Source of the DNA: an uncultured bacterium | Lineage (GTDB): Bacteria > Poribacteria > WGA-4E > WGA-3G | Assembly: GCA_964652195.1 (NCBI GenBank) | Contig: CAZZBB010000068.1 | Span: forward strand, 102,398 to 166,397 | Direction of reading: 5' to 3' | Length of the DNA: 64,000 bases | Part shown: piece after piece, positions 1-64,000 of the stretch | Position numbering within the stretch: position 1 is the first letter of the stretch | How the letters are laid out: the number at the start of each line of letters is the position of its first letter | Notes under the pieces: generated by a model | What the model saw: only the letters and a program-made list of their open reading frames with translations | Databases searched by the model: none | Told to the model about the DNA's origin: nothing | Made by a program: the position numbers and the translations under genes

Positions 1-1036
1 CAGAGAATATCTTAAATCCTTCTTAATTGGATTCATCTTTTTTAGTGCTCTTGTTATCATAGTCCGTTTATTGGATAAGGATATAAAACACTTTGACGAA
101 GGGATTTCATACCTTACAGCAGTAAAAATTGTATTATATCAAGCACCAAGAAGGATAATGGAAATCGTTCCGGTTTCCGGGTTTGTGGCAATCTTTTTTG
201 TGCTTGGACGGATGGTGAAACGAAATGAATTCGTTGCAATGAAGGCAGGTGGAATAAGTGTATATAGAATTTTAGCACCTGTTATAATTGTAACCCTGCT
301 ACTTTGTATCGGTTTCTCAGTGTTTTATGACCGTTTTGCTTCACCAGCCTACCATGAAGCCAATGTCCTACAGAAAAAAGTTACAAGGAGATTCGGAAGG
401 AATCTCCTGTTTAAAGGAAAAGAAAATCGTATATTCTATTCCCACAGTATCAATTTAAAAGAGAAAACTATATACAAACTTACTATTTGGGAATCAGATT
501 CTGAGGGGGAACTTGAACGGACCATTTATGCCAAACATGCAACATGGACACCTAACCACTGGGAACTCAAAGACGGGAACATACGATTATTTGAAAATAA
601 TACTGAAGTTGGGTTTGAAACCTTTACGGATATGTCATTAGAACGACACGAAGATCCAGAACGGTTCATAGGAAATAACAAAGATCCCAGAGGTATGACG
701 ATTAGTGAACTGAAAGAGCAGATTGCGTACAAAAAGGATGCTGGACAAATTACGCGCATTGAACAGGTTAAATTACATCATAAAAGAGCGTATCCGTATG
801 CTGCCGTAGTGGTTGTTTTGTTAGGCGCACCAATTGCCATTCGTTTTGGAAAGGCAGGATTCTTTGCTGGATTAGTCATCGCCTTTTTCCTCGTCTTTAT
901 ATATTGGGCACTTTCTTTTGCTACTTTTGAAGGATTGAGTGAGAATGGAAAACTACACCCATTCTTAGCATGTTGGGGGACAAATATCATTTACGGAATC
1001 GTTGGTTGTATCCTGATGTGGCGTACACCAAAATAG
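1..1036 (+). CDS. LptF/LptG (YjgP/YjgQ) family LPS export permease, 5'-partial (ORF open to the window start)
   Basis: Frame 2 is open from base 2. TM1-3 are followed by a periplasmic beta-jellyroll segment and C-terminal TM helices. The architecture and 321+ aa length are typical of the LptF/G family. Confidence 0.7.
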   Translation, partial: REYLKSFLIGFIFFSALVIIVRLLDKDIKHFDEGISYLTAVKIVLYQAPRRIMEIVPVSGFVAIFFVLGRMVKRNEFVAMKAGGISVYRILAPVIIVTLLLCIGFSVFYDRFASPAYHEANVLQKKVTRRFGRNLLFKGKENRIFYSHSINLKEKTIYKLTIWESDSEGELERTIYAKHATWTPNHWELKDGNIRLFENNTEVGFETFTDMSLERHEDPERFIGNNKDPRGMTISELKEQIAYKKDAGQITRIEQVKLHHKRAYPYAAVVVVLLGAPIAIRFGKAGFFAGLVIAFFLVFIYWALSFATFEGLSENGKLHPFLACWGTNIIYGIVGCILMWRTPK

Positions 1037-1122
1037 TAAAGTTGTTCCATAGATCATTATTTCGAACTGTGAATTACTCCACCCGATAAATTACTCAATA
1101 TTGTTCTGTATAATCCTACCGA

Positions 1123-1701
1123 ATGACATCATCAAAAACAGGTAATTTCTTTTTCAAAGTACGTAGTTATACGCCAATTCCTATTATTTTCTTAATGTTC
1201 TATTTTGCAGATCCAACATGGTATTCCGTTTCTATCGGTTCGTTTTTTATACTATTGGGTGAGTGTATAAGAATGTGGGCGGTTGGTTATGCTGGTGGAA
1301 CAACTCGCGCAACAGCACTCGGGGCTGCACGGGATTTGGTTACAACTGGTCCGTACAGTCATGTCCGTAATCCCTTATATCTTGGTAATTTCATACTAAG
1401 TTCTGGTGTATGTGTTATTGCCAATGTGTTATGGGTCATACCTATTTTGGTTATTGGATATTTCGTACAATATCTACCAATCATCTCAGTTGAAGAGTCC
1501 TATCTGTTGGACTCCTGTGGATCAGTGTACCAATCTTATTATGACCATGTTCCTCGTTTGTTTCCACAATTACATCCATATCCTACTCGATCATCCCACG
1601 ACTTTTCTTGGAAACGAGCGTTAAACAGTGAAAAACGTACATTAACCGCAATTCTCTGTGTAATTTGCCTAATCTATGCAAGGCAATTGATCCCATTCTA
1701 A
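1123..1701 (+). CDS. Isoprenylcysteine carboxyl methyltransferase (ICMT)/phospholipid methyltransferase family membrane protein
   Basis: 192 aa with multiple TM helices. Contains the motif 'TTGPYSHVRNPLYLG', characteristic of the ICMT/PEMT family. Confidence 0.65.
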   Translation: MTSSKTGNFFFKVRSYTPIPIIFLMFYFADPTWYSVSIGSFFILLGECIRMWAVGYAGGTTRATALGAARDLVTTGPYSHVRNPLYLGNFILSSGVCVIANVLWVIPILVIGYFVQYLPIISVEESYLLDSCGSVYQSYYDHVPRLFPQLHPYPTRSSHDFSWKRALNSEKRTLTAILCVICLIYARQLIPF

Positions 1702-1874
1702 TAGAACAATTAACCTTATGATTTCAACGATATTGGACATTTAATTTGCGTTTATCTCGTAATAGTTTTAGAATATATTTATATCCCACAAACTGGTAGT
1801 TGTATCTTTTTGACGAATTCTATACATGAATTCGGTTCAACTCCACAGCAGAAAACACCATCACTGGATATACA

Positions 1875-2555
1875 ATGATTATTACTTATCTGAGAAACCA
1901 TATATTCAAAAAACAGAATACATGGTTTAGTCATTCCTCAGACCCCTCAATTTGTCTTATAATGGTGTTTCTATCGGGATATTATATACATTCGAAATAT
2001 GCTATACTTTTAGGAATTGTCTTTGTTTTATTAGGTTTACATTTGATTACATTAAGCTTTTCCACGTTATCAGGTGACAGCATATCCAAACAATCACGCC
2101 TATTGAATTCTACTATGATAGTATCAGGGTGTTGCATTGTGTTTTTAGGTATAGTGACGAGTGTTCAAATATTTCCTAAACCTTACTGGATATCCCTATT
2201 GAGTATGGTCTTATTCAGTATCGCATTCTTAGCTTGTCTGAAAGTTTTTATGAATGAAAGTCCAATAATAAAAACCCGTGGAGTTAAATTGGGGGTAACG
2301 ATCTCTTCTGTAGTAGGAGTATATTCCTTAGGTTGGTACACATATCTACTTTTAAATGAAGTTGTATATGAAAAGACGATTAATACACCAGGTCCTCAAT
2401 TTATACCCTTGGTGTTTGTCAGTGGAATTGCAATCACTGCATGGTCAATGTTAATTATGCCAAAAGATCAGAAGAAAAGTTCCATAGTTCCAATCTATAT
2501 AATTTATGGTGTTCTTATGACAGGGATGGGTATAATCGGAATCATCTTTATATAA
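1875..2555 (+). CDS. Hypothetical polytopic membrane protein
   Basis: 226 aa with 6 or more predicted hydrophobic helices. No recognisable motif. Confidence 0.4.
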   Translation: MIITYLRNHIFKKQNTWFSHSSDPSICLIMVFLSGYYIHSKYAILLGIVFVLLGLHLITLSFSTLSGDSISKQSRLLNSTMIVSGCCIVFLGIVTSVQIFPKPYWISLLSMVLFSIAFLACLKVFMNESPIIKTRGVKLGVTISSVVGVYSLGWYTYLLLNEVVYEKTINTPGPQFIPLVFVSGIAITAWSMLIMPKDQKKSSIVPIYIIYGVLMTGMGIIGIIFI

Positions 2556-2659
2556 CCAGTACATATATTGATAGTGTTATACAATTAAATAGAACACCTC
2601 TATCATAGTATCTATGCTTAGAAATTCTATGATAGAGGTGTATCTCACAGTAACTGTAT

Positions 2660-3493
2660 CTATTCGCCAGGTATTTCAACCGGCAAGTCCAGCCGGTCTC
2701 CCCACTCTTTCCAAGAACCTATATAGTTGGCAACTTTTGGATAACCCAAGAGACGCAAAGCTAAATAGGACTGGGAAGAACGGTATCCACCTTGTCAGTA
2801 ACACATCACCTGTTTTTCAGGTGTCACACCTACATCTTCATACATCTGGCGTAGTTCATCTGCAGGTTTGAATGCACCGTTTTCATCAAGATTATTTAAC
2901 CATTCAATATGTACAGACCCAGGAATAGCCCCCGGACGCTCAGCACGAGCAACTCTCCCATAATGTTCATCATCCGTTCTGGTATCCAGAGCGACAAAAT
3001 CCTCTCGGTTAAGCAAATCATTAATCCCATCTGCATCCAGGTGTGTACTCGGTTTGGCATTGATAGGAAATTCTGACACTTCAGGCGGTTCAACCCCTTC
3101 TAAACAAACCTGACCATCAGCAACCACCCATGCTTTGAATCCTCCGTCAAGTAACTTTGTGTTAGGGTGACCTAAATATTCGCAGAACCAAAATCCGCGT
3201 GATGCACGTGTACCGGATATATCCTCATACCAAATGATCGTTTTGGATGAATCAATTCCTCTTTGTTGGAATAAATATGCGATCATCCACATAAAAGTGT
3301 CAAACATCTCTTTCCTTGTATCAATTAGACTCAAACCAAAAAGATCGAGGTGTAGTGCACCAGGTATATGTCCCATAATATATTCATGTGTAGGTCGCGT
3401 ATCTACAATACAGAGTGATTCATCATCTATATCCTTTATTAATGCCTCTGCAGAAACTACAAGTTCAGGGTTTGTATACCCTTTATCCCCCAT
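2660..3493 (-). CDS. Two-domain rhodanese (thiosulfate/3-mercaptopyruvate sulfurtransferase-like) with an in-frame TGA at 2795-2797 at the catalytic residue; candidate selenoprotein (277 aa if TGA=Sec)
   Basis: The listed ORF (232 aa) ends '...KQVMCY*'. The same frame then reads '[44 protein letters not shown]', a canonical rhodanese C-terminus. The active-site loop C-x-x-G-x-R-S becomes [TGA]-Q-G-G-Y-R-S, preceded by the typical Tyr. Confidence 0.7.
2795..2797 (-). other. In-frame UGA codon (candidate selenocysteine codon) inside the rhodanese gene
   Basis: The codon aligns to the catalytic Cys position of the rhodanese CxxGxRS loop. selA is present in the same window. TGA serves as a genuine stop elsewhere (e.g. 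38184-38186, 41300-41302, 42072-42074). Confidence 0.6.
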
Positions 3494-3520
3494 TTAATCC
3501 CTTCTTTCAGGTATATTATA

Positions 3521-4885
3521 CTACCTTTGCTTATTTGTTAATTTGATTGTTTTCCATTTCCCAGTACGATACCAAAACCACATGGAGATTCCTTGGACAA
3601 CATTGGAAAGTGATATTCCAATCCATACTCCATTTAGTCCTATAATACGTGAAAACAGAATTACAAGCAACAATCCTACTCCCATTTGTGATCCTAATGT
3701 AATAATCATAGGAGAAAATGTATCCCCTGCACCATTTAGTGCTTTCCCTAATACTAATGAAAATGCTATAAAACCAAATGTAAGTGAGAGAAATTGAAGA
3801 TACATTGATCCAATTCTTACTACCTCAGGATCATCGTTGAATACTGTTACAAACACTTCTGGAAATAGAAGAAATAAAATTCCTATTCCCGACATAAGAA
3901 TTGTACCAATAATATTACCTATACGTGTGGTTGATTCGGCTCGTTCAATCTGATTCGCACCAATATTCTGACCTACTACAGGTGCAACAGCATTTGCAAT
4001 CCCGAAGCCAGGATTCATAACCAGAATACGTAATCGCATACAGATCGTATAAGCAGCAACAGCGAATTTGCCATACGGTCCAATTACCCAAAGAAATACA
4101 AGACGTGACAAATGTCGCCAGAATCCCTGCATAGAACTATAAATGCCTAACCTAAAAATGTCAAGCATTTCGATTATATCTGGTTGTAATTGGACATGTC
4201 TTAATGATAATGGAGATTTTCCTATCCAGATTAGAATCAGAAGTACTACTACTCCAAAACCTCTTCCAATTATCGTTGCGTATGCTGATCCAGCTACACC
4301 CAATTCAGGAAATATCCAAATGCCAAAAATCAAGAAAGGGTCTAATGCGATATTAATTACAGTAGAGAAAATTAACACAACCGTAGGTGTAACAGCATCT
4401 CCACCGGCACGGAAAATAGAACCAAGTGTCATAGATAGGAACATAGTGCTAATTCCTACCAGTATAATGTGCATATAGGTCGTACCAAGTTTTATCACCT
4501 CTTGATCTTCGATTCTTAATGAACGCAGCCCAAATTCTGATAATGGATAACCGATTACTCCTACCCCAATCGAAGCGAAAATTGCTAAAAGGATAGCTTG
4601 CATAGCTACATGTCCAGCTTGAGCATAGTTTCTTGCACCGAGGTATTGTGCAACCAAAATACCTGAACCAGTTGAGATACCGAGTGAAAATACACCTATT
4701 AATCGCAGCAAATTCCCACTCATTCCTACTGCTGCAATTGATGCAGGACCAAGTCTTCCTACAAAAATCATATCTACAACATTAAAGGCATCCTGAAGGA
4801 TGTAACCAAAAGTAATAGGAACTGCAAGTTTAATGAGATGACGGATTAAACTTCCTTCTGTCAAATCTTCTCGAGTCTGTTTCAT
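3521..4885 (-). CDS. MATE family efflux transporter
   Basis: 454 aa, 12-TM topology, NorM/DinF-like sequence pattern. Confidence 0.8.
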   Translation of the reverse strand: MKQTREDLTEGSLIRHLIKLAVPITFGYILQDAFNVVDMIFVGRLGPASIAAVGMSGNLLRLIGVFSLGISTGSGILVAQYLGARNYAQAGHVAMQAILLAIFASIGVGVIGYPLSEFGLRSLRIEDQEVIKLGTTYMHIILVGISTMFLSMTLGSIFRAGGDAVTPTVVLIFSTVINIALDPFLIFGIWIFPELGVAGSAYATIIGRGFGVVVLLILIWIGKSPLSLRHVQLQPDIIEMLDIFRLGIYSSMQGFWRHLSRLVFLWVIGPYGKFAVAAYTICMRLRILVMNPGFGIANAVAPVVGQNIGANQIERAESTTRIGNIIGTILMSGIGILFLLFPEVFVTVFNDDPEVVRIGSMYLQFLSLTFGFIAFSLVLGKALNGAGDTFSPMIITLGSQMGVGLLLVILFSRIIGLNGVWIGISLSNVVQGISMWFWYRTGKWKTIKLTNKQR

Positions 4886-5008
4886 TAACTACCTAATTCT
4901 TAATTTTAATTCCCATTTTAAAGAATGAAATAATTTCAACTTGCTATTTAATCTAAGTTGATTTAAACTTAGCAGAATATATAATCAAAAAAAGGAAGAG
5001 AATAAGTT

Positions 5009-5824
5009 ATGAAAGTACTGATAATGTCTGATATGGAAGGAGTTAGTGGAATCGTTGTCTGGGACCAAGTTGATGGTGGTGCTGCAATGTTTGAGGAAGG
5101 GAGACTCCTTTATACCGAAGAGATTAATGCAGCTGTCCGAGGTGCAAAAGCCGCTGGTGCTACTGAGATTGTTGTAGTTGACTGTCACGGTGCTGGACGA
5201 GGATGGACATTTAATTCTCTGATTCCTGAAAAAATTGATCCAAATTGTGAATGGGTTGCTCATCACGGTTGGGGCAGATACGATGAGATGTGGAAAGAGG
5301 GATGTGATGCTTGTCTCCTTATTGGTATGCATGCAAGAAACAACACACCTGATGGTGTTCTATGTCATACAATCTCTACGGTACAATATCATAACCTATG
5401 GTTTAACGACGACCTGGTTGGAGAAACCGGTGTTAATGCAGCACTCAATGGTCATTACGGTGTTCCAATTGCTCTTGTGACTGGGGATACAGCTGTTTGC
5501 AGAGAGGCAAAAGAATTACTCGGTAATGATCTTCCTATAGTAGCAGTCAAAAAAGGTCTAAGTAAATATAGCGCAAAACACATACCACCTGTTAGAGCCC
5601 GTGAAATGATTGAAGAGGCAACGAAAAATGCACTATCCGATCTATCAAAAGTCAAACCATATATACCAGATAAACCAACAACTATTAAAATTGAACTCTC
5701 AAGTGTAGATAAAATGTCTACATTCAAAGGACGTCCAGGTGTAGAACTTACCGGTCCGGTCACTGTTGAAAGTCAGGCTATGGATTGGATGGCTGCATGG
5801 AATCAATTCTGGCCATTTGTGTAA
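5009..5824 (+). CDS. dppA: D-aminopeptidase DppA family (peptidase M55)
   Basis: 271 aa. N-terminal 'MKVLIMSDMEGVSG' matches the M55 signature 'M..D.EG.SG'. Confidence 0.7.
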   Translation: MKVLIMSDMEGVSGIVVWDQVDGGAAMFEEGRLLYTEEINAAVRGAKAAGATEIVVVDCHGAGRGWTFNSLIPEKIDPNCEWVAHHGWGRYDEMWKEGCDACLLIGMHARNNTPDGVLCHTISTVQYHNLWFNDDLVGETGVNAALNGHYGVPIALVTGDTAVCREAKELLGNDLPIVAVKKGLSKYSAKHIPPVRAREMIEEATKNALSDLSKVKPYIPDKPTTIKIELSSVDKMSTFKGRPGVELTGPVTVESQAMDWMAAWNQFWPFV

Positions 5825-5935
5825 TCACTTCAATTAATCAGAATACATCGAAGCAAAGGTGTGGTATCTATTAGATCGTTGAGATAAAGACACCACACAC
5901 CGTTAATTATAATTAGAAACCCGAATTCTGTAATA

Positions 5936-6361
5936 TTAATTAGATTCATCCAATACATCAAGCGGATCCCCAGATGTATCTGCCCTTTCCAAAATCTCTA
6001 CTTCATACCCGTCGGGATCTGTAATAAATGCCATCTTCATTCCACCGGATGTAAATTGCTTCCGCCACTCATCTGGCCAAATTTCTAATCCAGCTTTCTC
6101 CAACCCATCACAGAAATCAACAATGTCTGGTACACCAATAGCAAAATGCATTAGATCTTCTTGAACTTGAAGGTCAAAATCAGGTGAATAAGTAAGTTCC
6201 AATGTATGTGCATTCCCAGGTAACTCAAGATGAACAATCTGATTTCCTGCTGGTGATTTATCACTACGACTAAGAACTTTAAATCCTAAGTGATCACAAT
6301 ACCAATCTATCGAATTATCAAGATCACTCACACGAACACGTGTATGTAAAAAAACTGCCAT
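5936..6361 (-). CDS. VOC family protein (glyoxalase I/bleomycin-resistance fold)
   Basis: 141 aa with two beta-alpha-beta-beta-beta modules. 'H..L.V.DL..S..FY...LGF' type N-terminus. Confidence 0.7.
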   Translation of the reverse strand: MAVFLHTRVRVSDLDNSIDWYCDHLGFKVLSRSDKSPAGNQIVHLELPGNAHTLELTYSPDFDLQVQEDLMHFAIGVPDIVDFCDGLEKAGLEIWPDEWRKQFTSGGMKMAFITDPDGYEVEILERADTSGDPLDVLDESN

Positions 6362-6480
6362 GAAAAACTCCTATTTAGTGATTTTTATGTGTGTTACGCT
6401 GTTGTGATAATAACACAACACAGTATAATTGGCAAGTACAGAGATGAAATCATCTCTATTGTTATCCGTCTATTGACTAA

Positions 6481-9171
6481 CTATTCTGATTCATAACTAT
6501 TCACATGCTCATGAATCGGTTGTCGTTCAATATTTGCATGTGGATCGGCACGTCGCGCAATACCGGTTATATCGTCAACTGATTCATCTGCTTTGAATCG
6601 TTTATAAAGTTTACTGGATTTTGCAGCCATAGAGTGATTTTTAAGGGCCCGGTAACACCGCATCATATTGTAGTGTGCATCTAAATCTTCTGGATCAACC
6701 TTCAAACTCTTCTGAAAATAAGATATAGCGACCAGAAAATTCCTCTTTAGAAAATGCAATCGTCCTAATAGATTACTTACTCTCGTGTCTCGTGGAAATT
6801 GCTCTATAGCTTGCTCAACATGTTGTATTGCTAAATCGTAATTGCCATAAGATTCCTGTATGAGTCCATAAAAATAATGAACCTTTGCCCGATTCGGATC
6901 TGTCGGTGAAAGTGATTTCAGTAATTCTAAGGCTTGATTTAACACTGTTTCTGCTCCAGACATATCACCTTCTTTTATACGACATCTGGCAACATTAACC
7001 CATCCATCAAGATAACTCGGTTCAATTTCAGTCACTTTAAGAAAAACAGATTCCGCTTTTCTTAAATCTCCTTGTAGAAACAAACCAATTCCGTAATCAT
7101 TCCAACGTTCTCGTAAATTGCCTGTATTTAAGAGATGATTCTGTGTTGATTCTGTAATTTGTGAATTGTTCTTATCGGATTGTACATGTAGTTGGGTCTT
7201 TGCTTCAGCCATCACCACAATGGGTAGGTTTGGAATAGTCTTGATTTTTCCTGCAACATCAGTTGTATCCCCAGTCCAAATCCATTTCCCATTGTCATAA
7301 CCCTTATCGACCTTAAAATCCGTGTCCTCTGGATCGCGGACACCAGCATAAGCCCACTGTGTATGCCACCAGTTAAATTTTCGGTAATTAAGTTTTGCTT
7401 CTACACTAAGAGTATTTCCACTGTCTGATGGAATTTCTAATCGATAACGGACAGTATCGGCAGCCCCGGGAGGGATAGTATTTGAATATAACACTTTTCG
7501 CATTGCCCAAACATTCCGTTTGTTGATTAAGTTAGCATGTTCATCAAGCATATAACTTCGGTAAAAATGTGCACTTGGATCAACAGGACCATTTCCATCT
7601 GGTTCAGAAATCCTGCCATTCCAGAAAATAATCTTCCCGTTTTCATCGGTAATCTTCAATTCAAGCCAAATGTCAAAAGCATCAATTGTTCCAGTTGGAA
7701 AATGGTGTCCTACCCCTCTTGTACGAACTACTACCTCAATCAAAGTACTTTCGTTCCTGAAAATTGTTGAGCCATTGTCAGGTATTGGAGATCCATCGGC
7801 AAATATATCAAGTGTAATTACATCATTTTGTAGAAAATCGGTGACCGTTTTTAGTTGTTCGTCGTGTTTATTTACGTATGGAAGGGCTGTATTTGCAGCA
7901 GGAAATCTGTGACTGTGTACCTTACCTTTAATGTTTCCTGCATCCTTTGAATCTACCAAAGGCATATGGCAATCTACACATTTCTTTGCTTTTTCTGGAT
8001 AGTAGAATGATAGAGCACCTTGAAGTGAGACACCACTTTTCTGCCATTGATCATAGTCATTGAAACCTCGTATCCATCTGTAATTATTGACTGGATAATC
8101 AAGATGAACCTTATGACATGTAGAGCAAAATTCAGCAGTATTCTCTCGATGAAACGGCTTAATGAAGCTTTTTTTATGTGGTTCTGGATCAAGTCTAATT
8201 AAGTAGTTATGCATACTACGGATCAAACGATTATTGCTTGATGCGAGATTATGAAGTGGTGGATATTTAATTACATATCCACTATTTCCCATTGTATCTT
8301 TAACACGATCAATTGAATGACAGGCTGTACAAGCCAATCCAGCTTGAGCTGCAGGAGTATGTAAATTCTCACGAATAGGTTTATCCATTACACCGTTGAG
8401 TAGAATGGCAGGATCGTGACAACCACCACACCATTTTGATGGTTCTATCCCATTCACTTCCTGCATATAAATTATAGATTTACGATACCACTGGTTGTTA
8501 AAGGATGAAAAATGGTGTGCGGATTCGTTCCACTGTTTGTATATATCTGGATGACATTTACTTGAGCCACATGTTTCAGAATTTAGAAAAAAGTCTGTGT
8601 GTATAAGATTACCACTATCTGTCTCTACAGATGCTGGGAAGAAATGTCCTGTTGTACCTCCTCCTTCATCATACATACTACTTGGAGGAAATGCTGGATT
8701 TTCGACAAAATATGTTCTATTTGGGAAGAAATGCTGCGATAATTTAGCACCTATCGGAAAGAAAAGCACACCTACCAACACACTGATAAATATTTTTTGA
8801 AACTTCCCAGTAATATCATTAGTGTTCTTCAGTAGGTGTAGACTAAATAGAAGACTACCTATTGTAATGCTAATAATATGAGCTATTAGAAGCCAACGAT
8901 ATGGTGTTGATGCCCCTACTACCATCAAATAACCACCACTAACAGCACCTATTGTAAGGACAACTACACCTACTCTTCCAAAAACCGACATTGTTCTAAT
9001 ATTTTTAACTAAATAATAGCAGAAGAGTATTATAAGAAGACTTCCAAGTCCAATATGGATGAGTACATTTAGAATATAGAAGAGGGTTGGTTCACCAAAA
9101 CTAAATAGGTATGAACTATTTAGTAATAGTAAAAGAAAAGCATAAAGAGGTAATCTACGAATGTGTGTCAT
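6481..9171 (-). CDS. Membrane-anchored multihaem c-type cytochrome with C-terminal TPR domain
   Basis: 896 aa with 4 N-terminal TM helices. Contains CxxCH motifs CGGCH, CTACH, CSTCH and CVDCH, plus a possible CX4CH (CGSSKCH). The C-terminal ~200 aa are TPR-like repeats. Confidence 0.7.
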   Translation of the reverse strand: MTHIRRLPLYAFLLLLLNSSYLFSFGEPTLFYILNVLIHIGLGSLLIILFCYYLVKNIRTMSVFGRVGVVVLTIGAVSGGYLMVVGASTPYRWLLIAHIISITIGSLLFSLHLLKNTNDITGKFQKIFISVLVGVLFFPIGAKLSQHFFPNRTYFVENPAFPPSSMYDEGGGTTGHFFPASVETDSGNLIHTDFFLNSETCGSSKCHPDIYKQWNESAHHFSSFNNQWYRKSIIYMQEVNGIEPSKWCGGCHDPAILLNGVMDKPIRENLHTPAAQAGLACTACHSIDRVKDTMGNSGYVIKYPPLHNLASSNNRLIRSMHNYLIRLDPEPHKKSFIKPFHRENTAEFCSTCHKVHLDYPVNNYRWIRGFNDYDQWQKSGVSLQGALSFYYPEKAKKCVDCHMPLVDSKDAGNIKGKVHSHRFPAANTALPYVNKHDEQLKTVTDFLQNDVITLDIFADGSPIPDNGSTIFRNESTLIEVVVRTRGVGHHFPTGTIDAFDIWLELKITDENGKIIFWNGRISEPDGNGPVDPSAHFYRSYMLDEHANLINKRNVWAMRKVLYSNTIPPGAADTVRYRLEIPSDSGNTLSVEAKLNYRKFNWWHTQWAYAGVRDPEDTDFKVDKGYDNGKWIWTGDTTDVAGKIKTIPNLPIVVMAEAKTQLHVQSDKNNSQITESTQNHLLNTGNLRERWNDYGIGLFLQGDLRKAESVFLKVTEIEPSYLDGWVNVARCRIKEGDMSGAETVLNQALELLKSLSPTDPNRAKVHYFYGLIQESYGNYDLAIQHVEQAIEQFPRDTRVSNLLGRLHFLKRNFLVAISYFQKSLKVDPEDLDAHYNMMRCYRALKNHSMAAKSSKLYKRFKADESVDDITGIARRADPHANIERQPIHEHVNSYESE

Positions 9172-9183
9172 GAATAAAAAAGC

Positions 9184-9200
9184 TGAGGTGTTTTACCTCA
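9184..9200 (-). terminator. Hairpin (TGAGGT-gtttt-ACCTCA) followed by a T-run on the minus strand; terminator downstream of the SDR gene
   Basis: 6-bp stem. The minus-strand read-out is followed by 'GCTTTTTTAT'. Confidence 0.45.
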
Positions 9201-9270
9201 ACCAAATTAAGTTATTTCTTTTCAATGAATAATAGAATTGTCTTCAGATCATATATTAATCTCTATCTGT

Positions 9271-10041
9271 CTAACCAGCAGTATATCCACCGTCAATAGG
9301 TAAAGCAATACCGGTTACAAAAGCAGATTCATCTGAAGCAAGATATAATGCACCATACGCAATTTCTGTGGGTTGTCCCAATCTACGTAAAGGGTGCTTA
9401 TTTGCCAATTTCTGATACTCATCAGGATTTTTCACAACCCCTGCTACCAAAGGTGTTTCTACAAATCCTGGGCAGATGCAGTTGACACGTATGTTATCTT
9501 CAGCATAATCAAGCGCCATACCCCGTGTAAGATTGGTTACAGCACCTTTTGATGCAACATAAGCAGCACGAACTTCAGCACCAACTAATCCGTATATTGA
9601 GGAAAGATTAATTATAGATCCTCCACCATTCTTCCTCATTGCGGGGATTGCAGCTTTAGAACAAAGAAAGACACCAGTTAGGTTAACACCTAAACAATGA
9701 TGCCAATCATCCTCAGGTAATTCCTCTACCGGTAGACGCATTGCAATACCAGCACTATTGACGAGAATGTCAAGTTTACCATATAGATTAATAGTATGGT
9801 CTACCATCTTTTGTGTTTTTTCATGAATCGACACATCGGTTTGGATAAAACTACCTTGGTGTTCTTTATTCTTAATCTCTGTTACAGTTAACTCCCCACC
9901 TTCAGTATCAATATCAGCGACAACTATTTTCGCCCCATGTTCTGCGAATAGTTTGGCAGTAGCTTTACCTATTCCAGACGCTGCACCGGTAATGATAGCC
10001 ACCTTCTCATTAAGTCGCACAGTTAGACTTTTTCCTTCCAA
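9271..10041 (-). CDS. SDR family oxidoreductase (FabG-like 3-oxoacyl-ACP reductase fold)
   Basis: 256 aa. Contains the TGAASGIGKA Rossmann motif, the NSAG motif and the catalytic YxxxK (YVASK). Confidence 0.85.
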   Translation of the reverse strand: MEGKSLTVRLNEKVAIITGAASGIGKATAKLFAEHGAKIVVADIDTEGGELTVTEIKNKEHQGSFIQTDVSIHEKTQKMVDHTINLYGKLDILVNSAGIAMRLPVEELPEDDWHHCLGVNLTGVFLCSKAAIPAMRKNGGGSIINLSSIYGLVGAEVRAAYVASKGAVTNLTRGMALDYAEDNIRVNCICPGFVETPLVAGVVKNPDEYQKLANKHPLRRLGQPTEIAYGALYLASDESAFVTGIALPIDGGYTAG

Positions 10042-10973
10042 GCAGCCGGATTCACTTCTGGTTCACCAATTGTGTTCCGAAGTATACCGATATTTTCTAC
10101 TTCAAGCTCAATCACATCACCGGGTTTTATCCATCTATCAAGTTCCCAACCACATCCCATACCCACAGTTCCTGAACCTAAGAATTCACCTGGAAAGATA
10201 GTCTCTGACTGGGATACAAATGAAATCATTTCTGCAAATGAATAGTACATATCTGCAGTAGTTCCCTCAGACCAGAGTTCTCCATTTACTTTTGCAGTCA
10301 TTTTCAGGTTATATGGATCACCGATATCCTCTGGTGATACAAGACAGGGCCCCATTATATTACTATTATCAAAGTCCTTACCTTTAGCTGGACCGAGAGA
10401 TAGTGTCATATGGCGAAATTGTATATCCCGTGCACTGACATCATTGAAGATCGTGAATCCTGCGATGTAATCATGAGCTTCCTCTATAGGTATATTCTTA
10501 CCCGTTTTGCCTATATAAACACCCCATTCAAGTTCAAAATCCAGCTTTTCTGTATAGTTTGGCCATGTAACAATCGCCTCGTGTCCAGCAATTGACCCAG
10601 GACTTGCACTTCCCCGATAGTAGTTAGGGAGTTTATACCATTCTTCCGAAATTGGTTTTCCGGTGATTCGGGATGCTGCATCCATATGCGTTTTGAATAC
10701 ACCGAAATCTCTTAAACTTGTAGGTCGTGGAAATGGCGCAAGGAGTTCAATATCACTAATACTGAATACAGACTCAGCAACATCTGATCCTTCATCAATT
10801 TGTTTTTGAATTGTAACAATACGTTTTTGTGTATCCTCACTTAGATTTTGTTCAAAAAATTCGGTCATATCTGATGTATCTAAATTTAGATCTACAATTC
10901 GTTCACCATCAATTAACGCACCAATTCTGGTATGTTGGTCATGAGATGCCAATTTAAATGAGACAAGTTTCAC
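10023..10973 (-). CDS. Fumarylacetoacetate hydrolase (FAH) family protein
   Basis: 316 aa with FAH-fold C-terminal domain motifs (GDVIELEVENIG...). Overlaps the SDR gene by 19 nt, consistent with an operon. Confidence 0.75.
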   Translation of the reverse strand: MKLVSFKLASHDQHTRIGALIDGERIVDLNLDTSDMTEFFEQNLSEDTQKRIVTIQKQIDEGSDVAESVFSISDIELLAPFPRPTSLRDFGVFKTHMDAASRITGKPISEEWYKLPNYYRGSASPGSIAGHEAIVTWPNYTEKLDFELEWGVYIGKTGKNIPIEEAHDYIAGFTIFNDVSARDIQFRHMTLSLGPAKGKDFDNSNIMGPCLVSPEDIGDPYNLKMTAKVNGELWSEGTTADMYYSFAEMISFVSQSETIFPGEFLGSGTVGMGCGWELDRWIKPGDVIELEVENIGILRNTIGEPEVNPAAWKEKV

Positions 10974-11125
10974 AAGTTTTTCTCCTTTTTAGCTATGTAT
11001 TTTATATCATAGATAGAATCTAAAATCAATTTTAAATACAACGATAATATCGTTGTACGGTTTTGCATTTACTATACGAATTATTGAAAATAAATAGAAT
11101 TAATCTAATACCATTTCTAATTGAT

Positions 11126-11157
11126 AATATAACATTATTCGAATATAACATTATTCG
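11126..11157. repeat. Tandem 16-bp direct repeat AATATAACATTATTCG x2
   Basis: Read directly from the sequence. Confidence 0.8.
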
Positions 11158-11165
11158 GTAGTTCC

Positions 11166-11263
11166 GGTAGAGGCATGAAACCCGATAGGATTGACCCAAT
11201 CAACACGTGTCCAAATCAACGCCAAATGCGCGTATGGCATTTGGCGGGTTTCGTACCTCTACC
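11166..11263. repeat. Highly structured ~98-nt element: a 19-bp imperfect outer inverted repeat (GGTAGAGGCATGAAACCCG / CGGGTTTCGTACCTCTACC) enclosing inner hairpins (GCCAAATGC-gcgtat-GGCATTTGGC; GATTG-acc-CAATC; ACACGTGT). Candidate small ncRNA or MITE.
   Basis: Nested inverted repeats read from the sequence. Flanked by 'TTCCG' and 'CCTACGA' motifs shared with other intergenic repeats. Confidence 0.45.
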
Positions 11264-11340
11264 CGACCTACGAAGAATGGCAGAATAATAAATAGAATTG
11301 GTATAAGTTTATATTTCTGGTAATAACTCTCTATAAAGAA

Positions 11341-11376
11341 AAAGCGTATCTCCCTTACGGGAGATACGCTTTTTCT
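11341..11376. terminator. Bidirectional rho-independent terminator (11-bp stem GCGTATCTCCC/GGGAGATACGC, loop TTAC, T-runs on both sides)
   Basis: Perfect hairpin with flanking A/T runs, immediately downstream of the minus-strand gene ending at 11410. Confidence 0.7.
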
Positions 11377-11409
11377 ATCAAATGATTTACTTGGATGGAA
11401 TGATTGACA

Positions 11410-12225
11410 TTACCAAGCAGCTTTAAGTGTACCCCATGTCGTTGATGTTTTTCCATTTGGTTCAACTGGGGTAGCTACGTCATCTTGCATTGAAATGAAA
11501 CTGATCATTTCAATTAAAACTTGACCGCGTGGCAAGTCGCCTCTATTTGGTTCTTGCATGCAGATTCCAACACGACCACTGCTATCATTCAACTTAATGA
11601 TACCTGGATCGAAGAAGTCAGCACCGTTATCACCGAATTTCACTTCAACACTCCATGGGTCAACAATCTGATTAGCCTTAAATGGACGTTCAGATGTAAA
11701 ATTCACCAACGCTGGTGTATATTTCTTTCCATCATCAGTAGGTGTAATAGCAGTACCACCACCCCACATATCAGCATTGATATTAATGATGGTCTTCAAA
11801 CCACTATCACCATTGCCACCATCTGCAGAAACATAGAATGCATAGTCAGCACAATTAAGGATGATATTTCCACCGTAGAGGAAACGTTCTGCAATTGAAT
11901 CATCAACCTGTGAATTCCCGGGTGTATATAGTGTTGTAGGGAACCAGCCAAAAACAATGATGATGTCTGCCTTACCATCATCAATTCTATCTTCTGCCCA
12001 AGGACCAATTTCTGCATCGGTTTTATAGACAACATCACCAACAGAAGACACTTCGTTTTTCAAATTGTCAAATACAATAGCACGCTGAATGTCAGCATTA
12101 TCTTTTGAAATCCATCCTGCGGCTTCACTAAAGATAGCAACATCACCAAGTCCTGCCCAACTGGAAGTAGTAGCGACGAAAACAAAAAGGATGGAAAACG
12201 CAAATATCAATTTTCTCATATTCAT
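11410..12225 (-). CDS. Secreted hypothetical protein (paralog A of a tandem pair); C-terminal 'TTWGTLKAAW' motif
   Basis: Signal peptide 'MRKLIFAFSILFVFVATTSSWA'. About 55% identity to the adjacent paralog over ~200 aa. The ORF-track N-terminal extension is probably spurious. Confidence 0.5.
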   Translation of the reverse strand: MNMRKLIFAFSILFVFVATTSSWAGLGDVAIFSEAAGWISKDNADIQRAIVFDNLKNEVSSVGDVVYKTDAEIGPWAEDRIDDGKADIIIVFGWFPTTLYTPGNSQVDDSIAERFLYGGNIILNCADYAFYVSADGGNGDSGLKTIININADMWGGGTAITPTDDGKKYTPALVNFTSERPFKANQIVDPWSVEVKFGDNGADFFDPGIIKLNDSSGRVGICMQEPNRGDLPRGQVLIEMISFISMQDDVATPVEPNGKTSTTWGTLKAAW

Positions 12226-12309
12226 TAAGTCTCCTTTGAAAGGAAATTCGAGTATTATAATACGAGAATATATTGTATCATCATGATGATTCATATATTC
12301 TATTTCCAA

Positions 12310-13128
12310 TTAAAAATCAGATTTTAAATGTCCCCATGTGGTTGTAGCTTTCTGTTGCGGATCAACAGCTTGAGCACCAAGTACTTCAAAAAGGAAATTA
12401 TCTATCATCTCTGCTAATACCTTACCTCGTGGGAGTGCATCATTACCAGGTGCTTGGTAAAGGATTCCTATGCGGCCATCGGTTTCGGTATCGTGAACAA
12501 TTGCAGGATCGAGAAAGCCTGATCCATTGTCACCAAAAGCCACTTCAACTTCCCAAGGATCAACAATCTGGGCAGTCTTGAAGGGGCGCGCTGTAGTGAA
12601 GGCAGCGAGAGTTGGTGTATATTTTTCACCATCGGCTGTTGGTTTAATAGCGGTATTGTCTCCCCACATGTCAGCATTTATATCCATCATATTTTTCAAG
12701 CCATTCTCACCGTTGGTCCCAGCACCTTCTACCACATAAAAAATATAATCTGCAGTATTGAGGAAGACATTTCCGCCTTCAAGAAAATTTTCTGCAATAG
12801 AGCCATCAGGCTTAGCATTACCTGGTGGGTAAAGTGCTGCTGGGAAGTCGCCAAAAGTGACGATAATATCAGCTAAACCGTTATCAGTATGTTTTTCTGC
12901 CCAATCTCCTATCTCTTGGTCATTTAAGTTAACAACCTTTGAAGGTTTCTTTAGCAGGTCAGCTAATTCTTTACCTTCTGCAACTGCGGCAGCAAGCCCC
13001 ATCCAGCCAGCTCGTTGGGTATAAATTGCTACTTCCCCAAGTGGTAACGCTATACTTGGCACTGGAGTAGTTAATAGAGTAAGAGAATACCCTATGATGA
13101 TAGCCATAATAAATATCATTTTTTTCAT
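12310..13128 (-). CDS. Secreted hypothetical protein (paralog B); C-terminal 'TTTWGHLKSDF' motif
   Basis: Signal peptide 'MKKMIFIMAIIIGYSLTLLTTPVPSIA'. Paralogous to 11410..12225. Confidence 0.5.
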   Translation of the reverse strand: MKKMIFIMAIIIGYSLTLLTTPVPSIALPLGEVAIYTQRAGWMGLAAAVAEGKELADLLKKPSKVVNLNDQEIGDWAEKHTDNGLADIIVTFGDFPAALYPPGNAKPDGSIAENFLEGGNVFLNTADYIFYVVEGAGTNGENGLKNMMDINADMWGDNTAIKPTADGEKYTPTLAAFTTARPFKTAQIVDPWEVEVAFGDNGSGFLDPAIVHDTETDGRIGILYQAPGNDALPRGKVLAEMIDNFLFEVLGAQAVDPQQKATTTWGHLKSDF

Positions 13129-13448
13129 TCTATACTCCTTTATTAATTGGATTTTTTTGACTTCCTATGTTAATGAATGATACTAACATAGTTATTCGTT
13201 AATTTAATTCTGTATACGGTAAGTCTGACATTAAGGGTTAATCTTTAGAATAACACTAAAATATCGAATGAAATTCTACTATCTTCAATATTTCTACATC
13301 TGACTTCTGATAGAATGATCTAAATCTAATTTAGATATTATCTATGATTACCTCTATGATTGTATCAATTTATGCAAATAATGTCAAATAATTACTAATC
13401 ATAGTTATCACTATATAGTCACCCCTAAATTCCTTATATCTCATTGGT

Positions 13449-13574
13449 ATATAATACCATTTGTATTATATTTTCCTTCATTACCGACTATTAGAAATGA
13501 AACCGTGAACGGAAACCCAAACTGAAAGTTTATGCTAAAATAAAGGCGCATTTTCAATTAGAATTGGTATAATA
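13449..13574. mobile_element. MITE-like 126-bp element, copy 1, with ~10-bp terminal inverted repeats (TATAATACCA ... TGGTATAATA)
   Basis: About 85% identical to the second copy at 60591..60700. The terminal inverted repeats were read from the sequence. Confidence 0.5.
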
Positions 13575-13577
13575 TTT

Positions 13578-13901
13578 ACTATAGTTTGGACAATTTTCGT
13601 AATTTCTTTAACAACTGTATACATACACCTTCCGCACCGCTGGTGCTCGGTTACTTGGGGCATTTACGTTTCTACACACATTCCGCACCGCTGGTGCTGC
13701 CGATTTAGTCAATAGCAATCTTTTTCGGCAGGTATCAGGTTGTGGTTTAACTCATCAATTAATAAGTTCTTATCAAACAACAGTCTGGTGAATGCTATCT
13801 AACATTAAATCCTAAGCACCAGAAGTGAGGGATGTGTCTCAACAGAAAGAATGGACTTTCAAGTCTCTGTTTAATTCTTAAAACTGTCCAAACTATAGTA
13901 T
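13578..13901. repeat. 324-bp segment bounded by 22-bp inverted repeats (TACTATAGTTTGGACA[A/G]TTTT). Contains two copies of the hairpin repeat ACACnTTCCGCACCGCTGGTGCT.
   Basis: Left inverted repeat 13578-13599, right inverted repeat 13880-13901 (21/22 match). Could be an invertible segment or a non-autonomous element. Confidence 0.5.
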
Positions 13902-13946
13902 ACTCAAAATAATTCATAATTCTACATACTGATGATATAGGATGGG

Positions 13947-14795
13947 TTAATAAGATTTTGCACAACGAAATCCAACAGAACTACTATGGTCACTACATTG
14001 TGCGGGGTAGATATAGAATACTGTGGTACGGGTATCACCGTGACCATTTGTCCATGATCCTCCACGAATCGAGTAGACTATTCCATTTGTAATGTTGTTT
14101 TTTTCATTTGCAAGATCTATCAATTTATTATTATTTATAGTTGTTATTACCCATTCCCAAACATTACCTGCCATATCATGTATTCCAAATGGACTCACGC
14201 CCTTAGGATAACTACCGATAGAAGCAGTCTGTAATGCATACCCATCCAATTTTCCATCCATGTTACCATTATCATCAAAGTTTCCAAAAGACGTATTGTA
14301 CTCATTTCCCCATGGATACAGATGACCATCTATCCCTCTTGCGGCTTTTTCCCATTCTATATCGGTTGGTAATCTCTTACCCGCCCAATTTGCATAGGAC
14401 TCAGCATCATCCCAGTTAACACCTACAACAGGTTGATTCTGTGCATTTAGATTTGGATTCTCCCAAAACTTTGGTTTACGGTGTCCTGTATCTAAGAGGA
14501 ATTCCATGTACTGACCATTGGTGACTTCATACTTATCAATATAGAATGATTTAACGAAAACAGTTTGTTGATCGACTTCATTCCCGAAGGAATCCTCTGT
14601 TTTCTCATCAATTCCTATTGTAACTTCACCTGCTGGAATGAAGACCATTTCCTCTGTGTTTATGATTGAATCTTCATTGAACAAATTAGTCTCAGTGAAT
14701 GAGTCTGGAGAATCTTCACTGTTACAACCAATAAAGACTATATACAATATAAAGATAGAAATAAAATAGATGTAACTAAAAATTAAAAATCTCAT
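13947..14795 (-). CDS. Formylglycine-generating enzyme (FGE/SUMF1) family protein, secreted or lipoprotein
   Basis: 282 aa with an N-terminal signal/TM segment. The C-terminal 'RGGSW...C......VGFRCA' with two Cys is typical of the FGE-sulfatase domain. Confidence 0.75.
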   Translation of the reverse strand: MRFLIFSYIYFISIFILYIVFIGCNSEDSPDSFTETNLFNEDSIINTEEMVFIPAGEVTIGIDEKTEDSFGNEVDQQTVFVKSFYIDKYEVTNGQYMEFLLDTGHRKPKFWENPNLNAQNQPVVGVNWDDAESYANWAGKRLPTDIEWEKAARGIDGHLYPWGNEYNTSFGNFDDNGNMDGKLDGYALQTASIGSYPKGVSPFGIHDMAGNVWEWVITTINNNKLIDLANEKNNITNGIVYSIRGGSWTNGHGDTRTTVFYIYPAQCSDHSSSVGFRCAKSY

Positions 14796-14852
14796 ATCAT
14801 TAGTTAAATTTAATCTAAATTAATGACATTAAACTATACTACAAACCTAACT

Positions 14853-16148
14853 TTATTCTGGTAGTTTAGGTTTTTGTAGAAGATGTTCAGGAGGTAATTC
14901 ACCCGTTAATGTTAGTAGAAATTCGACTAAATCACTCATTTCTTGTTCTGTTAGAATACCTGAATTGCGAGTAGATTCAGCTACCCCTACATATTCTGCT
15001 GTTGTAACATCATTTCTATTGAAACTCAGAATGGATTTCAATGTAGGAAAATCTCCAGTATGCATGTATGGAGCTGTTAGAGCCACATTTCTCAATGTTG
15101 GCGTTTTAAATTGCCCATCAGTATCAATTGTTCCTGACAATGAGTCAAGAACCAATTTTGGTATATCCGTATTATCACTATATATACCAAGTCCATTAAA
15201 TGGGTTCTCTAAGAGTTTTTTGATCCCATCAGATCTGCCATAATCTAATGGGAGATTCCCTTGAGGAAGACCGACATTGTGGAATCTATTGTCACTAAAA
15301 GTTGGTCCGTTATGGCATTGAATACAACTTCCTTGTCTAATAAAAACCTTTAGTCCCTGTTTAGCATCAATTCCAATTGCGTTGACATCCCCGGCTACAT
15401 ATTGGTCAAATGGTGAATTTCGACTGATTAATAGTCTTTCGTATGCTTCGATTGCTTTACCTATATTAGCAAGGATTGTATTGATTGCAATTTTATCAGC
15501 TTCTGACATATTATCAAACTGATAATCTCCTGGTTTACCATCTTTAGGAAAACGATTTGTATTAGTTAAATCTGGTAAAGACCCGAAAACTGATTCATAA
15601 TCTTCCTTATAGTGTTTATAGACTAAATGTGAAAACTGCAGACGATTACCAGCTTGCTCCTTCTCACCTTCTAATGCAAATATAGTTTGTGCCCAAAGTG
15701 AATCTGCACGTCCATCCCAAAATTGCCAATTATTGTATGCTGCATTTAATAATGTTGGAGCATTTCTGGTCCCCCTTCCGTTTCCTAATGATGTTGCCTC
15801 AATATCAGCAAATCCATGAAATGGAGAATGACATGTGGCACAAGCCACAGTTGCGTCTTTTGAGAATCTTTCATCAAAGAAAAACATCTGTCCTAACTTC
15901 GATGCTTTAGCGTTATCCGCAACTCGGTTTGTAGGACTGGGTGGTGGGTTATCAGGTAGTGGAGAGAGACTTTTAATTAGATCCCACTCACTTATCGTAA
16001 ATATGTCATCAATTGGTTTTGTACTTTCAGTTAATGGTAATGATCCATCATCTCCACAACTGATAATTAATATTGATATGCAGCAAATAAAATATAATAT
16101 AGTATTGCGACTATACTGCATATGTCTCAATAATGTATAATAGGGCAT
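14853..16148 (-). CDS. Di-haem cytochrome c peroxidase (CCP/MauG family), lipoprotein-like
   Basis: Two CxxCH motifs (CATCH, CIQCH). Contains the 'TPTLRNVALTAPYMHTG' and 'F...G.P' CCP signatures. Confidence 0.85.
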   Translation of the reverse strand: MPYYTLLRHMQYSRNTILYFICCISILIISCGDDGSLPLTESTKPIDDIFTISEWDLIKSLSPLPDNPPPSPTNRVADNAKASKLGQMFFFDERFSKDATVACATCHSPFHGFADIEATSLGNGRGTRNAPTLLNAAYNNWQFWDGRADSLWAQTIFALEGEKEQAGNRLQFSHLVYKHYKEDYESVFGSLPDLTNTNRFPKDGKPGDYQFDNMSEADKIAINTILANIGKAIEAYERLLISRNSPFDQYVAGDVNAIGIDAKQGLKVFIRQGSCIQCHNGPTFSDNRFHNVGLPQGNLPLDYGRSDGIKKLLENPFNGLGIYSDNTDIPKLVLDSLSGTIDTDGQFKTPTLRNVALTAPYMHTGDFPTLKSILSFNRNDVTTAEYVGVAESTRNSGILTEQEMSDLVEFLLTLTGELPPEHLLQKPKLPE

Positions 16149-16500
16149 TATATCCTCATTTCATAAGTTGTAGTGATTAGGCAATTTGTATTCTTCTATT
16201 CATACTTTAATTTAGTATTATCTCTATGTACTAAATTGAGATATGAAGTCTTATCACAAGAATTAAAAATAATATATGATGATTGTAATATGACGATTGT
16301 AATTACCTAATTCCCTATATGACTGTATATTGTTCCTAATAGAATCTATTTAAAATATGGTAGAACTCAATACATTTTTTTATACCGTAAACTCCCAGTT
16401 TGCGTCATACTAATGCACAAACTAACAGAATGAGTTACAAAGTATCAACTTGGGTGATGTTGATTTCAGAATGTTGTTTTTTGCATAGACCGACTCCTTT

Positions 16501-17493
16501 CTATTCTTTAGTTAGGTTTTCAGCCGTAAGAGATAGAAATAGTTCTTCTAAACTCATTTCGTTAGTATACATCTCTAATAACTTCCAGTCATGTTCAACT
16601 ATAGTTTTTGCGATTTCTGAACGAATATCTTTATCAGTACTATAGCGGATATTATATGTATTTCTTAATTTTTCAATTGAATCTTCTGCCTTAATCACAT
16701 CAGGTATATTTCTAAGAGTCGATAATATTTCGTCATTTGCTGCCCCTGTAACCACGAGTGTTAATGTCTTCTCGATAACCTTATTCTGATCAGATGAGAA
16801 ATTCCCATCAGTGTTTTTTTCTGTTTCTGTGAATGCACGTCCATTTGATAGTTCTATATCACCAGTAATTTGTCCATTACTAATAACCAATAACCGTTCA
16901 CAAGTATTCCTCGCTTCAGGAAGTATATGTGTACTAAAGAGTATCGTTCGATCCTGACCAAGGCTTTTTATTAAATCCCGTATTTCCACAATTTGTCGAG
17001 GATCTAACCCGGATGTAGGTTCGTCAAGGATTAACACCTCTGGGTCATGGACTAAGGCTTGTGCCAAACCAACCCGTTGTCTGTATCCTCGTGAGAGTTG
17101 ACCGATGATCTGATTTCGTCGTTCAATTAATCCGCATGATTCTATAACCGAATCTAATCGTTTCCTAAGCTGCTTCCGTGGTACATTTCGTATTTTTGCC
17201 ATGTATGATAAATATTTTGTTACGGTCATTTCGGTGTAGAGAGGTATGTTCTCTGGTAGGTAGCCAATTCGATCTCTTACTTGTTTAGATTCTTTAAAGA
17301 CATCGTATCCAGCTACTGAAACCTTTCCACTACTCGCAGGCATAAAACAGGTGAGTATGCGCATTGTGGTAGTTTTACCTGCACCATTTGGACCAAGAAA
17401 TCCTACTATTTGTCCCTTTTCTACAGAAAATGATATATCATTCAACGCTTGAAAAGAACCATAGTTTTTGCAGAGGTTTTGTACTTCAATCAT
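16501..17493 (-). CDS. ABC transporter ATP-binding protein (ABC-2/GldA-like) with a C-terminal extension; no adjacent permease
   Basis: Walker A GPNGAGKTTT, signature LSRGYRQRV, Walker B LILDEPTSGLD. Confidence 0.8.
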   Translation of the reverse strand: MIEVQNLCKNYGSFQALNDISFSVEKGQIVGFLGPNGAGKTTTMRILTCFMPASSGKVSVAGYDVFKESKQVRDRIGYLPENIPLYTEMTVTKYLSYMAKIRNVPRKQLRKRLDSVIESCGLIERRNQIIGQLSRGYRQRVGLAQALVHDPEVLILDEPTSGLDPRQIVEIRDLIKSLGQDRTILFSTHILPEARNTCERLLVISNGQITGDIELSNGRAFTETEKNTDGNFSSDQNKVIEKTLTLVVTGAANDEILSTLRNIPDVIKAEDSIEKLRNTYNIRYSTDKDIRSEIAKTIVEHDWKLLEMYTNEMSLEELFLSLTAENLTKE

Positions 17494-17560
17494 TTATATT
17501 GTGGGGTGTTGATGAAAGAATCTACATCATCAAAGAATGAATACAATTATAGGATTATCC

Positions 17561-18454
17561 CTAATTGTTATCTTGGTTGTTTATTCGTGTGATCGTAAAT
17601 TCCTGATCTCTTTGCCTGCCAGACAAATACGGGTTATTGTCTGGGTTAACAGCCTCTGAATCTGCATAGACCTCAGGTAAATCAACTGGAACCGACACTA
17701 CCTCAACTCTATCAGGATATACAAAGACCTGTCGCCACATCATCGGATAACATATTACACCGGATGTAATGATACATAATAGACCTTGTTCTCTAAATAC
17801 CCGGTTTAAATGTAGGTGGCCACAAAAGAATCCTATAATTTGTCGTTCAAATGGAGCGACGACTTCAAGAATCTCTGCAGAATTTGCGATTCTTGAACCC
17901 ACCCCTTGAAATTCCACGCTTGGGAAGGGGAGTTGGTGGGTAAAGATGATGATTTCTTCTCCATAATCAGCAGCTTTTTTTAGTTCACGTTCCACCCAGG
18001 CAAGCTGATTTGTACTGACATAACCGTGTGTAAGATCTTCTGGAACTTCTTGGGTATCCATTAATATAAACCTAACGTTGTCTTTCGCGAAACTTGTTGA
18101 ACCCATGTTGTTGATACCGAAACATTCAAGATATGAAACTTTTGAACCAGTCTCTGGATCAAGATCGTGATTTCCAGGTATATAATAAATTGGAGCAGTT
18201 AGTTTTTCCCCAAGTGAATGTGCGGTTTTGAGAGCTTCTATATATTTTTCCGAGGACATATCAAAACTATTCCCACCACAAACAATATCTCCCCCATGAA
18301 CGACGAATGCAGGATCAAAGTCATTTATCTGTTCAATAACTCTTTCATAAAGAGCGAGACTGTTCATCTGTTGCTGCAATCCACCTGCAAAGTTCTGTGG
18401 AGCATTTGGATAGAGATGTGTATCCGTAATAAAAGCGAATTTAAGAGGTGTCAT
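17561..18454 (-). CDS. Metallophosphoesterase (calcineurin-like)
   Basis: Motifs GDIVCGG, GNHD and GHLH. Confidence 0.7.
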   Translation of the reverse strand: MTPLKFAFITDTHLYPNAPQNFAGGLQQQMNSLALYERVIEQINDFDPAFVVHGGDIVCGGNSFDMSSEKYIEALKTAHSLGEKLTAPIYYIPGNHDLDPETGSKVSYLECFGINNMGSTSFAKDNVRFILMDTQEVPEDLTHGYVSTNQLAWVERELKKAADYGEEIIIFTHQLPFPSVEFQGVGSRIANSAEILEVVAPFERQIIGFFCGHLHLNRVFREQGLLCIITSGVICYPMMWRQVFVYPDRVEVVSVPVDLPEVYADSEAVNPDNNPYLSGRQRDQEFTITRINNQDNN

Positions 18455-19191
18455 AAATTAGCTCGTTTTCCTAAAATCATAATATAACTGGGTTTGTCTG
18501 AGTCAATATAGTGTTCAACTGTCCAATCGGTATCAACAAGTATATCTTCCAGTTCAGATTTTGAGACGAATAGGTAGTCGAACCATGGTGTAGCATATTG
18601 TTTGTATCGTATACGAATTCTCAGTTGTCCACTCATTCTGTCCCGTTCTCTATTAGATTGATGATATGCAAGATGTGTAAGGTCTTCTGTTTGGTATGGG
18701 TCCATTGTCTCAGCCACAATCTTACCATCTTCTGTTGTCATACCAGCAAATCGCTTCAATAACCATTTTGCTCTCTTATAACTGGCAAATAATCCGAAAT
18801 TGTGTCCCATCATGGTTATCGTGTTGAACGTACCGAACTTGGTATTGAGTTGGGTAATCGGTACAAGTATAGCGTTTTTGACATCTCTCTTTTTACAGAC
18901 TTGAATTGCTAGTGGCGAATTGTCGGTTGCCAAGACATCATGTCCTTTTTTTTGAAGATAGAGAGCGTGTCTTCCAGCACCGCAGCCGATATCTAAGATC
19001 CTTCCTGAAGTATATTCCATAGCAAGTTTCTGATGTTCTGCCCACTCAGGATATTCTGAAAAATAGGTGAGTGCTCCCATACGACTTGTGGTAATGTAAC
19101 CGTCATCTCGTTCAACGATTTCAAGGTTTTGTATTCCATTCAGGTAATCGTAAAGGATGTGTCCATAAGCATCCTGTTTGTCTGTTAACAT
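18451..19191 (-). CDS. Class I SAM-dependent methyltransferase
   Basis: Motif I 'LDIGCGAGRHALYL'. Overlaps the downstream gene by 4 nt. Confidence 0.65.
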   Translation of the reverse strand: MLTDKQDAYGHILYDYLNGIQNLEIVERDDGYITTSRMGALTYFSEYPEWAEHQKLAMEYTSGRILDIGCGAGRHALYLQKKGHDVLATDNSPLAIQVCKKRDVKNAILVPITQLNTKFGTFNTITMMGHNFGLFASYKRAKWLLKRFAGMTTEDGKIVAETMDPYQTEDLTHLAYHQSNRERDRMSGQLRIRIRYKQYATPWFDYLFVSKSELEDILVDTDWTVEHYIDSDKPSYIMILGKRANL

Positions 19192-19192
19192 A

Positions 19193-20542
19193 CTACTGTC
19201 TCACATATCCTGTTGTCCCGTTCCGTTCTTGTTTATGTGTTTCCCAATATTCTTCGATACCATTTCGCCATGTCTGTGCTGCTTCTGTTAACTCATCAGT
19301 AATATCTGGATACTCGTCTTTTAGATTCTTGGTTTCACCCATATCTTCATTAAGATTTGCAAGGTGGACATCATCTTCAGGAGGTGCACCTTCCACTAAT
19401 CTACCGTTAAGGACTAATTTCCATTCGTTTCGCCGCATTGCTGTTTGATCTCCCATTTCCCAGAAAATATCCGTATGAGGTGAATACCATCCATCACACA
19501 CCATGCCTATTTGGTTTTTTCCATCAAGTTGATATTTTGATAAATCTCCGTCTGCAGCGGATAGGAACGTAGGAAACACATCCATAGCTGCCCCACAATG
19601 GTTAACAACATTTCCGGGTGGAATTTCCTTTGGCCAATGCATTATCCCTGGTGAACGAATTCCTCCTTCATATAAACTGAACTTATGTCCTTTTAGTTTA
19701 CCTGCACTTCCGCCATAATAAGGGTCTTGTGTTCCATCTAACCAGTTTCGAGTTTCCCGAGAGGGTCCATTGTCACTTTGGAAATATGAGAATGTATTCT
19801 CCGCGATGCCCTGACGTTCAAGTTCGGCAAAGATCGCGCCTACACTGTCATCAACTGCACTCAACATGGCAGCCATAATTTGTCTATCCCAAGGTAGATC
19901 TGGAAATCTAACTATATATTCTTGAGGAGCATGCATTGGATAGTGTGGTGCGTTATAAGGAACGTAGAGGAAAAATGGTTTTCCGATTTCAACAGATCTC
20001 CGTATATATTTGATGGCATATTCGGTAATTAATTCAGTAAAATACTCGCCATTTCGATATATTTCCTCACTATTTTCCCAAAGATCATGTGTTTGGTCAA
20101 AATCTGGTCTTCCCAATCCCCAATAAAAGATGTGAGAGTAGAAATCTATACATCCAGCCATGAAACCGAACCAATCATCAAACCCGTGATCTTCCGGTCT
20201 TGAACCTTCAGCGAGACCTAAATGCCATTTACCTGTCATCGCGGTATAATATCCAAGTTCCTTAAGAGCTGTGGAAATTGTTGGAACGGATGGTGGTAAT
20301 CCGGTAGCAGTTCTATGACCAGATAAAATTGATCTTACACCTGCATGTGCAGGATATCTACCTGTTAATACTGAAGCACGAGATGGTGAACAGACAGGTG
20401 AATTAGAGTACCAATCTGTAGAGCGGATACCTTCAGATGCCATTCTATCTATATGAGGTGTCTTAAAATCTGTTGCCCCCATACAGGATAAATCACCATA
20501 TCCTTGGTCATCAGTAAGAAAGATAATAAAATTGGTTTGCAT
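19193..20542 (-). CDS. Sulfatase (Cys-type, arylsulfatase-like) with no apparent signal peptide
   Basis: N-terminal 'FLTDDQGYGDL' and the FGly signature 'C-S-P-S-R' (CSPSRASVLTGRYP). 449 aa. Confidence 0.8.
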   Translation of the reverse strand: MQTNFIIFLTDDQGYGDLSCMGATDFKTPHIDRMASEGIRSTDWYSNSPVCSPSRASVLTGRYPAHAGVRSILSGHRTATGLPPSVPTISTALKELGYYTAMTGKWHLGLAEGSRPEDHGFDDWFGFMAGCIDFYSHIFYWGLGRPDFDQTHDLWENSEEIYRNGEYFTELITEYAIKYIRRSVEIGKPFFLYVPYNAPHYPMHAPQEYIVRFPDLPWDRQIMAAMLSAVDDSVGAIFAELERQGIAENTFSYFQSDNGPSRETRNWLDGTQDPYYGGSAGKLKGHKFSLYEGGIRSPGIMHWPKEIPPGNVVNHCGAAMDVFPTFLSAADGDLSKYQLDGKNQIGMVCDGWYSPHTDIFWEMGDQTAMRRNEWKLVLNGRLVEGAPPEDDVHLANLNEDMGETKNLKDEYPDITDELTEAAQTWRNGIEEYWETHKQERNGTTGYVRQ

Positions 20543-20591
20543 GCTTTCTCCTAAAACTCATCAATGAAAGATGAATCATCTTTTGAATTAA

Positions 20592-22130
20592 TCACTTTTT
20601 CCAAAAGCTCCGATCCAGACTTCGGTATTGTATAGCTTCAGAGACATGCCCACTTTCGATATTAGGACATCCATCCAAATCAGCAATGGTTCGGGATACT
20701 TTCAAAATACGGTCATAAGCTCTGGCACTCAATCCTAATTGGTTAATTGCTACTCGTAATAGATCTTGTGCTTGTGATTCGATTTTACAATACTCTCGAA
20801 TCTGCTTAGATTGCATATTGGCATTAGAATGTATTGTCGTCCCTTCGAATCTTTGATGTTGTAAACGTCTTGCCTTTTCGACTCTATTACGAACTTCATC
20901 AGATTGTTCACCAGTAACCTCTGCAGAGAGTTCCGCATATTTTACTGCTGGAACTTCGACTTGGATATCAATCCTATCTAACAGGGGACCAGAAATCCGT
21001 GAAACATAGTTTTGTATTTGGTTGTCAGTACATTTACATTCCCGATTTGGATCGCTGAAGAAACCACATGGACAAGGGTTCATTGCAGCAACCAGCATGA
21101 AATTAGCTGGATATGTAAGTGATGCTGCAGCGCGTGAAATAGTAACATGACCATCTTCTAAAGGTTGTCGCATCACTTCAAGTACATTTCTCCGGAATTC
21201 GGGTAGTTCATCAAGGAATAGTACACCGTTATGTGAGAGACTGACTTCACCTGGACGCGGAATATTTCCTCCACCAATCAGACCTGCATCAGAGATGGTA
21301 TGATGTGGGGATCGAAATGGTCGTGTTGAGACTAAGGGTGTATCACTTGGTAAAATCCCAACTATGCTTTGGATTTTTGTCGTTTCCAAAGATTCTTCTG
21401 TTGACAATGTTGGCAATATTGAAGGTATCCGTTTTGCTATCATTGTCTTACCTGAACCTGGTGGTCCAATCATTATAATGTTGTGTGATCCAGCAGCTGC
21501 TACTTCAATAGACCGTTTAACATGCTCTTGTCCCTTTACATCAATTAGATCAAGATATGTATTATTATCTTTGTCTTCAGTAATGGAACTTAGAGTATGT
21601 GATTCAGGTGTAATTTGCTTACTTTCATTGAGAAACGATGCTGCATCCGTAAGACTTTCAATTGGATAGACATTTAACTCCTCAACAATTGCGGCTTCCT
21701 TTGAATTTTCTGCTGGGAGGATTACATTCTGAATACCGTTATCTTTTGCTGCAATTGCTATTGGTAACCCACCTTGTATATTTCTAATTGTACCATCAAG
21801 TGCCAATTCCCCTAATATCATAGTATTTTCAAGTCCACTAAGATTTATTTGATTCGTTGCTGCCATTACACCTATGGCGATGGGTAGATCAAAAGCAGAT
21901 CCAGCTTTTCGTATATCTGCTGGGGCTAAATTTGCAGTTATCCGACTTGGTGGGAAGTAAAAACCTGAATTCTTTATTGCTGCAGTAACTCTATCCTTAC
22001 TTTCCTTGATTGCACTGTCCGGTAAACCGACTGTACTGAATGAAGGCAGTCCTTCTGCAACGTCCACTTCGACTTTTACAATATAAGCGTCAATACCCAG
22101 CACAGCACTACTAAGGACTGTTGCAAGCAT
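20592..22130 (-). CDS. comM: YifB/ComM family Mg-chelatase-like AAA+ ATPase
   Basis: 512 aa with an N-terminal Lon-like/ChlI domain, Walker A 'GPPGSGKT' and an MCM-type arginine finger region. Confidence 0.85.
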   Translation of the reverse strand: MLATVLSSAVLGIDAYIVKVEVDVAEGLPSFSTVGLPDSAIKESKDRVTAAIKNSGFYFPPSRITANLAPADIRKAGSAFDLPIAIGVMAATNQINLSGLENTMILGELALDGTIRNIQGGLPIAIAAKDNGIQNVILPAENSKEAAIVEELNVYPIESLTDAASFLNESKQITPESHTLSSITEDKDNNTYLDLIDVKGQEHVKRSIEVAAAGSHNIIMIGPPGSGKTMIAKRIPSILPTLSTEESLETTKIQSIVGILPSDTPLVSTRPFRSPHHTISDAGLIGGGNIPRPGEVSLSHNGVLFLDELPEFRRNVLEVMRQPLEDGHVTISRAAASLTYPANFMLVAAMNPCPCGFFSDPNRECKCTDNQIQNYVSRISGPLLDRIDIQVEVPAVKYAELSAEVTGEQSDEVRNRVEKARRLQHQRFEGTTIHSNANMQSKQIREYCKIESQAQDLLRVAINQLGLSARAYDRILKVSRTIADLDGCPNIESGHVSEAIQYRSLDRSFWKK

Positions 22131-22508
22131 ATATGAATTCCTCTTCTTGATTATTCTTAAGCATAATTTCTTTTTATATATTTAAATCCATTATTTTTTA
22201 GACACTTTCATGGGTGAGTTTAATATAAAAATCTGTTTACTTTATATGTTTCTTAATTCTGACGCAACTATAGGTATCGATTTAGGGATACACCTTTCGC
22301 CCCGCTGAGGCTTAGGTTATTGGTGATAACGTGTTTTATAAACATTCCGTCCCTACGGGACTCAATTTACCAAACCAAGAGCAACATAACCTAAAATTGA
22401 CGCTAATGGTTTTAAATCTGACGCAACATATAAAATGAATTCTATTTTGCTCCAGTGAGTAGCATGTAGATAACAATACATAGCACTCCTTGGAGTGCGG
22501 TGTTTAAC

Positions 22509-23528
22509 TTAATGAGGATCACCAGTGAGTTTATTTAATAGTTGCAGTTGTCTGGGATCAGCGATAACAAACAGTGCATCTCCAGCATCAATTATCCACT
22601 CTCCTGAAGGGTTATAGATATATTGTCCATCCTTACTTCTTAGGGCAATTACAACCAGACCTGTTTCTCCTTGTATATTTGATTCTCGTAATGGTATACC
22701 TGCGAGTTTTGAATCATCTTGTACGATGGATTCAGCAAACCGAGTTGTTTGACGGCTTTGTTGCATTTTTGATATGAAGTCAATTAGATGTGGTTCGAGT
22801 ATGCCTGATGCGAGCCTAATTCCACCGATATGGTCTGGCAATACAACTTCATCCGCCCCTGCGGTGATAAGTTTGTCAGGAGAGTTGTTTTCAACAGCCT
22901 TTGAAACAATCCGTATTTTTGGATTAAGGTTTTTTGCAGAAATCACGACAAAGAGATTATCCTGGTCTCGACTCAAACAAGTGACTAAACCTTTTGCCTG
23001 TTTTACTCCTGCACGTATGAGTACATCATCATCTGTTGCATCACCCTCAACATACAGAAATTCTAAGGTTTCCTCAAGATGTACTAAACGTTCTTCTTCT
23101 ACTTCTATCCCAACAAAATTTACGTCGGATTTTAACATTTCTTCAAGAACATGTATCCCTGTGTCACCAAGTCCACAAATAATATAATGATCTGATAGTT
23201 TTTCTACGGTTCGTATCATTTTTCTTTGTTTAAAAATACTAAGGAGTTGTCCTTCAATTAGAAAAGCAATTGCGATTGTTACGCTATAGACAAAAACACC
23301 GTATCCACCGATGAGTAGAAACATGGTGAATATACGTCCACCTTCGCTCATCCCCATAAGGGTGTGTCCCGCTGTTGTCAGAGTTATAACAGTCATAAAA
23401 ACTGCATCAAGTAAGCTCCAATCTTTGGTTGGATTGTTACTTTCAGTGATTGTATAACCGATGGATCCGAGAATTAATAGTCCGATCAATAGCGAGAACG
23501 CGATAATTATCTTGGGTTGATAATTCAT
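22509..23528 (-). CDS. Potassium-channel family protein with TrkA-N/TrkA-C (RCK) domains (MthK-like), atypical pore sequence
   Basis: 2 TM helices plus a pore helix 'TVITLTTAGHT', followed by a Rossmann 'ICGLGDTG' RCK domain. Confidence 0.7.
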   Translation of the reverse strand: MNYQPKIIIAFSLLIGLLILGSIGYTITESNNPTKDWSLLDAVFMTVITLTTAGHTLMGMSEGGRIFTMFLLIGGYGVFVYSVTIAIAFLIEGQLLSIFKQRKMIRTVEKLSDHYIICGLGDTGIHVLEEMLKSDVNFVGIEVEEERLVHLEETLEFLYVEGDATDDDVLIRAGVKQAKGLVTCLSRDQDNLFVVISAKNLNPKIRIVSKAVENNSPDKLITAGADEVVLPDHIGGIRLASGILEPHLIDFISKMQQSRQTTRFAESIVQDDSKLAGIPLRESNIQGETGLVVIALRSKDGQYIYNPSGEWIIDAGDALFVIADPRQLQLLNKLTGDPH

Positions 23529-23641
23529 TATCCTACGTTTTGTTGCCCTCCTCGTTATTTTATTCTTTAACCTAATATAACAAAGGTCATTTTACTTTTG
23601 GTTCGGTTACAATTGTCAAATGGAAATGGATGGTAAGAAAT

Positions 23642-24112
23642 TTAAAGTTCTTCTTTTTCTTCTTCACCATCTATAGGTGGATGGACTTCATCGGTATCAT
23701 TATCTGATGTTTCTTGCTTTGAAGTTTCATCGGTACCGGTAGGTGAGTCAGGTGTAGATATATTTTCTTCAGATTCAATTGTTTCCGTTTCTTTAGATAA
23801 CTCTTGCTGGTTATTAATTGCCCTGACGTAATTCATTCTCAATTCGTATAGTGAGTTCGCTAAGAAATTAGATTCTGGTGCGGTTAGATTCCCTTTAGTT
23901 TTCTCATCTAACATCTCTATTGTATCTATTACCCTTTTTACTAACCCAAGATTTACAATTATTTGTTCTGTCTCAGGATCTTTGAATCCTTCCAAATAGA
24001 GATGAGCAGTTGTGACAAGATCTTGCAGGTAAGTAGTAAAACTCACCGGTGGTAGCTGGGAATCTTCTTGGATTGTGTTATCATCCATGTCATTTCTCCT
24101 AAAACTTAACAA
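23642..24112 (-). CDS. Hypothetical acidic protein
   Basis: 156 aa with a Glu/Asp/Thr-rich C-terminal tail. No motif recognised. Confidence 0.35.
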   Translation of the reverse strand: MLSFRRNDMDDNTIQEDSQLPPVSFTTYLQDLVTTAHLYLEGFKDPETEQIIVNLGLVKRVIDTIEMLDEKTKGNLTAPESNFLANSLYELRMNYVRAINNQQELSKETETIESEENISTPDSPTGTDETSKQETSDNDTDEVHPPIDGEEEKEEL

Positions 24113-24162
24113 CTGAAGGCATTGATATCACAGTTTTATAATACAGTATAAGGTATTGAATA

Positions 24163-24531
24163 TTATGTATCAAGAACGATAATTTGTGCTTGTAAACTTC
24201 CAGCTTGGTTGTTGTTATTTGGGTTCTCGTTCATAGCGAGAAAAATTACACCTTCTGCTGGAGCAGGATTATCGTAACGTGATCCGACAGCAAAAACATC
24301 ACTTCCAATTTTTGCAATCAATGCGCCAATATTTGTTCCTGGGAGTAAATATCCATCTCCTGCAGGAGTCTTTGCAACCCCGTCAGCCCCACACCATCCA
24401 GTACGATTTTGTAAATCCGGTGACCATGCACCATCCGCATCAATTACAATTCTTTGTCCCTTTTCAACTCTAACATAACTTTCTTGCCAAACTGGACTCG
24501 GACGCGCGGTCCGAATAACAGATAATGCCAT
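24163..24531 (-). CDS. PA-IL (LecA)-like lectin fold protein
   Basis: 122 aa, the same size as P. aeruginosa LecA. Shares the pattern G..I.I.A.GAWS...W...G....A..G.L.PG.N.GALI.KIG....VG.....A.G.I.L..N.N....GS....I. Confidence 0.5.
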   Translation of the reverse strand: MALSVIRTARPSPVWQESYVRVEKGQRIVIDADGAWSPDLQNRTGWCGADGVAKTPAGDGYLLPGTNIGALIAKIGSDVFAVGSRYDNPAPAEGVIFLAMNENPNNNNQAGSLQAQIIVLDT

Positions 24532-24586
24532 TCAACACTCCTTATTTGTAGGGTATGGTTTATTCTATTTAACTAATTACCCGAAT

Positions 24587-25228
24587 TCATTCTTTATCAC
24601 GTTCTCGAATTGAGATATTAATAATTTTATCATCTTTTACAAGATTATCTAATACATCAAGTCCTTTAACAACTTTCCCAAGCGTCGTAAAGTCATCATC
24701 TAATATAATAGGCGATTTACAGATAAAGAATTCATCTGCATCTGAGACGGATTCCCCTTCTACTTTCGCCATCAATATGACACCCTTAACGAGTTGATGA
24801 TCCCCTTTTTCTATGGGTAGAGTGTCATCCACAAAAGCTGAACCAGCCTGAACGATTAGTTCTTCTACCCGATGAAATTTCTCGTTCTTATAATAATTTA
24901 GATTTGCATGTTTGATAAATGCCTTTGCTGTGATTGGTGCATCAGATGCAAAGAATTCAAACTCAATATTTCCTTTTTCCGTTTCTATCACAGCAATTGC
25001 ATTCGCTGGGTCAATTGCAGGTTTAGCTTGAGGCGTGGGTTTCTCAACCTGTGTTTCTGGTTTGGATACTTCTTGTGAAGTATCGGATTGTTGAGTTGTC
25101 TCACTTGTATCAGTAGTTGAAGATGATTGTTTATCTTGTTGTGTACATCCGGAAATACCAATAAGAAATACACATAGTATGGACCAAAAGATGTAATTAT
25201 ATCCATTAATTCTCTGCTGCCTTAACAT
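24587..25228 (-). CDS. Cyclophilin-type peptidyl-prolyl isomerase, lipoprotein-like with a Thr/Ser/Gln-rich linker
   Basis: C-terminal cyclophilin-like domain (…IETEKGNIEFEFF…FHRV…). N-terminal signal plus Cys. Confidence 0.65.
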   Translation of the reverse strand: MLRQQRINGYNYIFWSILCVFLIGISGCTQQDKQSSSTTDTSETTQQSDTSQEVSKPETQVEKPTPQAKPAIDPANAIAVIETEKGNIEFEFFASDAPITAKAFIKHANLNYYKNEKFHRVEELIVQAGSAFVDDTLPIEKGDHQLVKGVILMAKVEGESVSDADEFFICKSPIILDDDFTTLGKVVKGLDVLDNLVKDDKIINISIRERDKE

Positions 25229-25769
25229 ATTTCGACTTAGCCTCCAAACGAATTGTGGTGATTCTGTCGCCTATTGCTAACATATCGACGACGTGCATCC
25301 CTTGAATTACACCACCAAAGGTAGTATATTGTCCATCAAGATGAGGCTGTGGTTGTAGACAGATGTAGAACTGACATCCAGAGGAGTTTGGCATGTTTGC
25401 TCGAGCCATAGCAACAGTTCCTCTTATGTGTTTCCGTTGATTTGGATTGGTATATTCATCAACAATTTTCCAACCCGGGTCACCAGTTCCATCTCCTTTC
25501 GGACACCCTCCCTGAATAATATTTAATCCTGGTTGGTTGACAATTCGATGGAATGTTAATCCATCATAGAATTTCATACTGATTAGTTTTTTGAAGTTTT
25601 CAACAGCCACAGGTGCGGATTCGTCATAGAACTCAATTACTACGGTGCCTCTTTCAGTCTTAAGCACAGCAACTTTTTCTCTGGATTGATTAGCACCTGG
25701 AAGGAGAGAACATGCAGTAAAATAGTTTAGAATTAATAATAGTGGTAAGATGTAAACAAATTTCTTCAT
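25206..25769 (-). CDS. Cyclophilin-type peptidyl-prolyl cis-trans isomerase (PpiB-like), secreted
   Basis: 'FHRIV..F.IQGG', 'G.V.M.A......GSQFFI' cyclophilin signatures. Signal peptide present. Confidence 0.85.
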   Translation of the reverse strand: MKKFVYILPLLLILNYFTACSLLPGANQSREKVAVLKTERGTVVIEFYDESAPVAVENFKKLISMKFYDGLTFHRIVNQPGLNIIQGGCPKGDGTGDPGWKIVDEYTNPNQRKHIRGTVAMARANMPNSSGCQFYICLQPQPHLDGQYTTFGGVIQGMHVVDMLAIGDRITTIRLEAKSKYVKAAEN

Positions 25770-25778
25770 GACTTAGCC

Positions 25779-26561
25779 TTATTTACCTTTAAGACGTGCC
25801 CAAGTAGTAGCGAGTTTTCCTTGGGATTCTACGTTTAGAAGTAATGGATTGTCCATATCAGTTAGCAACTCATCCTCAGTTAGAGCATAGTTATACATCT
25901 TTATTTCATCAAGTGCGCCGGTGACATACCTTTCCTTTCCACCCCTTGCACCGATATATAATGCTCCATTGTTTGGAACAAGTTCCCCTTTACAATCTAA
26001 TTGTTTATTCAAGACACCATCAATGTAAAGTTTTATGGTATTCCCGTCCCAAGTACCTGCCATAAAATGCCAATTTCCATCAAGTATACTTCCACCAACA
26101 TTTTCATCATCACAATTATCGGGTAAATCAAAGAATTGTAGAATAGAACCACCACGATAGAAAGCAGCGAGGGTATATAAACCTGCCCCCCATGCGGGAC
26201 CTTTTTCAACCCCTGTTTGTACATCAGCTCCGGCTCTTAATTTTGCCCAGAATTCAATTGTAATTCCATCAACTATATCAATACTGGAATGGTCAGGAAC
26301 TTCGCCATGTGTTTTTCCGTCGAAATCAATTGCTTTTCCAAATTTACCTTCAACAAGTTTGGGGGATCCCGTGAAAGTTACATCATTCCGATATTCAGAT
26401 GAATCTTTGGATACCTTTCCATTAAGCTCATCAAATGACAAGTGTAAAACAAGATCTTCTGCATTTGTTATTTCAGAGAGGATTAGGAATGAAAACATTA
26501 AGATAGACAAACCGATTATGTATCCAACACGTTTTCTTGTGTTATGTATATAGTAGTACAT
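25779..26561 (-). CDS. Secreted LamG/concanavalin-A-like lectin domain protein; C-terminal 'KLATTWARLKGK' motif
   Basis: Signal peptide. Laminin-G_3-like pattern (…ITIEFWAKL…LYIDGVL…YIGARG…DEIKMYNYALTEDEL). Confidence 0.55.
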   Translation of the reverse strand: MYYYIHNTRKRVGYIIGLSILMFSFLILSEITNAEDLVLHLSFDELNGKVSKDSSEYRNDVTFTGSPKLVEGKFGKAIDFDGKTHGEVPDHSSIDIVDGITIEFWAKLRAGADVQTGVEKGPAWGAGLYTLAAFYRGGSILQFFDLPDNCDDENVGGSILDGNWHFMAGTWDGNTIKLYIDGVLNKQLDCKGELVPNNGALYIGARGGKERYVTGALDEIKMYNYALTEDELLTDMDNPLLLNVESQGKLATTWARLKGK

Positions 26562-26675
26562 ATTACTCCTTGAATTATATAATAATTCTTATTTAGCGAA
26601 TATTTCTTTATAGAGATGAAAACTTAGATTCAATCTAATCTAAATTAGTGCTATTTCATATATTAAGAATAGCAA

Positions 26676-26696
26676 AATTGACTTGAAAAGTCAATT
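26676..26696. promoter_or_regulatory. Perfect 9-bp inverted repeat AATTGACTT-gaa-AAGTCAATT
   Basis: Read from the sequence. Lies in the 1.4-kb non-coding region between divergent genes. Confidence 0.35.
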
Positions 26697-26821
26697 GATT
26701 TCTTGAATCGGTGTGTGTAAAGTTTTTGACATGCTTATCACGGACCATATAGTTTTTAGTTGTTAATTGTTCACAATAGTAACATAATTACTATTTACAT
26801 GTTTAGAATTGTTACACTTTT

Positions 26822-26838
26822 TGTCACATGGTGTGACA
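26822..26838. promoter_or_regulatory. Palindrome TGTCACA-tgg-TGTGACA
   Basis: Read from the sequence. Confidence 0.35.
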
Positions 26839-27310
26839 TTGATAAAATCCATCTCCCGTTAGTACTACACTGGGTTTACAGTCACTTTTTTAAGGTTACA
26901 AGAATTTGTCCCAATTACAAAATATGATGAATTTTGTGTCGTTTCCTATTCTTCTCATCCATTGAATTGGGATCGCATGAATGTGAAATATCTTCTCAAT
27001 CCATTTTGAAAAGATATTCAAGTTTATCTCATAAATCATATATTTGGAAGATTTATTATAATGTAAGATCTGGGATCGGAATCCCCTCCTACAGAAGAGT
27101 CTAATCCTTAGTAGTATTTTCACAACACATTTTTTCCAAGAGTATGTAATAAACTGCTCTAAAGTCAATCCCAGAAAGAGTTTGTAGATATATCTAAATA
27201 AATGTTAGTTTTTTTAACTTTTTTAGAAAATTCATACTTTGTTTTTGTTTGAAGTGTTCTAAACCCTGTTCTGGTATAGGTTTGTAAGGGTATTAGATTT
27301 CGATTTTCTT

Positions 27311-27327
27311 TTCACAACTGTTGTGAA
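27311..27327. promoter_or_regulatory. Perfect 17-bp palindrome TTCACAAC-T-GTTGTGAA (operator-like)
   Basis: Read from the sequence. The TTCACAA(C/T) half-site recurs at ~26776 and ~27117. Confidence 0.4.
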
Positions 27328-27960
27328 AGTTATATAACAACAATTTCATGACAATTTCAAGATTTGTTTTACTGTAATAAAAACTGTAATTTAAATAGTA
27401 ACACAATAAAAATACAGATGTCAATCAAAAAGTTATTTTATGTGATATTATTTTAGAATTTATTAACTATTGTCATTTTGTTTTTAGTATAATTTCGATT
27501 ATTATATATCTTTAGTTGTGTTATGGTTTGGTTTTCTTCAATATTTTTCATTTTTTTTGGTTATTATATTCTTAGTATATTTTCTATATGTAAAATTCAT
27601 CCTTTCTACAGTTATGAATTGTCGAGTTGTGGATGGAGGATGTGAGGGTGGAAGTGGTCTGAATCACGGATTTCGTAGATTACACAGATTACGTAGAGAA
27701 AAGGGTATGTTTGGAAAGATGGAATGATGGATGAGACGAGTTTATGTTATACACTTTACAAAACTTGCATAAAAGCTATAGAATGTATGCGTCGCGAACC
27801 GTGCGATCAACAGTGCTGGCTTGTAGTGAAACTGCGTGATGATATACCTGACTCAGTTCAATTTACCTCTGTCCAGTTAATTATCAAACACACGTTACAA
27901 TAGAATTTAATTGTTGACTATAAATATCAATCAATGTATTATGGATACGGAGGTGATTAC

Positions 27961-28950
27961 ATGATTGATCGACGTGGATTTTTAAAAACTTTGGCAGGAT
28001 TGACAACAGGTATACTACTATCTTCATCCAATTCTGAGGGTCAAGAGCCACAATCAAGCGATAGGTTAGGTACACTTCTTCCTTTGCGAAAATTTGGTAG
28101 AACGAATGAAACTGTAACGATGTTGGGAGTGGGTGGTTGGCATATCGGTGATATGTCCGAAAAAGAGGCACAAAAGACCCTTGAAACTGCCCTTGAAGGT
28201 GGTGTTCGCTTTTTTGATTCGGCAGAATCCTACCAAGCCGGTGGTAGTGAAAAACGTTTAGGTAAGCTTTTAATCCCGAAATATCGTGACGATGTTTTTA
28301 TAATGTCAAAAACAACTGCACGTGATGCAGATACAGCGAGAAAACATCTTGAAGGAACTCTAAAACGTCTTAATACCGACCAGATAGACCTCTGGCAAGT
28401 ACACGCTGTTCGTAATCCTGAGGATGTTGATGGGAGGGTCAATGGTGGTGTATTTGATGTCATGGAGGAAGCAAAGAATTCAGGTAAAACAAGATTTATT
28501 GGTTTTACAGGACATACAAGTCCTTCTGCTCATCAACGTGTGATGCATCATTCTGATATTTTTGACGCTTGTCAGTTACCAGTGAATTTAGCCGATATTA
28601 ATTATGAGAGTTTTATTGAAAAGATAATACCTACACTCGTAGAACGAAATATAGGTGTAATTGGCATGAAATCCTTGGCAAATGGGGGCTTTTTCGGAGG
28701 AACAAGACACGGAAGACATGGTCCGAATCCGAGAGTCGTTCCAAATAGGGTAAGTATATCTGAAGCCATCCGGTTTGTCTGGTCATTTCCAGTGAGTACT
28801 CTTGTTACTGGACCGGATAACGCTGAACAAATGAAAGAGAAAATTGATTTAGCCAAGAAATTCAATGGAATGAAAGAGGATGAACGTCAGAAGTTAATCG
28901 ATAAGGTTGCTGATATGGCTGGTACGACAGTAGAGTTTTATAAAGCTTGA
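27961..28950 (+). CDS. Aldo/keto reductase with a twin-arginine (Tat) signal peptide
   Basis: 'MIDRRGFLKTLAGLTTGILLSSS' Tat motif. AKR fold motifs (GVRFFDSAESY, LGKLL). The ORF-track start at 27934 is probably an upstream extension. Confidence 0.75.
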   Translation: MIDRRGFLKTLAGLTTGILLSSSNSEGQEPQSSDRLGTLLPLRKFGRTNETVTMLGVGGWHIGDMSEKEAQKTLETALEGGVRFFDSAESYQAGGSEKRLGKLLIPKYRDDVFIMSKTTARDADTARKHLEGTLKRLNTDQIDLWQVHAVRNPEDVDGRVNGGVFDVMEEAKNSGKTRFIGFTGHTSPSAHQRVMHHSDIFDACQLPVNLADINYESFIEKIIPTLVERNIGVIGMKSLANGGFFGGTRHGRHGPNPRVVPNRVSISEAIRFVWSFPVSTLVTGPDNAEQMKEKIDLAKKFNGMKEDERQKLIDKVADMAGTTVEFYKA

Positions 28951-29022
28951 TGTCCAGTTAAGGCGTATTATCATCTCCGAAAAATAAAGCTACAAAAGTA
29001 AGATTAAGTTTGATTTGAACAA

Positions 29023-29059
29023 GGTAATAATATTGGCAGTTATTTCCAATATTATTACC
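29023..29059. terminator. Bidirectional terminator hairpin (14-bp perfect stem GGTAATAATATTGG / CCAATATTATTACC, 9-nt loop) between convergent genes
   Basis: Perfect inverted repeat read from the sequence, flanked by A/T. Confidence 0.55.
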
Positions 29060-29080
29060 TATTCATCAATATAGCGAAAT

Positions 29081-29863
29081 TTAGATCTGTAAATCTTCTG
29101 CTGTAGGATTATCTTTAAAACCCCCCGCTATAATATTGTTATATGGTTCATTTGGATCTCTTCCTACAGGTCGCATCTCAGGAGTATGATATCCGAATCG
29201 TACTGCTTTTCTCCATTGGTCTGTGCGATTAACCTCTGACCAATGTATCAAACAATAACTAAAGAAAATCACATCTCCTGCATTTGCTGGAACAGGAATA
29301 GAGTCGATAAAATCAGGATGGAATTTGTCGGTGGGAAGGTGCGGTGCTGTGCCTTCTCCAGTGATGTGTTCGCGTGGACCTTCTTTATGACTTCCTGGCA
29401 CAACTCTTAAGGCACCACTCTCAAAGGGAGCATCATCAAGATGTACAAGACAATCAACAAAATCGAGTCCATCATGTGGGTAGAACGGATAGTCTTGATG
29501 CATAGGGAAAGGTGTGCCTTTTTCAGGTGGTTTTGCGTGTAAGACAGTATGGTGCCATTGGACTCTATCTCCTATGAGAGATTGAACCGCTCCGGTTAGA
29601 CGATCATGGAAGATGACTCTACCCCAGGCTGCAGAATAAAAATGGGGATTGTGCATAAACACAGCTTTAGTAGTTTGTTGATCCTCTTCTTTCAAATACT
29701 TTGTCCGCCAAGGACCAGGCCACCCTATTGTTTCCTGACCCCAATTATTGATAATTCGCACCATCTCGGATGCCAATTCTTTTGTTTCATCAGGCGAAAA
29801 AAGTTGATCTACTTTGAGATATCCGTTCTCGTTGTAAAAATCAACTTGTTCTTGGGTTAGCAT
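29081..29863 (-). CDS. Phytanoyl-CoA dioxygenase (PhyH) family Fe(II)/2OG oxygenase
   Basis: 260 aa. Pattern 'L…EQVDFY.ENGYL…WH.D', with an HxD…H triad (HQDYPFYPHD…H). Confidence 0.7.
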   Translation of the reverse strand: MLTQEQVDFYNENGYLKVDQLFSPDETKELASEMVRIINNWGQETIGWPGPWRTKYLKEEDQQTTKAVFMHNPHFYSAAWGRVIFHDRLTGAVQSLIGDRVQWHHTVLHAKPPEKGTPFPMHQDYPFYPHDGLDFVDCLVHLDDAPFESGALRVVPGSHKEGPREHITGEGTAPHLPTDKFHPDFIDSIPVPANAGDVIFFSYCLIHWSEVNRTDQWRKAVRFGYHTPEMRPVGRDPNEPYNNIIAGGFKDNPTAEDLQI

Positions 29864-30475
29864 TAGAAACTCCTCTAAAATATGTCGATAAAAGTTATGG
29901 TTATAAAGATTTTAAGCATAAGAGGGATTAAATGTCAATATATTAATAGCAGGTTCGAAAACCCAATTTAGTTTAAAAGGAATTCTATAAACATTCCGTC
30001 CCTATCAAATCAACGGTATGAATGCCATTTAGGCATTCACTGGGACTCAAGATAATGACTAAACACTTCTTCTATTAACATTCCGTCCCTATGTGACTCA
30101 CAATGTATATATGATAATCCTTGTATAGCGTAAGTTATAATGTAATCTATCAATTCTAAATGGTATTACATAGCACTCCGCTGGAGTGCAGGATGTTGAT
30201 ACCTTTTTCTATAGACATATCACCCCTCTGGGGTGAGGAAAGTGTCAGAAAAACTGTGTGAAACGATCAAAATCTGTTCGTAGTAACTTGGGTTATAAAT
30301 AGTATCAATATTTGTGAATGTTAGATAACGTTAGTCTGAAAACTCAAATTTTTATATTCGGAGCGGTTAAAAACCGCTCCTACCAAGTCTATAAGAGCAT
30401 TATTATTGGAAAAATGGAGTTCATATTCCTATAATCTAACTCACGTTTAGATAACTATTAATTGAATAACTAATA

Positions 30476-31117
30476 CTATCGAGGTATTAGTTTCTTATGA
30501 ATTTGCAATAGTCTTTCAAGTTCTTGAATTGGTTTTTCTGCGTCATCAACTCTTAGATCTATATATCGGTCATTAAATCCGCTGTATCCACCATTTTTCC
30601 TAACGATAAATAAGGCAGCGGATTGTTGTCCTCGTTTATCTCCTCCACTCTTCTGACCGGCTACAAGAGCTGCAACTAATTTGTCTGCTAATTCTCCCTC
30701 TGTCTCTTCAAAGGTTAATCCCATCTTTTCTACGACTTCTTCACCAGTCAGCAGATTCCCTTGTGCGGTGTAATTCTCTCCAGAATAAGCACCTGCCCAT
30801 TCATGACATTCTTCACCTGTATAGTTTGCCACATTACCTTGTGCGTCAATAATACCGACCTGACGTGTTTTCCTTCCGGTATCGTCTTCTAACAGATGGT
30901 CTAAAGTTTGTTGTGTAGAAAGTCCTATTTTCAATAATTCTAATCCTCTGGGACCATAGGTAGTATTTGCCCAAGATTGTGTGGCAATAGCTCCAATTCC
31001 AGCTTCTGCCCATGGTACGACTGAACCTACTGCGAAAAACTTCGATTGAACAGCAATACCTAAATCTTCATTTGTTGGATCAAAACCTACTATTGAAAAA
31101 GTTGAAATTGGAGTCAT
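30476..31117 (-). CDS. DUF1028-like (Ntn-hydrolase fold) protein
   Basis: 213 aa. N-terminal 'TFSIVGFDP..LGIAVQSKF.AVGS.VPWA.AG.GA.ATQ' resembles DUF1028 proteins. Confidence 0.45.
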   Translation of the reverse strand: MTPISTFSIVGFDPTNEDLGIAVQSKFFAVGSVVPWAEAGIGAIATQSWANTTYGPRGLELLKIGLSTQQTLDHLLEDDTGRKTRQVGIIDAQGNVANYTGEECHEWAGAYSGENYTAQGNLLTGEEVVEKMGLTFEETEGELADKLVAALVAGQKSGGDKRGQQSAALFIVRKNGGYSGFNDRYIDLRVDDAEKPIQELERLLQIHKKLIPR

Positions 31118-31185
31118 GATAGGATATTGTTAACTAATCTGATATATAATTTATGCTTATTGTGTATTATTATTTGAGGAAATGA

Positions 31186-32481
31186 TTAATCTTCAAATCT
31201 AATTTTCAAGGCAGCAGCGTGCCCTTCCAAACCTTCAATTTGTGCAAGTTCTACAGCATCGGGTGTGACCTTCTCCAATGCAGTTTTAGTGTATGAGATT
31301 AAACTTGTCTTCTTTAGGAAATCATCCACACTTAATGGAGATGCGTAACGAGCAGCCCTTCCTGTAGGTAATATATGGTTAGGTCCGGCAATGTAATCAC
31401 CTACTGCTTCAGGAGAATAAGGACCGATTAGAATTGCCCCTGCATTTCTAATCTGTCCTATCCAATCAAATGGCTCCTCCAAATGTAATTCTACATGTTC
31501 AGGAGCAATTTCGTTTGTTAGATCTATGGCTTCAGAAATATCATTCACTAAAAATGCAACACCATAATTTTCAAATGCTTTAACAAGTTCATATTGTCGT
31601 GGAAAAGTACGTGCTTGTATTTCTATAGCTGCTTTTACTTGTTCTGCGAAACCTCTCGATGTTGTAAGAAGAATCGCTGAACATTCCGGTCCATGTTCTG
31701 CTTGAGAAATTAGATCAGCAGCAACATAATCGGGGTCAGCAGTACTATCTGCAATGACGAGAATCTCACTTGGTCCGGCTAATTTATCAATATCTACATG
31801 CCCATATACCTCTTTTTTGGCAAGTTGTACATATAAGTTCCCGGGACCAACAATTTTATCTACTGGAGATATTGACTCAGTTCCATAAGCCATAGCTCCA
31901 ACTGCCTGTGCACCACCACATTTATATATTTCATCAATTTCACATTCTGCTGCAGCCACTAACATGTGTGGATTAATCTGACGATTTCTCATTGGTCCCA
32001 TACAGACTGCTATTTCTTCGACACCAGCAACTTTCGCAGGAACAACACTCATCAACAATGATGAAACTAAGAGTTGACTAACTGAAGGCACACAAACACC
32101 TACACGTTTAAGTGGATTGATTATATGCCCAAGTAAGACGCCATCTTCTTCAGTTGAAAACCACGATGACCTCATCTGCTTTTGGTGGAAATCTTGTATG
32201 TTTTTGTTAGCATGATTAATAGCATCAATAAAGTCTTCATTTACCTCAGAATATGCATTTTTAAATTCTTTAGGTTGAACTCTCAGAGCTTTTGAGGGTA
32301 ATCGTGGTGCGTCAAGTTTGCGAGTATATCGTGCTACAGCTTTATCACCTTCAGCTTGTACATCTGATAAAGTCCGTCTTACCGTTTTAAGAATGTCTTC
32401 ATCTGTTAGCCTACCCCGTTCATTTAACTTGGTAAGAAATTTATCGCTTTCTGGTGTTTGTATGTCAAGTATTTGAAACAT
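31186..32481 (-). CDS. hisD: Histidinol dehydrogenase
   Basis: 431 aa with conserved HisD blocks (GPGN.YV, …QAEHGPE…). Confidence 0.9.
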
Positions 32482-32524
32482 TGATGTAAATTGCTCCGTA
32501 TCAGATAACCGTAACTACCATAAC

Positions 32525-33796
32525 CTAATTGGATACATCTATCCTTTGTATTTCTGCGCCAATACTATTTAATTTTTCTTCAATTGCCTCGTATCCTCTA
32601 TCAATATGATATATTCTTGATACAACAGTCTCCCCTATTGCTGCCATCCCTGCAATAACGAGTACTGCTCCAGCACGCAGATCAGAAGCCATTACAGGTG
32701 CACCACTGAGAGATGAAACACCATTTATAATTGCTTTTCGTCCATCAAGTCTAATATCCGCGCCCATTCTATTGAGTTCTGCAGTATGGATATATCTATC
32801 AGTATGTACATTTTCAGTAATAGTACTGGTTCCGGAAGCAAGACATAATAATCCCATAATTTGTGCTTGCATATCTGTAGGAAACCCAGGGAATGGAACT
32901 GTTTTTACCTCAACAGCCTTTAGCTGTCGTGGTGTGGTTACTCTAACCCCATCATCATCCCAGTTTAAATCCACCCCCATTTCAGTTAATTTATTTGACA
33001 CAGCAGGTAGTTGTTCTTGTGTAATACCTTGAATATAAACATTTCCATTGGTAATTGCACTTGCCACCATAAATGTACCAGCCTCAATATCATCAGAAAT
33101 GACATCATATTCTGTTCCATATAACTGTTTCACCCCATGTATGCTCAAAGTGTCCGTTCCAATACCATCAATTTCAGCCCCCATGGCAATTAGAAAGTTA
33201 GCAAGGTCAGTAATATGTGGTTCGCGTGCGGCCCCATTAATTACTGTAGTTCCTTCAGCTAAAGTGGCTGCCATCATTACGTTTGCGGTTGCGCCGACAC
33301 TTGGACCGTGTTGTCCAATTAAATCTATATCTGTTCCGATTAATTTTCTTGCTTGAGCATAAATATAACCTTCTTTTACATCTACTTTCGCTCCTAAACG
33401 TGTTAAGCCGCGAATATGTAAATCAACCGGACGAGGACCAATTGCACATCCTCCAGGAAATGAAACCTTAGCACGACCAAGTTTTGCAACCAGTGGACCG
33501 AGAACATAGATTGAAGCTCGCATCCTACGTACTAAATCATAAGGTGCTTCATACTCCATTCGATTTATCGGCTCAATACATAGTGTAGAATCTTTTAGCT
33601 TTGTTGTTGCCCCAAGACCTTCTAATACTGCACTTAGAGTTCTTACATCTGTTAGGTTTGGTACATTGTGTAATACCGTTGTACTATCACCCAAGATAGC
33701 CGCAGCAACCGCGATTGGAAGAACTGCGTTCTTAGAACCGCTTATCTGTACTTTTCCTTCAAGTTTTGTACCGCCATTGACAATGAATTTTTCCAT
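32525..33796 (-). CDS. murA: UDP-N-acetylglucosamine 1-carboxyvinyltransferase
   Basis: 423 aa. 'ISGSKNAVLPI' N-terminus and EPSP-synthase fold blocks. Confidence 0.9.
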   Translation of the reverse strand: MEKFIVNGGTKLEGKVQISGSKNAVLPIAVAAAILGDSTTVLHNVPNLTDVRTLSAVLEGLGATTKLKDSTLCIEPINRMEYEAPYDLVRRMRASIYVLGPLVAKLGRAKVSFPGGCAIGPRPVDLHIRGLTRLGAKVDVKEGYIYAQARKLIGTDIDLIGQHGPSVGATANVMMAATLAEGTTVINGAAREPHITDLANFLIAMGAEIDGIGTDTLSIHGVKQLYGTEYDVISDDIEAGTFMVASAITNGNVYIQGITQEQLPAVSNKLTEMGVDLNWDDDGVRVTTPRQLKAVEVKTVPFPGFPTDMQAQIMGLLCLASGTSTITENVHTDRYIHTAELNRMGADIRLDGRKAIINGVSSLSGAPVMASDLRAGAVLVIAGMAAIGETVVSRIYHIDRGYEAIEEKLNSIGAEIQRIDVSN

Positions 33797-34113
33797 TTTT
33801 TTCCTCTATTTATGAATAAATGTATATTATAAATTTTATCGTTTGATGTAATATACTTTTGTCTTGCATAAACGATGCCAATGACTTACTTGTTACAATT
33901 ACTGTTTTTATAGGAATTAGTTTAATAATATTTGTATAAATTAAACCACATGTTGTGTTAAATGGTGATAAATGACTCCTGCTTAGATACATTTGTATTA
34001 TATCATACTTATACAGATATCCTCTATGTCTTTGTAGATAATAGGTGTGTTATGTTTTGGTCATTTTATGTAAAATCTTTTTACTTGACAGAAGCGTTTT
34101 TATACCTTAGAAT

Positions 34114-35067
34114 TTGATAAATGTAGAAATCGGATTCAACCATATGAATACAAGTCGAAAACCAAATCACTATTTCCAAGATTTAGACGAAATTAACTGT
34201 CTTACAATTTGGGGTGTTGGCTTAATTGGGGGTTCACTTGGCTTAGCGTTGAAGAGGAATGGATTTAAAGGAAAACTGGTAGGTTTAGGTAGAAACTTAG
34301 AACGGCTACAAGTTGCCTTGGACCTTGATGCGGTTGATTCTATTACTACGGATACACAAGAGGGAATATTTGAAAGCGAACTCATAGTGCTATGTACACC
34401 TGTAAGTATTGTACCAGAGAATGTAATACAAATAGCGAAATATAAACAAACCCTTAATATACCCACTATAATTACTGATGTTGGAAGTACAAAATCATCC
34501 TTAGTAAGAACTATTGAAAGAGAACTAAAATTATTTAGTGATGATACTGTATCTTTCGTTGGTGGACACCCGATGGCAGGTTCACACGAATCAGGTGTTA
34601 TATCAGCAAAATATTCCATGTTTGAAGGAGCGACATGTATCATCACACCTACTGAAACCACTGATCAACATTCACTCAATACAATAAGAGAGTTGTGGAA
34701 ATTTGTAGGATCACAGCCCTATGAATGTTCACCTGAAGTCCATGATTTACTCATCGGTGCGGCGAGTCATTTTCCACATTTAGTCGCGAGTTTACTGACA
34801 AATACCGTTGCTGATGTTAATACTCCAAATGGTAGAGCATTGGATTTTACTGCAACAGGATTTCGCGATACTACCCGTATAGCAGCCGGTTCACCTGATT
34901 TGTGGACTGGTATTTTTATGCAAAATAACGAAGTAATGATTTCATTAATAGATGATTTTGTGGTTAGATTAACTGACTTAAAAAACCTACTTCAGTCTAA
35001 TGATTGTGTTGAAATAGGCCGTATTCTGAGTGAAGCAGAAACTACCGTGAAAGAAATAATGGTATAG
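34114..35067 (+). CDS. tyrA: Prephenate/arogenate dehydrogenase
   Basis: Rossmann 'IWGVGLIGGSLGLAL'. TyrA-family 'GGHPMAGSE' motif. Confidence 0.8.
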   Translation: MINVEIGFNHMNTSRKPNHYFQDLDEINCLTIWGVGLIGGSLGLALKRNGFKGKLVGLGRNLERLQVALDLDAVDSITTDTQEGIFESELIVLCTPVSIVPENVIQIAKYKQTLNIPTIITDVGSTKSSLVRTIERELKLFSDDTVSFVGGHPMAGSHESGVISAKYSMFEGATCIITPTETTDQHSLNTIRELWKFVGSQPYECSPEVHDLLIGAASHFPHLVASLLTNTVADVNTPNGRALDFTATGFRDTTRIAAGSPDLWTGIFMQNNEVMISLIDDFVVRLTDLKNLLQSNDCVEIGRILSEAETTVKEIMV

Positions 35068-35075
35068 TTTGTTAA

Positions 35076-35753
35076 ATGAAGAGAATAACTAATCATATTA
35101 AGATTGCTATAGATGGTCCCGCAGGATCTGGCAAAAGTACTGTTGCACAGAAAGTAGCTGAAAAACTGGGACTACTGTATCTTGATTCTGGAGCCATGTA
35201 TAGAGCAGTTACAGTTCTGGCAATCGAAAATGGTGTTGAAACAAATATCCCCGAACTCATCAAATTGGCTAAAAAATGTCATATCGAATTTAGTGAAAAT
35301 GGAAAATCAATATTTCTCAATTCCGAAGATATTTCTACTCAGATACGATCTCCAGAAGTAAATACATTAGTAGCAGATATTGCAAAAGTCCCTCAAATTC
35401 GAACAGAGATAGTTAGACACCAGAGGAGAATTGGTGATGAAGGAAGCATCATTGCTGAGGGAAGAGATTTGACCACCATTGTTTTTCCAGATGCTGATTA
35501 TAAATTTTATCTTGATGCATCAGTAAAGGAAAGAGCCAAACGAAGGTATGCAGAACTTCTGTCGCAAAACGTGAATACTACTTTACAATCTGTTGAAGAA
35601 GCAATACAAACACGAGATGAGAAGGACACTACAAGAGAGCATAGTCCTCTTAGTGTAGCTCAAGATGCTGTCTGTGTGGATACAACTGGAATGACTATAG
35701 ATGAAGTCGTTGATCATATTATTTCTAAGGTTTCCAAAGATAATTACCAATAA
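35076..35753 (+). CDS. cmk: Cytidylate kinase
   Basis: 'IAIDGPAGSGKSTVA', 'LDSGAMYRA'. Confidence 0.9.
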   Translation: MKRITNHIKIAIDGPAGSGKSTVAQKVAEKLGLLYLDSGAMYRAVTVLAIENGVETNIPELIKLAKKCHIEFSENGKSIFLNSEDISTQIRSPEVNTLVADIAKVPQIRTEIVRHQRRIGDEGSIIAEGRDLTTIVFPDADYKFYLDASVKERAKRRYAELLSQNVNTTLQSVEEAIQTRDEKDTTREHSPLSVAQDAVCVDTTGMTIDEVVDHIISKVSKDNYQ

Positions 35754-35790
35754 ACAATTGATAGGAAGGATTAGTATCGTTAGCTATTAT

Positions 35791-35830
35791 AGGTTTTACT
35801 ATGGATTATTAGGTTTTACTATGGATTATT
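35791..35830. repeat. Tandem duplication of a 20-bp unit (AGGTTTTACTATGGATTATT x2) spanning the plsC start codon
   Basis: Read from the sequence. The first ATG copy is followed by an in-frame TAG; the second is the real start. Confidence 0.8.
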
Positions 35831-36477
35831 CAAAATATGGAATCTATTTACCTCGCCGTCTATACAGGTGGAGCCATCGTCTGACAAGACTCTTCTTTAA
35901 GATCATGGGCAATCTCAAAGTAAGTGGGGTGGATAGTATACCTAACGAAGGTGGCGTACTAATTGTATCTAACCATGTTAGTCTATTAGATCCTGTAATT
36001 GTGGGTTCAGCGGTAAATCGTGAGATACATTTCATGGCACGGAGCGATGTCTTTAAGATCCCTCTCTTAGGGAAAATAATCACTGCATATAATGCTTTTC
36101 CTGTTAACAGATGGGCCCCTGATTTAGGAGCATTAAGAAGGACAATATCACTATTAAAGGCAGGAAATGCTGTTCTCATGTTTCCTGAGGGAACACGTAG
36201 TGCTGATGGAACATTGGGAAAAACGAATGATGGTGCGTGCTTTATTGCCCATCGTGCGAATGTTCCCACAATTCCTGTTTACCATAGTGGTGTACAAAAG
36301 ATGTTACCGCGTGGAAGTAGGCGTTTACGGAGAGCGAAACTTTCGGTCTCATTTGGGGAACCAATTGATTTTTCAGAAATAGTGGAAACAGAGGTAAAAC
36401 GTGAAATGTATCAACAGATGGGTATACGGATGATTGATGCAATCACAAAGTTATCGAAGGATAGTACGCATTACTAA
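35821..36477 (+). CDS. plsC: 1-acyl-sn-glycerol-3-phosphate acyltransferase (lysophospholipid acyltransferase)
   Basis: HxxxxD motif 'NHVSLLD', plus 'FPEGTRS'. Start taken at 'MDYSKYG'. Confidence 0.8.
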   Translation: MDYSKYGIYLPRRLYRWSHRLTRLFFKIMGNLKVSGVDSIPNEGGVLIVSNHVSLLDPVIVGSAVNREIHFMARSDVFKIPLLGKIITAYNAFPVNRWAPDLGALRRTISLLKAGNAVLMFPEGTRSADGTLGKTNDGACFIAHRANVPTIPVYHSGVQKMLPRGSRRLRRAKLSVSFGEPIDFSEIVETEVKREMYQQMGIRMIDAITKLSKDSTHY

Positions 36478-36505
36478 GGAGCCGTAATTATTTCCTCTGG
36501 TGAAT

Positions 36506-37621
36506 TCAGTTTGAAGTATTTGCTAAGATATTTAATACATCACCTTCCTGAACAATATATGCTTTCCCTTCTGCCCTTAACATTCCTTTATTCCGTGCTT
36601 GTATAAATCCTTTAGAACTAACTAAGTCCTCCCAATTTATACATTCAGCTCGTATGAAACCTTGTTCAAAATCGGTATGAATTAGACCTGCTGCCTTAAC
36701 TGCAGTTTGTCCACTTTTTAGAGTCCATGCTCGTACTTCTTTTGGTCCACCAGTAAAAAAAGTAATCAGTCCCATTAAATTATATGATGTTTGAATAAAC
36801 CTATCTAATGCGGATTCATTCAAACCCATCTCTGATAAGAACACTCTTGCATCTTCAGAATCAAGTTGTGCGATTTCCATTTCTAATTGTGCCGCAAGGA
36901 CAATAACAGCGGTTTGATCTTGTTCTTCATACCTTAGAATAGGATTAATGAGTTTATCAGAATATTGTAATTGTTCTTCGCCGATATTGCAGATTAATAA
37001 CAATGGTTTCAAGGTTAAAAAGCCATACCCGCGAATCAGTTTCTCGTCATTATCTGAAATAGGAATAGAACGTAAAGGATTGCCAGCCTCTAAATTATCT
37101 TTAAATTGTTCTAAAATACGAAATTCATTTAGAAGTTCTTGAGATTTTTGATTCTTTAGTTGTTTTTCAAGTCTATCTAATCTACCAACTATAATTTGAA
37201 GATCAGACATTATGAATTCAATATTTACAGTATCAATATCTCTTTCAGGATCTATTGTTCCGTCAACATGTGGAACTCTGTCATCCTCAAAGAGTCTAAC
37301 AACGTGTGCGAGTGAATCAACTGTTCGTAATTCAGCCAAGTAAGCACTATCTAATTCTGATAGATCAGTAGTATCAACTTCTGTTTTTGTATTTGCAAAT
37401 TCTGTCCCCCCACCATCAACATAATCAATTGTTGCGTTTATTATTTTTTCTGAACCAAAAATTGGAACTAACTGACTTAGTCTATCATCTGGAACAGGAA
37501 CAGTACTGAGATTTATCTTTTTATTTCCTGTATAACCACCAATTTCAGCATTCGATTTGGCAAGTGCATTGAATACTGTGGTTTTACCTACATGTGGACG
37601 ACCTACAATTCCTATTTTCAT
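36506..37621 (-). CDS. ychF: Redox-regulated ribosome-binding ATPase YchF
   Basis: 'MKIGIVGRPHVGKTT…' G1 motif and TGS C-terminal domain. The ORF-track N-terminal 27 aa are probably an extension. Confidence 0.9.
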   Translation of the reverse strand: MKIGIVGRPHVGKTTVFNALAKSNAEIGGYTGNKKINLSTVPVPDDRLSQLVPIFGSEKIINATIDYVDGGGTEFANTKTEVDTTDLSELDSAYLAELRTVDSLAHVVRLFEDDRVPHVDGTIDPERDIDTVNIEFIMSDLQIIVGRLDRLEKQLKNQKSQELLNEFRILEQFKDNLEAGNPLRSIPISDNDEKLIRGYGFLTLKPLLLICNIGEEQLQYSDKLINPILRYEEQDQTAVIVLAAQLEMEIAQLDSEDARVFLSEMGLNESALDRFIQTSYNLMGLITFFTGGPKEVRAWTLKSGQTAVKAAGLIHTDFEQGFIRAECINWEDLVSSKGFIQARNKGMLRAEGKAYIVQEGDVLNILANTSN

Positions 37622-37763
37622 TTTCCTTATTTCTATTTTAGTATTACCTTTGCTATTTGAAATTACACAACTAAGTAACACGACGAAGTTAATGTGATAC
37701 AATAGATAATCATTATCATTTCCATTTGACTACAATCTGAGATAATGCTAATATTTCCATAAA

Positions 37764-38186
37764 ATGTATGACACTACTCTATCTGAGGATATACGCATGA
37801 GTACTCAAACTCGAAATTGGAAGAAGCATATTACGAAGGCATTAACTATATTATTAATTTTGATGGTTGTTCTGGCAATTATTCAATGGTTTATTATACA
37901 AGGCTTATTCGGTTTTGCTGCGGAAATGCTCAAAGATGGTATGGTAAGACAAGCTCCTGACGAAGTTAATCGTGAATATATTATAAATACTATTGAACGT
38001 GTTAAAATGCGTGTTAACCAATTACCGTTTAGCTATATCACTGGGAAATTAGATTTACGGAAAATAAAAGCAGCAGGTGAATATGTCAGTGTAGTAAATG
38101 AAGATGGAACATGGCAAGCAGATGAAATTAACAATCTTTTACAAATTCTAAATGCTTCAGTTGGTTTCAAACAGGAAACAGAGTGA
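37764..38186 (+). CDS. Hypothetical single-pass membrane protein
   Basis: 140 aa with one TM helix. Ends with a TGA stop. Confidence 0.35.
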   Translation: MYDTTLSEDIRMSTQTRNWKKHITKALTILLILMVVLAIIQWFIIQGLFGFAAEMLKDGMVRQAPDEVNREYIINTIERVKMRVNQLPFSYITGKLDLRKIKAAGEYVSVVNEDGTWQADEINNLLQILNASVGFKQETE

Positions 38187-38189
38187 TTA

Positions 38190-38948
38190 ATGTCACTACA
38201 AATTACACCCCCCTATGAGAAGTTTTCTTATGCCTACGACAGGATGATGAAAAATGTAAATTATCCGCGTTGGATGCAATACATTGAATCCATCTTTGAA
38301 AGATACGGTTCAAATCCAAGAAAGATTCTTGATCTGGCATGTGGCACGGGAACACTAACTCTACTATTAGCCTCTAAGGGGTATGAAATGTCTGGAATTG
38401 ATAGAGCATCAGGCATGTTAGAAATTGCAAGGCAAAAAGCAGTAAGTCAAGATTTAAATGTTACATTTCATCAAGGGAATATGCTAAATTTAGACTTAAA
38501 TTATAAGTTTGATGCAATTTTATGTACCTATGACAGCATCAACTATGCTTGTAATGAAGATGAGTTATGTAGTACTTTTAACTCTATATCCTCCCATCTT
38601 CAACCTGACGGTCTCTTCATTTTTGATGTCACTACAGAACGAAATATCGTAGAACACTTTCACAATAAGACGTTTTCTGAAAACCACGAGGATTACTCGT
38701 ACATCTGGAAGAATAATTATCTACACCATTCCAAATTGTGTCGAACGTTTCTGACCTTCTTTATAAAAGAGGGAGATGTATTTAGACGTTATGAAGAGAT
38801 CCACAATCAAAGGATTTTCGATGTAGCCACAATAAACGAATTATTAGTGTGTTCAGGATATAAAATGTTAAGTGCCTATGATATGTATACTTTCAATCGA
38901 TGGACTCGAAATTCAGACCGAATTAACTTTACTGCCCAATTGGTTTAA
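38190..38948 (+). CDS. Class I SAM-dependent methyltransferase
   Basis: Motif I 'LDLACGTGTLTLLLA'. Confidence 0.7.
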   Translation: MSLQITPPYEKFSYAYDRMMKNVNYPRWMQYIESIFERYGSNPRKILDLACGTGTLTLLLASKGYEMSGIDRASGMLEIARQKAVSQDLNVTFHQGNMLNLDLNYKFDAILCTYDSINYACNEDELCSTFNSISSHLQPDGLFIFDVTTERNIVEHFHNKTFSENHEDYSYIWKNNYLHHSKLCRTFLTFFIKEGDVFRRYEEIHNQRIFDVATINELLVCSGYKMLSAYDMYTFNRWTRNSDRINFTAQLV

Positions 38949-38981
38949 TCTATACCCTGATTACCATTTGAATTTCAGTTG

Positions 38982-40034
38982 CTATAACCCTTCAGCGATT
39001 AAATCTCCAACTTCTTCAGTCGTATAACCCATTCGTCCTGCCCCAAGGTCTTTTATTTTTCCACTCGCTAGTAAATTAGTGACAGAATTTTCTACTTTTT
39101 TGGCAGCATCATTGTGTCCAAGATGGTCTAACATCATTCCTGCTGCACCTATAGCAGCGATTGGATTGATTTGATTCTTGCCTGTATATCGTGGTGCAGA
39201 TCCATGAATAGGTTCAAACATAGCAACACTCTCTGGGTTGAGATTTCCAGAAGCTGCAACACCCATACCTCCTTGTATCATTGCGCCAAGGTCAGTTATG
39301 ATGTCCCCAAACATATTACATGTGACAATTACGTCAAACCATTCAGGATTTTTTACCATCCACATCGTGATTGCATCGACAAAAGCATATTCTTTGTTAA
39401 TATCTGTAAAGTCTTCTGCAACCTCATCAAAAACGCGTCTCCACAGATCGTGTGCGTAGGTTAAAACGTTTGCCTTGTCACAAAGTGTAAGAGTATTCTC
39501 TTTATTTCTCTTCTGAGTCAATTCAAATGCATATCTGACACAACGTTCAACACCTTTATATGTGTTAATCATTTCTTGGATAACTACTTCGTCTTTTGTA
39601 CCACGTTTCAGGAAACCACCGATTCCAGCATATAATCCTTCAGTGTTTTCTCTGACGATTATAAAGTCAATTTCTTCAGGACCTTTATCTTTTAATGGTG
39701 TTGGAACACCTGGATATAGTTTAACAGGACGAAGATTTATATACAGATCAAGTTCAAACCGTACCTTTAGCAAGATACCCTCTTCTAATATACCGGGTTT
39801 GACATCTGGATGTCCTATTGCCCCTAAATAGATCGCATCAAGTCCGCGTAATTCTTCTAAAACTGAATCTGGTAACACTTCTCCAGTTGCAAGATATCGG
39901 TCTCCTCCGACATCATAATCAACGGTTTCGTATTTTATACCATCTTGTTCTGCTGCAGCCCCGAATACTTTCATTGCCTCGCGTGTGACTTCGGGGCCTA
40001 TTCCGTCTCCAGGGATAAGACCGATTTTATACAT
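38982..40034 (-). CDS. Isocitrate/isopropylmalate dehydrogenase family enzyme (LeuB/tartrate-dehydrogenase-like)
   Basis: '[13 protein letters not shown]' and '[12 protein letters not shown]…ASGNLNPE'. The ORF-track N-terminal 23 aa are probably spurious. No adjacent leuCD. Confidence 0.8.
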
Positions 40035-40201
40035 TAATTTTCTCCATACTATTTGCTTAAATAATTGATGGTATATTTTAACATAATTAAACCAGTATTG
40101 CAAATTATGAGAAGTCTAATGAGTAGGATAACGCTTTTGTTTTACTATTGTTCTATATACATTGTAATACCGGAAAACCAATGAATTTTAATTTTTGTTG
40201 A

Positions 40202-41302
40202 ATGACAATATGGTATAATAACAGGTATTGTAAGGATGTTTTATGGAGATATACTTTGTTTAGTGAATCTGAATTAACCAGTCTACTATCAAAATTTCAA
40301 GATCTAAGAATCTTAGTTGTGGGTGATTTCTATCTTGATGCATATTGGTATATAGACAAAACTCGTTCGACCTTATCACTGGAAACACCTTGGCATACTA
40401 ATCCTGTAAGCGAACAGTCTTATAGTCCTGGTGCAGCGGGGACAGTTACAAATAATTTGAAGGCTTTAGGGGTGGGAACAGTTTATACCTTAGGTGTAAT
40501 CGGCAATGACAATTTTGGTAGAACTTTACTGACATGTCTACAAGATACAGGCTGTATTACGGATAGAATGATTCAAGAAACGAATTGGGTAACTCCCACA
40601 TACTTGAAACCTATACACCGAGGTATTGAAGGAATAGAAACAGAAGGACCCAGATTTGATATTGAGAACACAGTTCCGTTCAACAAAAAGGTTGAAGATG
40701 ACTTAATAAACACCTTACATAATTTCCTTCCTATGGTAGATGGTGTTATTATCGGTGATCAGATGCCGATTGAAAATTTGGGGGTAATAACAAGCAGTGT
40801 ACGTGAAGAATTGTGTGATATAGGAGATAAATGTCTTGAGAAGGTTTTCTTTGCAGACTCACGGACACGTATTGGCTATTACAAAAATGTAATTATCAAA
40901 CCGAATCGATTTGAAGCTGCTCGCGCTGTAAATCCAAATAGTAATTTGGAGAATGTGAATTTAGAGTCCACAAAACAAGCAGCAATCAGTCTGTCAAAGA
41001 AGACCAAAAGAACTGTTTACATAACTCTTGGTGATAATGGCATCCTTGTTTATAACAATGGTACATTTACACATATTGTAGGAAATGCGAGTAATGATAA
41101 AGTTGATCCTGTTGGCGCGGGTGATAGTGTTTCAGCTGGTCTTGTTTCGACCCTCTGTTGTTTAGGTGCAGAACACATAATTAAGGCAGCCTATATTGGA
41201 AATTTAGTTGCATCTATTACAGTTACAAAAATTGGAACCACTGGTACAGCATTACCCAAAGAAATACTTGAGAAGAATCGGAGTATAAATGGACGTTTTT
41301 GA
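40202..41302 (+). CDS. PfkB-family carbohydrate kinase (RfaE domain-I / heptose-7-phosphate kinase-like)
   Basis: 'ILVVGDFYLDAY' start and the PfkB C-terminal 'DPVGAGDSV' motif. Confidence 0.7.
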   Translation: MTIWYNNRYCKDVLWRYTLFSESELTSLLSKFQDLRILVVGDFYLDAYWYIDKTRSTLSLETPWHTNPVSEQSYSPGAAGTVTNNLKALGVGTVYTLGVIGNDNFGRTLLTCLQDTGCITDRMIQETNWVTPTYLKPIHRGIEGIETEGPRFDIENTVPFNKKVEDDLINTLHNFLPMVDGVIIGDQMPIENLGVITSSVREELCDIGDKCLEKVFFADSRTRIGYYKNVIIKPNRFEAARAVNPNSNLENVNLESTKQAAISLSKKTKRTVYITLGDNGILVYNNGTFTHIVGNASNDKVDPVGAGDSVSAGLVSTLCCLGAEHIIKAAYIGNLVASITVTKIGTTGTALPKEILEKNRSINGRF

Positions 41303-42074
41303 AGTAATCACGAACCGACGAAGTCATCGCGGTGAGTTCAGGAATTCTCCTATTAAAGAAGTAGACTTAGATAAGATAATTGAAGCTGCACGATGGGCAC
41401 CATCCCCATTCAATGTACAACCATGGGAATTATTAATTATTCAAGAGGAACAGAGTAAAATTGAACTTGCCGAACTAACTGAAAAAGCAATAATAGAACA
41501 ATTTAAGGATAAACAATTTTTAGAAGACAATGCTCGTTGGATGTGTACCTCAGATGAAGAATGGCATGCTCGTGGTGATGGTGTACTCTTAAGTGATCAT
41601 GTCTCATTGCCAAAATTATTTGATACTCTCCCCAAAAAAATAACAGGAAATATCTTAAAAACTTTATTGAACAATCTAAGCTCATTGAGTATTTTAGGGC
41701 ATTTAGGAATAGGTAAGATGCCTGCAAAAGAAATTGCTGGTCAAGTTAGGGAATCACCCGTATTAATATTGGTTGTCATGAATACAGAACGCCGACCACC
41801 TGGCGATGGAGGAAATCGATGGATGTGGTTAAGTGTTGGAATGTTTATACAGAATATGCTTCTGGCTGCGTCATCCTTAGATATCGGTATTCAGTTTATT
41901 AGTGCACCATTGGAAACTGAAGAAGATCGTCAAAAAATACGTACATTATTCAATTTTGCTGACAACCATGAAATTATGACATTATTAAGGATGGGTTATA
42001 TGAAGTCTGATGCTATGAATTCTGTAAGGATTAAAACATCAGATTTTATACATTATGAAAGGTATACTGATTGA
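41289..42074 (+). CDS. Nitroreductase family protein
   Basis: 'ITNRRSHRGEF…APSPFNVQPWE' nitroreductase N-terminal signature. Confidence 0.75.
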   Translation: MDVFEVITNRRSHRGEFRNSPIKEVDLDKIIEAARWAPSPFNVQPWELLIIQEEQSKIELAELTEKAIIEQFKDKQFLEDNARWMCTSDEEWHARGDGVLLSDHVSLPKLFDTLPKKITGNILKTLLNNLSSLSILGHLGIGKMPAKEIAGQVRESPVLILVVMNTERRPPGDGGNRWMWLSVGMFIQNMLLAASSLDIGIQFISAPLETEEDRQKIRTLFNFADNHEIMTLLRMGYMKSDAMNSVRIKTSDFIHYERYTD

Positions 42075-42109
42075 GAATGTGGTAGGTATGTATACGAAGG
42101 TATAAATTT

Positions 42110-43120
42110 CTAACTATTAACCAACTCATCATTATAGGCAAATAAGGCTGGTGTTCCTCCAGTATGTAAAAAGATTACAATATCCTTTTTACTGAACTTT
42201 CCCTGTTTTATGTGGTCTATAAGACAAGCCATCGCCTTAGCCGTATATACTGGATCAAGTATGATACCTTCAGTGTTTGCTACTAAACGTAATGCTGTTA
42301 TACACTCAGGAGTAAGGTATCCATAAGCTTCCCCTATATAATCATCAGTGTTAACTATATCTTTATCTGATATTTGTGTATCCAATTTTAGAATTGATGC
42401 AGCAGAATTCGCAGCATCACGGATTCGATCTATCTTCCCTTCCCAGTGAATCGGCGCAGCGGCATAGGGTTTCATTTTCATATCAAGGACTTTTGTTCCA
42501 AGTACTAATCCTGCCTGAGTTCCTCCTACTGAAGAGGTATATATCCAATCTGCCTTAATTCCTAAATGTTCTTGTTGTTGATAGATTTCTGTGATACACC
42601 AAGTGAAAGCAACTGCTGCCAGTGCTGTTGAACGTGGTGATGCAATTACATAGGGCTTTAAACCTTGTGCTTTCAATTTGTCTGCTAAGTCAAATTTATA
42701 ATCTTCTAATTCTGGACCAAATGGAACATCTACGATTTCAACATCTGCCCCAGTTAAATTATCTAATAGGAGATTTCCTTGTAAAATACTCTTATGATCC
42801 CGAGAAAGTCTGAGATAGCAATTCAATCCAAGTTTACCACATGCTGCAGCGGCTTGACGGCAATGATTAGATTGTGAAGCTGCCCCGTGGACGATTGTAT
42901 CTGCCCCTTGATGAACTGCTTCACCTATCGTAAAGGTTAACTGTCTGACTTTATTACCCCCAAATGCTAATCCTGAACAATCTTCTCTTTTAATAAAGAT
43001 GCGCGGACCACCTAAAGTTTCTGATAACCGTGGACATTCCTCAAGCGGAGTTGGGAAATGTCCAATTTCTACTTTGGGGATCTGCGCAATATTTTGAAGA
43101 AGAGTATTTATATTGGTCAC
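42110..43120 (-). CDS. PLP-dependent ACC deaminase / D-cysteine desulfhydrase family protein
   Basis: 'KREDCSGLAFGGNKVRQL' PLP-lysine region. 336 aa. Confidence 0.8.
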   Translation of the reverse strand: MTNINTLLQNIAQIPKVEIGHFPTPLEECPRLSETLGGPRIFIKREDCSGLAFGGNKVRQLTFTIGEAVHQGADTIVHGAASQSNHCRQAAAACGKLGLNCYLRLSRDHKSILQGNLLLDNLTGADVEIVDVPFGPELEDYKFDLADKLKAQGLKPYVIASPRSTALAAVAFTWCITEIYQQQEHLGIKADWIYTSSVGGTQAGLVLGTKVLDMKMKPYAAAPIHWEGKIDRIRDAANSAASILKLDTQISDKDIVNTDDYIGEAYGYLTPECITALRLVANTEGIILDPVYTAKAMACLIDHIKQGKFSKKDIVIFLHTGGTPALFAYNDELVNS

Positions 43121-43122
43121 TG

Positions 43123-44781
43123 CTATTCTGATTGCACAACGACAGCTGATTGAATAATTCTACTACCGTCTTTAGATTGTATTCCGGGTGAAATCACTTC
43201 AACAACTGTATCAGTTTCACAATCACTTTGACGTTTTTCCCTGACTTCATGTAGATCTGAAGAGATCTTTGTTTTTCCAGGTTCAATTGGAATCAATTCA
43301 CAATCCACTAAATCTAAGAACCAGTTCAATCTTGATTGAACAGATTCCAGTGAACTGAATTCTACAATAATTGGGTATAATTTATCTCTAACAAATTCCA
43401 CCAAAAACCTTTTGAATGCAGGGAGCTTAACTTTTTCCGCATGCTGTAGTTCTAATTTAGATAATTTATCAGTGAAACGTTCTAAGTAAGTCTCACAATC
43501 TCTCTGTATATCTACCAAATCTTCTTCAGATGATGCCACTCTATCAGGGAATAGAGTGGGTGAAGGAGCCGTCATACCCCGCGTCTGTTTCAAGGTCTGT
43601 TTTAACTCTTCTTCAATTTCCTCAAGTTTGGCAGCAAGAGTTTCTTTAGTGTCAGTTCCTTGTTTAGCTGATTTCTTCCACGAAACAATTTCATTAACCA
43701 TTAGGTTTAACACCAAGACTGCCGCTTCTTCTTCACTCAATTCATTGTAATCCCAATTATCTAATAATATACCTGAACCGTTATTATAATCATTCTCTAA
43801 TTGCTCCAAATCTGAATGAAATTTCTCATATAAAGACCGGTTCTGTTCCTGATAATATGCCTTTTTAGTCTTACTATTTGAAAGACTGAGTACACCACTC
43901 AACTGTTTAAATATTCCTTGTCCTTTATCATTACGTTTTTCCTTTGATACATGTTGAGAAGGATGGAAGGTTGCAGGTTGTTTCGATGAACTCTTTGGAA
44001 TAGAAGGCACTTTGATTCGAAATCTTATATCCTCTGTTGAAGATTGATGATAACGTCCAACATATTGGGTCTTCCGCTTTGGCAGGTTATCAACATTTTC
44101 TATTGTAGGTTGATCAGAGTTTGGTTTCAAAGACTTGACAGCAACCTCATAATTAGTAGTTTGATCTAAGTCTATACCATTATTAACATCTGGTGTATCA
44201 AGTGGTGGATTCAAATTAGCCAATTTGGATTCAATTGTACTTAGGTTATCACTATCCGTTGTTTCAAGTTGGTCAATTTCTGATTGATTATGATCAGAAT
44301 CCTCCTTCTCTTGTTGAATCTGACTTAATACTGAATCTTGATTCATTTCTGTAGATTGATAAGGATTTTGATTTCCATTTCCATTTGTATTAGGAACAAG
44401 AGTATCAGGAACAGATTCCGGTGTTTCTTGTAGTGTATCTACCTTATTCTCCTCCATTTCTTCTCCCAATTGCTCTTTTATTTGATCTAATTCTTCTATA
44501 ATATTAGTTGTATATGTGGAAATGGGTTCATGTTGATCGACATAAAACGCTAATCTATGTGATTGAATTACATCTGGAGGAACTACTACATTCTGGGTTT
44601 TCTCTGACAATTGGAATGTAATCCAATTTACACGTCCCCCAGATGGCTGTTGCTGATACATTACACGCAGTCGCCGTCCATTTTCTTCTTTATTCTCAAC
44701 GCTCATTATTATATGGGGACCGTTTAAGGAAAAACTTACTTCAATTCCACGAAAACTACCTGTCACACTATTTGCTGTCAT
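43123..44781 (-). CDS. Hypothetical 552-aa protein with a low-complexity middle, a coiled-coil and a possibly GrpE-like C-terminal segment
   Basis: C-terminal '…LHEV…TVVEV…G…GSRIIQSAVVV' weakly resembles the GrpE C-terminus. No dnaK nearby. Confidence 0.3.
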   Translation of the reverse strand: MTANSVTGSFRGIEVSFSLNGPHIIMSVENKEENGRRLRVMYQQQPSGGRVNWITFQLSEKTQNVVVPPDVIQSHRLAFYVDQHEPISTYTTNIIEELDQIKEQLGEEMEENKVDTLQETPESVPDTLVPNTNGNGNQNPYQSTEMNQDSVLSQIQQEKEDSDHNQSEIDQLETTDSDNLSTIESKLANLNPPLDTPDVNNGIDLDQTTNYEVAVKSLKPNSDQPTIENVDNLPKRKTQYVGRYHQSSTEDIRFRIKVPSIPKSSSKQPATFHPSQHVSKEKRNDKGQGIFKQLSGVLSLSNSKTKKAYYQEQNRSLYEKFHSDLEQLENDYNNGSGILLDNWDYNELSEEEAAVLVLNLMVNEIVSWKKSAKQGTDTKETLAAKLEEIEEELKQTLKQTRGMTAPSPTLFPDRVASSEEDLVDIQRDCETYLERFTDKLSKLELQHAEKVKLPAFKRFLVEFVRDKLYPIIVEFSSLESVQSRLNWFLDLVDCELIPIEPGKTKISSDLHEVREKRQSDCETDTVVEVISPGIQSKDGSRIIQSAVVVQSE

Positions 44782-45122
44782 CCGGCTGTCTCCTTGTAGC
44801 TTGGTACGTCATTAAACGTGGACTATCCAATAGTACTCTATTGTATTTTATATCGTTCCAATGATTATATAGATTTTAACGTATGCTATTTATTTTGGGT
44901 TACACACCAACATTAGATAAAGACCTTATACGACTTACTTATTTCATTGAAATTTAGGTGTCTGTTGAATACTATACTTGGTCAAGAATTCCATCCGACC
45001 TAATCTTAAACCATTTCTGATAATTATGGTCTCTTTAAGGTTGGATTATATAGGAATAAAAGTTCGTAGGATTTAGACTTTCTGGTAAAATAGCTGTATA
45101 TTTGTTAGGTTTTCCTATTATC

Positions 45123-48100
45123 CTATCTTCTTATCACCATTTTCCGAGTTGCTTTAAACCCTCCTGCAGTAATAGTATAAAAATACATACCACTTGCGAC
45201 CTTTTCATTACTTGTATTTCTTCCATCCCAATGTAAAATGTGTCTACCTTGTGAATGAGTTCCATACTGTTGTAATGCGACAAGGTGTCCTTTCTCATTG
45301 TGGATTGATAGACTGAAATCAGTATCTGTTGCGAGAGTAATGGGAATCCATGTTTCTGGATTAAATGGATTTGGATAGTTTTGGAATAACTGATTGATGG
45401 AATCTTGAGATAAATCCGGTTGGGGAAATCCATCTTCTCCACTATGGTCTTCAACACCTAAATTACTTAAACTTGCATCAATTTGATATGTGTTAAGTTG
45501 GTATAAATCAGCGATATAAACAGCATTATCAGTAACCAGCATATCTGAAGGAGCATGTAATTGTGTATAACGCATTTCTCGTAACATTGTCTCGGTATGA
45601 ATTACCTGCAGACTTTCAACATCAAGTAAGTATAGGAAATCCTCGTTAGCTTTTGCTACTATAGGTATTGTCGTATCTTCGTAAGTTGAGACTATTTTAA
45701 GATTATTTTGTTCACTGTTGTCAAGCTTTATCACGCCGATGTGTGTATCAAGTATATAGATAAAATTATCTGAAATTGAAACATTAGTTGCAGCTCCTTC
45801 AGTTTGGAAATGTAGTATTGGACGAGGGAGAGATGGGTTTGAGATATCTAATATATGAATCCCACCCTCAAGTGCTGCAATATACGCATGTGTAGTATTA
45901 TGATCTATCTTATACACACTACCATTCAGATTACGGTTTGAGACAATTCTACTCAATTCAATACTACTAATGTCTACAACGACAAGAGAACCTGCACAGA
46001 GATATGCATAATTCTCTATCAAATCAATCGCTGAGACAGGGTGCTGAGTATTTATTTTTACAAGAGTATCACCTGAAATAATATCAATGATTTCCATTCC
46101 ATCTTCTAATCCAATAAAAGCCAAATCTTCTTTAATGGTTACACATAATGTTCCTAATTCTTCTTCTATTGAGCGGACATCCTGTATTATACTACCTGTA
46201 TATGGATCTGATAATTCTATTACCTTCAGACCTCCTTTTCCATGTGCGACAGCAATTCTTGATTCATTATTATCTACATCAAGATCATAAGCTGTACCGC
46301 CAGCATCATATTGAGTTAACCATTTGGGAGAATAGGGATTAGTTATTTCGAAAGTCTGTATCCCACCTAATCCATCCGCTATATATGCATATTCTTCAGA
46401 TGTTTCTGTTTTCCATAATGCAAGACTATTTGCTGATCCATAAGTAGGATGCGATGCGACTAATTCCGGTTTGAAGGGATTACTCATATTAACAATGTGA
46501 AGACCAGCATGTATATCAGTTAGATATAGAAAGTTTTGCATACGTTGTATACTTGAAGCCAGACCTGGTGTATTTAATACAGTAATTGGTTTGGGTTCAG
46601 CAGGAACATCTACATTTATTATATGAAGATTGTTAGAAATAAGTTGTATATTGTCATCTCCAAAATCAAAATCAAGTACAGCAAGTGGATATGTTCCTTT
46701 TACATTGAATCCACCAAGAGGATCCGGTGTAAGAATATATACGCCAACTGCATTATCACTTAAGTATACATCCTCACCCTTTGTTGATACACTCAATGGA
46801 ACTCCAGTAGGTATATATGTTCGCTTTGGATTCGGGTTCTCCAGGTTATAAATGTCCTGTAATCTATAAACCGACAACCCCCGTATTGTGTCAAGTGCAT
46901 ACATATTTCCATTTGCTATATATATATAACTTGCATCTTGAAAACCTTTGATCGTCTTTAGAATTCTGGGTAATTCAGGTTTACTTACATCAATCAAATG
47001 TACTCCTGAATTACCATCAGCTACGAATACATTTTCTCCATCAATTGCTAAACTCCCTGCTGAGCCAGGTGTTTGCATTTCACTTATCTTGATCAAATCC
47101 TTACCTAAGCTGAATACTTCTAATCCCCATTCACTTGTAGCAAATGCAAATTCATTAAATACTATTATATCTTGATAATTACTCGAAAGATGAATCTGCG
47201 TTCTCGGTTTTAATTGCATCGAGGTATTAGAGGGGATTAATCGGGACGAAGTGTTCAGAAGGTTAATTTGTTGTGTCTTACTTCTGGGTGGGTGTTTTAC
47301 TGAATCTGGAATTGAGATTCTAAACCTGTAATTGATATTCGGTGTTGGCAAATTATTCTGAACACTTAGGTTGATAGGGTTTTTATCTATTGTAGGATTT
47401 ACTGTGCTGGTAAAAGTCTGTTTGTAAGGACTGGTAATAACTACGAGTATTTGACCTTCTGGTTTTAATTTATCTAAAGTAAGTGTATATGTTGAGGCAT
47501 TATTTTCTTCTGGAGTAGGATGTATTGGTAAAACAACTGGTTTTTTACTATTCGGCAATAAGTAGACAATCTTAGCATATAAATCAACTTGTGGATGCCC
47601 TTGTAATGAAATCTCCATTTTTTCGGGAAGATTTCTGTATAAGAAATATTGAAAACCCCAACTATCTACAGTTCTATTATGCTTTGATGGATAGGATGTA
47701 ATCAGTGGAATATTAGCATCAATTTTTCTATTCTTAAGATTCCTGTAACTATAATCTGTACCTAAACTGGGATCATTAATCCAATTAGTAATTCCCCAAT
47801 TTAGAAAAACATCAATTAGTTCTTTACCCTTTAATGATCTTCCTATCCCATCCAAACCAAGTTTATCCTCAGCTGAAATTCTCCTTATAATAGACTTATT
47901 CCCATGGTTTTCATATAGGTATAGGAGATACATAAAAGCAGCACCATAATATATATCTGATGTATTTGCAGTTGTAAGTGATAGATTCGGATTGGAGAGA
48001 TAGTTATCAACAAATAGCGTATGAACAGTGCCATAAACCCCCCATTCTGTAAATGAAGCTAACCCCTCTTCTAACCAACGTTGATCGTTTGTTCCACCGT

Positions 48101-48713
48101 TCTGATACCAACTAACTAAATGTGCAAATTCATGTGCTAAACTACTATAGAATGTATGTCTGGCTCTTTCTTTGAATTGATAAATATCCATATAGAGAAT
48201 ATCGCGTTTATTACTTGTTGGATAGGTCGGTTGTAGATCTGTAGGAGAGAAATATCCGCCATAATCATGACCCGATTTATTCATCCCTACATCGTGTAAT
48301 AGGATTGTTATTTTATTATCCCGATCAAATCCAGGTTTGAATTCTGATCCAATCCAATCTTGAACACCAGAGTAGATTCTATTGTCGAAAGTTTCTGTGA
48401 TATTCTTTGCATCATTTTCTGTGAGTAATTCTTGGACAGTTGTATCAATATATATATAACAATTTACACCAATATTAACACAGATAGCATTTACAGATGT
48501 TTCCGGAATATGGATATAAAACCTTTCTACTTGTCCCAATTTAACAGGTGCTGCTGGTGCCGCAGGCACGTTTATTATCCTGTTTATACTGCTCTCTTGA
48601 ATGTTCGCATATCTTTCACATAGTAAAGGTGTGCCACACTTCCAAGGTTCAGCATTAACTTTTCCTAAAAAAACAAGAAACTGAATAAGTAAAAAAAAAT
48701 TTAAAATTCGCAT
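45123..48713 (-). CDS. Secreted HExxH zinc-metalloprotease-like protein with LVIVD-repeat beta-propeller and T9SS C-terminal sorting domain
   Basis: 1196 aa with signal peptide. Contains 'HEFAHLV…EEG', more than 10 LVIVD-like repeats and the C-terminal 'NYPNPFNPETWIPI…KMVIRR'. Confidence 0.7.
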   Translation of the reverse strand: MRILNFFLLIQFLVFLGKVNAEPWKCGTPLLCERYANIQESSINRIINVPAAPAAPVKLGQVERFYIHIPETSVNAICVNIGVNCYIYIDTTVQELLTENDAKNITETFDNRIYSGVQDWIGSEFKPGFDRDNKITILLHDVGMNKSGHDYGGYFSPTDLQPTYPTSNKRDILYMDIYQFKERARHTFYSSLAHEFAHLVSWYQNGGTNDQRWLEEGLASFTEWGVYGTVHTLFVDNYLSNPNLSLTTANTSDIYYGAAFMYLLYLYENHGNKSIIRRISAEDKLGLDGIGRSLKGKELIDVFLNWGITNWINDPSLGTDYSYRNLKNRKIDANIPLITSYPSKHNRTVDSWGFQYFLYRNLPEKMEISLQGHPQVDLYAKIVYLLPNSKKPVVLPIHPTPEENNASTYTLTLDKLKPEGQILVVITSPYKQTFTSTVNPTIDKNPINLSVQNNLPTPNINYRFRISIPDSVKHPPRSKTQQINLLNTSSRLIPSNTSMQLKPRTQIHLSSNYQDIIVFNEFAFATSEWGLEVFSLGKDLIKISEMQTPGSAGSLAIDGENVFVADGNSGVHLIDVSKPELPRILKTIKGFQDASYIYIANGNMYALDTIRGLSVYRLQDIYNLENPNPKRTYIPTGVPLSVSTKGEDVYLSDNAVGVYILTPDPLGGFNVKGTYPLAVLDFDFGDDNIQLISNNLHIINVDVPAEPKPITVLNTPGLASSIQRMQNFLYLTDIHAGLHIVNMSNPFKPELVASHPTYGSANSLALWKTETSEEYAYIADGLGGIQTFEITNPYSPKWLTQYDAGGTAYDLDVDNNESRIAVAHGKGGLKVIELSDPYTGSIIQDVRSIEEELGTLCVTIKEDLAFIGLEDGMEIIDIISGDTLVKINTQHPVSAIDLIENYAYLCAGSLVVVDISSIELSRIVSNRNLNGSVYKIDHNTTHAYIAALEGGIHILDISNPSLPRPILHFQTEGAATNVSISDNFIYILDTHIGVIKLDNSEQNNLKIVSTYEDTTIPIVAKANEDFLYLLDVESLQVIHTETMLREMRYTQLHAPSDMLVTDNAVYIADLYQLNTYQIDASLSNLGVEDHSGEDGFPQPDLSQDSINQLFQNYPNPFNPETWIPITLATDTDFSLSIHNEKGHLVALQQYGTHSQGRHILHWDGRNTSNEKVASGMYFYTITAGGFKATRKMVIRR

Positions 48714-48916
48714 ACTTTTTATGTAAATAGAAGAAACAACTCTAATAGCATGTATTATTGAAATAAGATATAATCTATATGTTCCTCATAAACTATTCAT
48801 ATTTCTTTACAGGACTATTTCAACGACAATGAATTCCAATTATCATTCTACATTGGTTGTTTATTAGTGGAAAATTACAAATCTTTATTGAAAACTTCAA
48901 GAATGAAATAACCCTT

Positions 48917-49342
48917 ATGAAAAACCAAACTTTCGAATTCCTTGAACATACTGCTGATGCTGGAATGCGTGTATGGGGAAAATCATTGGATTTACTTTTT
49001 ACCAATGCAGCAATGGGATTGTTTGAAATGATAGCTGTCGTTGATTCAATTGATGAGACCATATCAATTGACATTGAAGTAAAAGCTGACTCTGTTGAGA
49101 TGTTATTAGCATCTTGGTTAGATGAATTAATTTATCAACATGAGGTAGAAGAAATATTCTTTAAACGCGTCAAGATTCTAAGCATTAAGTCAAAAGAACT
49201 ATCTGCACGTGTCTATGGTGAACCATCAAATTTTGATAAACATGTAGTCTATACAGAAATCAAAGCAGTAACATATCACCAATTGTATGTACGGGAGATA
49301 GAAAATGGGATATGGGAAGCACAAGTTATTTTTGACTTATAA
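48917..49342 (+). CDS. Archease family protein
   Basis: 'FEFLEHTADAGMRVWG' archease signature. About 141 aa from the internal Met. Confidence 0.7.
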   Translation: MKNQTFEFLEHTADAGMRVWGKSLDLLFTNAAMGLFEMIAVVDSIDETISIDIEVKADSVEMLLASWLDELIYQHEVEEIFFKRVKILSIKSKELSARVYGEPSNFDKHVVYTEIKAVTYHQLYVREIENGIWEAQVIFDL

Positions 49343-49355
49343 TTCCTTAATATTT

Positions 49356-50996
49356 CTATAGACTTTCCTCAATACTAATTTCTTGATTTACTTTTATATT
49401 CTCAAGGATAACTGTATTCCCATTTTGCCATTCTACCTTGATTTTATTGATAAATTGGTCATTTTTAAATCCGAAAAACACTGTCATTTCACTCTGAGAA
49501 CAATAACTTGATCCACTTCTTAGGGTTCGTATTTGGGTGCCAGTAGTTGATATAACCTCAATTCGTGCTCCTAACCCGTTTCGGTTACTCTTTTGACCTA
49601 CAAGCTTAATTTTTAACCAATTATGTCGGTTCCCACCATCATTCCGATATAAATGGACAGGCCCATTTGAAGTAGTTACAAGAATATCAGGATCTCCATC
49701 ATTATCAATGTCCCCATAGGCTGTTCCTCTCCCAACAACAGGTTTTAATAAATCATTACCAACTTTTTGAATTACATCAACAAAACTACCGTCTAAATTT
49801 CGAAACAGATGAGGAGGTTGCGGATATGAAACTTTACTCTGGATAAGGTTTATATCTGTTTCAACGTGACCGTTTGTCGTAAATATGTCAAGCTTACCAT
49901 CAAGGTCAAAATCAAAAAAGAAACACCCAAATGTTAAAGTTAACAATGATGGTCGACCGATCTTAGCAATCGGAGCATCATCAATGAAAAAATCACCTTC
50001 GTTCTTATAGAGGTTAATCATTTCATTGGAAAAATTACCTATAATTAGACTTTCTTTCCCGCTATTGTCATAATCTCCAGCATCTACTCCCATGGCTCCT
50101 GTGGCAACACCATTCTCATTAAATGCGACTCCAGTTAGCATACCAACATCAATGAACGTACCATCACCATTATTCTGATACAACTTGTTAGGTTGTGTAT
50201 CATTTGCTTCAAAGATATCTGGCAAACCATCGGAATTATAATCAAGTATACAAACACCTAATGATTTACTCTTATCGTCATGCACACCGGCAAGTCGTGA
50301 AACATCAACAAATGTTCCATTCCCACGGTTACGGAATAGTTTACTTGCTTGCCCAGAATACGATTCTGGGGTGCAATAAGACTTATTCTTACCATCTAAG
50401 GTACAATATATATCAGTTTCTATTGTCCATTCAACATAATTGGCTACATATAAATCCAAAAAACCATCCAAATTGTAATCAAACCAAGCACAACTTGTAC
50501 CAAAACCGGGATTCGCAATTCCTGCTTCTTCAGTAACATCTTTGAAAGTTCCATCATCATTGTTTTGGAATAACTTATCATCATTTAGACAACTCAGGTA
50601 TATATCATCATCACCATCATTATCAAAGTCTCCTACCGCAACACCCATTCCATAGACACTTACCTTCAATCCAGCATCTATAGTTACATCCATGAATGTG
50701 CCATCTTTTTGGTTTTGAAACAATTTAGGTGTTTGAGATTTACCTGTTTTGTGACCCTGCCAATCTCTACAATTTACTAAGAAAATGTCCACCCAACCAT
50801 CTCCATTATAGTCAAGAAATGCACATCCAGATCCCATCGTTTCAGGTAGATATTTTTCTCCAAAGGCTCCGTTATTGTGGATAAAGTTCAAACCTGATGA
50901 ATCAGTAATTTCTGTAAAGTGAGGTAATTCAGCCTGTATTAATGGAATAGGGAAAAAAAGTAAAATGATGGAAAGACGTCTTACAATTTTCTGCAT
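49356..50996 (-). CDS. CRTAC1-family protein (FG-GAP/VCBS repeats plus ASPIC/UnbV C-terminal domain), secreted
   Basis: Seven 'D.D.DG..D' calcium-loop repeats. C-terminal 'RNGLGARIEV…SGSSYCSQSE'. Confidence 0.7.
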   Translation of the reverse strand: MQKIVRRLSIILLFFPIPLIQAELPHFTEITDSSGLNFIHNNGAFGEKYLPETMGSGCAFLDYNGDGWVDIFLVNCRDWQGHKTGKSQTPKLFQNQKDGTFMDVTIDAGLKVSVYGMGVAVGDFDNDGDDDIYLSCLNDDKLFQNNDDGTFKDVTEEAGIANPGFGTSCAWFDYNLDGFLDLYVANYVEWTIETDIYCTLDGKNKSYCTPESYSGQASKLFRNRGNGTFVDVSRLAGVHDDKSKSLGVCILDYNSDGLPDIFEANDTQPNKLYQNNGDGTFIDVGMLTGVAFNENGVATGAMGVDAGDYDNSGKESLIIGNFSNEMINLYKNEGDFFIDDAPIAKIGRPSLLTLTFGCFFFDFDLDGKLDIFTTNGHVETDINLIQSKVSYPQPPHLFRNLDGSFVDVIQKVGNDLLKPVVGRGTAYGDIDNDGDPDILVTTSNGPVHLYRNDGGNRHNWLKIKLVGQKSNRNGLGARIEVISTTGTQIRTLRSGSSYCSQSEMTVFFGFKNDQFINKIKVEWQNGNTVILENIKVNQEISIEESL

Positions 50997-51105
50997 AGAA
51001 TAATAATAATTGTATATTTTAATAATTCTTTATGAATCGTCACTATGTATGAATCGTAAATATACAATGACGATTTCTTCAAACCTTATATCATTATAGA
51101 CAAAT

Positions 51106-51846
51106 CTAATTGTCTTTAATACTACCCCATGAGGTGGCAAGTTTTGTATATGGTTTGACTGGAAAAGGTTTACCAGGACCACCATTGGGAATGTTCTTAC
51201 CAGAAATTTCAACATTATCATACCGCACACGAGAATTACTAATAGCAAGGCCAACTTGACCTTTATCAATAGGATCTGCATCCTCGGCAATAATTGTCAC
51301 CAGAGGATTATCCCCTTCATCTTCAGCATTCTTTATGCTAAACTCAAGTATAGCTTCACCTTCTTCAATCGGATTTAATTGTACAGATGCAGTGAGTTCA
51401 TACCAAACATCTTTGTCAGCAAAGAAATTCCGTCTTGTCGATCCACCATTTGCTACCCATTTATCAATGACAGCAAACCCTCTTAAATAATCTACATAAA
51501 ACACATAACGTCCGCCTTCCTCACCTCTGTCATGAAGAGTGAGTCCAAAATATGGAGGATCGTTTTTTTCATCTATCAGTTTAACTATACACCTGACAGA
51601 ATAATACTTCCAGTTGCTTTCACCCGTCATCCAAAGACTCCAAAATCCAGGTTGAAAAATCTCACCAACTGCTTCGTCATCATTAATCCACCATTTCTCT
51701 ACTTGTCGGTTAAGATTGAAGATTTCCCATTCTTTAGTATCATTGTCCTCAAAATCATCACGCCAAGTCCCAGCAAATGATTGGAAAACAACACACATCA
51801 ATAAATTAAGTAGAATAAAATAATAAAGTTTTCTTTGATTCGTCAT
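51106..51846 (-). CDS. Secreted DUF1080/concanavalin-like domain protein; C-terminal 'KLATSWGSIKDN' motif
   Basis: Signal peptide. '…GQVGLAISNSRVRYDNVEI' resembles the DUF1080 C-terminal strands. Confidence 0.45.
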   Translation of the reverse strand: MTNQRKLYYFILLNLLMCVVFQSFAGTWRDDFEDNDTKEWEIFNLNRQVEKWWINDDEAVGEIFQPGFWSLWMTGESNWKYYSVRCIVKLIDEKNDPPYFGLTLHDRGEEGGRYVFYVDYLRGFAVIDKWVANGGSTRRNFFADKDVWYELTASVQLNPIEEGEAILEFSIKNAEDEGDNPLVTIIAEDADPIDKGQVGLAISNSRVRYDNVEISGKNIPNGGPGKPFPVKPYTKLATSWGSIKDN

Positions 51847-51858
51847 AATACCCTTCCC

Positions 51859-54800
51859 TTATGGTTTGTTCACAATACAGTTTCCCTCTGAGTCTGAATA
51901 TGGACAGTAATTGCAATGTTCCAGATTCTTTGTATAATTCTCATGTTGTAGATTAGAAATCCTACCAATCCAACCTAATCGTAATTCATTCAAATCTGAT
52001 ATCGTGAAGGAATGTTCTATGTGTCTGTTATGATACGCTGAAAAAAGCATAATGTTGATAGCCTGTTGATTAGGATATTGGGAATGTAACAGTAGTCCAT
52101 ATAATTCCATCTCAGGTGAAAAAACATCCAAATTCTCAGTATTCTCGGGAATCAATACAATTCCATGCCAAATTCCTGATTCTGTTTTCACAAGTCTATC
52201 CAACCTACCAGATATTATATGTCCATCCAAATTAAAATGAATCTGTTGGTTAGAAAGTGAGATGAGTGATGAGGTTATTACTTCACCGATCTCAGATGCA
52301 AGTAAAATATCATTTTGTTCTTCAAAGGTTAGTGTTTCTTCAGATGTCAGGTCTCCACTCAGTGGTGACATTTTCAGCACATATTCAAGATAGTGTCGTA
52401 ATGGACACTGACCATAGGTAGCCAGTTCATGTATGGTATATGTTGAAGAGAAATTGTTTATTTCAATTTCATCATAAGGTGATTCAGGAAAAGTATGAGG
52501 AGTTTCCTCTATTGGCATTTGTTCTCTATCATTTATCCAATCAATCTGTTTAATGAATCGTATTTTTTGCTGAAACCTTTGCGGTATAGGACGTTCTTGG
52601 GTATAAACATCCAGTTCTACGTTCAATTCCTTAATATCATTCTCATTGGTATATTCAAGATGTTTAATGATATCTTGCAACTTATTTCTTGATTTACCCT
52701 TATTATTAATTGAACCTGAAAGAATCAATCTGTCTTTTGCTCGAGTTACACCAACATAAAATACACGTTTTTCTTCTGCTCTATCTTTCAAATTCTGTCT
52801 TTTTCTCATTACTGAAACAATAGCAGGTTCGGTTTTATTATATTCTTTTTCTGGTCTTAATGGACTAAAACCGATACCCAATTCATCGTCTATGAAAGGC
52901 TCACGTGCTTGAGGACTTGACCTATCAAGAGAAGGTAGAATCACAACTGGAAACTCTTTCCCTTTTGCTGAGTGAATAGTCATAATCTTAACTGCAGAAC
53001 TACTGTCCTCAACAGGTGCATCACCCTCTGATGGCTCATCTGTAATTAGAATATCCAGATAGTCAACAAATTCATTAAGTAAATTACCGGTTTCATCACC
53101 ATCATACGTACCAGCAAGTTCTAATAGTTTTTGATAATTTGCCCAATTCTGTTCACCTTTATTACCTGACTTGATTGCACCAATCATGCCAGTTTCATGA
53201 ACTATGGTCTGAATAAGTCTATTTAACCGCATTCGTTGTGCTATTTGTAGATGGTTTCTTAAAGTTGAAATGGCATGACGAAGTCGGTCTGTGGGTGTTT
53301 CGTACTTAACAGTGTTTTCCCAAAAACTATCTTTTCCAACCTGAGATATTTCATAGATCTCTACATCTGATATACCAAAAGCAGGTCCCCGTAAAACACC
53401 AATTAACGATGTATTATTCTTTTCAGGATTAATAAGAAAGTGGAGATAGTTCCAAAAATCATAGATTTCTTGCCGTTGATAGAAACCAATTCCACCAGAG
53501 GTAAGGTAGGGAATACCAAACTCATTTAATGCTACTTCAATAATAGGTAAATGACTTCTTGCACGTATAAGAATGGTTATATCACCATGTTTTATAGGCC
53601 TTGGATACTCATTATTATCTCCTCGTTCCCAAATTTCCTCTTTAGAATCTATCATACTCTTAATTTTCTGTGCGATAAACACAGATTCAGAGACTTCATC
53701 TTCTTCATTTCGAAGAATAATTTCGACTGCACCATTTCCTCCCGCAACGCGTGCTTTATTTAATGGCTCATATATCACCTCAAATTCATTCTCAAATACA
53801 CCCTCAAATTGTTTTTCAAAAAAGTAATTAACGAATCCGACTACATCCCGTAAAGAGCGGTAATTCTCTTGAAGACTTATAACCTCTCCATTATGTTCTT
53901 CTATTTTTTGTTTTGTGTCATCAAAGACCCGTACATCAGCTCCACGAAATCCATAGATACTCTGTTTGGGATCACCTACAATGAATAGATTAGATTCGTT
54001 GAGATTATTTGTCAGAAGATTTACCAGTTCATATTGCAATTCGTTTGTATCTTGATACTCATCTATCATGTAATACTCATACTGTCCTCGGATATTTTGA
54101 CTTACAGTTTCGACATTTTTCAATAGGTTGACAGTTCTTAATTGAAGGTCTTCGTTATCCAATTTTCCTTGGATGAATTTCATCTTCTGGTAATTCTTCA
54201 ATATGAGATCATACAGTTGAAGGAGACTTTGGGAGATCTTATACAAGAACTCATCATCGGTTTCAATACCCGTATTGCAATCATATACTGGTGCTGATTT
54301 GATTTTCTTGGCAGTCTCTACAACATACTGAATTTCGTCTTCTACAACTGTAGTGTCTACTTTACTCCCAATGAGATCTCTCTTTGCAATCGTATCTGTA
54401 CTGGTAGTTATTAATCCTGCGATTTCTATGAGTAATGTACGTTGTTCTTCGCTTTCCCCATTTTGGACAGATAAAGTCTCAATTTGTTGCTTTAATTCTA
54501 TAATTCTATCTACCTTACTACCCCGTGCAATCTGGAGTATAGTATGTAGACAATCTAAAAATTCTGATAGTTGATTCTCTGCCAATATAGATGCATTAAA
54601 TATATCATACCATACCTGTGGTATCTCAGTATTGTTGATATTCTCATAAACAGTTTGTCTTAGTGATTCAATCGTCGAACGTTCGTTCACCATTCTGGAG
54701 AGTAAATCTATAAGATACTGCTTATTTCTGGTCCTATACAAACAATATTCAATATCGGAATAGAACGGGTTCTCGGCCTTTGATACAATATCATCAAATG

Positions 54801-55200
54801 TACTCTTGATAACTTTTTGGAATAAAAGTCTTTGTTCTATACCTTCAATTATAGTAAAGGATGCTGGGATTTTAGCATCGAAGGGGTATTCTCTTAAAAT
54901 TCGGGCACAAAATGAATGTATTGTTGAGATAGGTGCTGTATTCATCTCTTCGATACAATTTTCACGAATATCCCTATTCCGATCATCATGGAGTTCTTCT
55001 ATAATACGCGCTTTGATCTCTGCAGCAGCCTTCTTAGTAAAAGTAATTGCTACAATTTGCCTTGGTGTTGCTTTTCCACTACGAAGAATTTTAAGGTATC
55101 GTTGTACTAAAACAGTTGTCTTACCTGAACCTGCACCGGCAGTGACACAGATGTGCTTATCAATGTTAAGAGCTTTCTGTTGGTTTGGGGTTAAATTCAT
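51859..55200 (-). CDS. UvrD/Rep-family helicase fused to a C-terminal PD-(D/E)XK nuclease with a Cys4 (Fe-S-like) motif (AddA/AddB-Cas4-like single-chain helicase-nuclease)
   Basis: N-terminal 'AGAGSGKTTVL' Walker A with UvrD motifs. C-terminal 'C…CNYCPY…C' cysteine cluster. 1113 aa. Confidence 0.75.
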   Translation of the reverse strand: MNLTPNQQKALNIDKHICVTAGAGSGKTTVLVQRYLKILRSGKATPRQIVAITFTKKAAAEIKARIIEELHDDRNRDIRENCIEEMNTAPISTIHSFCARILREYPFDAKIPASFTIIEGIEQRLLFQKVIKSTFDDIVSKAENPFYSDIEYCLYRTRNKQYLIDLLSRMVNERSTIESLRQTVYENINNTEIPQVWYDIFNASILAENQLSEFLDCLHTILQIARGSKVDRIIELKQQIETLSVQNGESEEQRTLLIEIAGLITTSTDTIAKRDLIGSKVDTTVVEDEIQYVVETAKKIKSAPVYDCNTGIETDDEFLYKISQSLLQLYDLILKNYQKMKFIQGKLDNEDLQLRTVNLLKNVETVSQNIRGQYEYYMIDEYQDTNELQYELVNLLTNNLNESNLFIVGDPKQSIYGFRGADVRVFDDTKQKIEEHNGEVISLQENYRSLRDVVGFVNYFFEKQFEGVFENEFEVIYEPLNKARVAGGNGAVEIILRNEEDEVSESVFIAQKIKSMIDSKEEIWERGDNNEYPRPIKHGDITILIRARSHLPIIEVALNEFGIPYLTSGGIGFYQRQEIYDFWNYLHFLINPEKNNTSLIGVLRGPAFGISDVEIYEISQVGKDSFWENTVKYETPTDRLRHAISTLRNHLQIAQRMRLNRLIQTIVHETGMIGAIKSGNKGEQNWANYQKLLELAGTYDGDETGNLLNEFVDYLDILITDEPSEGDAPVEDSSSAVKIMTIHSAKGKEFPVVILPSLDRSSPQAREPFIDDELGIGFSPLRPEKEYNKTEPAIVSVMRKRQNLKDRAEEKRVFYVGVTRAKDRLILSGSINNKGKSRNKLQDIIKHLEYTNENDIKELNVELDVYTQERPIPQRFQQKIRFIKQIDWINDREQMPIEETPHTFPESPYDEIEINNFSSTYTIHELATYGQCPLRHYLEYVLKMSPLSGDLTSEETLTFEEQNDILLASEIGEVITSSLISLSNQQIHFNLDGHIISGRLDRLVKTESGIWHGIVLIPENTENLDVFSPEMELYGLLLHSQYPNQQAINIMLFSAYHNRHIEHSFTISDLNELRLGWIGRISNLQHENYTKNLEHCNYCPYSDSEGNCIVNKP

Positions 55201-55224
55201 TATTCTTTACTTCAATTACCCATT

Positions 55225-56316
55225 CTAATCTGTATTTTCATCTGTATTTTCAAGCGGCAGTGGAATAATTGCTTCAGGAGGTATTGATACATTAACTGTA
55301 TCCCCTTCATTTTTTAGTTCTTTTTCAGGATTATACAGAACCGTTTTAATACTGTGTTGGTCAGCAATCATAAGTTCATATTCCTCTACTCTCCCTAAAT
55401 AAGTTATGTGAGAGAGAGTGGCATCAAATTGGTTAACGTTACTATTCTGGTTTAGCTGAATAGTTTCTGGTCTAATAGAACAAGTCACCTCCTGTCCATG
55501 TGTAAAATTGTGATATACACACTCAGAATGAAGTATTCCTACTGAAGTCTCTATTTTCACACTCCCATTTGAAATCTCTTGTATATTACCAGTGATAAAA
55601 TTTGTCTCACCAACGAAACTCGCTACAAAAGGATCAGTTGGAAACTTATAGATTTCTCGTGGAGATCCAGTCTGCACAAAAACTCCATCTTTCATGATTG
55701 CCATCCGTGTTGCCATAGAAATTGCTTCCACTTGATCATGGGTAACATATATTGTTGTAATCTTAGTTCTGTTATGTATTTCTCTGATTTCATTACGTAG
55801 ATTTTGTCGAAGGGCGGCATCCAAATTACTCAATGGTTCATCAAGTAATAGAACACTGGGTTCAATTACTAAGGCACGCGCCAAAGCAATCCGTTGCTGT
55901 TGTCCTCCAGAAAGTGTGTTAACAGGTCTATCATGATATTCTCTCATCTGTACCAAATCCAGAACAGAATCTATCTTCACTTGACGATCTTTCTTTTCCA
56001 GTTTTCTTAGCTTTAATCCATAGTCAACATTTTGCTCTACTGTCATGTGGGGCCATAGGGCATAATTCTGGAATACCATCCCTGTGTTACGTTGGTGTGG
56101 AGGAACATTATTCATTTCTGTCCCGTCGAACCGTAAGATGCCAGCATCTGGACGATAAAATCCTGCGATGACCCTCAAGAGTGTTGATTTACCGCACCCA
56201 GATGGGCCAAGAAGAAAGAAAAGTTCACCGGGTTCAATGGTTAGTGATACATCATTAACAGCAAAAGTTGTATCAAAAGATTTTGTTATATGGTCTAACT
56301 CTACAGCAACAGACAT
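55225..56316 (-). CDS. ABC transporter ATP-binding protein with TOBE-type C-terminal domain (PotA/FbpC/MalK-like); no permease adjacent
   Basis: Walker A GPSGCGKST, signature LSGGQQQR, Walker B LLLDEP. Confidence 0.8.
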   Translation of the reverse strand: MSVAVELDHITKSFDTTFAVNDVSLTIEPGELFFLLGPSGCGKSTLLRVIAGFYRPDAGILRFDGTEMNNVPPHQRNTGMVFQNYALWPHMTVEQNVDYGLKLRKLEKKDRQVKIDSVLDLVQMREYHDRPVNTLSGGQQQRIALARALVIEPSVLLLDEPLSNLDAALRQNLRNEIREIHNRTKITTIYVTHDQVEAISMATRMAIMKDGVFVQTGSPREIYKFPTDPFVASFVGETNFITGNIQEISNGSVKIETSVGILHSECVYHNFTHGQEVTCSIRPETIQLNQNSNVNQFDATLSHITYLGRVEEYELMIADQHSIKTVLYNPEKELKNEGDTVNVSIPPEAIIPLPLENTDENTD

Positions 56317-56363
56317 TAAAACGCACCTTTAATTAATGTATGAAGATTAGTTCTTAAATTCGG

Positions 56364-56400
56364 CAATATACGGACGGGGAAACCCCGTCCCTACGATAAT
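56364..56400 (+). repeat. ~36-bp hairpin repeat GGCAATATACGGACGGGGAAACCCCGTCCCTACGATA (REP-like), copy 1
   Basis: Near-identical inverted-orientation copy at 59171..59207. Base changes between the copies are compensatory in the stem. Confidence 0.6.
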
Positions 56401-56707
56401 TTTATGGACTGGATTACCAAAATATTTATACTTCATTAATTAATCAATTTTAAGCAAGTTTCAATATTAAATATTCACATTGTGCGTCAATAACGGGCGG
56501 GGAAAACCTGCCCCTACGGGTTTGACACCTATCGAAAATCGTAAGATTATTATTTAATATTGCTTATAAATAACGTGAGTTTGATAACTCAAATTCTAAT
56601 ATACTGTGCGGTTAGAAACCGCACCTACCGGGGCTATATGAGTATTAATTATGGAAGAATGAAGTTAAAATACATATTTTCAAACTCACCTTATAAATAA
56701 TATCCTA

Positions 56708-57568
56708 TCACTTCACAGTTCCTACATCCTTAACACATCTGAAACCTATAGTACTACCCGAACTAAGATGATACCATCGATCAGACACCCTAAGATCGTC
56801 TTTACTTCCACCCCAAGCTCCACCACGTAAGATCCTGAAATTACCGTTTTCAGGGGCTATACTCCTACCAAATCTGGGATTGTGTTCTGGTGAATTTCCA
56901 TAAAATTCACCATTATACTCATCAAAACACCATTCCCAAACATTCCCAATCATATCGTATAGACCATAATCATTTGGTGGAAAACTACCCACAGGTGATG
57001 TCCATTTCCAAATATCTTTTCCCTCAACACCCCCAAAATTTGCATCATCATGTGTGAGATAATTAGAAGTAGGATAGATCTTCCCTATCTGTCCACCTCG
57101 TGCTGCATATTCCCATTCCGCTTCTGTCGGCAACCGTTTTTTTGCCCAGTGTGCGTATGCCACAGCATCATTCCACGACACATTTACAACAGGATTGTCA
57201 GGTTTATTGAACTTTGGATCGTGCCACAAAGGTGGTGCGGAATAACCGGTTGCAATTACAAACATCTGATAGTGTGCATTTGTAACTTCGTAGACATCAA
57301 TATAAAAGGCATCAAGAGAAACAGTATGTAATGGCAACTCATCATCATCTCCAATATCGTTATGGGTATTTCCCATTTCAAATCGTCCAGATGGTATTAA
57401 CGTCATCTGTCTACCATCTATGATAGAGATTATACTCTTAGGCAACTCTCCTTCTATTAATGTCTGATTTGGGGGATCTGTACAAGAAGATATTATACAG
57501 ACTGAAATAAGAATTATAGAAATGGTCCTAATTTTTGTGTAATCCTTCAATTCTTGATGAAATCTCAT
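56708..57568 (-). CDS. FGE/SUMF1-family domain lipoprotein (FGE-sulfatase fold; one of the two conserved C-terminal cysteines is absent)
   Basis: Lipobox 'IISSC'. 'RGGAW…IGFRCV'. Overlaps selA by 41 nt. Confidence 0.7.
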   Translation of the reverse strand: MRFHQELKDYTKIRTISIILISVCIISSCTDPPNQTLIEGELPKSIISIIDGRQMTLIPSGRFEMGNTHNDIGDDDELPLHTVSLDAFYIDVYEVTNAHYQMFVIATGYSAPPLWHDPKFNKPDNPVVNVSWNDAVAYAHWAKKRLPTEAEWEYAARGGQIGKIYPTSNYLTHDDANFGGVEGKDIWKWTSPVGSFPPNDYGLYDMIGNVWEWCFDEYNGEFYGNSPEHNPRFGRSIAPENGNFRILRGGAWGGSKDDLRVSDRWYHLSSGSTIGFRCVKDVGTVK

Positions 57569-58973
57569 GAGCAGCTTGTATCAGACACTCTATTTCCACA
57601 TCATATAAGGTTCTGATATCAAAGAATAATTTATTATCCTCTATTCGTCCAATCACTGGAGTGCTTGCTTGCCGAAATAATTCCGACAGTTTTTCTACAG
57701 AAATCAACTTCGGACTTAACCCTACAGCAACACTGTTTAAAGTCTCTTCGGGAAGTGAACCGCTACCAATTTGAGATTTCGTTTCAGATGCTTCAATTGA
57801 AATACTATCTTGAAAAACACTCTGTAATCTCTCAGACACAGTTTCAGCAGAAGCATATAATTCCTCTACAGGACGGATGTATCGTTGTAACATTGGAAAA
57901 TCATCTGTAATCTCATTATCCAAAGATAGGTAATTCTGTAGTGTGGTTGAAAGCGCTGCAATTGTTAATTTATCAACTCTTAATGCTCGCATCAAAGGAT
58001 TTTTCCGTATCCGTTGTATCATCTCTGTTTTACCAGCAATTATTCCCGCTTGCGGACCACCTAACAATTTATCACCACTAAATGTGACTATATCAACTCC
58101 AGCTTGCATCCTATCCGCAACTACAGGTTCATAAGGAAGACCATAATTCGATAGATCCACTAATGCTCCGCTCCCCAAATCTTCCATGAGTGGTATATTA
58201 TGTTCCTTACCCAGTAGTGCTAATTCTTGGATGTCAGGGGTTGAAGTAAATCCAAGAATCTTATAATTACTTGGATGAACTTTGAGAAACAGTGAAGTAT
58301 TCTCATTAATTGCTTCTTCATAATCGCGTAGATGTGTTCTATTTGTTGTCCCTACTTCTCTAAGAATAGCACCACTTGATGTCATTACATCAGGTATACG
58401 GAATGCACCTCCAATTTCTATGAGTTCTCCTCGTGAAACAATTACCTCTTTACCTCTTGCAAGAGTATTCAATGAAATGAGTACTGCAGCAGCATTATTA
58501 TTAACTATAGTAGAAGCTTCACAACTGGTTAATTCTTGAAGTAAGGGTTCAGTTAATCGATCCCTATGTCCCCTTGTTCCTGTTTCTAAGTCGTATTCTA
58601 AATTAACATAATTCTGTGCAGCCTTTGTAATACTATTACACACTGATTCTGGGAGTAATGATCGTCCAAGATTCGTATGTGTCACAGTTCCAGTAGCATT
58701 TATTACAGTACGGATAGGTGGTTTTAATTTATCCTTAAGATGTTGAATAACTAATTCAGGAAATTCATCACGGTGAGGAATATTAATCTCAGTATTACCT
58801 TCTAAAATCTGTGATCTGAAATCTGAAACGATAGAACGCAATATGTCCGTAACCAGTGATCTTGAATACGATTCAACTAATTTGATGATTTCAGGTTGCG
58901 TCAGAAGTTTTTCAATTGCAGGCAGTTTTTGAAGTAATTCTTCCTTTTCGTTTCCGATTTTTTCTGTAGACAA
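57528..58973 (-). CDS. selA: L-seryl-tRNA(Sec) selenium transferase (selenocysteine synthase)
   Basis: Blocks 'INATGTVTHTNLGRS', 'IVNNNAAAV', 'VSRGELIEIGGAFRIPDV', 'EVGTTNRTH' and 'FSGDKLLGGPQAGII' match E. coli SelA closely. 481 aa. Confidence 0.9.
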   Translation of the reverse strand: MSTEKIGNEKEELLQKLPAIEKLLTQPEIIKLVESYSRSLVTDILRSIVSDFRSQILEGNTEINIPHRDEFPELVIQHLKDKLKPPIRTVINATGTVTHTNLGRSLLPESVCNSITKAAQNYVNLEYDLETGTRGHRDRLTEPLLQELTSCEASTIVNNNAAAVLISLNTLARGKEVIVSRGELIEIGGAFRIPDVMTSSGAILREVGTTNRTHLRDYEEAINENTSLFLKVHPSNYKILGFTSTPDIQELALLGKEHNIPLMEDLGSGALVDLSNYGLPYEPVVADRMQAGVDIVTFSGDKLLGGPQAGIIAGKTEMIQRIRKNPLMRALRVDKLTIAALSTTLQNYLSLDNEITDDFPMLQRYIRPVEELYASAETVSERLQSVFQDSISIEASETKSQIGSGSLPEETLNSVAVGLSPKLISVEKLSELFRQASTPVIGRIEDNKLFFDIRTLYDVEIECLIQAAHEISSRIEGLHKN

Positions 58974-59170
58974 CTTCTTTTCCTAATGGTAAATAAAAAG
59001 GTATATGGAACTATGTCGAATGATAGGTAAGCCACTATGGAATTTTACCAAACGAAAAGAGGATTGTCAATCGAAAGTAGTAGGGGAGGGTGTAAACTAT
59101 TGAGTAATTTACATAGATACGATTTTTCATGAAGTTTAAATAAATATTTCGGTTATTCAGTTCATTAAAG

Positions 59171-59207
59171 TATCGTAGGGGCGGGGTTTCCCCGCCCGTA
59201 TATTACC
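59171..59207 (-). repeat. ~36-bp hairpin repeat (REP-like), copy 2, inverted orientation
   Basis: The reverse complement reads GGTAATATACGGGCGGGGAAACCCCGCCCCTACGATA. Confidence 0.6.
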
Positions 59208-59328
59208 GAATGAATAACTTAATCTTCATAATAAAATCTAAATTCTGATTATTCTTATACCATTTCTAAGAAATATTCTGACATATAAACATCATTCACC
59301 AAACCTGGTAGGCACAGTTTAGTGTCTG

Positions 59329-60144
59329 TCAAATTTCACCGATACAGAACAGGGTATTCTTTGCTTCTAAACTCCGAATATCGGAATAATGGTGAACTTG
59401 AGCAACTTCCACTCCATTTTTAATAATGGCAGTGGGACGTTCGATAACGAAGTCAGCAAAGTGCGATGCGTTGAAAGCAACATAAGCAAGACTGAACATC
59501 TCAATCTGCCGATCGTATCGGTTTGACAAATCTGGAAATAGAACAATTCCTGTATCAACTTGGTAGATATTTGCGTTCACATTGATGTTCATCGTTTTAA
59601 CTGGACACTCGATAATTGCCCGTTGATGTGTATTGGTATTCCATATTTCAGTGTGCGTTACGATGGGTAGACATTTTTGTGTCGCCTCTAAAATAGATGT
59701 GTTGTTATCAAGGATCGAAACCTGCGATGCTTCTTGAACATCAAACAGTGGTCCTCCCCAATAATCCTGCGCTGGTCTATACTCGACATAGTTATCGTTA
59801 CAGTATGCATGTCTTCTGAATACCGCTATATGTTCTTCGCCAAAAACAGGGAGGAAATCATAGTTCGGATTTATGAAGAGATTTTTCTCCGCAAAGGTGT
59901 GTTCACTTTTACACGAACCACATTGGTAATAATCGCTGAAACTTCCATCTGTATTATCTATGACACGGCATCGAGATTCGACCCAAAAGCGCGGTGCGTT
60001 CCCATTGCCAACAGAGTTAATAAAAGAAAGTCCATAATCAAGGCACTTCATTGCTTCTCCTTTAGACGGTAAATGATGTAATAATCTCATTTTATCCCAA
60101 CAGTGTTCACCTGTCAATCGGCATCTCTTGTTTCTTCTCCCCAC
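59329..60144 (-). CDS. Hypothetical protein (Cys-rich N-terminus), GTG start
   Basis: 271 aa with no recognised motif. Located immediately upstream of selA. Confidence 0.35.
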   Translation of the reverse strand: MGRRNKRCRLTGEHCWDKMRLLHHLPSKGEAMKCLDYGLSFINSVGNGNAPRFWVESRCRVIDNTDGSFSDYYQCGSCKSEHTFAEKNLFINPNYDFLPVFGEEHIAVFRRHAYCNDNYVEYRPAQDYWGGPLFDVQEASQVSILDNNTSILEATQKCLPIVTHTEIWNTNTHQRAIIECPVKTMNINVNANIYQVDTGIVLFPDLSNRYDRQIEMFSLAYVAFNASHFADFVIERPTAIIKNGVEVAQVHHYSDIRSLEAKNTLFCIGEI

Positions 60145-60266
60145 AGTCCCTTTCTTTCATTTGCCATAAGCGTATTCGGCGTTGATTTGGGTGAATACCA
60201 TAATGGTAATCATACCAGGGAATGCTAAATTGCATTCATACCGTTTTTTCCTTGATTCCTTGATTC

Positions 60267-60302
60267 GATCTCCGAATCGCGATCTATCGGGAATCGGAGA
60301 TC
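60267..60302. promoter_or_regulatory. Operator-like nested palindromes: GATCTCCGA…TCGGAGATC (9-bp perfect inverted repeat) enclosing ATCGCGAT, preceded by tandem CTTGATTC x2
   Basis: Read from the sequence, about 120-160 bp upstream of the 59329..60144 gene. Confidence 0.4.
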
Positions 60303-60590
60303 CTCCTACAAAATAAATTGTGAGGTTAACACCAATAACTTTACATCCATTTATGACACATATTCATTTGGAAGTTGAACCAGAATATAATATTATGAGT
60401 AAAGTCATAGAATTGAATAACGAACACTTATTTTTATAAAATTTTTCCTTTTTATTTTTTGAAAATCTGAAACTTGTGCGTTAGAGAACAATATTTCTGC
60501 ATCAAACTGTCCTTCTAAAAAATGAGTTTGAAATAGTTGTATTGGTGAAGACTTATGACTCAGTCTTCGCCCTGGTTGTGTAACAGGATA

Positions 60591-60700
60591 TTATACCATT
60601 TCAATTATATTTTCCTTCATTACCGACTGTTAGAAATGAACTGTGAAAGGCACAAACTGAAAGTTTATGCTACGATAAAGACCCATTTTCAATTAGAATT
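60591..60700. mobile_element. MITE-like element, copy 2 (~110 bp; terminal inverted repeats TATTATACCA … TGGTATTAC), immediately 3' of a T9SS-CTD gene
   Basis: About 85% identical to 13449..13574. Confidence 0.5.
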
Positions 60701-60704
60701 GGTA

Positions 60705-63700
60705 TTACTTCCTTATCAACATCTTCCGCGTGGCAGTGAAATCACCCGCACTGAATTTAACAAAATAGACACCTGTCGCCACCTTCTCACCAAGATTATT
60801 TTTACCATCCCAATGGGCTGCACGGATACGGCTTTGATAGATACCGACAAGTTTATGTCCTAAGTCTAATGTTCGTATCAACTTACCATCTGATGCATAG
60901 ATTGAAATGCTGACATTGGATGGGGTTGCAAGTTGATAGGGTATCCACGTCTCTGGATTGAATGGGTTTGGATAGTTCGTAAACAAACGCGTCTTTTCTG
61001 GTGTTACGAATTCGTTATCAACTGTACCATCTCTATCTACATCATACTTTGAGGATGGTGCCAGCAAAAAGGGGGCTACTGTGCCGGAGGGCACTGAAAC
61101 ATCACCCGGTGAAACCAAATTTGTTACAACAGTCTGGATATAAGTCCCTCTAATGTTACTCCCCAGGATTTTCCCTCGACTGTTCGTCCAATATATTTTG
61201 TTTTCAACCGTGTCAACGGAAATTCCGTAAGGCACTGCTAATACTGATATTAGTTCTTCAACATGACTGCCATCGAGATTAGCACTATGGATTTTACCTG
61301 CTGAATCACTGGTCTTTTCTGTCCAAAATACTTTACCAGTACCCACAGCGATTCCGCCCAGTGTTCCATAACCACCAGCAATCTGTCTAACACCCGAACC
61401 ATCAACGTTTGCAGATTGCACAGTGTTATCAGCTGTTATCCAGTATATTTTACCGGCACCAACCGCAATGTCTTTCGGATCGTTTAGATCTCTAATGAGG
61501 TTCGGCTTATATCCTGAACCATCAAGATTGATTGACTGCACTTTACCCCAGCCGTTTGTCAAGTAAATCTTATTATTAGCAGTGTCGACAGTTATACCCG
61601 CAGGTGTTGCTGTAAGATCACGAATCAACTGAATATTAGTACCGTTCAGGGCAGAACGACGAAGTCTACCGTTATTATTCCCTATATCCTCAACCCAGTA
61701 GAGACGCGTATCCGTAACAACAAGACTCACAACATTGTCCACACCAGGAGCAATGTCTTCTACACTGCTACCAACAAGACGATGCAGCGTGCCATTATCC
61801 GTGTTTATCCAATACATATAAGCTTGCTGTGAAAACGGTTCATTGTTTTTAAGATAGATTGTGACATTCGGATTCTTTTTCAAAAGTTCAAAGAGCGGTT
61901 TTCTGTTCTTAATTGGGTTTTCCACAAGGGATAAATTTACAAGATTTATTAAGTCTGTGAGTGGACGAACATCGCTAATTCGATTGTAGTTGAGAAGTAA
62001 TTGACGTAAATTCATTAATTTTTTGAGGGGTAGAACATCCGTAATCTAATTGGATGAGAGATTTAACCTTCGTAACTCTGTTAATCCCGTGAGGGGTATA
62101 ATGTCCACAATTTGATTTCCACTAAGACCTAAGAACGTAATTCCAGTCAAATTTGCCAAAGGTGTAATGTCTCTAATCTGATTTCCACTAAGAGTTAATG
62201 ACTTATTTCCAGTCAAATTTGCCAAAGGTGTAATGTCTCTAATCTGATTTCGATCAAGACCTAAGGATACCAGGTTCGGTAATTCTGTCAACAGAACGAG
62301 TCCCTCGTCCTTAATTTGATTGTAAGAGAGTTCTAAGCTTATTAAATTCAGCAATCCCGTAAGTGGTGTAATGTTCACAATTTGATTCCTGTGGAGGTAC
62401 AGGGTATCCAATCGCGTCAATCCTGATAGCGGTCTTATATCACTGATTTTGTTTCCACTAAGTATTAGCGAGCTCAATTGTGTTAATCCTGTGAGCGGTG
62501 TAAGGTCACGAATATCCCCGAACTTATAGTTGAAATCTTGATCAATGTGGATCTGACCAAGGTGTAAACGCTCAAGATTAGTTGCGTGTTGTAGACCGGT
62601 GAGGTCCCTTACAAACGCATCGGGCTTGCTTGATCCATAGTTATCCAGGCTCCCTAAACCCAACATATCCAGTTTCGTGATGTGACTTGAAGGGTCTAAG
62701 CCAAGGTTTTCCCTGATCATTGCTGCTAAATTCGCATCGGGTATTAACACAGGTTCGGAGTCCGGGAACAAAGCGTCAGTATCGAGGGAAAATATTTGAA
62801 ATGTAAAGTTGCCATACGCATCAATAACAGAAAGAACGACATATTCACTTGCGGGTGCTAATTCGGTCGTGATGAATTCAATTGTTTCACTGTTTCTGCT
62901 TAAGGATTGACAATCAATCAATGTGGTTTTGTTCGGGTCAAAACCCGGATTTCCTCGCCAAGAAAATGAATTCGTGAGCAGCTGCGCTTGATAGAGTTCC
63001 TGGGAATGCGTTATCTTAAACTGGAGTCGAACAGTATTGGGTGTAGATACAAAAGAGGGTGGGAGCATCTCAATCGTTGGGACTTCGCGAAAGGCATTAT
63101 GGGTCGTGTTAAAGTAGCGATGGGCATCCAGCCATTGGGCAGCGCAGTACGACAATTGGTCCGTGAACTCCTCAGGTCCGTAACCCATTATGTAGCGGTC
63201 ATCACGGAAATCGTGGGGCAATCCAAAGGCGTGTCCAAGTTCATGGGCAATGACATTAAAGGCTCTAAGACGATGTACTTTGGGTGCTATGTGAAAATCT
63301 AAGAGCGTAATGTTTGCAGTTCCTCCAAACGGGGAACCGCTGCCATTACCACCGACTTGGCCTGGAACTACACCCCCACCATTATCGTCGCCAACAATGA
63401 AAATAAGGTGAACAAAATGCTCGGACAAGTCAAAATGTTGGTTAATTTCTTGATGGGCTTTGCCAATTTTATCCCTAGAATATTCTATAGCACGGAATTT
63501 CCCTTTAACAAAGTGTCTCACCCTCTTTCCAAGCGTATTGGTTTCAAGCCTAAAAGTTTTTCTGCCAAACCCGTGGCGTTCCATCTCATCGGCATAAAAT
63601 TGCTGGACATCCTCTACCAAAGCGTCTAGCCTTGCATCCATATCCCGTGAGGGGTGACGGTCACTGGGGTGAAAGTAGATCTGCCGCACGACATATTCAG

Positions 63701-63788
63701 GCGATTCGTCTTGGGCAAAACTATTTGGCACAAACATGAGTGTTACAAGAGCAAATAGTGTGAATGTAAGACATAGTGTTGTTTTCAT
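60705..63788 (-). pseudogene. Secreted metzincin (HELGHAFGLPHD) - leucine-rich repeat - YWTD beta-propeller - T9SS C-terminal-domain protein. Interrupted by a single in-frame TAG at 62046-62048 (ORF-track pieces 62046..63851 and 60705..62015).
   Basis: Both ORFs are in the same frame. The LRR periodicity (L..L..L.L..N.I.DI.PL) continues across the TAG: '…RRLNLSSN*ITDVLPLKKLMNLRQLLLNYNRISDVRPL…'. C-terminal 'NYPNPFNPETWIPY…KMLIRK'. Confidence 0.5.
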
Positions 63789-63867
63789 GAGTTCGTTCTC
63801 CATATTGTGTAAGAGTGGTCTCTGTGTTTGTGGGAATAACACAGAAACCACTAGAATTTGGAAAATC

Positions 63868-64000
63868 TTACTTCCGTATTAGCATTTTTCGTGTGGCAGT
63901 GAAATCTCCTGCCCTGAATTTAACAAAATAGACACCTGTCGCCACCTTCTCACCAATGTTATTTTTACCATCCCAATGTACCGCACGGCTACGGTTATAA
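63868..64000 (-). CDS. 3' end (C-terminal ~44 aa, T9SS sorting domain) of a gene continuing beyond the window
   Basis: Translates to '…DFTATRKMLIRK*'. About 90% nucleotide identity to the 3' end of the 60705 gene. Confidence 0.55.
   Translation of the reverse strand, partial: YNRSRAVHWDGKNNIGEKVATGVYFVKFRAGDFTATRKMLIRK

Follow-up and report, generated by a model that had tools for sequence, protein, structure and literature searches.

We found that a rhodanese gene in a 64-kb stretch of Poribacteria DNA—hereafter called the window—carries an in-frame UGA at the position of the catalytic cysteine. As judged from comparison of the gene with its homologues, this UGA is very probably read as selenocysteine (Sec) at the catalytic site. 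Taken as a whole, the data make it highly likely that the gene encodes a 277-residue tandem-domain rhodanese with a Sec nucleophile at UGA codon 233, and that decoding proceeds through an RNA structure in the tail of the gene, composed of a long rod (P2) and a separate hairpin (P3).

The rhodanese gene and its homologues

The minus-strand open reading frame (3493..2795) starts with ATG at 3493 and halts at the TGA at 2797..2795, directly after the residues K-Q-V-M-C-Y; codons 231–233 read TGT-TAC-TGA. Past the TGA, exactly 44 further in-frame codons lead to the TAG at 2662..2660. The original prediction had described this continuation as clean, and its coordinates proved exact to the base. It had also regarded the continuation as a rhodanese C-terminus, and the Pfam analysis agrees: PF00581 matches the read-through product twice, and the second match (residues 157–265, E 4e-35) extends across the TGA. 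The N-terminal domain lacks the catalytic Cys and has Asp at the loop position (YEDISG). In the C-terminal domain, the six-residue active-site loop is present, with Sec in place of the leading Cys of the C-Q-T-H-H-R-S loop in RhdA. By its sequence, the product is a tandem-domain rhodanese in which the N-terminal domain is inactive and the C-terminal one, bearing the loop U-Q-G-G-Y-R-S, is catalytic.

The best PDB relatives of the read-through product are the Thermus thermophilus rhodanese (1UAR, E 1.5e-37) and Azotobacter vinelandii RhdA (1E0C, E 9e-35), both of which align with it end to end. These proteins share with the Poribacteria gene the two-domain architecture, the loop C-x-x-x-x-R followed by Ser, and the C-terminal motif GSW.EWG. 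They differ in that the Poribacteria gene has a UGA instead of the Cys codon, the loop QGGYR instead of QTHHR or RIAER, and an additional Cys at position −2 relative to the UGA. In the alignment with 1E0C, the UGA codon coincides with the catalytic Cys230 of RhdA (cqggyrs versus CQTHHRS), in line with the original prediction that the TGA replaces the catalytic Cys. Among the NCBIfam equivalogs, the best match is 3-mercaptopyruvate sulfurtransferase, at 107.8 bits against a cut-off of 250. The scores for NF041203 (rhodanese_LYCAU; 27.7 bits, cut-off 115) and NF045694 (TsoB selenoprotein; 18 bits, cut-off 805) place the gene outside both of these families.

For the DNA comparison, one genome per species was used, and the 80 best loci all belong to Poribacteria, which are uncultivated. 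In each of these 80 species-representative genomes, the rhodanese codon is TGA and QGGYRS follows it. With the aligned Cys forms as the query, a scan of metagenomes yielded another 80 loci, in which the codon is TGC (60), TGT (12), or TGA (8). Together with the window, all 89 members of the clade therefore have TGA, while the same codon specifies Cys in 72 more distant homologues. The two claims that the triplet is a genuine TGA rather than TGC or TGT, and that the orthologues form a Cys/Sec pair within a single column, are both borne out by these counts. Seven of the eight metagenome TGA loci share only 54–60% protein identity with the window rhodanese, and thus the UGA form is not limited to the close Poribacteria cluster.

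A complementary picture emerged when the read-through product served as the query in a protein search. Its roughly 85 closest relatives (62–94% identical, nearly all labelled Candidatus Poribacteria) are 231–244 residues long, cover 83–84% of the query, and all end with ...(M/V)CY. The more distant relatives (56–59% identity) are full length, at 274–299 residues, with the sequence running through. All of the public records that we found for the Poribacteria rhodanese annotate the truncated product, of the 232-residue type.

The Sec forms have a further feature in the protein. The residue at position −2 to the UGA is Cys in 99% of them, forming a C-Y-U sequence, while Ser, Pro, or Ala takes this place in most Cys forms. 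In a neighbour-joining tree, a single split holds all 89 Sec forms together with four Cys forms. As all of the Sec forms lie on one side of this split, very few evolutionary events may underlie the association of Sec with the RNA structure described below.

The gene directly upstream of the rhodanese, on the same strand, encodes a MATE-family transporter in 78 of the 80 Poribacteria loci. The MATE gene is a probable operon partner of the rhodanese, and the conserved linkage suggests a task common to the transporter and the rhodanese. The features of the locus are summarized in Table 1.

Table 1. Positions of the rhodanese gene, its RNA elements, and the neighbouring features in the window
Feature	Position	Strand	Description and basis
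Full read-through rhodanese gene	2660..3493	−	277 codons including UGA codon 233, then TAG; sequence and translation, Pfam, PDB alignment
In-frame UGA, codon 233	2795..2797	−	Catalytic-Cys position, very probably read as Sec; homologue codons and RhdA alignment
Cys231 codon (TGT)	2801..2803	−	C-x-U motif; candidate resolving Cys
P2, 82-nt rod	2783..2702	−	nt 15–96; starts 11 nt after the UGA
P3, 7-bp hairpin GACCGGC-UGGACUU-GCCGGUU	2698..2678	−	nt 100–120; loop 2691..2685
True stop (TAG)	2660..2662	−	Tail of 44–52 codons in all 81 genes
Inverted repeat with 18-nt arms	2594..2641	.	Between convergent genes, after the TAG and not after the UGA; probably a terminator
MATE-family transporter gene	3521..4885	−	PF01554; 27 nt upstream of the rhodanese
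selA, selenocysteine synthase	57528..58973	−	PF03841, E 6e-155; TIGR00474, 597 bits against a cut-off of 268

RNA structure downstream of the UGA

In the following, the U of the UGA is nt 1, and codons are counted from the UGA. The structure was scored on 83 distinct Sec-form sequences and 65 Cys forms. The closing helix of P2 pairs nt 15–22 (consensus CCGYUCUU) with nt 89–96 (AAGARUGG), and further helices stack inside it. In the window, CCGUUCUU (2783..2776) pairs with AAGAGUGG (2709..2702). Three nucleotides separate P2 from P3, for which the consensus across the Sec forms is GACCGGC-UGGAYYU-GCCGGUC. The P3 hairpin is kept in every Sec form and has decayed in the Cys forms.

The structure is specific to the Sec forms. 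Over P2 and P3 together, 95.6% of the pairs are formed in the 83 Sec forms as compared to 65.5% in the 65 Cys forms, and for the closing helix of P2 alone the values are 98.5% and 69.5%. Nine pairs of P2 and P3 show changes on both sides among the Sec forms. In a shuffle test on the Sec forms, none of 500 shuffles reached the observed value on four of the five measures, while the same analysis of the 65 Cys forms revealed no excess over shuffles. When the pairing partners were slid by one to three columns, the pairing dropped to 31–48%. The pair 18–93 shows the covariation most clearly: 58 sequences have CG, 17 have UA, and 8 have UG, none has CA, and the pair is broken in no sequence (Fisher p 5e-12). 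This pair joins the third codon positions of Arg +5 and Glu +30, which are synonymous sites 75 nt apart. The stem of P3 is 99.1% paired in the Sec forms, and it contains compensatory changes at 102–118 (CG to UA) and 103–117 (CG to AU), seen as the variants GAC...GUC to GAU...AUC and CGG...CCG to AGG...CCU.

The predicted folds of the individual sequences separate the two groups in the same manner. P3 appears in the single-sequence minimum-free-energy (MFE) fold of 81 of the 83 Sec forms and of one of the 65 Cys forms, and the closing helix of P2 appears in 64 of 83 and one of 65, respectively. The Cys forms are richer in G+C than the Sec forms, and yet nearly all of their MFE folds lack P3 and the P2 closing helix. 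The mean energy of the P3 hairpin is −12.4 kcal/mol in the Sec forms, as compared to −2.5 kcal/mol in the Cys forms. Even the four Cys forms nearest to the Sec clade lack P3. The 129-nt fold of the window's own sequence, at −40.1 kcal/mol, is only modestly better than its shuffles (z −1.56), and the case for P2 and P3 therefore rests on sequence comparison rather than on thermodynamics.

The codon choices specific to the Sec forms agree with the P2 and P3 helices. Tyr +4 is encoded by TAC in all 86 Sec forms, while the Cys forms use both TAC (37) and TAT (30); Arg +5 is only CGC or CGT in the Sec forms, and Ser +6 is TCT in 83 of 86. Codon +7 specifies Ser (TCN) in the Sec forms and always Ala in the Cys forms, so that the Sec forms have Ser-Ser where the Cys forms have Ser/Ala-Ala. 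At Lys +29, the AAA codon is nearly invariant in the Sec forms, with a synonymous-codon entropy of 0.16 as compared to 1.0 in the Cys forms, and position +39 is Val in the Sec forms and Ile in the Cys forms. The suppression of synonymous variation near the UGA was by itself not significant (permutation p 0.12); its follow-up led to a second constrained stretch of the Sec forms, at codons +29 to +38, and from there to P3. In a fold of the whole tail, the first constrained stretch pairs with the region just before P3. Outside the rhodanese genes, no P3-like hairpin was found in the 0.85 Mb of sequence scanned, and an Rfam search returned nothing at the gathering threshold, with only chance-level matches at E values up to 10.

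How does this structure compare with the known bacterial SECIS? In the published bSECIS consensus model of Zhang and Gladyshev, the loop lies 16–37 nt from the UGA and has a G in its first two positions, and some bacterial elements have been noted as not fitting this model (PMC13188914). Like the canonical elements of the E. coli fdhF type, the Poribacteria structure is located in the coding region downstream of the UGA and begins at 11 nt. P3 by itself agrees with the bSECIS rules for the stem (7 bp), the loop (7 nt, starting with U-G-G, and thus with G at loop position 2 followed by another G), and the energy, which is near −12 kcal/mol. In contrast to the canonical elements, an 82-nt rod lies between the UGA and the hairpin, and the loop of P3 is 103 nt from the UGA, which places it outside the spacing rule of 16–37 nt (PMC13188914). 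Measured through the junction of a folded P2, the UGA and the P3 loop are 11 + 3 + 7 = 21 nt apart, and this distance falls within the canonical range. The simple SECIS hairpin that the original prediction looked to is absent: a conserved structure does begin at 11 nt, but the 82-nt rod comes first and the separate hairpin follows.

Several more conventional candidates were evaluated and rejected. For a simple hairpin within the first 70 nt after the UGA, the fold of the window sequence is no better than shuffles (z 0.09). Two proximal hairpins are well paired—5-11/15-21, with a 3-nt loop and 95.8% pairing, and 6-12/19-25, with a 6-nt loop—and neither shows covariation beyond shuffles. Their loops, only 8–9 nt from the UGA, do not have a G in either of the first two positions. 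A mid-range composite (15-18/42-45 with 24-28/33-37) is 88% paired, without excess covariation, and was superseded by P2, which uses the same bases with better support. The candidate that best fits the rules is a hairpin with the loop GUUGCG at +39, found in 57 of the 86 Sec forms with the loop 35 nt from the UGA. This hairpin is missing in the window and in all of the divergent Sec forms, and its bases are used in the better-supported P2 pairs. In the scan of the 86 Sec forms, no hairpin agreeing with all of the bSECIS rules is conserved.

These candidates bear on the possibility that Sec is inserted through a conventional local hairpin near the UGA, and that P2 and P3 are kept for mRNA stability, ribosome pausing, or regulation. 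Hairpins do form right after the UGA, including the highly paired helix 5-11/15-21, and the GUUGCG hairpin complies with the bSECIS rules where it occurs. Nevertheless, we consider this explanation unlikely. With loops at 8–9 nt, the proximal hairpins would probably be inside the mRNA channel of the ribosome during decoding, and they lack both the early loop G and covariation, while the GUUGCG hairpin is absent from the window and the divergent Sec forms. P2 and P3 are the only elements that are kept in all 83 Sec forms and missing from the Cys forms.

Decoding of the UGA

A capacity of these bacteria for Sec synthesis is suggested by selA. As originally predicted, SelA is encoded in the same window, where it is the sole gene of the Sec machinery (Table 1), and selA is not known to have a role besides making Sec-tRNA. 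Close homologues of SelA occur across Poribacteria, many of them named L-seryl-tRNA(Sec) selenium transferase, and several of their genes share a contig or chromosome with the rhodanese (for example, contigs of 343,272 bp and 91,401 bp). ARAGORN detected no tRNA genes, including tRNA-Sec, in the 64-kb window; Pfam revealed neither SelB nor SelD among the approximately 50 window ORFs of at least 150 residues; and no selB, selD, or tRNA-Sec gene was found within 10 kb of selA in two other Poribacteria. For Poribacteria, group 4 [NiFeSe] hydrogenases with Sec have been reported (PMC13582414), and SelA and SelB co-occur in sponge-symbiont bins (PMC5649159).

The UGA might also be recoded by another route, with a near-cognate Trp or Cys tRNA and the RNA acting as a general read-through stimulator. 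The misfit of the RNA element to the canonical SECIS model and the lack of selB in the window would accord with such a mechanism. However, the column is strictly Cys in the homologues without UGA, which is the Sec/Cys signature, and selA is intact and conserved in the same genomes. We therefore regard recoding to an amino acid other than Sec as very unlikely.

If, on the other hand, the UGA were the true stop, then the product would be a 232-residue rhodanese without the catalytic loop, and the 44 codons would be a decaying remnant or non-coding. The short product of 231–234 residues annotated in the public records would be explained, and TGA is in fact a normal stop in the window. It ends nine other long ORFs there, as the original prediction had argued from examples, with the next in-frame stop only 0–28 codons on, and TGA is the true terminator in 6 of the 81 rhodanese genes (the 80 loci and the window). 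The genetic code is accordingly not reassigned, and no other meaningful candidates for TGA read-through were found among the window ORFs. The tail itself speaks against a true stop at codon 233. It measures 44–52 codons in all 81 genes, and the peptide is nearly invariant; its amino acids are kept in the 89 genes down to about 55% identity. The variation falls on third codon positions, without frame-breaking indels: over the 41 codons after the UGA, the column entropy of the 81 genes averages 0.14, 0.02, and 0.74 for the first, second, and third codon positions, as compared to about 1.9 for each of the three directly past the TAG. The downstream codon differences relative to the window comprise 1333 synonymous and 202 non-synonymous changes. 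By this measure, the rhodanese tail is under purifying selection. Moreover, a product ending at the UGA would be devoid of the catalytic residue and of the final strands of its domain, and the terminator-like repeat is located after the TAG instead of the TGA. We give termination at the UGA scarcely any credence.

Finally, a sequencing or assembly error for TGC or TGT, or a pseudogene, is untenable in view of the TGA conservation in 89 of 89 independent assemblies, including long-read complete chromosomes, and of the synonymous-biased tail.

Proposed mechanism and relation to known selenoproteins

How could a hairpin more than 100 nt from the UGA direct Sec insertion? In E. coli, the minimal SECIS hairpin of fdhF must start 11 nt after the UGA, which is also where P2 starts. 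P3 fits the rules except for the linear distance, and the path through the folded P2 is 21 nt. On these grounds, we propose that P2 and P3 form a bipartite SECIS, in which P3 is the candidate for the SelB-binding part.

In the proposed mechanism, the decoding of the UGA as Sec would be directed by the RNA structure within the final 44 codons of the message. The first 11 nt after the UGA would be unpaired; next would come the 82 nt of P2, three nucleotides, and then P3. P2 may act as a clamp that docks at the mRNA entrance of the ribosome and presents P3—the likely SelB-binding hairpin—to SelB. With the UGA in the A site, this clamp would set P3 about 21 nt from the UGA through the junction, at the place of the canonical SECIS loop. 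The resulting enzyme would be a rhodanese of the thiosulfate/3-mercaptopyruvate sulfurtransferase type with Sec233 as its catalytic nucleophile. The sulfane sulfur (or selenium) would be bound to Sec233 as an Se–S (selenopersulfide) intermediate, and the clade-specific Cys231 of the C-x-U motif could, from its placement in that motif, resolve or protect the Sec233 adduct by forming a selenenylsulfide. The rhodanese gene would be co-transcribed with that of the MATE exporter.

Rhodanese selenoproteins are not as rare as the original prediction assumed: they were predicted in 2005 and 2008, and a 2026 review has five forms (PMC1088965, PMC2398784, PMC13188914). The earliest account describes three Sargasso Sea sequences of a "rhodanese-related sulfurtransferase" (COG2897), with a predicted SECIS for one of them (PMC1088965). 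Selenoprotein forms of cd01449, COG0607, and COG2897 were found in the GOS metagenomes (PMC2398784), and two of the five reviewed forms have a UxxG motif (PMC13188914). The Poribacteria gene resembles the COG2897/cd01449 family in its tandem domains, in the UGA at the catalytic Cys, and in the U-x-x-G motif (here, U-Q-G-G); both come from marine uncultivated bacteria and are known from sequence only. It fits the published tandem-domain UxxG type, the representatives of which (AACY01016424 and MCY3690685.1) may belong to another clade. The published members were reported to have SECIS-like consensus stem-loops immediately 3′ of the UGA, while in the Poribacteria gene the rod-plus-hairpin structure, with the loop at 103 nt, is the sole conserved element. 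The published accounts of the COG2897/cd01449 family that we found do not speak of a C-x-U motif, a linkage to MATE, or an occurrence throughout Poribacteria. The NF041203 "LYCAU" proteins (form 3, CxU) likewise have a rhodanese fold with Sec two residues after a Cys, but they are single-domain proteins of about 126 residues.

As judged from these comparisons, the protein is a new phylum-wide member of an already predicted selenoprotein family, while its insertion signal, backed by covariation, appears to represent a new bacterial SECIS variant. A targeted literature search retrieved no description of a rod-plus-hairpin SECIS, and no precedent for the P2 clamp. With somewhat less than even confidence, we further suggest that the structure represents an undescribed class of bacterial SECIS, in which the SelB-binding P3 (loop UGGAYYU) is separated from the UGA by more than 100 nt of linear sequence, and in which P2, starting exactly 11 nt after the UGA, registers P3 at the mRNA entrance of the ribosome. 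The demands of the RNA would then also have shaped the protein, which has Ser-Ser, Leu, and Val where the Cys forms have Ala, a variable residue, and Ile.

We consider the RNA result to outweigh the protein result in importance. If the rod-plus-hairpin serves as a SECIS, then the usual searches for bacterial selenoproteins, which require a hairpin loop 16–37 nt after the UGA, miss genes, and the geometry needed by SelB would be attainable by a tertiary arrangement instead of a linear distance. The 83 natural variants with their compensatory changes constitute a ready design for mutational tests. For the organisms themselves, the annotation is corrected: the phylum-wide "dead" 232-residue fragment is very probably a full-length selenoenzyme, found both in sponge symbionts and in the free-living marine bacteria related to them. 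The selenoprotein family, represented until now by scattered metagenome reads, thereby gains a phylum-wide, single-copy example.

Gene context of the rhodanese

The MATE-family transporter gene located immediately upstream of the rhodanese gene is kept in this position in 78 of the 80 Poribacteria genomes. On the 3′ side lies a probable bidirectional terminator, an inverted repeat whose two 18-nt arms are 94% complementary and separated by 12 nt. It escaped the terminator scan because its loop is longer than 8 nt. The gene for a multihaem cytochrome c/TPR protein, which has a homologue near selA (the selenocysteine synthase gene) in another Poribacteria genome, is without an in-frame TGA in the window.

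Features around the rhodanese and selA genes
Feature	Locus	Position	Strand	Remarks
Inverted repeat	window	2594..2641		between convergent genes 1875..2555 (+) and rhodanese (-)
MATE-family transporter gene	window	3521..4885	-	directly upstream of rhodanese, 27-nt gap
Multihaem cytochrome c/TPR protein	window	6481..9171	-	896 aa; 3 kb from rhodanese
Its homologue	L164	2919..5615		898 aa; ~4 kb from selA
Second FGE-sulfatase-domain paralogue	window	13947..14795	-	
Di-haem cytochrome c peroxidase	window	14853..16148	-	
Sulfatase	window	19193..20542	-	
FGE-sulfatase domain gene	window	56708..57568	-	directly after selA, 57528..58973 (-)
FGE-sulfatase domain gene	L163	11556..12248		selA neighbour
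FGE-sulfatase domain gene	L164	11410..12219		selA neighbour

Cys forms grouping with the Sec clade

In the neighbour-joining tree, four metagenomic genes with cysteine at the catalytic codon (L092, L124, L133, and L148) cluster with the Sec clade. All four retain the C-Y-C motif, and lack the P3 hairpin, the candidate SelB-binding part of the proposed SECIS. These Cys forms could represent either Sec-to-Cys reversions or the ancestral state.

FGE-sulfatase domain genes

The FGE-sulfatase domain gene following selA overlaps it by 41 nt in the window, and the order of the two genes is identical on two other Poribacteria contigs (L163 and L164). The second paralogue in the window adjoins the di-haem cytochrome c peroxidase gene, with the sulfatase gene close by. 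Against the NCBIfam models for EgtB and the selenoneine synthase SenA, the product of the selA-adjoining gene scores 96-116 bits, a weak resemblance that falls short of the cut-offs. A selenium-related role for this protein is conceivable.

What the first reader, a model, noticed from the sequence alone, without database searches (positions are those of the whole stretch)
11410..13128. Conserved extreme C-terminal motif K-x-x-T-[TS]-W-[GA]-x-[LI]-K shared by four unrelated secreted proteins: candidate sorting or processing tag
Four signal-peptide proteins in this window end with the same short motif, 2-3 residues before the stop. These are the tandem paralogs 11410..12225 and 12310..13128, the LamG-like protein 25779..26561 and the DUF1080-like protein 51106..51846. 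The sequences are '…NGKTSTTWGTLKAAW', '…QQKATTTWGHLKSDF', '…QGKLATTWARLKGK' and '…YTKLATSWGSIKDN'. The motif is preceded by a Pro/Gly-containing linker. The mature domains differ completely: a lectin-like jelly-roll versus an unknown alpha/beta fold. The motif is also conserved at the nucleotide level (ACnACATGGGG…TTAAA). No TM helix or basic tail follows, so it is unlike PEP-CTERM/LPXTG-type tripartite signals or the ~80-aa T9SS C-terminal domain also present in this genome. Conservation of a terminal tag across unrelated cargo is how new sorting systems are usually recognised.
Basis: seen in the sequence. Interest (0 to 1): 0.8.

Follow-up and report, generated by a model that had tools for sequence, protein, structure and literature searches.

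The report
Poribacterial C-terminal TTWG sorting tag
A roughly 20-residue tail (…VEPxGKLATTWGxLK plus 1-8 residues) ends a large, diverse set of exported proteins in the phylum Poribacteria, and the same motif sits directly in front of type IX secretion C-terminal domains in other proteins, so it is very probably an undescribed envelope sorting or anchoring tag.

Summary
The motif occurs four times in the six-frame translation of the window, against about 0.0005 expected by chance. Each copy lies 2-3 residues before a stop codon.

All 116 genuine loci came from Candidatus Poribacteria or unnamed MAGs. In those loci, 145 of 149 matches lie 1-8 codons before a stop.

The 165 carriers are small (203-353 aa) and nearly all have a signal peptide. 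They fall into 32 sequence clusters, including LamG, CBM9, CBM4_9, NPCBM, discoidin, PD40, DUF1080-like and a ThuA-like family.

AlphaFold leaves the tail unstructured. No Pfam or NCBIfam model covers it.

New finding: the same motif lies immediately N-terminal of Por_Secre_tail/FlgD_ig (T9SS-type) C-terminal domains. I found 73 such proteins, with fixed spacing. Tail-only proteins stop where the core domain would begin.

Best reading: a tag recognised by another envelope component for sorting or retention, tied to the T9SS-type apparatus. The machinery and final location are unknown.

It is a new variant of a known kind.

The parts
11410..12225 (-). p1: tail-bearing secreted protein (271 aa), paralog of p2, family without a Pfam model
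   Evidence: Signal-peptide-like N-terminus MNMRKLIFAFSILFVFVATTSSWA, with an AAAGGAGA ribosome-binding site upstream. It is 49% identical to p2.
11413..11472 (-). p1 C-terminal tail TPVEPNGKTSTTWGTLKAAW
12310..13128 (-). p2: tail-bearing secreted protein (272 aa), alpha/beta fold resembling class-I glutamine amidotransferase / ThuA
   Evidence: The search found 157 homologues, and every one that carries a source name is from Poribacteria. Of the 120 listed, 119 keep the tail.
12313..12372 (-). p2 C-terminal tail QAVDPQQKATTTWGHLKSDF
   Evidence: In the AlphaFold model, pLDDT is 42-59 over residues 251-272, against about 95 for the domain.
25779..26561 (-). LamG (Laminin_G_3) tail-bearing secreted protein (260 aa)
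   Evidence: PF13385, E=3e-23.
25782..25838 (-). LamG protein C-terminal tail LNVESQGKLATTWARLKGK
51106..51846 (-). DUF1080 / 3-keto-disaccharide-hydrolase-like tail-bearing secreted protein (246 aa)
   Evidence: Of the 120 listed homologues, 117 keep the tail within 9 residues of the end.
51109..51165 (-). DUF1080-like protein C-terminal tail FPVKPYTKLATSWGSIKDN
45123..48713 (-). Context: 1196-aa LVIVD-repeat protein with a T9SS-type C-terminal domain (FlgD_ig / Por_Secre_tail) and no pre-domain tail motif
   Evidence: (PF13860 at 36.9 bits; PF18962 at 24.3 bits, just under cutoff).
60705..62015 (-). Context: 436-aa protein with a T9SS-type C-terminal domain and no pre-domain tail motif
   Evidence: PF13860 at 30.6 bits; PF18962 at 26.4 bits.

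Best explanation
The tail is a 17-20-residue, intrinsically unstructured C-terminal linear motif. Its consensus is [LTF]-[AP]-V-[ED]-P-x-[GD]-K-[LAV]-x-[TV]-T-W-[GA]-x-[LIV]-K, followed by 1-8 often basic residues. It marks a large class of Sec-exported, mostly small, single-domain, glycan-binding-type proteins in Poribacteria.

It is the same element that lies directly N-terminal of the Por_Secre_tail/FlgD_ig C-terminal domain (CTD) in T9SS-type cargo, separated from NYPNPF by a fixed 6-residue spacer. That places it on the passenger side of the expected CTD cleavage region.

Proposed mechanism: the motif is a tag for envelope sorting or retention that belongs to the T9SS-type sorting apparatus. 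It is read in the periplasm or at the outer membrane by a component of that apparatus or its attachment complex. In CTD-bearing cargo it would become the mature C-terminus once the CTD is removed. Tail-only proteins present it directly, ending where the core CTD would start. The outcome would be retention or attachment of these binding modules at the cell envelope. One possibility is cleavage or transfer after the invariant Lys by a PorU-like C25 peptidase.

Shown: position, distribution, cargo diversity, signal peptides, selection on the peptide, lack of structure, and identity with the pre-CTD motif.

Inferred: recognition by another component, the link to T9SS machinery, the cleavage position, and the final location.
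For: - Position: the motif is strictly C-terminal. 145/149 genome matches have a stop 1-8 codons after the last Lys, mode 3. 138/149 best hits among 1.84 billion representatives are terminal.
- Signal peptides: 152 of 158 untruncated carriers show a hydrophobic signal-peptide-like N-terminus by my heuristic, and the rest look the same by eye.
- Cargo diversity: 32 sequence clusters. Pfam domains include LamG, PD40, CBM9, CBM4_9, NPCBM, F5/8C, BNR, DUF4960, DUF3108-like and DUF1080. Many clusters have no Pfam hit.
- Conservation: the tail is kept in orthologues at 44-45% identity. Positions that the search pattern did not constrain are also conserved.
- Structure: the tail has pLDDT 42-59 and does not pack on the domain.
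- Phylum restriction: 112 of the 119 loci are titled Poribacteria, 4 are unnamed MAGs, and 3 are chance hits.
- Link to the CTD:
  - The Poribacteria protein on L111 reads …AVEPAGKLSTTWGKAKAAEVFQNYPNPFNPETW…, followed by the rest of the CTD.
  - 73 metagenomic proteins carry [AS]V[ENT]PxxK…TWGx[VI]K-xxx-L[YF]QNYPNPF. V(-10) and P(-8) are conserved there although they were not part of the pattern.
  - The spacer is 6 residues in 69/73.
  - PF18962 starts at the Tyr of NYPNPF, so the motif lies outside the known CTD model.
  - The same loci also encode 27 tail-only proteins.
- Interchange within one family: tail-only and motif+CTD endings both occur in one ECF-sigma fusion family, at 44-51% identity.
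- Swap: in P0107 the tail is replaced by dockerin plus a CTD.
- Cleavage region: AlphaFold on motif+CTD gives a confident CTD core (pLDDT about 90) and a low-confidence linker between the motif and the core. The fold matches FlgD and the CTDs of PorU, PorZ and T9SS substrates. In Bacteroidota the CTD cleavage-site motif lies 6-30 residues N-terminal of motif B, and the new C-terminus is then glycosylated (PMC11969387).
Against: - No T9SS machinery gene (sprA, porV, porU, gldKLMN) was looked for or seen in Poribacteria here. T9SS is classically described only in Bacteroidota.
- A 20-residue peptide cannot replace the beta-sandwich CTD that the translocon recognises, so how tail-only proteins would cross the outer membrane is unexplained.
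- In marine Poribacteria only 1 of 8 sampled CTDs carries the pre-motif.
- CTDs and tails also occur on inner-membrane-anchored ECF sigma fusion proteins. That argues these C-termini can be periplasmic and that the 'CTD' may not always be a secretion signal.
- Neighbourhood analysis found no enriched partner gene.
- The structural relation between pre-motif and CTD rests on a shallow alignment.
Confidence: 0.5

Rival explanations
1. The tail is a stand-alone docking or anchoring peptide that is independent of T9SS machinery. It binds one common envelope receptor (an outer-membrane protein, scaffold, glycolipid or peptidoglycan-associated factor). This tethers small lectin-like modules the way a dockerin tethers enzymes. 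CTD-bearing cargo would carry it simply because they need the same tether after export.
For: - The tail is an unstructured appendage.
- It has a conserved amphipathic, cationic character: K, L, W, L/I, K, with R/K-rich extensions.
- Cargo are mostly non-catalytic binding domains of 203-353 aa.
- One family member has a dockerin plus a CTD in place of the tail.
- The tail also ends the periplasmic part of membrane-anchored ECF sigma fusions.
Against: - No receptor candidate emerged.
- Cohesin+dockerin genes adjacent to tail genes occur at about the chance rate: roughly 6 observed against about 5.6 expected.
- The fixed-register junction with the CTD is not required by this model.
Confidence: 0.25
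2. The tail alone is a self-sufficient export signal across the outer membrane. Either it acts as a minimal signal accepted by the lineage's T9SS-type translocon, or it serves a wholly new secretion route.
For: - The phylum-wide set of carriers is large, with a rough extrapolation of the order of 100 or more per genome.
- Carriers have signal peptides.
- The tail and a CTD are alternatives within single families.
Against: - Known T9SS recognition uses CTD motifs B, D and E on a folded beta-sandwich (PMC11969387).
- No dedicated outer-membrane component was found.
- Membrane-anchored ECF fusion proteins carrying the tail cannot be released across the outer membrane without prior cleavage.
Confidence: 0.1
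3. The tail is an evolutionary relic: the leftover linker of proteins that lost their CTD, with no present function as a signal.
For: - Tail-only proteins end where the core CTD would begin. The mode is 3 residues after the last Lys, compared with a spacer of 3 residues plus L[YF]Q in CTD-bearing proteins.
Against: - W and K are invariant, and V, P, T, G are near-invariant, across 32 unrelated clusters and in orthologues at 44-45% identity.
- No CTD remnant lies downstream of any of 198 tail-only genes.
- Cargo families of tail-only and motif+CTD proteins barely overlap.
Confidence: 0.05
4. The tail is a recognition tag for a C-terminal processing protease or a PDZ-domain protein, acting as a degron or quality-control ligand.
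For: - It is terminal and unstructured.
Against: - PDZ domains and Tsp-type proteases read the last residues and the free carboxylate. Here the last 1-8 residues vary in length and sequence (last residue R, K, Y, N, Q, F…), and the conserved block is internal to them.
- Tagging several percent of genes for degradation is implausible.
Confidence: 0.05
5. The conserved 3' end works at the nucleic-acid or translation level, as a repeat element, a terminator-linked element or a ribosome-arrest peptide.
For:
Against: - Conserved residues use synonymous codons, and similarity stops at the stop codon.
- The distance from the motif to the stop varies from 1 to 8 codons, which is incompatible with an arrest peptide.
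- The motif also occurs internally, before CTDs.
Confidence: 0.02

Closest known systems
T9SS type A C-terminal domain (Por_Secre_tail PF18962 / TIGR04183, FlgD_ig-like form) and its N-terminal cleavage-site region
   Same: Both are C-terminal and sit on Sec-exported cargo of many unrelated families. The tail motif is identical in sequence to the element that directly precedes such CTDs at fixed spacing. That is the position where CTD cleavage and C-terminal attachment take place in Bacteroidota (PMC11969387; PMC4560394, title and abstract only).
   Different: Tail-only proteins have no CTD at all: no motifs B, D or E, no beta-sandwich, and no Pfam hit. The motif lies outside the Pfam CTD model. 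No conserved pre-CTD motif of this kind appears in the one paper I read or in the paper searches. T9SS machinery in Poribacteria was not examined.
PEP-CTERM/exosortase, LPXTG/sortase, GlyGly-CTERM/rhombosortase and related tripartite C-terminal sorting signals
   Same: All are short, lineage-restricted C-terminal tags found on many paralogous signal-peptide proteins per genome, often on LamG-type or other binding domains. Such tags are recognised through conservation across unrelated cargo.
   Different: This tail has no transmembrane helix and no terminal basic cluster after the motif. Only 1-8 residues follow it. None of the NCBIfam CTERM models match.
Dockerin-cohesin docking modules
   Same: Both are C-terminal appendages that could tether modules to a scaffold. 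One p1-family member carries a dockerin (plus a CTD) instead of the tail. Poribacteria encode cohesin+dockerin proteins.
   Different: The tail is about 20 residues long, not the roughly 60-70 of a dockerin with its duplicated Ca-binding segments (length and repeats from my own knowledge), and the tail sequences gave no Pfam hit at all. Tail genes are not enriched next to cohesin genes.
Outer-membrane-protein beta-signal and other terminal-residue signals (PDZ ligands, PTS1)
   Same: All are short signals at the extreme C-terminus.
   Different: Those signals depend on the last residue or residues (an aromatic terminus, or SKL). Here the terminal residues vary and the conserved block ends 1-8 residues before the end.

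Membership tests
T9SS type A CTD (PF18962 / PF13860-like) | A C-terminal beta-sandwich of about 70-100 aa carrying motifs B, D and E | tested here: not met
   The four window proteins and ten isolated tails give no hit to PF18962, PF13860 or PF13585. Only about 20 residues follow the globular domain. Genuine CTDs in the window do hit these models.
T9SS type A CTD (PF18962 / PF13860-like) | Cargo carries an N-terminal Sec signal peptide | tested here: met
   152 of 158 untruncated tail proteins have a hydrophobic signal-peptide-like N-terminus by my heuristic. No dedicated signal-peptide predictor was available.
T9SS type A CTD (PF18962 / PF13860-like) | The genome encodes T9SS machinery (SprA, PorV, PorU, GldK/L/M/N) | not tested
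   Only 8-20 kb loci were accessible, and no machinery gene was searched for. CTD-bearing proteins are present in the window.
Pre-CTD junction motif (conserved N-terminal flank of FlgD_ig-type CTDs, defined here) | Sequence V-x-P-x-x-K-x-x-x-T-W-[GA]-x-h-K at a fixed distance before L[YF]QNYPNPF | tested here: met
   The tail consensus equals the flank consensus in 73 proteins. V(-10) and P(-8) are conserved in the flank although they were not in that search pattern. Tail-only proteins end a mode of 3 residues after K(+4), where the flank continues as 3 residues plus L[YF]Q.
PEP-CTERM / exosortase-type tripartite signals | Signature motif, then a hydrophobic transmembrane helix, then a basic cluster at the C-terminus | tested here: not met
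   Only 1-8 residues follow the motif and there is no hydrophobic stretch. No NCBIfam CTERM model hits.
LPXTG / sortase signal | LPXTG motif followed by a transmembrane helix and a charged tail | tested here: not met
   The sequences show neither LPXTG nor a transmembrane helix.
Dockerin (PF00404) | Duplicated Ca-binding F-hand segments, about 60-70 aa | tested here: not met
   Tails and tail proteins give no PF00404 hit. PF00404 is detected in neighbouring cohesin+dockerin proteins and is on record for P0107, so the model does work on these genomes.
OMP beta-signal | Terminal aromatic residue (usually Phe) ending an amphipathic beta-strand | tested here: not met
   Last-residue counts among 164 tails: R 50, K 23, Y 16, N 14, Q 14, F 11.
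Encapsulin or microcompartment C-terminal targeting peptides | Cytoplasmic cargo without a signal peptide | tested here: not met
   Carriers have signal peptides.

The most novel reading that the evidence does not exclude
The tail defines a previously unrecognised envelope sorting or attachment pathway that does not need a CTD. It would be found in Poribacteria and in an unidentified freshwater/groundwater lineage. Its signal would be a peptide of about 20 residues with no transmembrane helix and no beta-sandwich. It would have on the order of a hundred or more substrates per genome, with dedicated machinery still to be found. T9SS-type cargo would feed into the same pathway once their CTD is cut off.
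Probability: 0.3. Interest if true: 0.85.

Novelty: new variant of a known kind. Interest (0 to 1): 0.72.

Why it matters
C-terminal sorting tags have repeatedly led to new envelope machineries, such as sortases, exosortases, rhombosortase and the T9SS (background knowledge, not tested here).

This tag marks a substantial share of the exported, glycan-binding proteome of Poribacteria, a major uncultured sponge-symbiont phylum. It therefore probably determines how these cells display or retain the lectin-like proteins thought to act on host and marine polysaccharides.

Its fixed position in front of T9SS-type C-terminal domains gives a concrete and testable handle on two open questions. One is what happens at the passenger/CTD junction in T9SS-like systems outside Bacteroidota. 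The other is whether a conserved element that stays on the passenger is used for attachment.

The tag is also a simple annotation marker. A short profile HMM would flag many proteins that are currently labelled 'hypothetical' as one functional class.

Tried and rejected
1. Curated libraries. Pfam and NCBIfam scans of the full proteins and of ten isolated tails at E up to 10 found nothing covering the tail.

2. Literature. Full-text searches for TTWG-type strings, and for Poribacteria combined with sorting signal, T9SS, dockerin or cohesin, found nothing relevant.

3. Partner by gene neighbourhood. I clustered 877 ORFs from 119 loci plus the window. The recurrent neighbours are PhyH, GFO_IDH_MocA, FGE-sulfatase, ASPIC/UnbV, TPR and ABC-2. 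I took these for generally abundant gene families rather than partners, an assumption I did not test. Cohesin+dockerin genes are adjacent at about the chance rate.

4. Intramolecular role. AlphaFold shows the tail does not pack on the domain.

5. DNA-level element or arrest peptide. Rejected.

6. Recent truncation, read-through or frameshift into a CTD. A CTD HMM finds no remnant downstream of 198 tail-only genes.

7. 'Split CTD' idea, in which the tail complements CTDs that lack the pre-motif. This could not be tested because no multimer modelling was available. It is weakened because organisms whose CTDs carry the motif themselves also have tail-only proteins.

8. Tail-only profile search with tails taken from fetched loci. 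The short motif limits E-values, so the count of 192 is a floor, not a census.

9. Word-index protein search with a motif+CTD query. It collected only 16 candidates, so I used a DNA pattern scan of metagenomes instead.

10. Taxonomy of the freshwater and groundwater contigs. An exact look-up returned no names, so this is unresolved.

11. MAFFT placed short tails onto the first strand of the CTD. That alignment was discarded.
Full report
**1. The observation**

The four ORFs exist as described and end in …NGKTSTTWGTLKAAW, …QQKATTTWGHLKSDF, …QGKLATTWARLKGK and …YTKLATSWGSIKDN. Each match lies 2-3 residues before the stop of a long minus-strand ORF. Chance expectation is 0.00045 matches, and 200 shuffles gave none.

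Aligning the tails extends the conserved block upstream to V-[EDK]-[PS]-x-x-K.

At DNA level the similarity stops at the stop codon, and conserved residues use different codons. The constraint is therefore on the peptide.

Pfam confirms LamG for 25779-26561 (E=3e-23). It gives only a sub-threshold DUF1080/3-keto-disaccharide-hydrolase match for 51106-51846, and nothing for the tandem pair. The pair is 49% identical.

**2. How widespread the tail is**

*Homologues of the window proteins.*
- The tandem-pair family has 157 homologues, and every one that carries a source name is Candidatus Poribacteria. Of the 120 listed, 119 keep a tail of the form V[ED]P..K…W[GAS].[LIV]K…, down to 44% identity.
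- The DUF1080-like family behaves the same way: 117 of 120 keep the tail, and two more have it with a longer extension.

*Genome scan.* I scanned one genome per species for 185,579 species with a degenerate DNA pattern for V-x-P-x-x-K-x-x-x-T-W-[GA]-x-h-K.
- 112 stretches are titled Poribacteria and 4 are unnamed MAGs.
- The 3 from other taxa (Marivivens, Psychromonas, Siphonobacter) are out-of-frame or non-terminal chance hits.
- The Poribacteria MAGs come from sponges, corals, seawater, sediments and hot springs.
- Of 149 pattern matches, 145 have an in-frame stop 1-8 codons after the last Lys, with a mode of 3. The pattern said nothing about stop codons, so this is an unbiased demonstration that the motif is a C-terminal feature.

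*Profile search.* A 20-position profile searched against 1.84 billion representative proteins gave 192 hits at E<=0.001. This is a floor set by the shortness of the motif. Of the best 149, 138 are terminal.

*Abundance.* The window has 4 tails in 64 kb. The fetched 8-kb blocks hold about 0.4 extra tails each. This is a rough extrapolation, and tandem clustering inflates it. It points to the order of a hundred or more carriers per 5-6 Mb genome.

**3. Who carries it**

I extracted 165 carriers, including the four in the window. They are 203-353 aa long. 152 of the 158 untruncated ones show a signal-peptide-like N-terminus by a simple hydrophobicity rule, and the rest look the same by eye.

With the tail removed, they fall into 32 BLAST clusters. 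Pfam assigns the following:
- LamG, by far the largest cluster (75 members)
- PD40 propellers
- CBM9, CBM4_9 and NPCBM
- F5/8 type C
- BNR
- DUF4960 and DUF3108-like
- 3-keto-disaccharide hydrolase
- About half the clusters have no Pfam hit.

The tandem-pair family models confidently (mean pLDDT 87.8) as an alpha/beta fold. It resembles class-I glutamine amidotransferase / ThuA-like proteins.

The carriers are thus overwhelmingly small, single-domain proteins, mostly of carbohydrate-binding type. The T9SS-type CTD proteins sampled in the same DNA are much larger (median 570 aa against 268 aa).

**4. Anatomy of the tail**

The logo from 164 distinct tails is [LTF]-[AP]-V-[ED]-P-x-[GD]-K-L-[ATS]-T-T-W-[GA]-x-[LI]-K. 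Positions that the search pattern did not constrain are also conserved: -12, -11, -9, -6, -4, -3, -2 and +3. The 1-8 residues after the last Lys are enriched in Arg and Lys, and the terminal residue is not conserved.

In the AlphaFold model of p2, the domain has pLDDT of about 95. Residues 251-272 drop to 42-59 and do not join the fold.

No Pfam or NCBIfam (June 2026) model matches the tail. This holds even when isolated tails are scanned at E up to 10. Full-text searches found no description of the motif.

**5. The link to T9SS-type C-terminal domains**

*First example.* While counting CTD proteins in the fetched loci I found one Poribacteria protein, an ASPIC/UnbV protein on L111. In it the motif is internal and is followed at once by a CTD: …VVTAVEPAGKLSTTWGKAKAAEVFQNYPNPFNPETWIPYQL…RKMWLMK.

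*Metagenome scan.* I then ran a complete scan of metagenome contigs for K…TW[GA]..K, a short gap, then NYPNPFNPETWI.
- It returned 71 loci with 73 such junctions.
- Their flank reads [AS]-V-[ENT]-P-x-x-K-…-T-W-G-x-[VI]-K. Val(-10) and Pro(-8) are conserved although they were not part of that pattern, so it is the same motif.
- The register is fixed. There are 6 residues (x-x-x-L-[YF]-Q) between the last Lys and NYPNPF in 69 of 73.
- The distance from Lys(-5) to the stop is 106 residues in most.

*Relation to the known CTD model.* Pfam Por_Secre_tail begins at the Tyr of NYPNPF, so the motif lies entirely outside the known CTD model.

*Where tail-only proteins stop.* They end a mode of 3 residues after the last Lys, which is where the core CTD would begin.

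*Co-occurrence.* The same 71 loci also encode 27 tail-only proteins.

*Interchange.* Within one family of ECF-sigma/TM/propeller fusion proteins, some members end tail-only and others end in motif+CTD, at 44-51% identity. Conversely, one p1-family member (P0107) has lost the tail and carries a dockerin plus a CTD.

*Not recent truncations.* Nothing resembling a CTD lies downstream of 198 tail-only genes. They are therefore not recent truncations or read-through products.

*Structure of motif+CTD.* AlphaFold on a motif+CTD segment used a shallow alignment that does not cover the motif. It gives a confident CTD core (pLDDT about 90), a modest-confidence beta-hairpin for the motif (60-67), and a low-confidence linker between them (44). 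The core matches FlgD and the CTDs of PorU, PorZ and T9SS substrates.

**6. How it most likely works**

In Bacteroidota the CTD is cut off at a cleavage-site motif 6-30 residues N-terminal of motif B, and the new C-terminus is glycosylated (PMC11969387). A second paper describes the cut and modification as a sortase-like mechanism (PMC4560394, title and abstract only).

Mapped onto these FlgD_ig-type CTDs, that cleavage window falls in the low-confidence linker between the last Lys of the motif and the NPETW strand. The motif would then stay on the passenger and become its mature C-terminus. This mapping is my inference.

Tail-only proteins would display the same C-terminus without needing a CTD to be removed.

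I therefore read the tail as an element for sorting, retention or attachment that another component recognises and that belongs to the T9SS-type sorting apparatus (confidence 0.5). One specific possibility is speculative. PorU belongs to the gingipain peptidase family C25, which includes Lys-specific enzymes (my own knowledge). The invariant Lys could therefore be the P1 residue for cleavage and transfer, with the 1-8 terminal residues, or the spacer plus CTD, as the leaving group.

*Main gaps.*
- No T9SS machinery was examined in Poribacteria.
- A 20-residue peptide cannot substitute for the folded CTD at the translocon, so the route of tail-only proteins across the outer membrane is unexplained.
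- Only 1 of 8 marine Poribacteria CTDs carries the motif.
- Tails and CTDs on inner-membrane-anchored sigma-factor fusions show that these C-termini can be periplasmic.

*Rivals.*
- A T9SS-independent docking peptide that binds a common receptor (0.25).
- A self-sufficient export signal (0.10).
- A functionless relic of lost CTDs (0.05). Conservation contradicts this.
- A protease or PDZ tag (0.05). The variable terminus contradicts this.
- A nucleic-acid or arrest-peptide element (0.02). This is refuted.

**7. Comparison with known systems and novelty**

The tail works like the lineage-specific C-terminal sorting tags (PEP-CTERM, LPXTG, GlyGly-CTERM, T9SS CTD). It is short, terminal, restricted to one lineage, and found on many unrelated signal-peptide proteins.

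It is not a member of any of them. It has no transmembrane helix or basic cluster, no beta-sandwich, no dockerin repeats and no conserved terminal residue.

Its closest relative is the previously unmodelled flank of FlgD_ig-type T9SS CTDs, with which it is identical in sequence.

I rate it a new variant of a known kind, with a 0.3 chance that it defines a sorting or attachment pathway of its own.

Interest is 0.72. The pattern is statistically unambiguous, phylum-wide and undescribed, and it makes the passenger/CTD junction of non-Bacteroidota T9SS-like systems experimentally addressable. The machinery and the final destination remain unknown.

Noticed in passing
L170 (980-aa ORF), L140, L152, L122, L162, L157; tail-only versions at L140:12201-14066 and L181:11394-13238: These are single polypeptides that combine an ECF sigma factor (Sigma70_r2 + r4_2), a transmembrane segment and an NHL, WD40 or Kelch beta-propeller. 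They end either in pre-motif plus Por_Secre_tail CTD or in the tail alone. A T9SS-type CTD on an inner-membrane-anchored sigma-factor fusion is odd. It suggests either signalling coupled to the sorting apparatus, or that this 'CTD' is not always a secretion signal.
   Followed up: partly
window 13947-14795 next to 11410-13128; L024:1977-2876; protein P0065: The p1/p2 (ThuA/GATase1-like) family is linked to FGE-sulfatase-like genes in two ways. They are neighbours in the window and in L024. In P0065 the two are fused: lipoprotein signal, FGE-sulfatase domain, p2 domain, then the tail. This hints at a shared pathway.
   Followed up: partly
protein P0107 (476 aa, homologue of window 11410-12225): This protein has the same domain as p1, but the tail is replaced by a dockerin, a linker and a T9SS-type CTD. 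It is a natural module swap at the position of the tail.
   Followed up: yes
P0392, P0393, P0399, P0107; L067:6540-7046: Many Poribacteria CTDs are preceded by a second, different conserved pre-CTD element: …RGIxFLEQLLxxLxPxETxLLxNYPNPF. It looks helical. I did not investigate its function.
   Followed up: no
window 24587-25228 and 25206-25769, downstream of 25779-26561: The LamG tail gene is followed directly, on the same strand, by two exported cyclophilin-type peptidyl-prolyl isomerases. The tail contains a near-invariant Pro. This may be coincidence.
   Followed up: no
alignment A8: MAFFT aligned the tail (P at -8, T at -1, W at 0) onto the first strand of the CTD, PNPFNPETW, which has the same three residues at the same spacing. 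The pre-CTD motif might have arisen by duplication of that strand. This is untested and may be coincidental.
   Followed up: no
L006, L037, L038, L059, L118, L120 (cluster 5 genes): Cohesin+dockerin proteins of 430-990 aa lie directly next to tail-bearing genes in about six loci. Given how often they occur among the ORFs (1.7%), this is about the chance expectation.
   Followed up: yes
window 60705-62015 and 62046-63851: The upstream ORF (LRR repeats plus a metallopeptidase-like region) ends in LRR repeats. The next ORF, 30 nt downstream on the same strand, starts with LRR repeats and continues into LDL-receptor class B repeats and a CTD. They may be one gene split by a stop codon or a sequencing error.
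   Followed up: no
window 6481-9171: This is an 896-aa exported protein that combines multihaem-cytochrome-like regions (Cytochrome_C554, MtrC/MtrF-like) with C-terminal TPR repeats.
   Followed up: no
L192 (ENA ERZ25084491, contig ctg366949, 1.83 Mb): A close relative of the window, with the same gene order and 99% identity for the DUF1080-like protein, sits on a 1.83 Mb contig. That contig would allow a near-complete proteome census of the tag.
   Followed up: no

What the first reader, a model, noticed from the sequence alone, without database searches (positions are those of the whole stretch)
57528..58973. selA is present and translationally coupled to an FGE-fold lipoprotein gene, while selB, selD and selC are absent from the window
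The SelA assignment is very strong: multiple signature blocks are near-identical to E. coli SelA. It establishes that this organism makes Sec-tRNA and so supports the Sec-rhodanese call. Unusually, selA is not next to selB. Instead its 3' end overlaps by 41 nt the start of a formylglycine-generating-enzyme-fold lipoprotein gene (56708..57568). The pair is flanked by inverted copies of a 36-bp hairpin repeat (56364-56400 and 59171-59207). A hypothetical Cys-rich protein with a palindromic operator-like upstream region lies immediately 5' of selA.
Basis: partly seen in the sequence, partly recalled or inferred. Interest (0 to 1): 0.6.

Follow-up and report, generated by a model that had tools for sequence, protein, structure and literature searches.

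The report
Poribacterial selA operon with FGE-like lipoprotein
This is an ordinary selenocysteine synthase gene (selA) from a sponge-associated Poribacteria genome, whose end overlaps the start of a gene for an exported, catalytically disabled FGE-fold lipoprotein; the pairing is conserved across the phylum, but nothing yet shows the two proteins work together.

Summary
ORF 57528-58973(-) is a canonical SelA: TIGR00474 scores 597 bits against a cut-off of 268, and E. coli SelA scores 413 bits with the PLP-lysine motif intact. ORF 56708-57568(-) is an FGE-fold lipoprotein (PF03781, 219 bits) that lacks both catalytic cysteines of true FGE. It overlaps selA by 41 nt (ATG start) or 23 nt (TTG start). 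The window holds no selB, selD or tRNA-Sec.

The adjacency is not a coincidence. In 80 Poribacteria genomes the orthologue follows selA directly in 71. It was lost in one clade of 7 and in one further genome. The junction is usually an ATGA overlap. Seven of seven orthologues found by searching from the FGE side also sit behind selA; paralogues do not.

The same block also keeps an orphan ABC ATPase and an AddA-like helicase. SelA is cytoplasmic and the partner is exported. So co-expression within a conserved gene string is the best-supported reading, not a shared biochemical role.

The flanking hairpins are a dispersed REP-like element, absent from the closest relatives. selA lying apart from selB is the rule in this phylum (79 of 80 loci). 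An in-frame TGA at the catalytic Cys of a rhodanese supports Sec use. Interest is modest.

The parts
57528..58973 (-). selA, L-seryl-tRNA(Sec) selenium transferase, 481 aa, TTG start
   Evidence: TIGR00474 597 bits (cut-off 268) and PF03841 516 bits. E. coli SelA 8uzw 413 bits with the FSGDKLLGGPQ PLP-lysine motif. The TTG start and an AGGA 9 nt upstream are conserved in L002-L004.
56708..57568 (-). FGE-fold (SUMF1-like domain) lipoprotein gene, 286 aa from ATG 57568; alternative TTG start at 57550
   Evidence: PF03781 219 bits. Human FGE 146 bits, but Cys336 aligns to Gly and Cys341 to a gap. Foldseek top hits are FGE, pFGE and PvdO, on a model of only moderate confidence (pLDDT 66.6). Orthologues (57-85% id) lie directly 3' of selA in 71/80 genomes.
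57528..57568 (-). selA/FGE-like overlap: 41 nt with the ATG start, 23 nt with the TTG start
   Evidence: Sequence read directly. In relatives the junction is an ATGA overlap in 36 loci. Of 58 loci analysed, 36 overlap and 13 have a 0-20 nt gap.
57482..57568 (-). Lipoprotein signal peptide ending in lipobox I-S-S-C (Cys29)
   Evidence: Charged n-region, hydrophobic core and lipobox Cys; the same pattern appears in the orthologues whose N-terminus could be read. Inferred from sequence; no signal-peptide predictor was available.
59042..59070 (-). Sigma-70-like promoter TTGACA-17-TAAAAT with TG extension, about 70 nt 5' of the selA start
   Evidence: 11 of 12 consensus matches. Both hexamers, the spacer length and the 70-nt leader are essentially invariant in window, L002, L003 and L004. 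Sequence 5' of the -35 hexamer is unalignable.
59171..59207 (.). REP-like GC hairpin, upstream copy
   Evidence: Exact match to the motif; -19.3 kcal/mol, z -2.7; absent at this position in L002-L004.
56364..56400 (.). REP-like GC hairpin, downstream copy 1, inverted relative to the upstream copy
   Evidence: -19.2 kcal/mol.
56492..56518 (.). REP-like hairpin, downstream copy 2 (3 substitutions); a third degenerate hairpin lies near 56600-56625
55225..56316 (-). Orphan ABC-transporter ATPase with TOBE domain; next gene of the conserved string
   Evidence: PF00005 and PF08402. Follows the FGE-like gene, or selA directly where that gene is lost, in nearly all loci.
51859..55200 (-). AddA-like UvrD helicase / PD-(D/E)XK nuclease; conserved string continues
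   Evidence: PF00580, PF13361 and PF12705. Conserved after the ABC gene in the related loci.
51106..51846 (-). 246-aa protein with no Pfam family; last gene seen of the conserved string
   Evidence: No Pfam match. Homologue (46-88% id) follows the AddA-like gene in many loci.

Best explanation
The window comes from a Candidatus Poribacteria genome.

selA (57528-58973, minus strand) encodes a canonical PLP-dependent selenocysteine synthase, which converts Ser-tRNA(Sec) to Sec-tRNA(Sec). It is the first gene of a same-strand string conserved across the phylum: selA, an FGE-like lipoprotein gene, an orphan ABC ATPase, an AddA-like helicase-nuclease and a 246-aa protein. Transcription most likely starts at a conserved sigma-70-type promoter about 70 nt upstream of selA (inferred from a phylogenetic footprint).

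The second cistron starts inside the end of selA. Ribosomes finishing selA would therefore re-initiate on it (inferred from the overlap). The common form of the junction is ATGA. In this lineage the selA reading frame ends later relative to that start, which stretches the overlap to 41 or 23 nt.

The second protein has the FGE / C-type-lectin-like fold. It lacks both copper-binding catalytic cysteines and carries a lipoprotein signal peptide. It is therefore most likely an exported, membrane-anchored binding or scaffold protein, not a formylglycine-generating enzyme. It sits in a different compartment from SelA.

The pairing most likely reflects co-expression inside an old, rarely rearranged gene string rather than a shared step in selenium metabolism. 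selB, selC and presumably selD lie elsewhere in the genome. The GC hairpins around the pair are recently inserted REP-like elements. They may stabilise or end transcripts, but they do not define a unit.
For: - SelA identity.
- Poribacteria origin and synteny: 80 loci with SelA at 58-89% id. The FGE orthologue is directly downstream in 71. It is absent in one monophyletic clade of 7 and in L078, and L043 is truncated.
- Searching from the FGE side: 7 of 7 orthologues with readable flanks have selA upstream. Paralogues at 50-53% id do not.
- Junction: ATGA in 36 loci. Of 58 loci, 36 overlap and 13 have a 0-20 nt gap. The median gaps are 152 nt for FGE to ABC and 58 nt for ABC to AddA.
- Promoter footprint.
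- Missing catalytic Cys pair. FGE fold. Lipobox conservation.
- The FGE-like gene is dispensable for keeping selA: the loss clade retains a full-length selA.
- The ABC, AddA-like and P246 genes are equally conserved in the string.
- selB and tRNA-Sec exist in the phylum but away from selA: near it only in L006.
- Hairpins are dispersed and not conserved in position.
- Sec use: TGA at the rhodanese catalytic Cys. SelA and SelB COGs are reported as enriched in sponge symbiont bins (PMC5649159). Sec-containing hydrogenases are reported from Poribacteria (PMC13582414).
Against: - The selA/FGE-like junction is the tightest in the string, and orthologues were never seen away from selA. That is more than generic synteny would require and leaves room for a functional tie.
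- No transcript data, so co-transcription, promoter use and translational coupling are all inferred.
- No clear Shine-Dalgarno sequence precedes the second start.
- The structure model is only moderately confident (pLDDT 66.6, with the C-terminal half low).
- The function of the lipoprotein is unknown. 'Binding or scaffold protein' rests on the fold and the missing catalytic residues only.
- selD was not located anywhere. selB and selC were not located in this genome.
Confidence: 0.62

Rival explanations
1. The FGE-like lipoprotein is a real functional partner of the selenocysteine pathway in Poribacteria. For example, it could be an extracytoplasmic factor that captures or processes selenium, or matures exported selenoproteins, and is kept in fixed ratio with SelA by translational coupling.
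For: - The overlap is ancestral and conserved across SelA divergence down to 58% id.
- Orthologues are never found away from selA (7/7 from the FGE side), whereas paralogues are found elsewhere.
- The FGE-like domain is used repeatedly in sulfur and selenium chemistry. PDB matches include EgtB, selenoneine synthase SenA and selenoxide synthase OvsA.
Against: - It is exported, whereas SelA is cytoplasmic.
- It lacks the FGE catalytic cysteines and the DinB iron domain of EgtB/SenA/OvsA. Matches to those models cover only their C-terminal domain and score far below cut-off.
- One clade of 7 genomes and L078 lost it while keeping selA.
- The same string also conserves an AddA-like helicase, which has no plausible selenium role.
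- No paper linking the two was found.
Confidence: 0.12
2. The downstream gene encodes a working formylglycine-generating enzyme that matures the many sulfatases of this organism, for example the sulfatase at 19193..20542. It only happens to sit next to selA.
For: PF03781 at 219 bits, and the closest solved structures are true FGEs. A Cys-type sulfatase with a CSPSR motif lies in the window.
Against: - Both catalytic, copper-binding cysteines are missing in the window protein. The orthologue consensus has no Cys at that motif either (RILRGGGWGGS..DLRV).
- From my own knowledge, a lipoprotein signal puts it outside the cytoplasm, where bacterial sulfatases are modified before or during export. 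This was not tested here.
Confidence: 0.04
3. The selA/FGE-like pair is a mobile or recently transferred cassette bounded by the inverted 36-bp hairpin repeats.
For: Inverted copies of the same hairpin flank the pair, and in this 64-kb window the motif occurs only there.
Against: - The same gene order, with the same flanking ABC and AddA-like genes, occurs in 71 related genomes. Their SelA tree is deeply branched.
- The closest relatives L002-L004 have no hairpins at these sites.
- The motif occurs at unrelated sites in other Poribacteria, sometimes in tandem.
- GC content around the pair matches the rest of the window.
Confidence: 0.02
4. The adjacency is a coincidence of this one genome, made likely by the many FGE-domain genes in Poribacteria.
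For: FGE-domain genes are abundant. A second one lies in the window at 13947..14795, and extra paralogues lie near selA in 9 loci.
Against: Orthologous adjacency occurs in 71 of 80 genomes, with conserved start/stop overlap.
Confidence: 0.01

Closest known systems
E. coli / Aquifex aeolicus SelA (selenocysteine synthase; PDB 8uzw, 3w1h) and the E. coli selAB operon
   Same: Full-length match including the N-terminal domain, the PLP-lysine motif and all signature blocks. It presumably has the same chemistry on Ser-tRNA(Sec).
   Different: The gene is not followed by selB. It is followed by, and overlaps, an FGE-like lipoprotein gene. selB and tRNA-Sec lie elsewhere: within 6 kb in only 1 of 80 Poribacteria loci.
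Formylglycine-generating enzyme (human SUMF1; S. coelicolor and T. curvata FGE) and its Cys-less paralogue pFGE/SUMF2 (1y4j)
   Same: Same domain and fold; best sequence and fold matches (146 bits, TM about 0.55-0.58). Like pFGE, it lacks the catalytic cysteines.
   Different: No Cys336/Cys341 equivalents. It is a bacterial lipoprotein. It cannot be filed as an FGE.
PvdO, and T9SS PorK/GldK lipoproteins (Cys-less FGE-fold proteins of the cell envelope)
   Same: Single FGE-fold domain, located in the envelope, no FGE cysteine pair. PvdO aligns over the full length (PDB 5hha).
   Different: Scores are far below the family cut-offs: PvdO 107 against 500, GldK 155 against 350. PorK/GldK are 400-490 aa. 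No pyoverdine or T9SS ring genes are adjacent.
EgtB / OvoA / SenA / OvsA (sulfoxide and selenoxide synthases with a C-terminal FGE-like domain)
   Same: Share the FGE-like domain. SenA and OvsA show that this fold can serve selenium chemistry.
   Different: These enzymes are cytoplasmic and need an N-terminal DinB iron-binding domain. The window protein has none; its matches cover only the C-terminal part of those models.
REP/BIME-type repetitive extragenic palindromes
   Same: Short GC-rich imperfect palindromes, intergenic, dispersed, in either orientation, sometimes in tandem, with compensatory stem changes.
   Different: The sequence is unrelated to enterobacterial REP. No associated RAYT transposase was looked for.

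Membership tests
SelA (L-seryl-tRNA(Sec) selenium transferase, TIGR00474 / PF03841) | Whole-protein score above the curated equivalog cut-off | tested here: met
   597.3 bits against a cut-off of 267.9; PF03841 516 bits.
SelA (L-seryl-tRNA(Sec) selenium transferase, TIGR00474 / PF03841) | N-terminal SelA-specific domain present, which separates it from the SelA-related lyase DgaE | tested here: met
   PF12390 at residues 15-47. DgaE models score 89 against 385 and 60 against 600.
SelA (L-seryl-tRNA(Sec) selenium transferase, TIGR00474 / PF03841) | PLP-binding lysine in the FSGDKLLGGPQ motif | tested here: met
   VTFSGDKLLGGPQAGII aligns to the same motif of E. coli SelA 8uzw.
SelA (L-seryl-tRNA(Sec) selenium transferase, TIGR00474 / PF03841) | Works with tRNA-Sec, SelD and SelB encoded in the same genome | not testable with these tools
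   None of them is in the 64-kb window. The rest of this genome could not be read. Relative L006 has selB and tRNA-Sec.
Formylglycine-generating enzyme (aerobic, copper-dependent; SUMF1 type) | FGE-sulfatase domain and fold | tested here: met
   PF03781 219 bits. Foldseek top hits are FGE structures, on a model of only moderate confidence.
Formylglycine-generating enzyme (aerobic, copper-dependent; SUMF1 type) | Two catalytic, copper-binding cysteines (human Cys336 and Cys341) | tested here: not met
   HMMER alignment to 1y1e: GGSYMCHRSYCYRYRC aligns to GGAWGGSKD---DLRV. The orthologue consensus has no Cys there either (RILRGGGWGGS..DLRV).
EgtB / OvoA / SenA / OvsA sulfoxide and selenoxide synthases | N-terminal DinB domain with the iron-binding triad, plus an equivalog-level score | tested here: not met
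   Only residues 122-278 match, and only to the C-terminal part of the models. EgtB scores 116 against 360, SenA 96 against 420, OvoA 56 against 400.
PvdO, and PorK/GldK | Score above the curated cut-off | tested here: not met
   PvdO 107 against 500; GldK 155 against 350; GldJ 52 against 383.
Bacterial lipoprotein | Signal peptide with a positive n-region, a hydrophobic core and a lipobox ending in Cys | tested here: met
   ...KIRTISIILISVCIISS-C. The same pattern appears in the orthologues whose N-terminus could be read. By inspection only; no dedicated predictor was available.
Translationally coupled gene pair | Downstream start codon overlaps or abuts the upstream stop codon | tested here: met
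   41- or 23-nt overlap in the window. ATGA in 36 related loci; 49 of 58 loci overlap or have a gap of 20 nt or less.
Translationally coupled gene pair | Downstream translation depends on upstream translation | not testable with these tools
   Needs reporter or ribosome-profiling experiments.
REP-like dispersed palindromic element | Multiple intergenic copies at non-homologous sites, in both orientations, forming stable hairpins | tested here: met
   3-4 copies in the window. 11 further copies in 8 other Poribacteria loci at unrelated positions. Hairpins fold at -12 to -19 kcal/mol.

The most novel reading that the evidence does not exclude
The Cys-less FGE-fold lipoprotein is a dedicated, so far unknown accessory of selenium use in Poribacteria, for example in extracytoplasmic capture or handling of selenium, or in maturation of exported selenoproteins. 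That would explain why its gene has stayed translationally coupled to selA across the phylum and has not been seen anywhere else.
Probability: 0.12. Interest if true: 0.65.

Novelty: new variant of a known kind. Interest (0 to 1): 0.3.

Why it matters
Both genes belong to known families, so the only new element is the arrangement: a phylum-wide, translationally coupled selA/FGE-like lipoprotein pair. I found no paper describing it.

If the coupling is functional, it would point to a new envelope-located player in bacterial selenium metabolism. It would also give a first functional handle on the very large class of Cys-less FGE-domain proteins.

If it is only synteny, which is more likely, the result is still useful for annotation:
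- Poribacteria carry a complete-looking SelA, and relatives carry selB and tRNA-Sec.
- The TGA-interrupted rhodanese in this window should be read as a selenoprotein.
- The neighbouring 'FGE' should not be annotated as a formylglycine-generating enzyme.

Tried and rejected
1. Mobile cassette bounded by the hairpins: rejected. The hairpins are dispersed and are absent in the closest relatives.
2. Chance adjacency: rejected.
3. True FGE: rejected because the Cys pair is missing.
4. EgtB/SenA-type selenium enzyme: rejected. There is no DinB domain and scores are below cut-off.
5. Sec machinery in the flanks of 80 related loci: tRNA-Sec and selB were found only in L006. A crude SelD motif scan of all loci found nothing.
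6. Terminator scan between the genes and after the FGE-like gene: no canonical terminator.
7. Shine-Dalgarno motif before the coupled start: none is evident in 36 ATGA-type junctions.
8. SECIS-like hairpin after the rhodanese TGA: no better than shuffled sequence (z 0.65). This is uninformative.
9. Other in-frame TGA candidates in the window: none is credible besides the rhodanese.
10. A SelA homologue search intended to reach other phyla returned only Poribacteria-level hits in its top 120. selA/FGE adjacency outside the phylum therefore remains untested.
11. Structure prediction gave only moderate confidence (pLDDT 66.6). It was used only to confirm the fold.
12. Literature searches for a link between selA and FGE found nothing.
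Full report
WHAT IS THERE

The region carries two overlapping minus-strand ORFs.

ORF 57528..58973 (481 aa, TTG start) is a canonical selenocysteine synthase:
- NCBIfam TIGR00474 (selA, equivalog) scores 597.3 bits against a cut-off of 267.9.
- Pfam SelA scores 516 bits, and the N-terminal PF12390 domain is present.
- The related lyase DgaE scores far below its cut-off.
- Against solved structures, the best match is E. coli SelA (8uzw, 413 bits over residues 9-459). All signature blocks and the FSGDKLLGGPQ PLP-lysine motif are conserved.

ORF 56708..57568 (286 aa) is an FGE-sulfatase-domain protein (PF03781, 219 bits). No NCBIfam equivalog is reached: GldK scores 155 against 350, EgtB 116 against 360, PvdO 107 against 500 and SenA 96 against 420.

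THE SECOND PROTEIN IS NOT A WORKING FGE

The alignment to human FGE puts Gly at the position of Cys336 and a gap at Cys341. The orthologue consensus likewise has no Cys in that motif.

Its N-terminus is a lipoprotein signal ending in I-S-S-Cys29. The same charged, hydrophobic, lipobox-Cys pattern appears in the orthologues whose N-terminus could be read.

An AlphaFold model built from 46 sequences was only moderately confident (pLDDT 66.6). Its best Foldseek matches are FGE, pFGE/SUMF2 and PvdO.

The protein is therefore an exported, Cys-less FGE-fold lipoprotein. 'FGE' as a function is not.

THE OVERLAP

The ATG at 57568 lies 41 nt inside selA, whose TAG stop is at 57528-57530. An in-frame TTG at 57550 would give a 23-nt overlap.

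In the closest clade, L004 and P0005 only have the first ATG. L003 has an in-frame stop after it and must use the second start. Both starts are therefore possible in the window, and either way the genes overlap.

ORIGIN AND CONSERVATION

A scan of one genome per species found 80 loci with SelA at 58-89% identity. Essentially all are labelled Candidatus Poribacteria.

tblastn of the window proteins against these loci shows a conserved same-strand string: selA, FGE-like gene, ABC ATPase with TOBE domain, AddA-like helicase-nuclease, and a 246-aa protein.
- The FGE-like orthologue (57-85% id) lies directly 3' of selA in 71 loci.
- It is missing in L013, L022, L025, L028, L029, L030 and L079. These form one clade in a SelA neighbour-joining tree, and there selA is followed directly by the ABC gene.
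- It is also missing in L078.
- L043 ends too early to tell.

Searching from the FGE side gives the same answer:
- The protein database shows a clear score gap between orthologues (at least 330 bits) and other FGE-domain proteins (at most 290 bits).
- Seven of seven orthologues with readable flanks have selA immediately upstream: L084, L086-L089, L096 and L097.
- Two paralogues at 50-53% identity lie in unrelated contexts.

THE JUNCTION

In 36 loci the FGE-like ATG overlaps the selA TGA as ATGA. Of 58 loci where a start could be picked automatically, 36 overlap, 13 have a gap of 0-20 nt and 9 have a larger gap. Some of those 9 are mis-picked starts.

The next junctions are looser. The median gap is 152 nt from the FGE-like gene to the ABC gene, and 58 nt from the ABC gene to the AddA-like gene.

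No Shine-Dalgarno-like motif precedes the ATGA. In the window's clade the selA frame ends later relative to the FGE start, giving overlaps of 35-80 nt.

PROMOTER

The best sigma-70-like match in the region is TTGACA-17-TAAAAT with a TG extension, at 59070-59042(-). It lies about 70 nt 5' of the selA TTG start.

In an alignment of the window with L002, L003 and L004, both hexamers, their spacing, the 70-nt leader, an AGGA motif and the TTG start are essentially invariant. Everything 5' of the -35 hexamer is unalignable. This phylogenetic footprint supports the site as the selA promoter. Use of the site is inferred, not shown.

No canonical terminator was found between or after the two genes.

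THE HAIRPINS

They differ by one compensatory base pair. Each folds at about -19 kcal/mol.

There are two more copies 3' of the FGE-like gene, at 56492-56518 and a degenerate one near 56600-56625.

The motif also occurs in eight other Poribacteria loci at unrelated positions. One case is a triple tandem in L030. It is absent from the closest relatives, which have the same gene order.

These are REP-like dispersed palindromes inserted into intergenic DNA. They are not boundaries of a unit. They enlarge the gap between the FGE-like gene and the ABC gene from about 55 nt (L002, L004) to 391 nt in the window.

REST OF THE SEC MACHINERY

The window has:
- no tRNA;
- no Rfam match;
- no match to a poribacterial SelB;
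- no SelD or EF-Tu-type motifs;
- no ORF of SelD-like size left unassigned.

ARAGORN does detect tRNA-Sec in relative L006 (a complete chromosome, OZ250160.1). There the order is tRNA-Sec, selB, lepB and lepA on one strand, then selA on the other. None of the other 79 loci has selB or a tRNA within 6 kb. An isolated selA is therefore the norm in this phylum, not an oddity of this genome.

selD was not found in any flank by a crude motif scan. Its location remains unknown.

Three lines of evidence support Sec use:
- The rhodanese at 2633..3493(-) has TGA exactly at the catalytic Cys position (..QVMCY-U-QGGYRS..), with 44 further in-frame codons. It is the only credible in-frame TGA in the window.
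- SelA and SelB COGs are reported as enriched in sponge-symbiont bins (PMC5649159).
- Sec-containing hydrogenase variants are reported from Poribacteria (PMC13582414).

THE UPSTREAM HYPOTHETICAL

Its real start is the ATG at 60051. That gives 240 aa, the same length as its homologues. It has no Pfam or NCBIfam family.

It belongs to a large, well conserved family with 1182 hits in Poribacteria, Hydrogenedentes and Verrucomicrobia. Of its 8 cysteines, only the C44-x-x-C47 pair is conserved: C47 is invariant and C44 nearly so.

It is not a conserved neighbour of selA; only a fragment appears at the far edge of L019. A 17-nt palindrome lies at 60267-60302. Nothing tests whether it is an operator.

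INTERPRETATION

Shown:
- the identity of SelA;
- the fold, missing catalytic residues and lipoprotein signal of the partner;
- phylum-wide conservation of the adjacency and of the start/stop overlap;
- a conserved promoter-like footprint;
- the dispersed nature of the hairpins.

Inferred: co-transcription, translational re-initiation and the export of the lipoprotein.

Whether the two proteins share a function is open.

Against a shared function:
- They are in different compartments.
- The lipoprotein has no recognisable catalytic site.
- The lipoprotein gene was lost twice while selA was retained.
- The same string conserves an AddA-like DNA-repair helicase and an orphan ABC ATPase, which have no plausible link to selenium.

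For a shared function:
- This is the tightest junction in the string.
- Orthologues were never seen elsewhere.
- The FGE-like fold recurs in sulfur and selenium chemistry (EgtB, SenA and OvsA appear among the PDB matches).

I put about 0.6 on co-expression within a conserved string with no shared biochemistry, and about 0.12 on a real selenium-related role.

NOVELTY AND SCORE

SelA is a new member of a known family. Cys-less FGE-fold envelope proteins are a known but poorly understood kind. The conserved coupling of the two appears to be undescribed. It is a lineage-specific variant of how the sel genes are arranged.

Adjacency outside Poribacteria could not be tested.

Interest is modest at 0.3. 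The finding is solid and tidy, but a specialist would not be very surprised without evidence of a functional link.

Noticed in passing
window 2633-3493 (-); TGA at 2795-2797: A two-domain rhodanese has an in-frame TGA exactly at the catalytic cysteine position (..QVMCY-U-QGGYRS..), followed by 44 more in-frame codons. It is a likely selenocysteine-containing sulfurtransferase. It is the only credible in-frame TGA in the window. The hairpin after the TGA folds no better than shuffled sequence.
   Followed up: partly
window 59329-60051 (-): This 240-aa protein has no Pfam or NCBIfam model but belongs to a large, well conserved family. There are 1182 hits at 50-88% id in Poribacteria, Hydrogenedentes and Verrucomicrobia, with a conserved CxxC-KSEHTF motif. 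In a Hydrogenedentes contig (L098) it sits between a BNR sialidase-like gene and a GH2 glycosidase gene, which hints at a role in glycan breakdown. The listed ORF start (GTG 60144) is too far upstream.
   Followed up: partly
window 13947-16148 (-): A second FGE-fold protein with a lipoprotein-like N-terminus (282 aa; 32-40% id matches to the selA-linked orthologues) lies directly 3' of a di-haem cytochrome c peroxidase / MauG-like gene. A Cys-type sulfatase lies at 19193-20542.
   Followed up: no
L030:5640-5758; also L011, L016, L022, L005, L027, L043: The same GC hairpin motif (CGTAGGGGCGGGGTTTCCCCGCCCG) recurs in other Poribacteria genomes. One case is three tandem copies with a 46-nt period just 5' of selA in L030. 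It is a phylum-wide REP-like element family.
   Followed up: partly
L006:308-5183 (OZ250160.1): In one complete Poribacteria chromosome, tRNA-Sec, selB, lepB and lepA lie head-to-head with selA. It is the only one of the 80 loci with other Sec genes within 6 kb.
   Followed up: yes
L036, L048, L049, L053, L057, L060, L062, L077, L078 (5' flanks): In a distant clade, a second FGE paralogue (about 42% id) lies 5' of selA, so selA is flanked by FGE-like genes on both sides in all of these loci except L078, which lacks the 3' orthologue. It follows homologues of the LRR-metalloprotease-like and T9SS-tail genes that also lie 5' of selA in the window at 60705-63851.
   Followed up: no
L031, L040, L045, L059, L071, L081: In these relatives the selA reading frame runs 130-142 nt past the FGE-like start codon, so SelA has a variable C-terminal extension encoded over the lipoprotein signal peptide in another frame.
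   Followed up: no
window 55225-56316 (-): This ABC-transporter ATPase with a TOBE domain has no adjacent permease or binding-protein gene. It is conserved next to the AddA-like helicase gene throughout Poribacteria.
   Followed up: no
window 60267-60302: A 17-nt imperfect palindrome (GATCTCCGAATCGCGAT / ATCGGGAATCGGAGATC, 88% complementary) lies about 215 nt 5' of the 240-aa protein's start. Its function is unknown.
   Followed up: no
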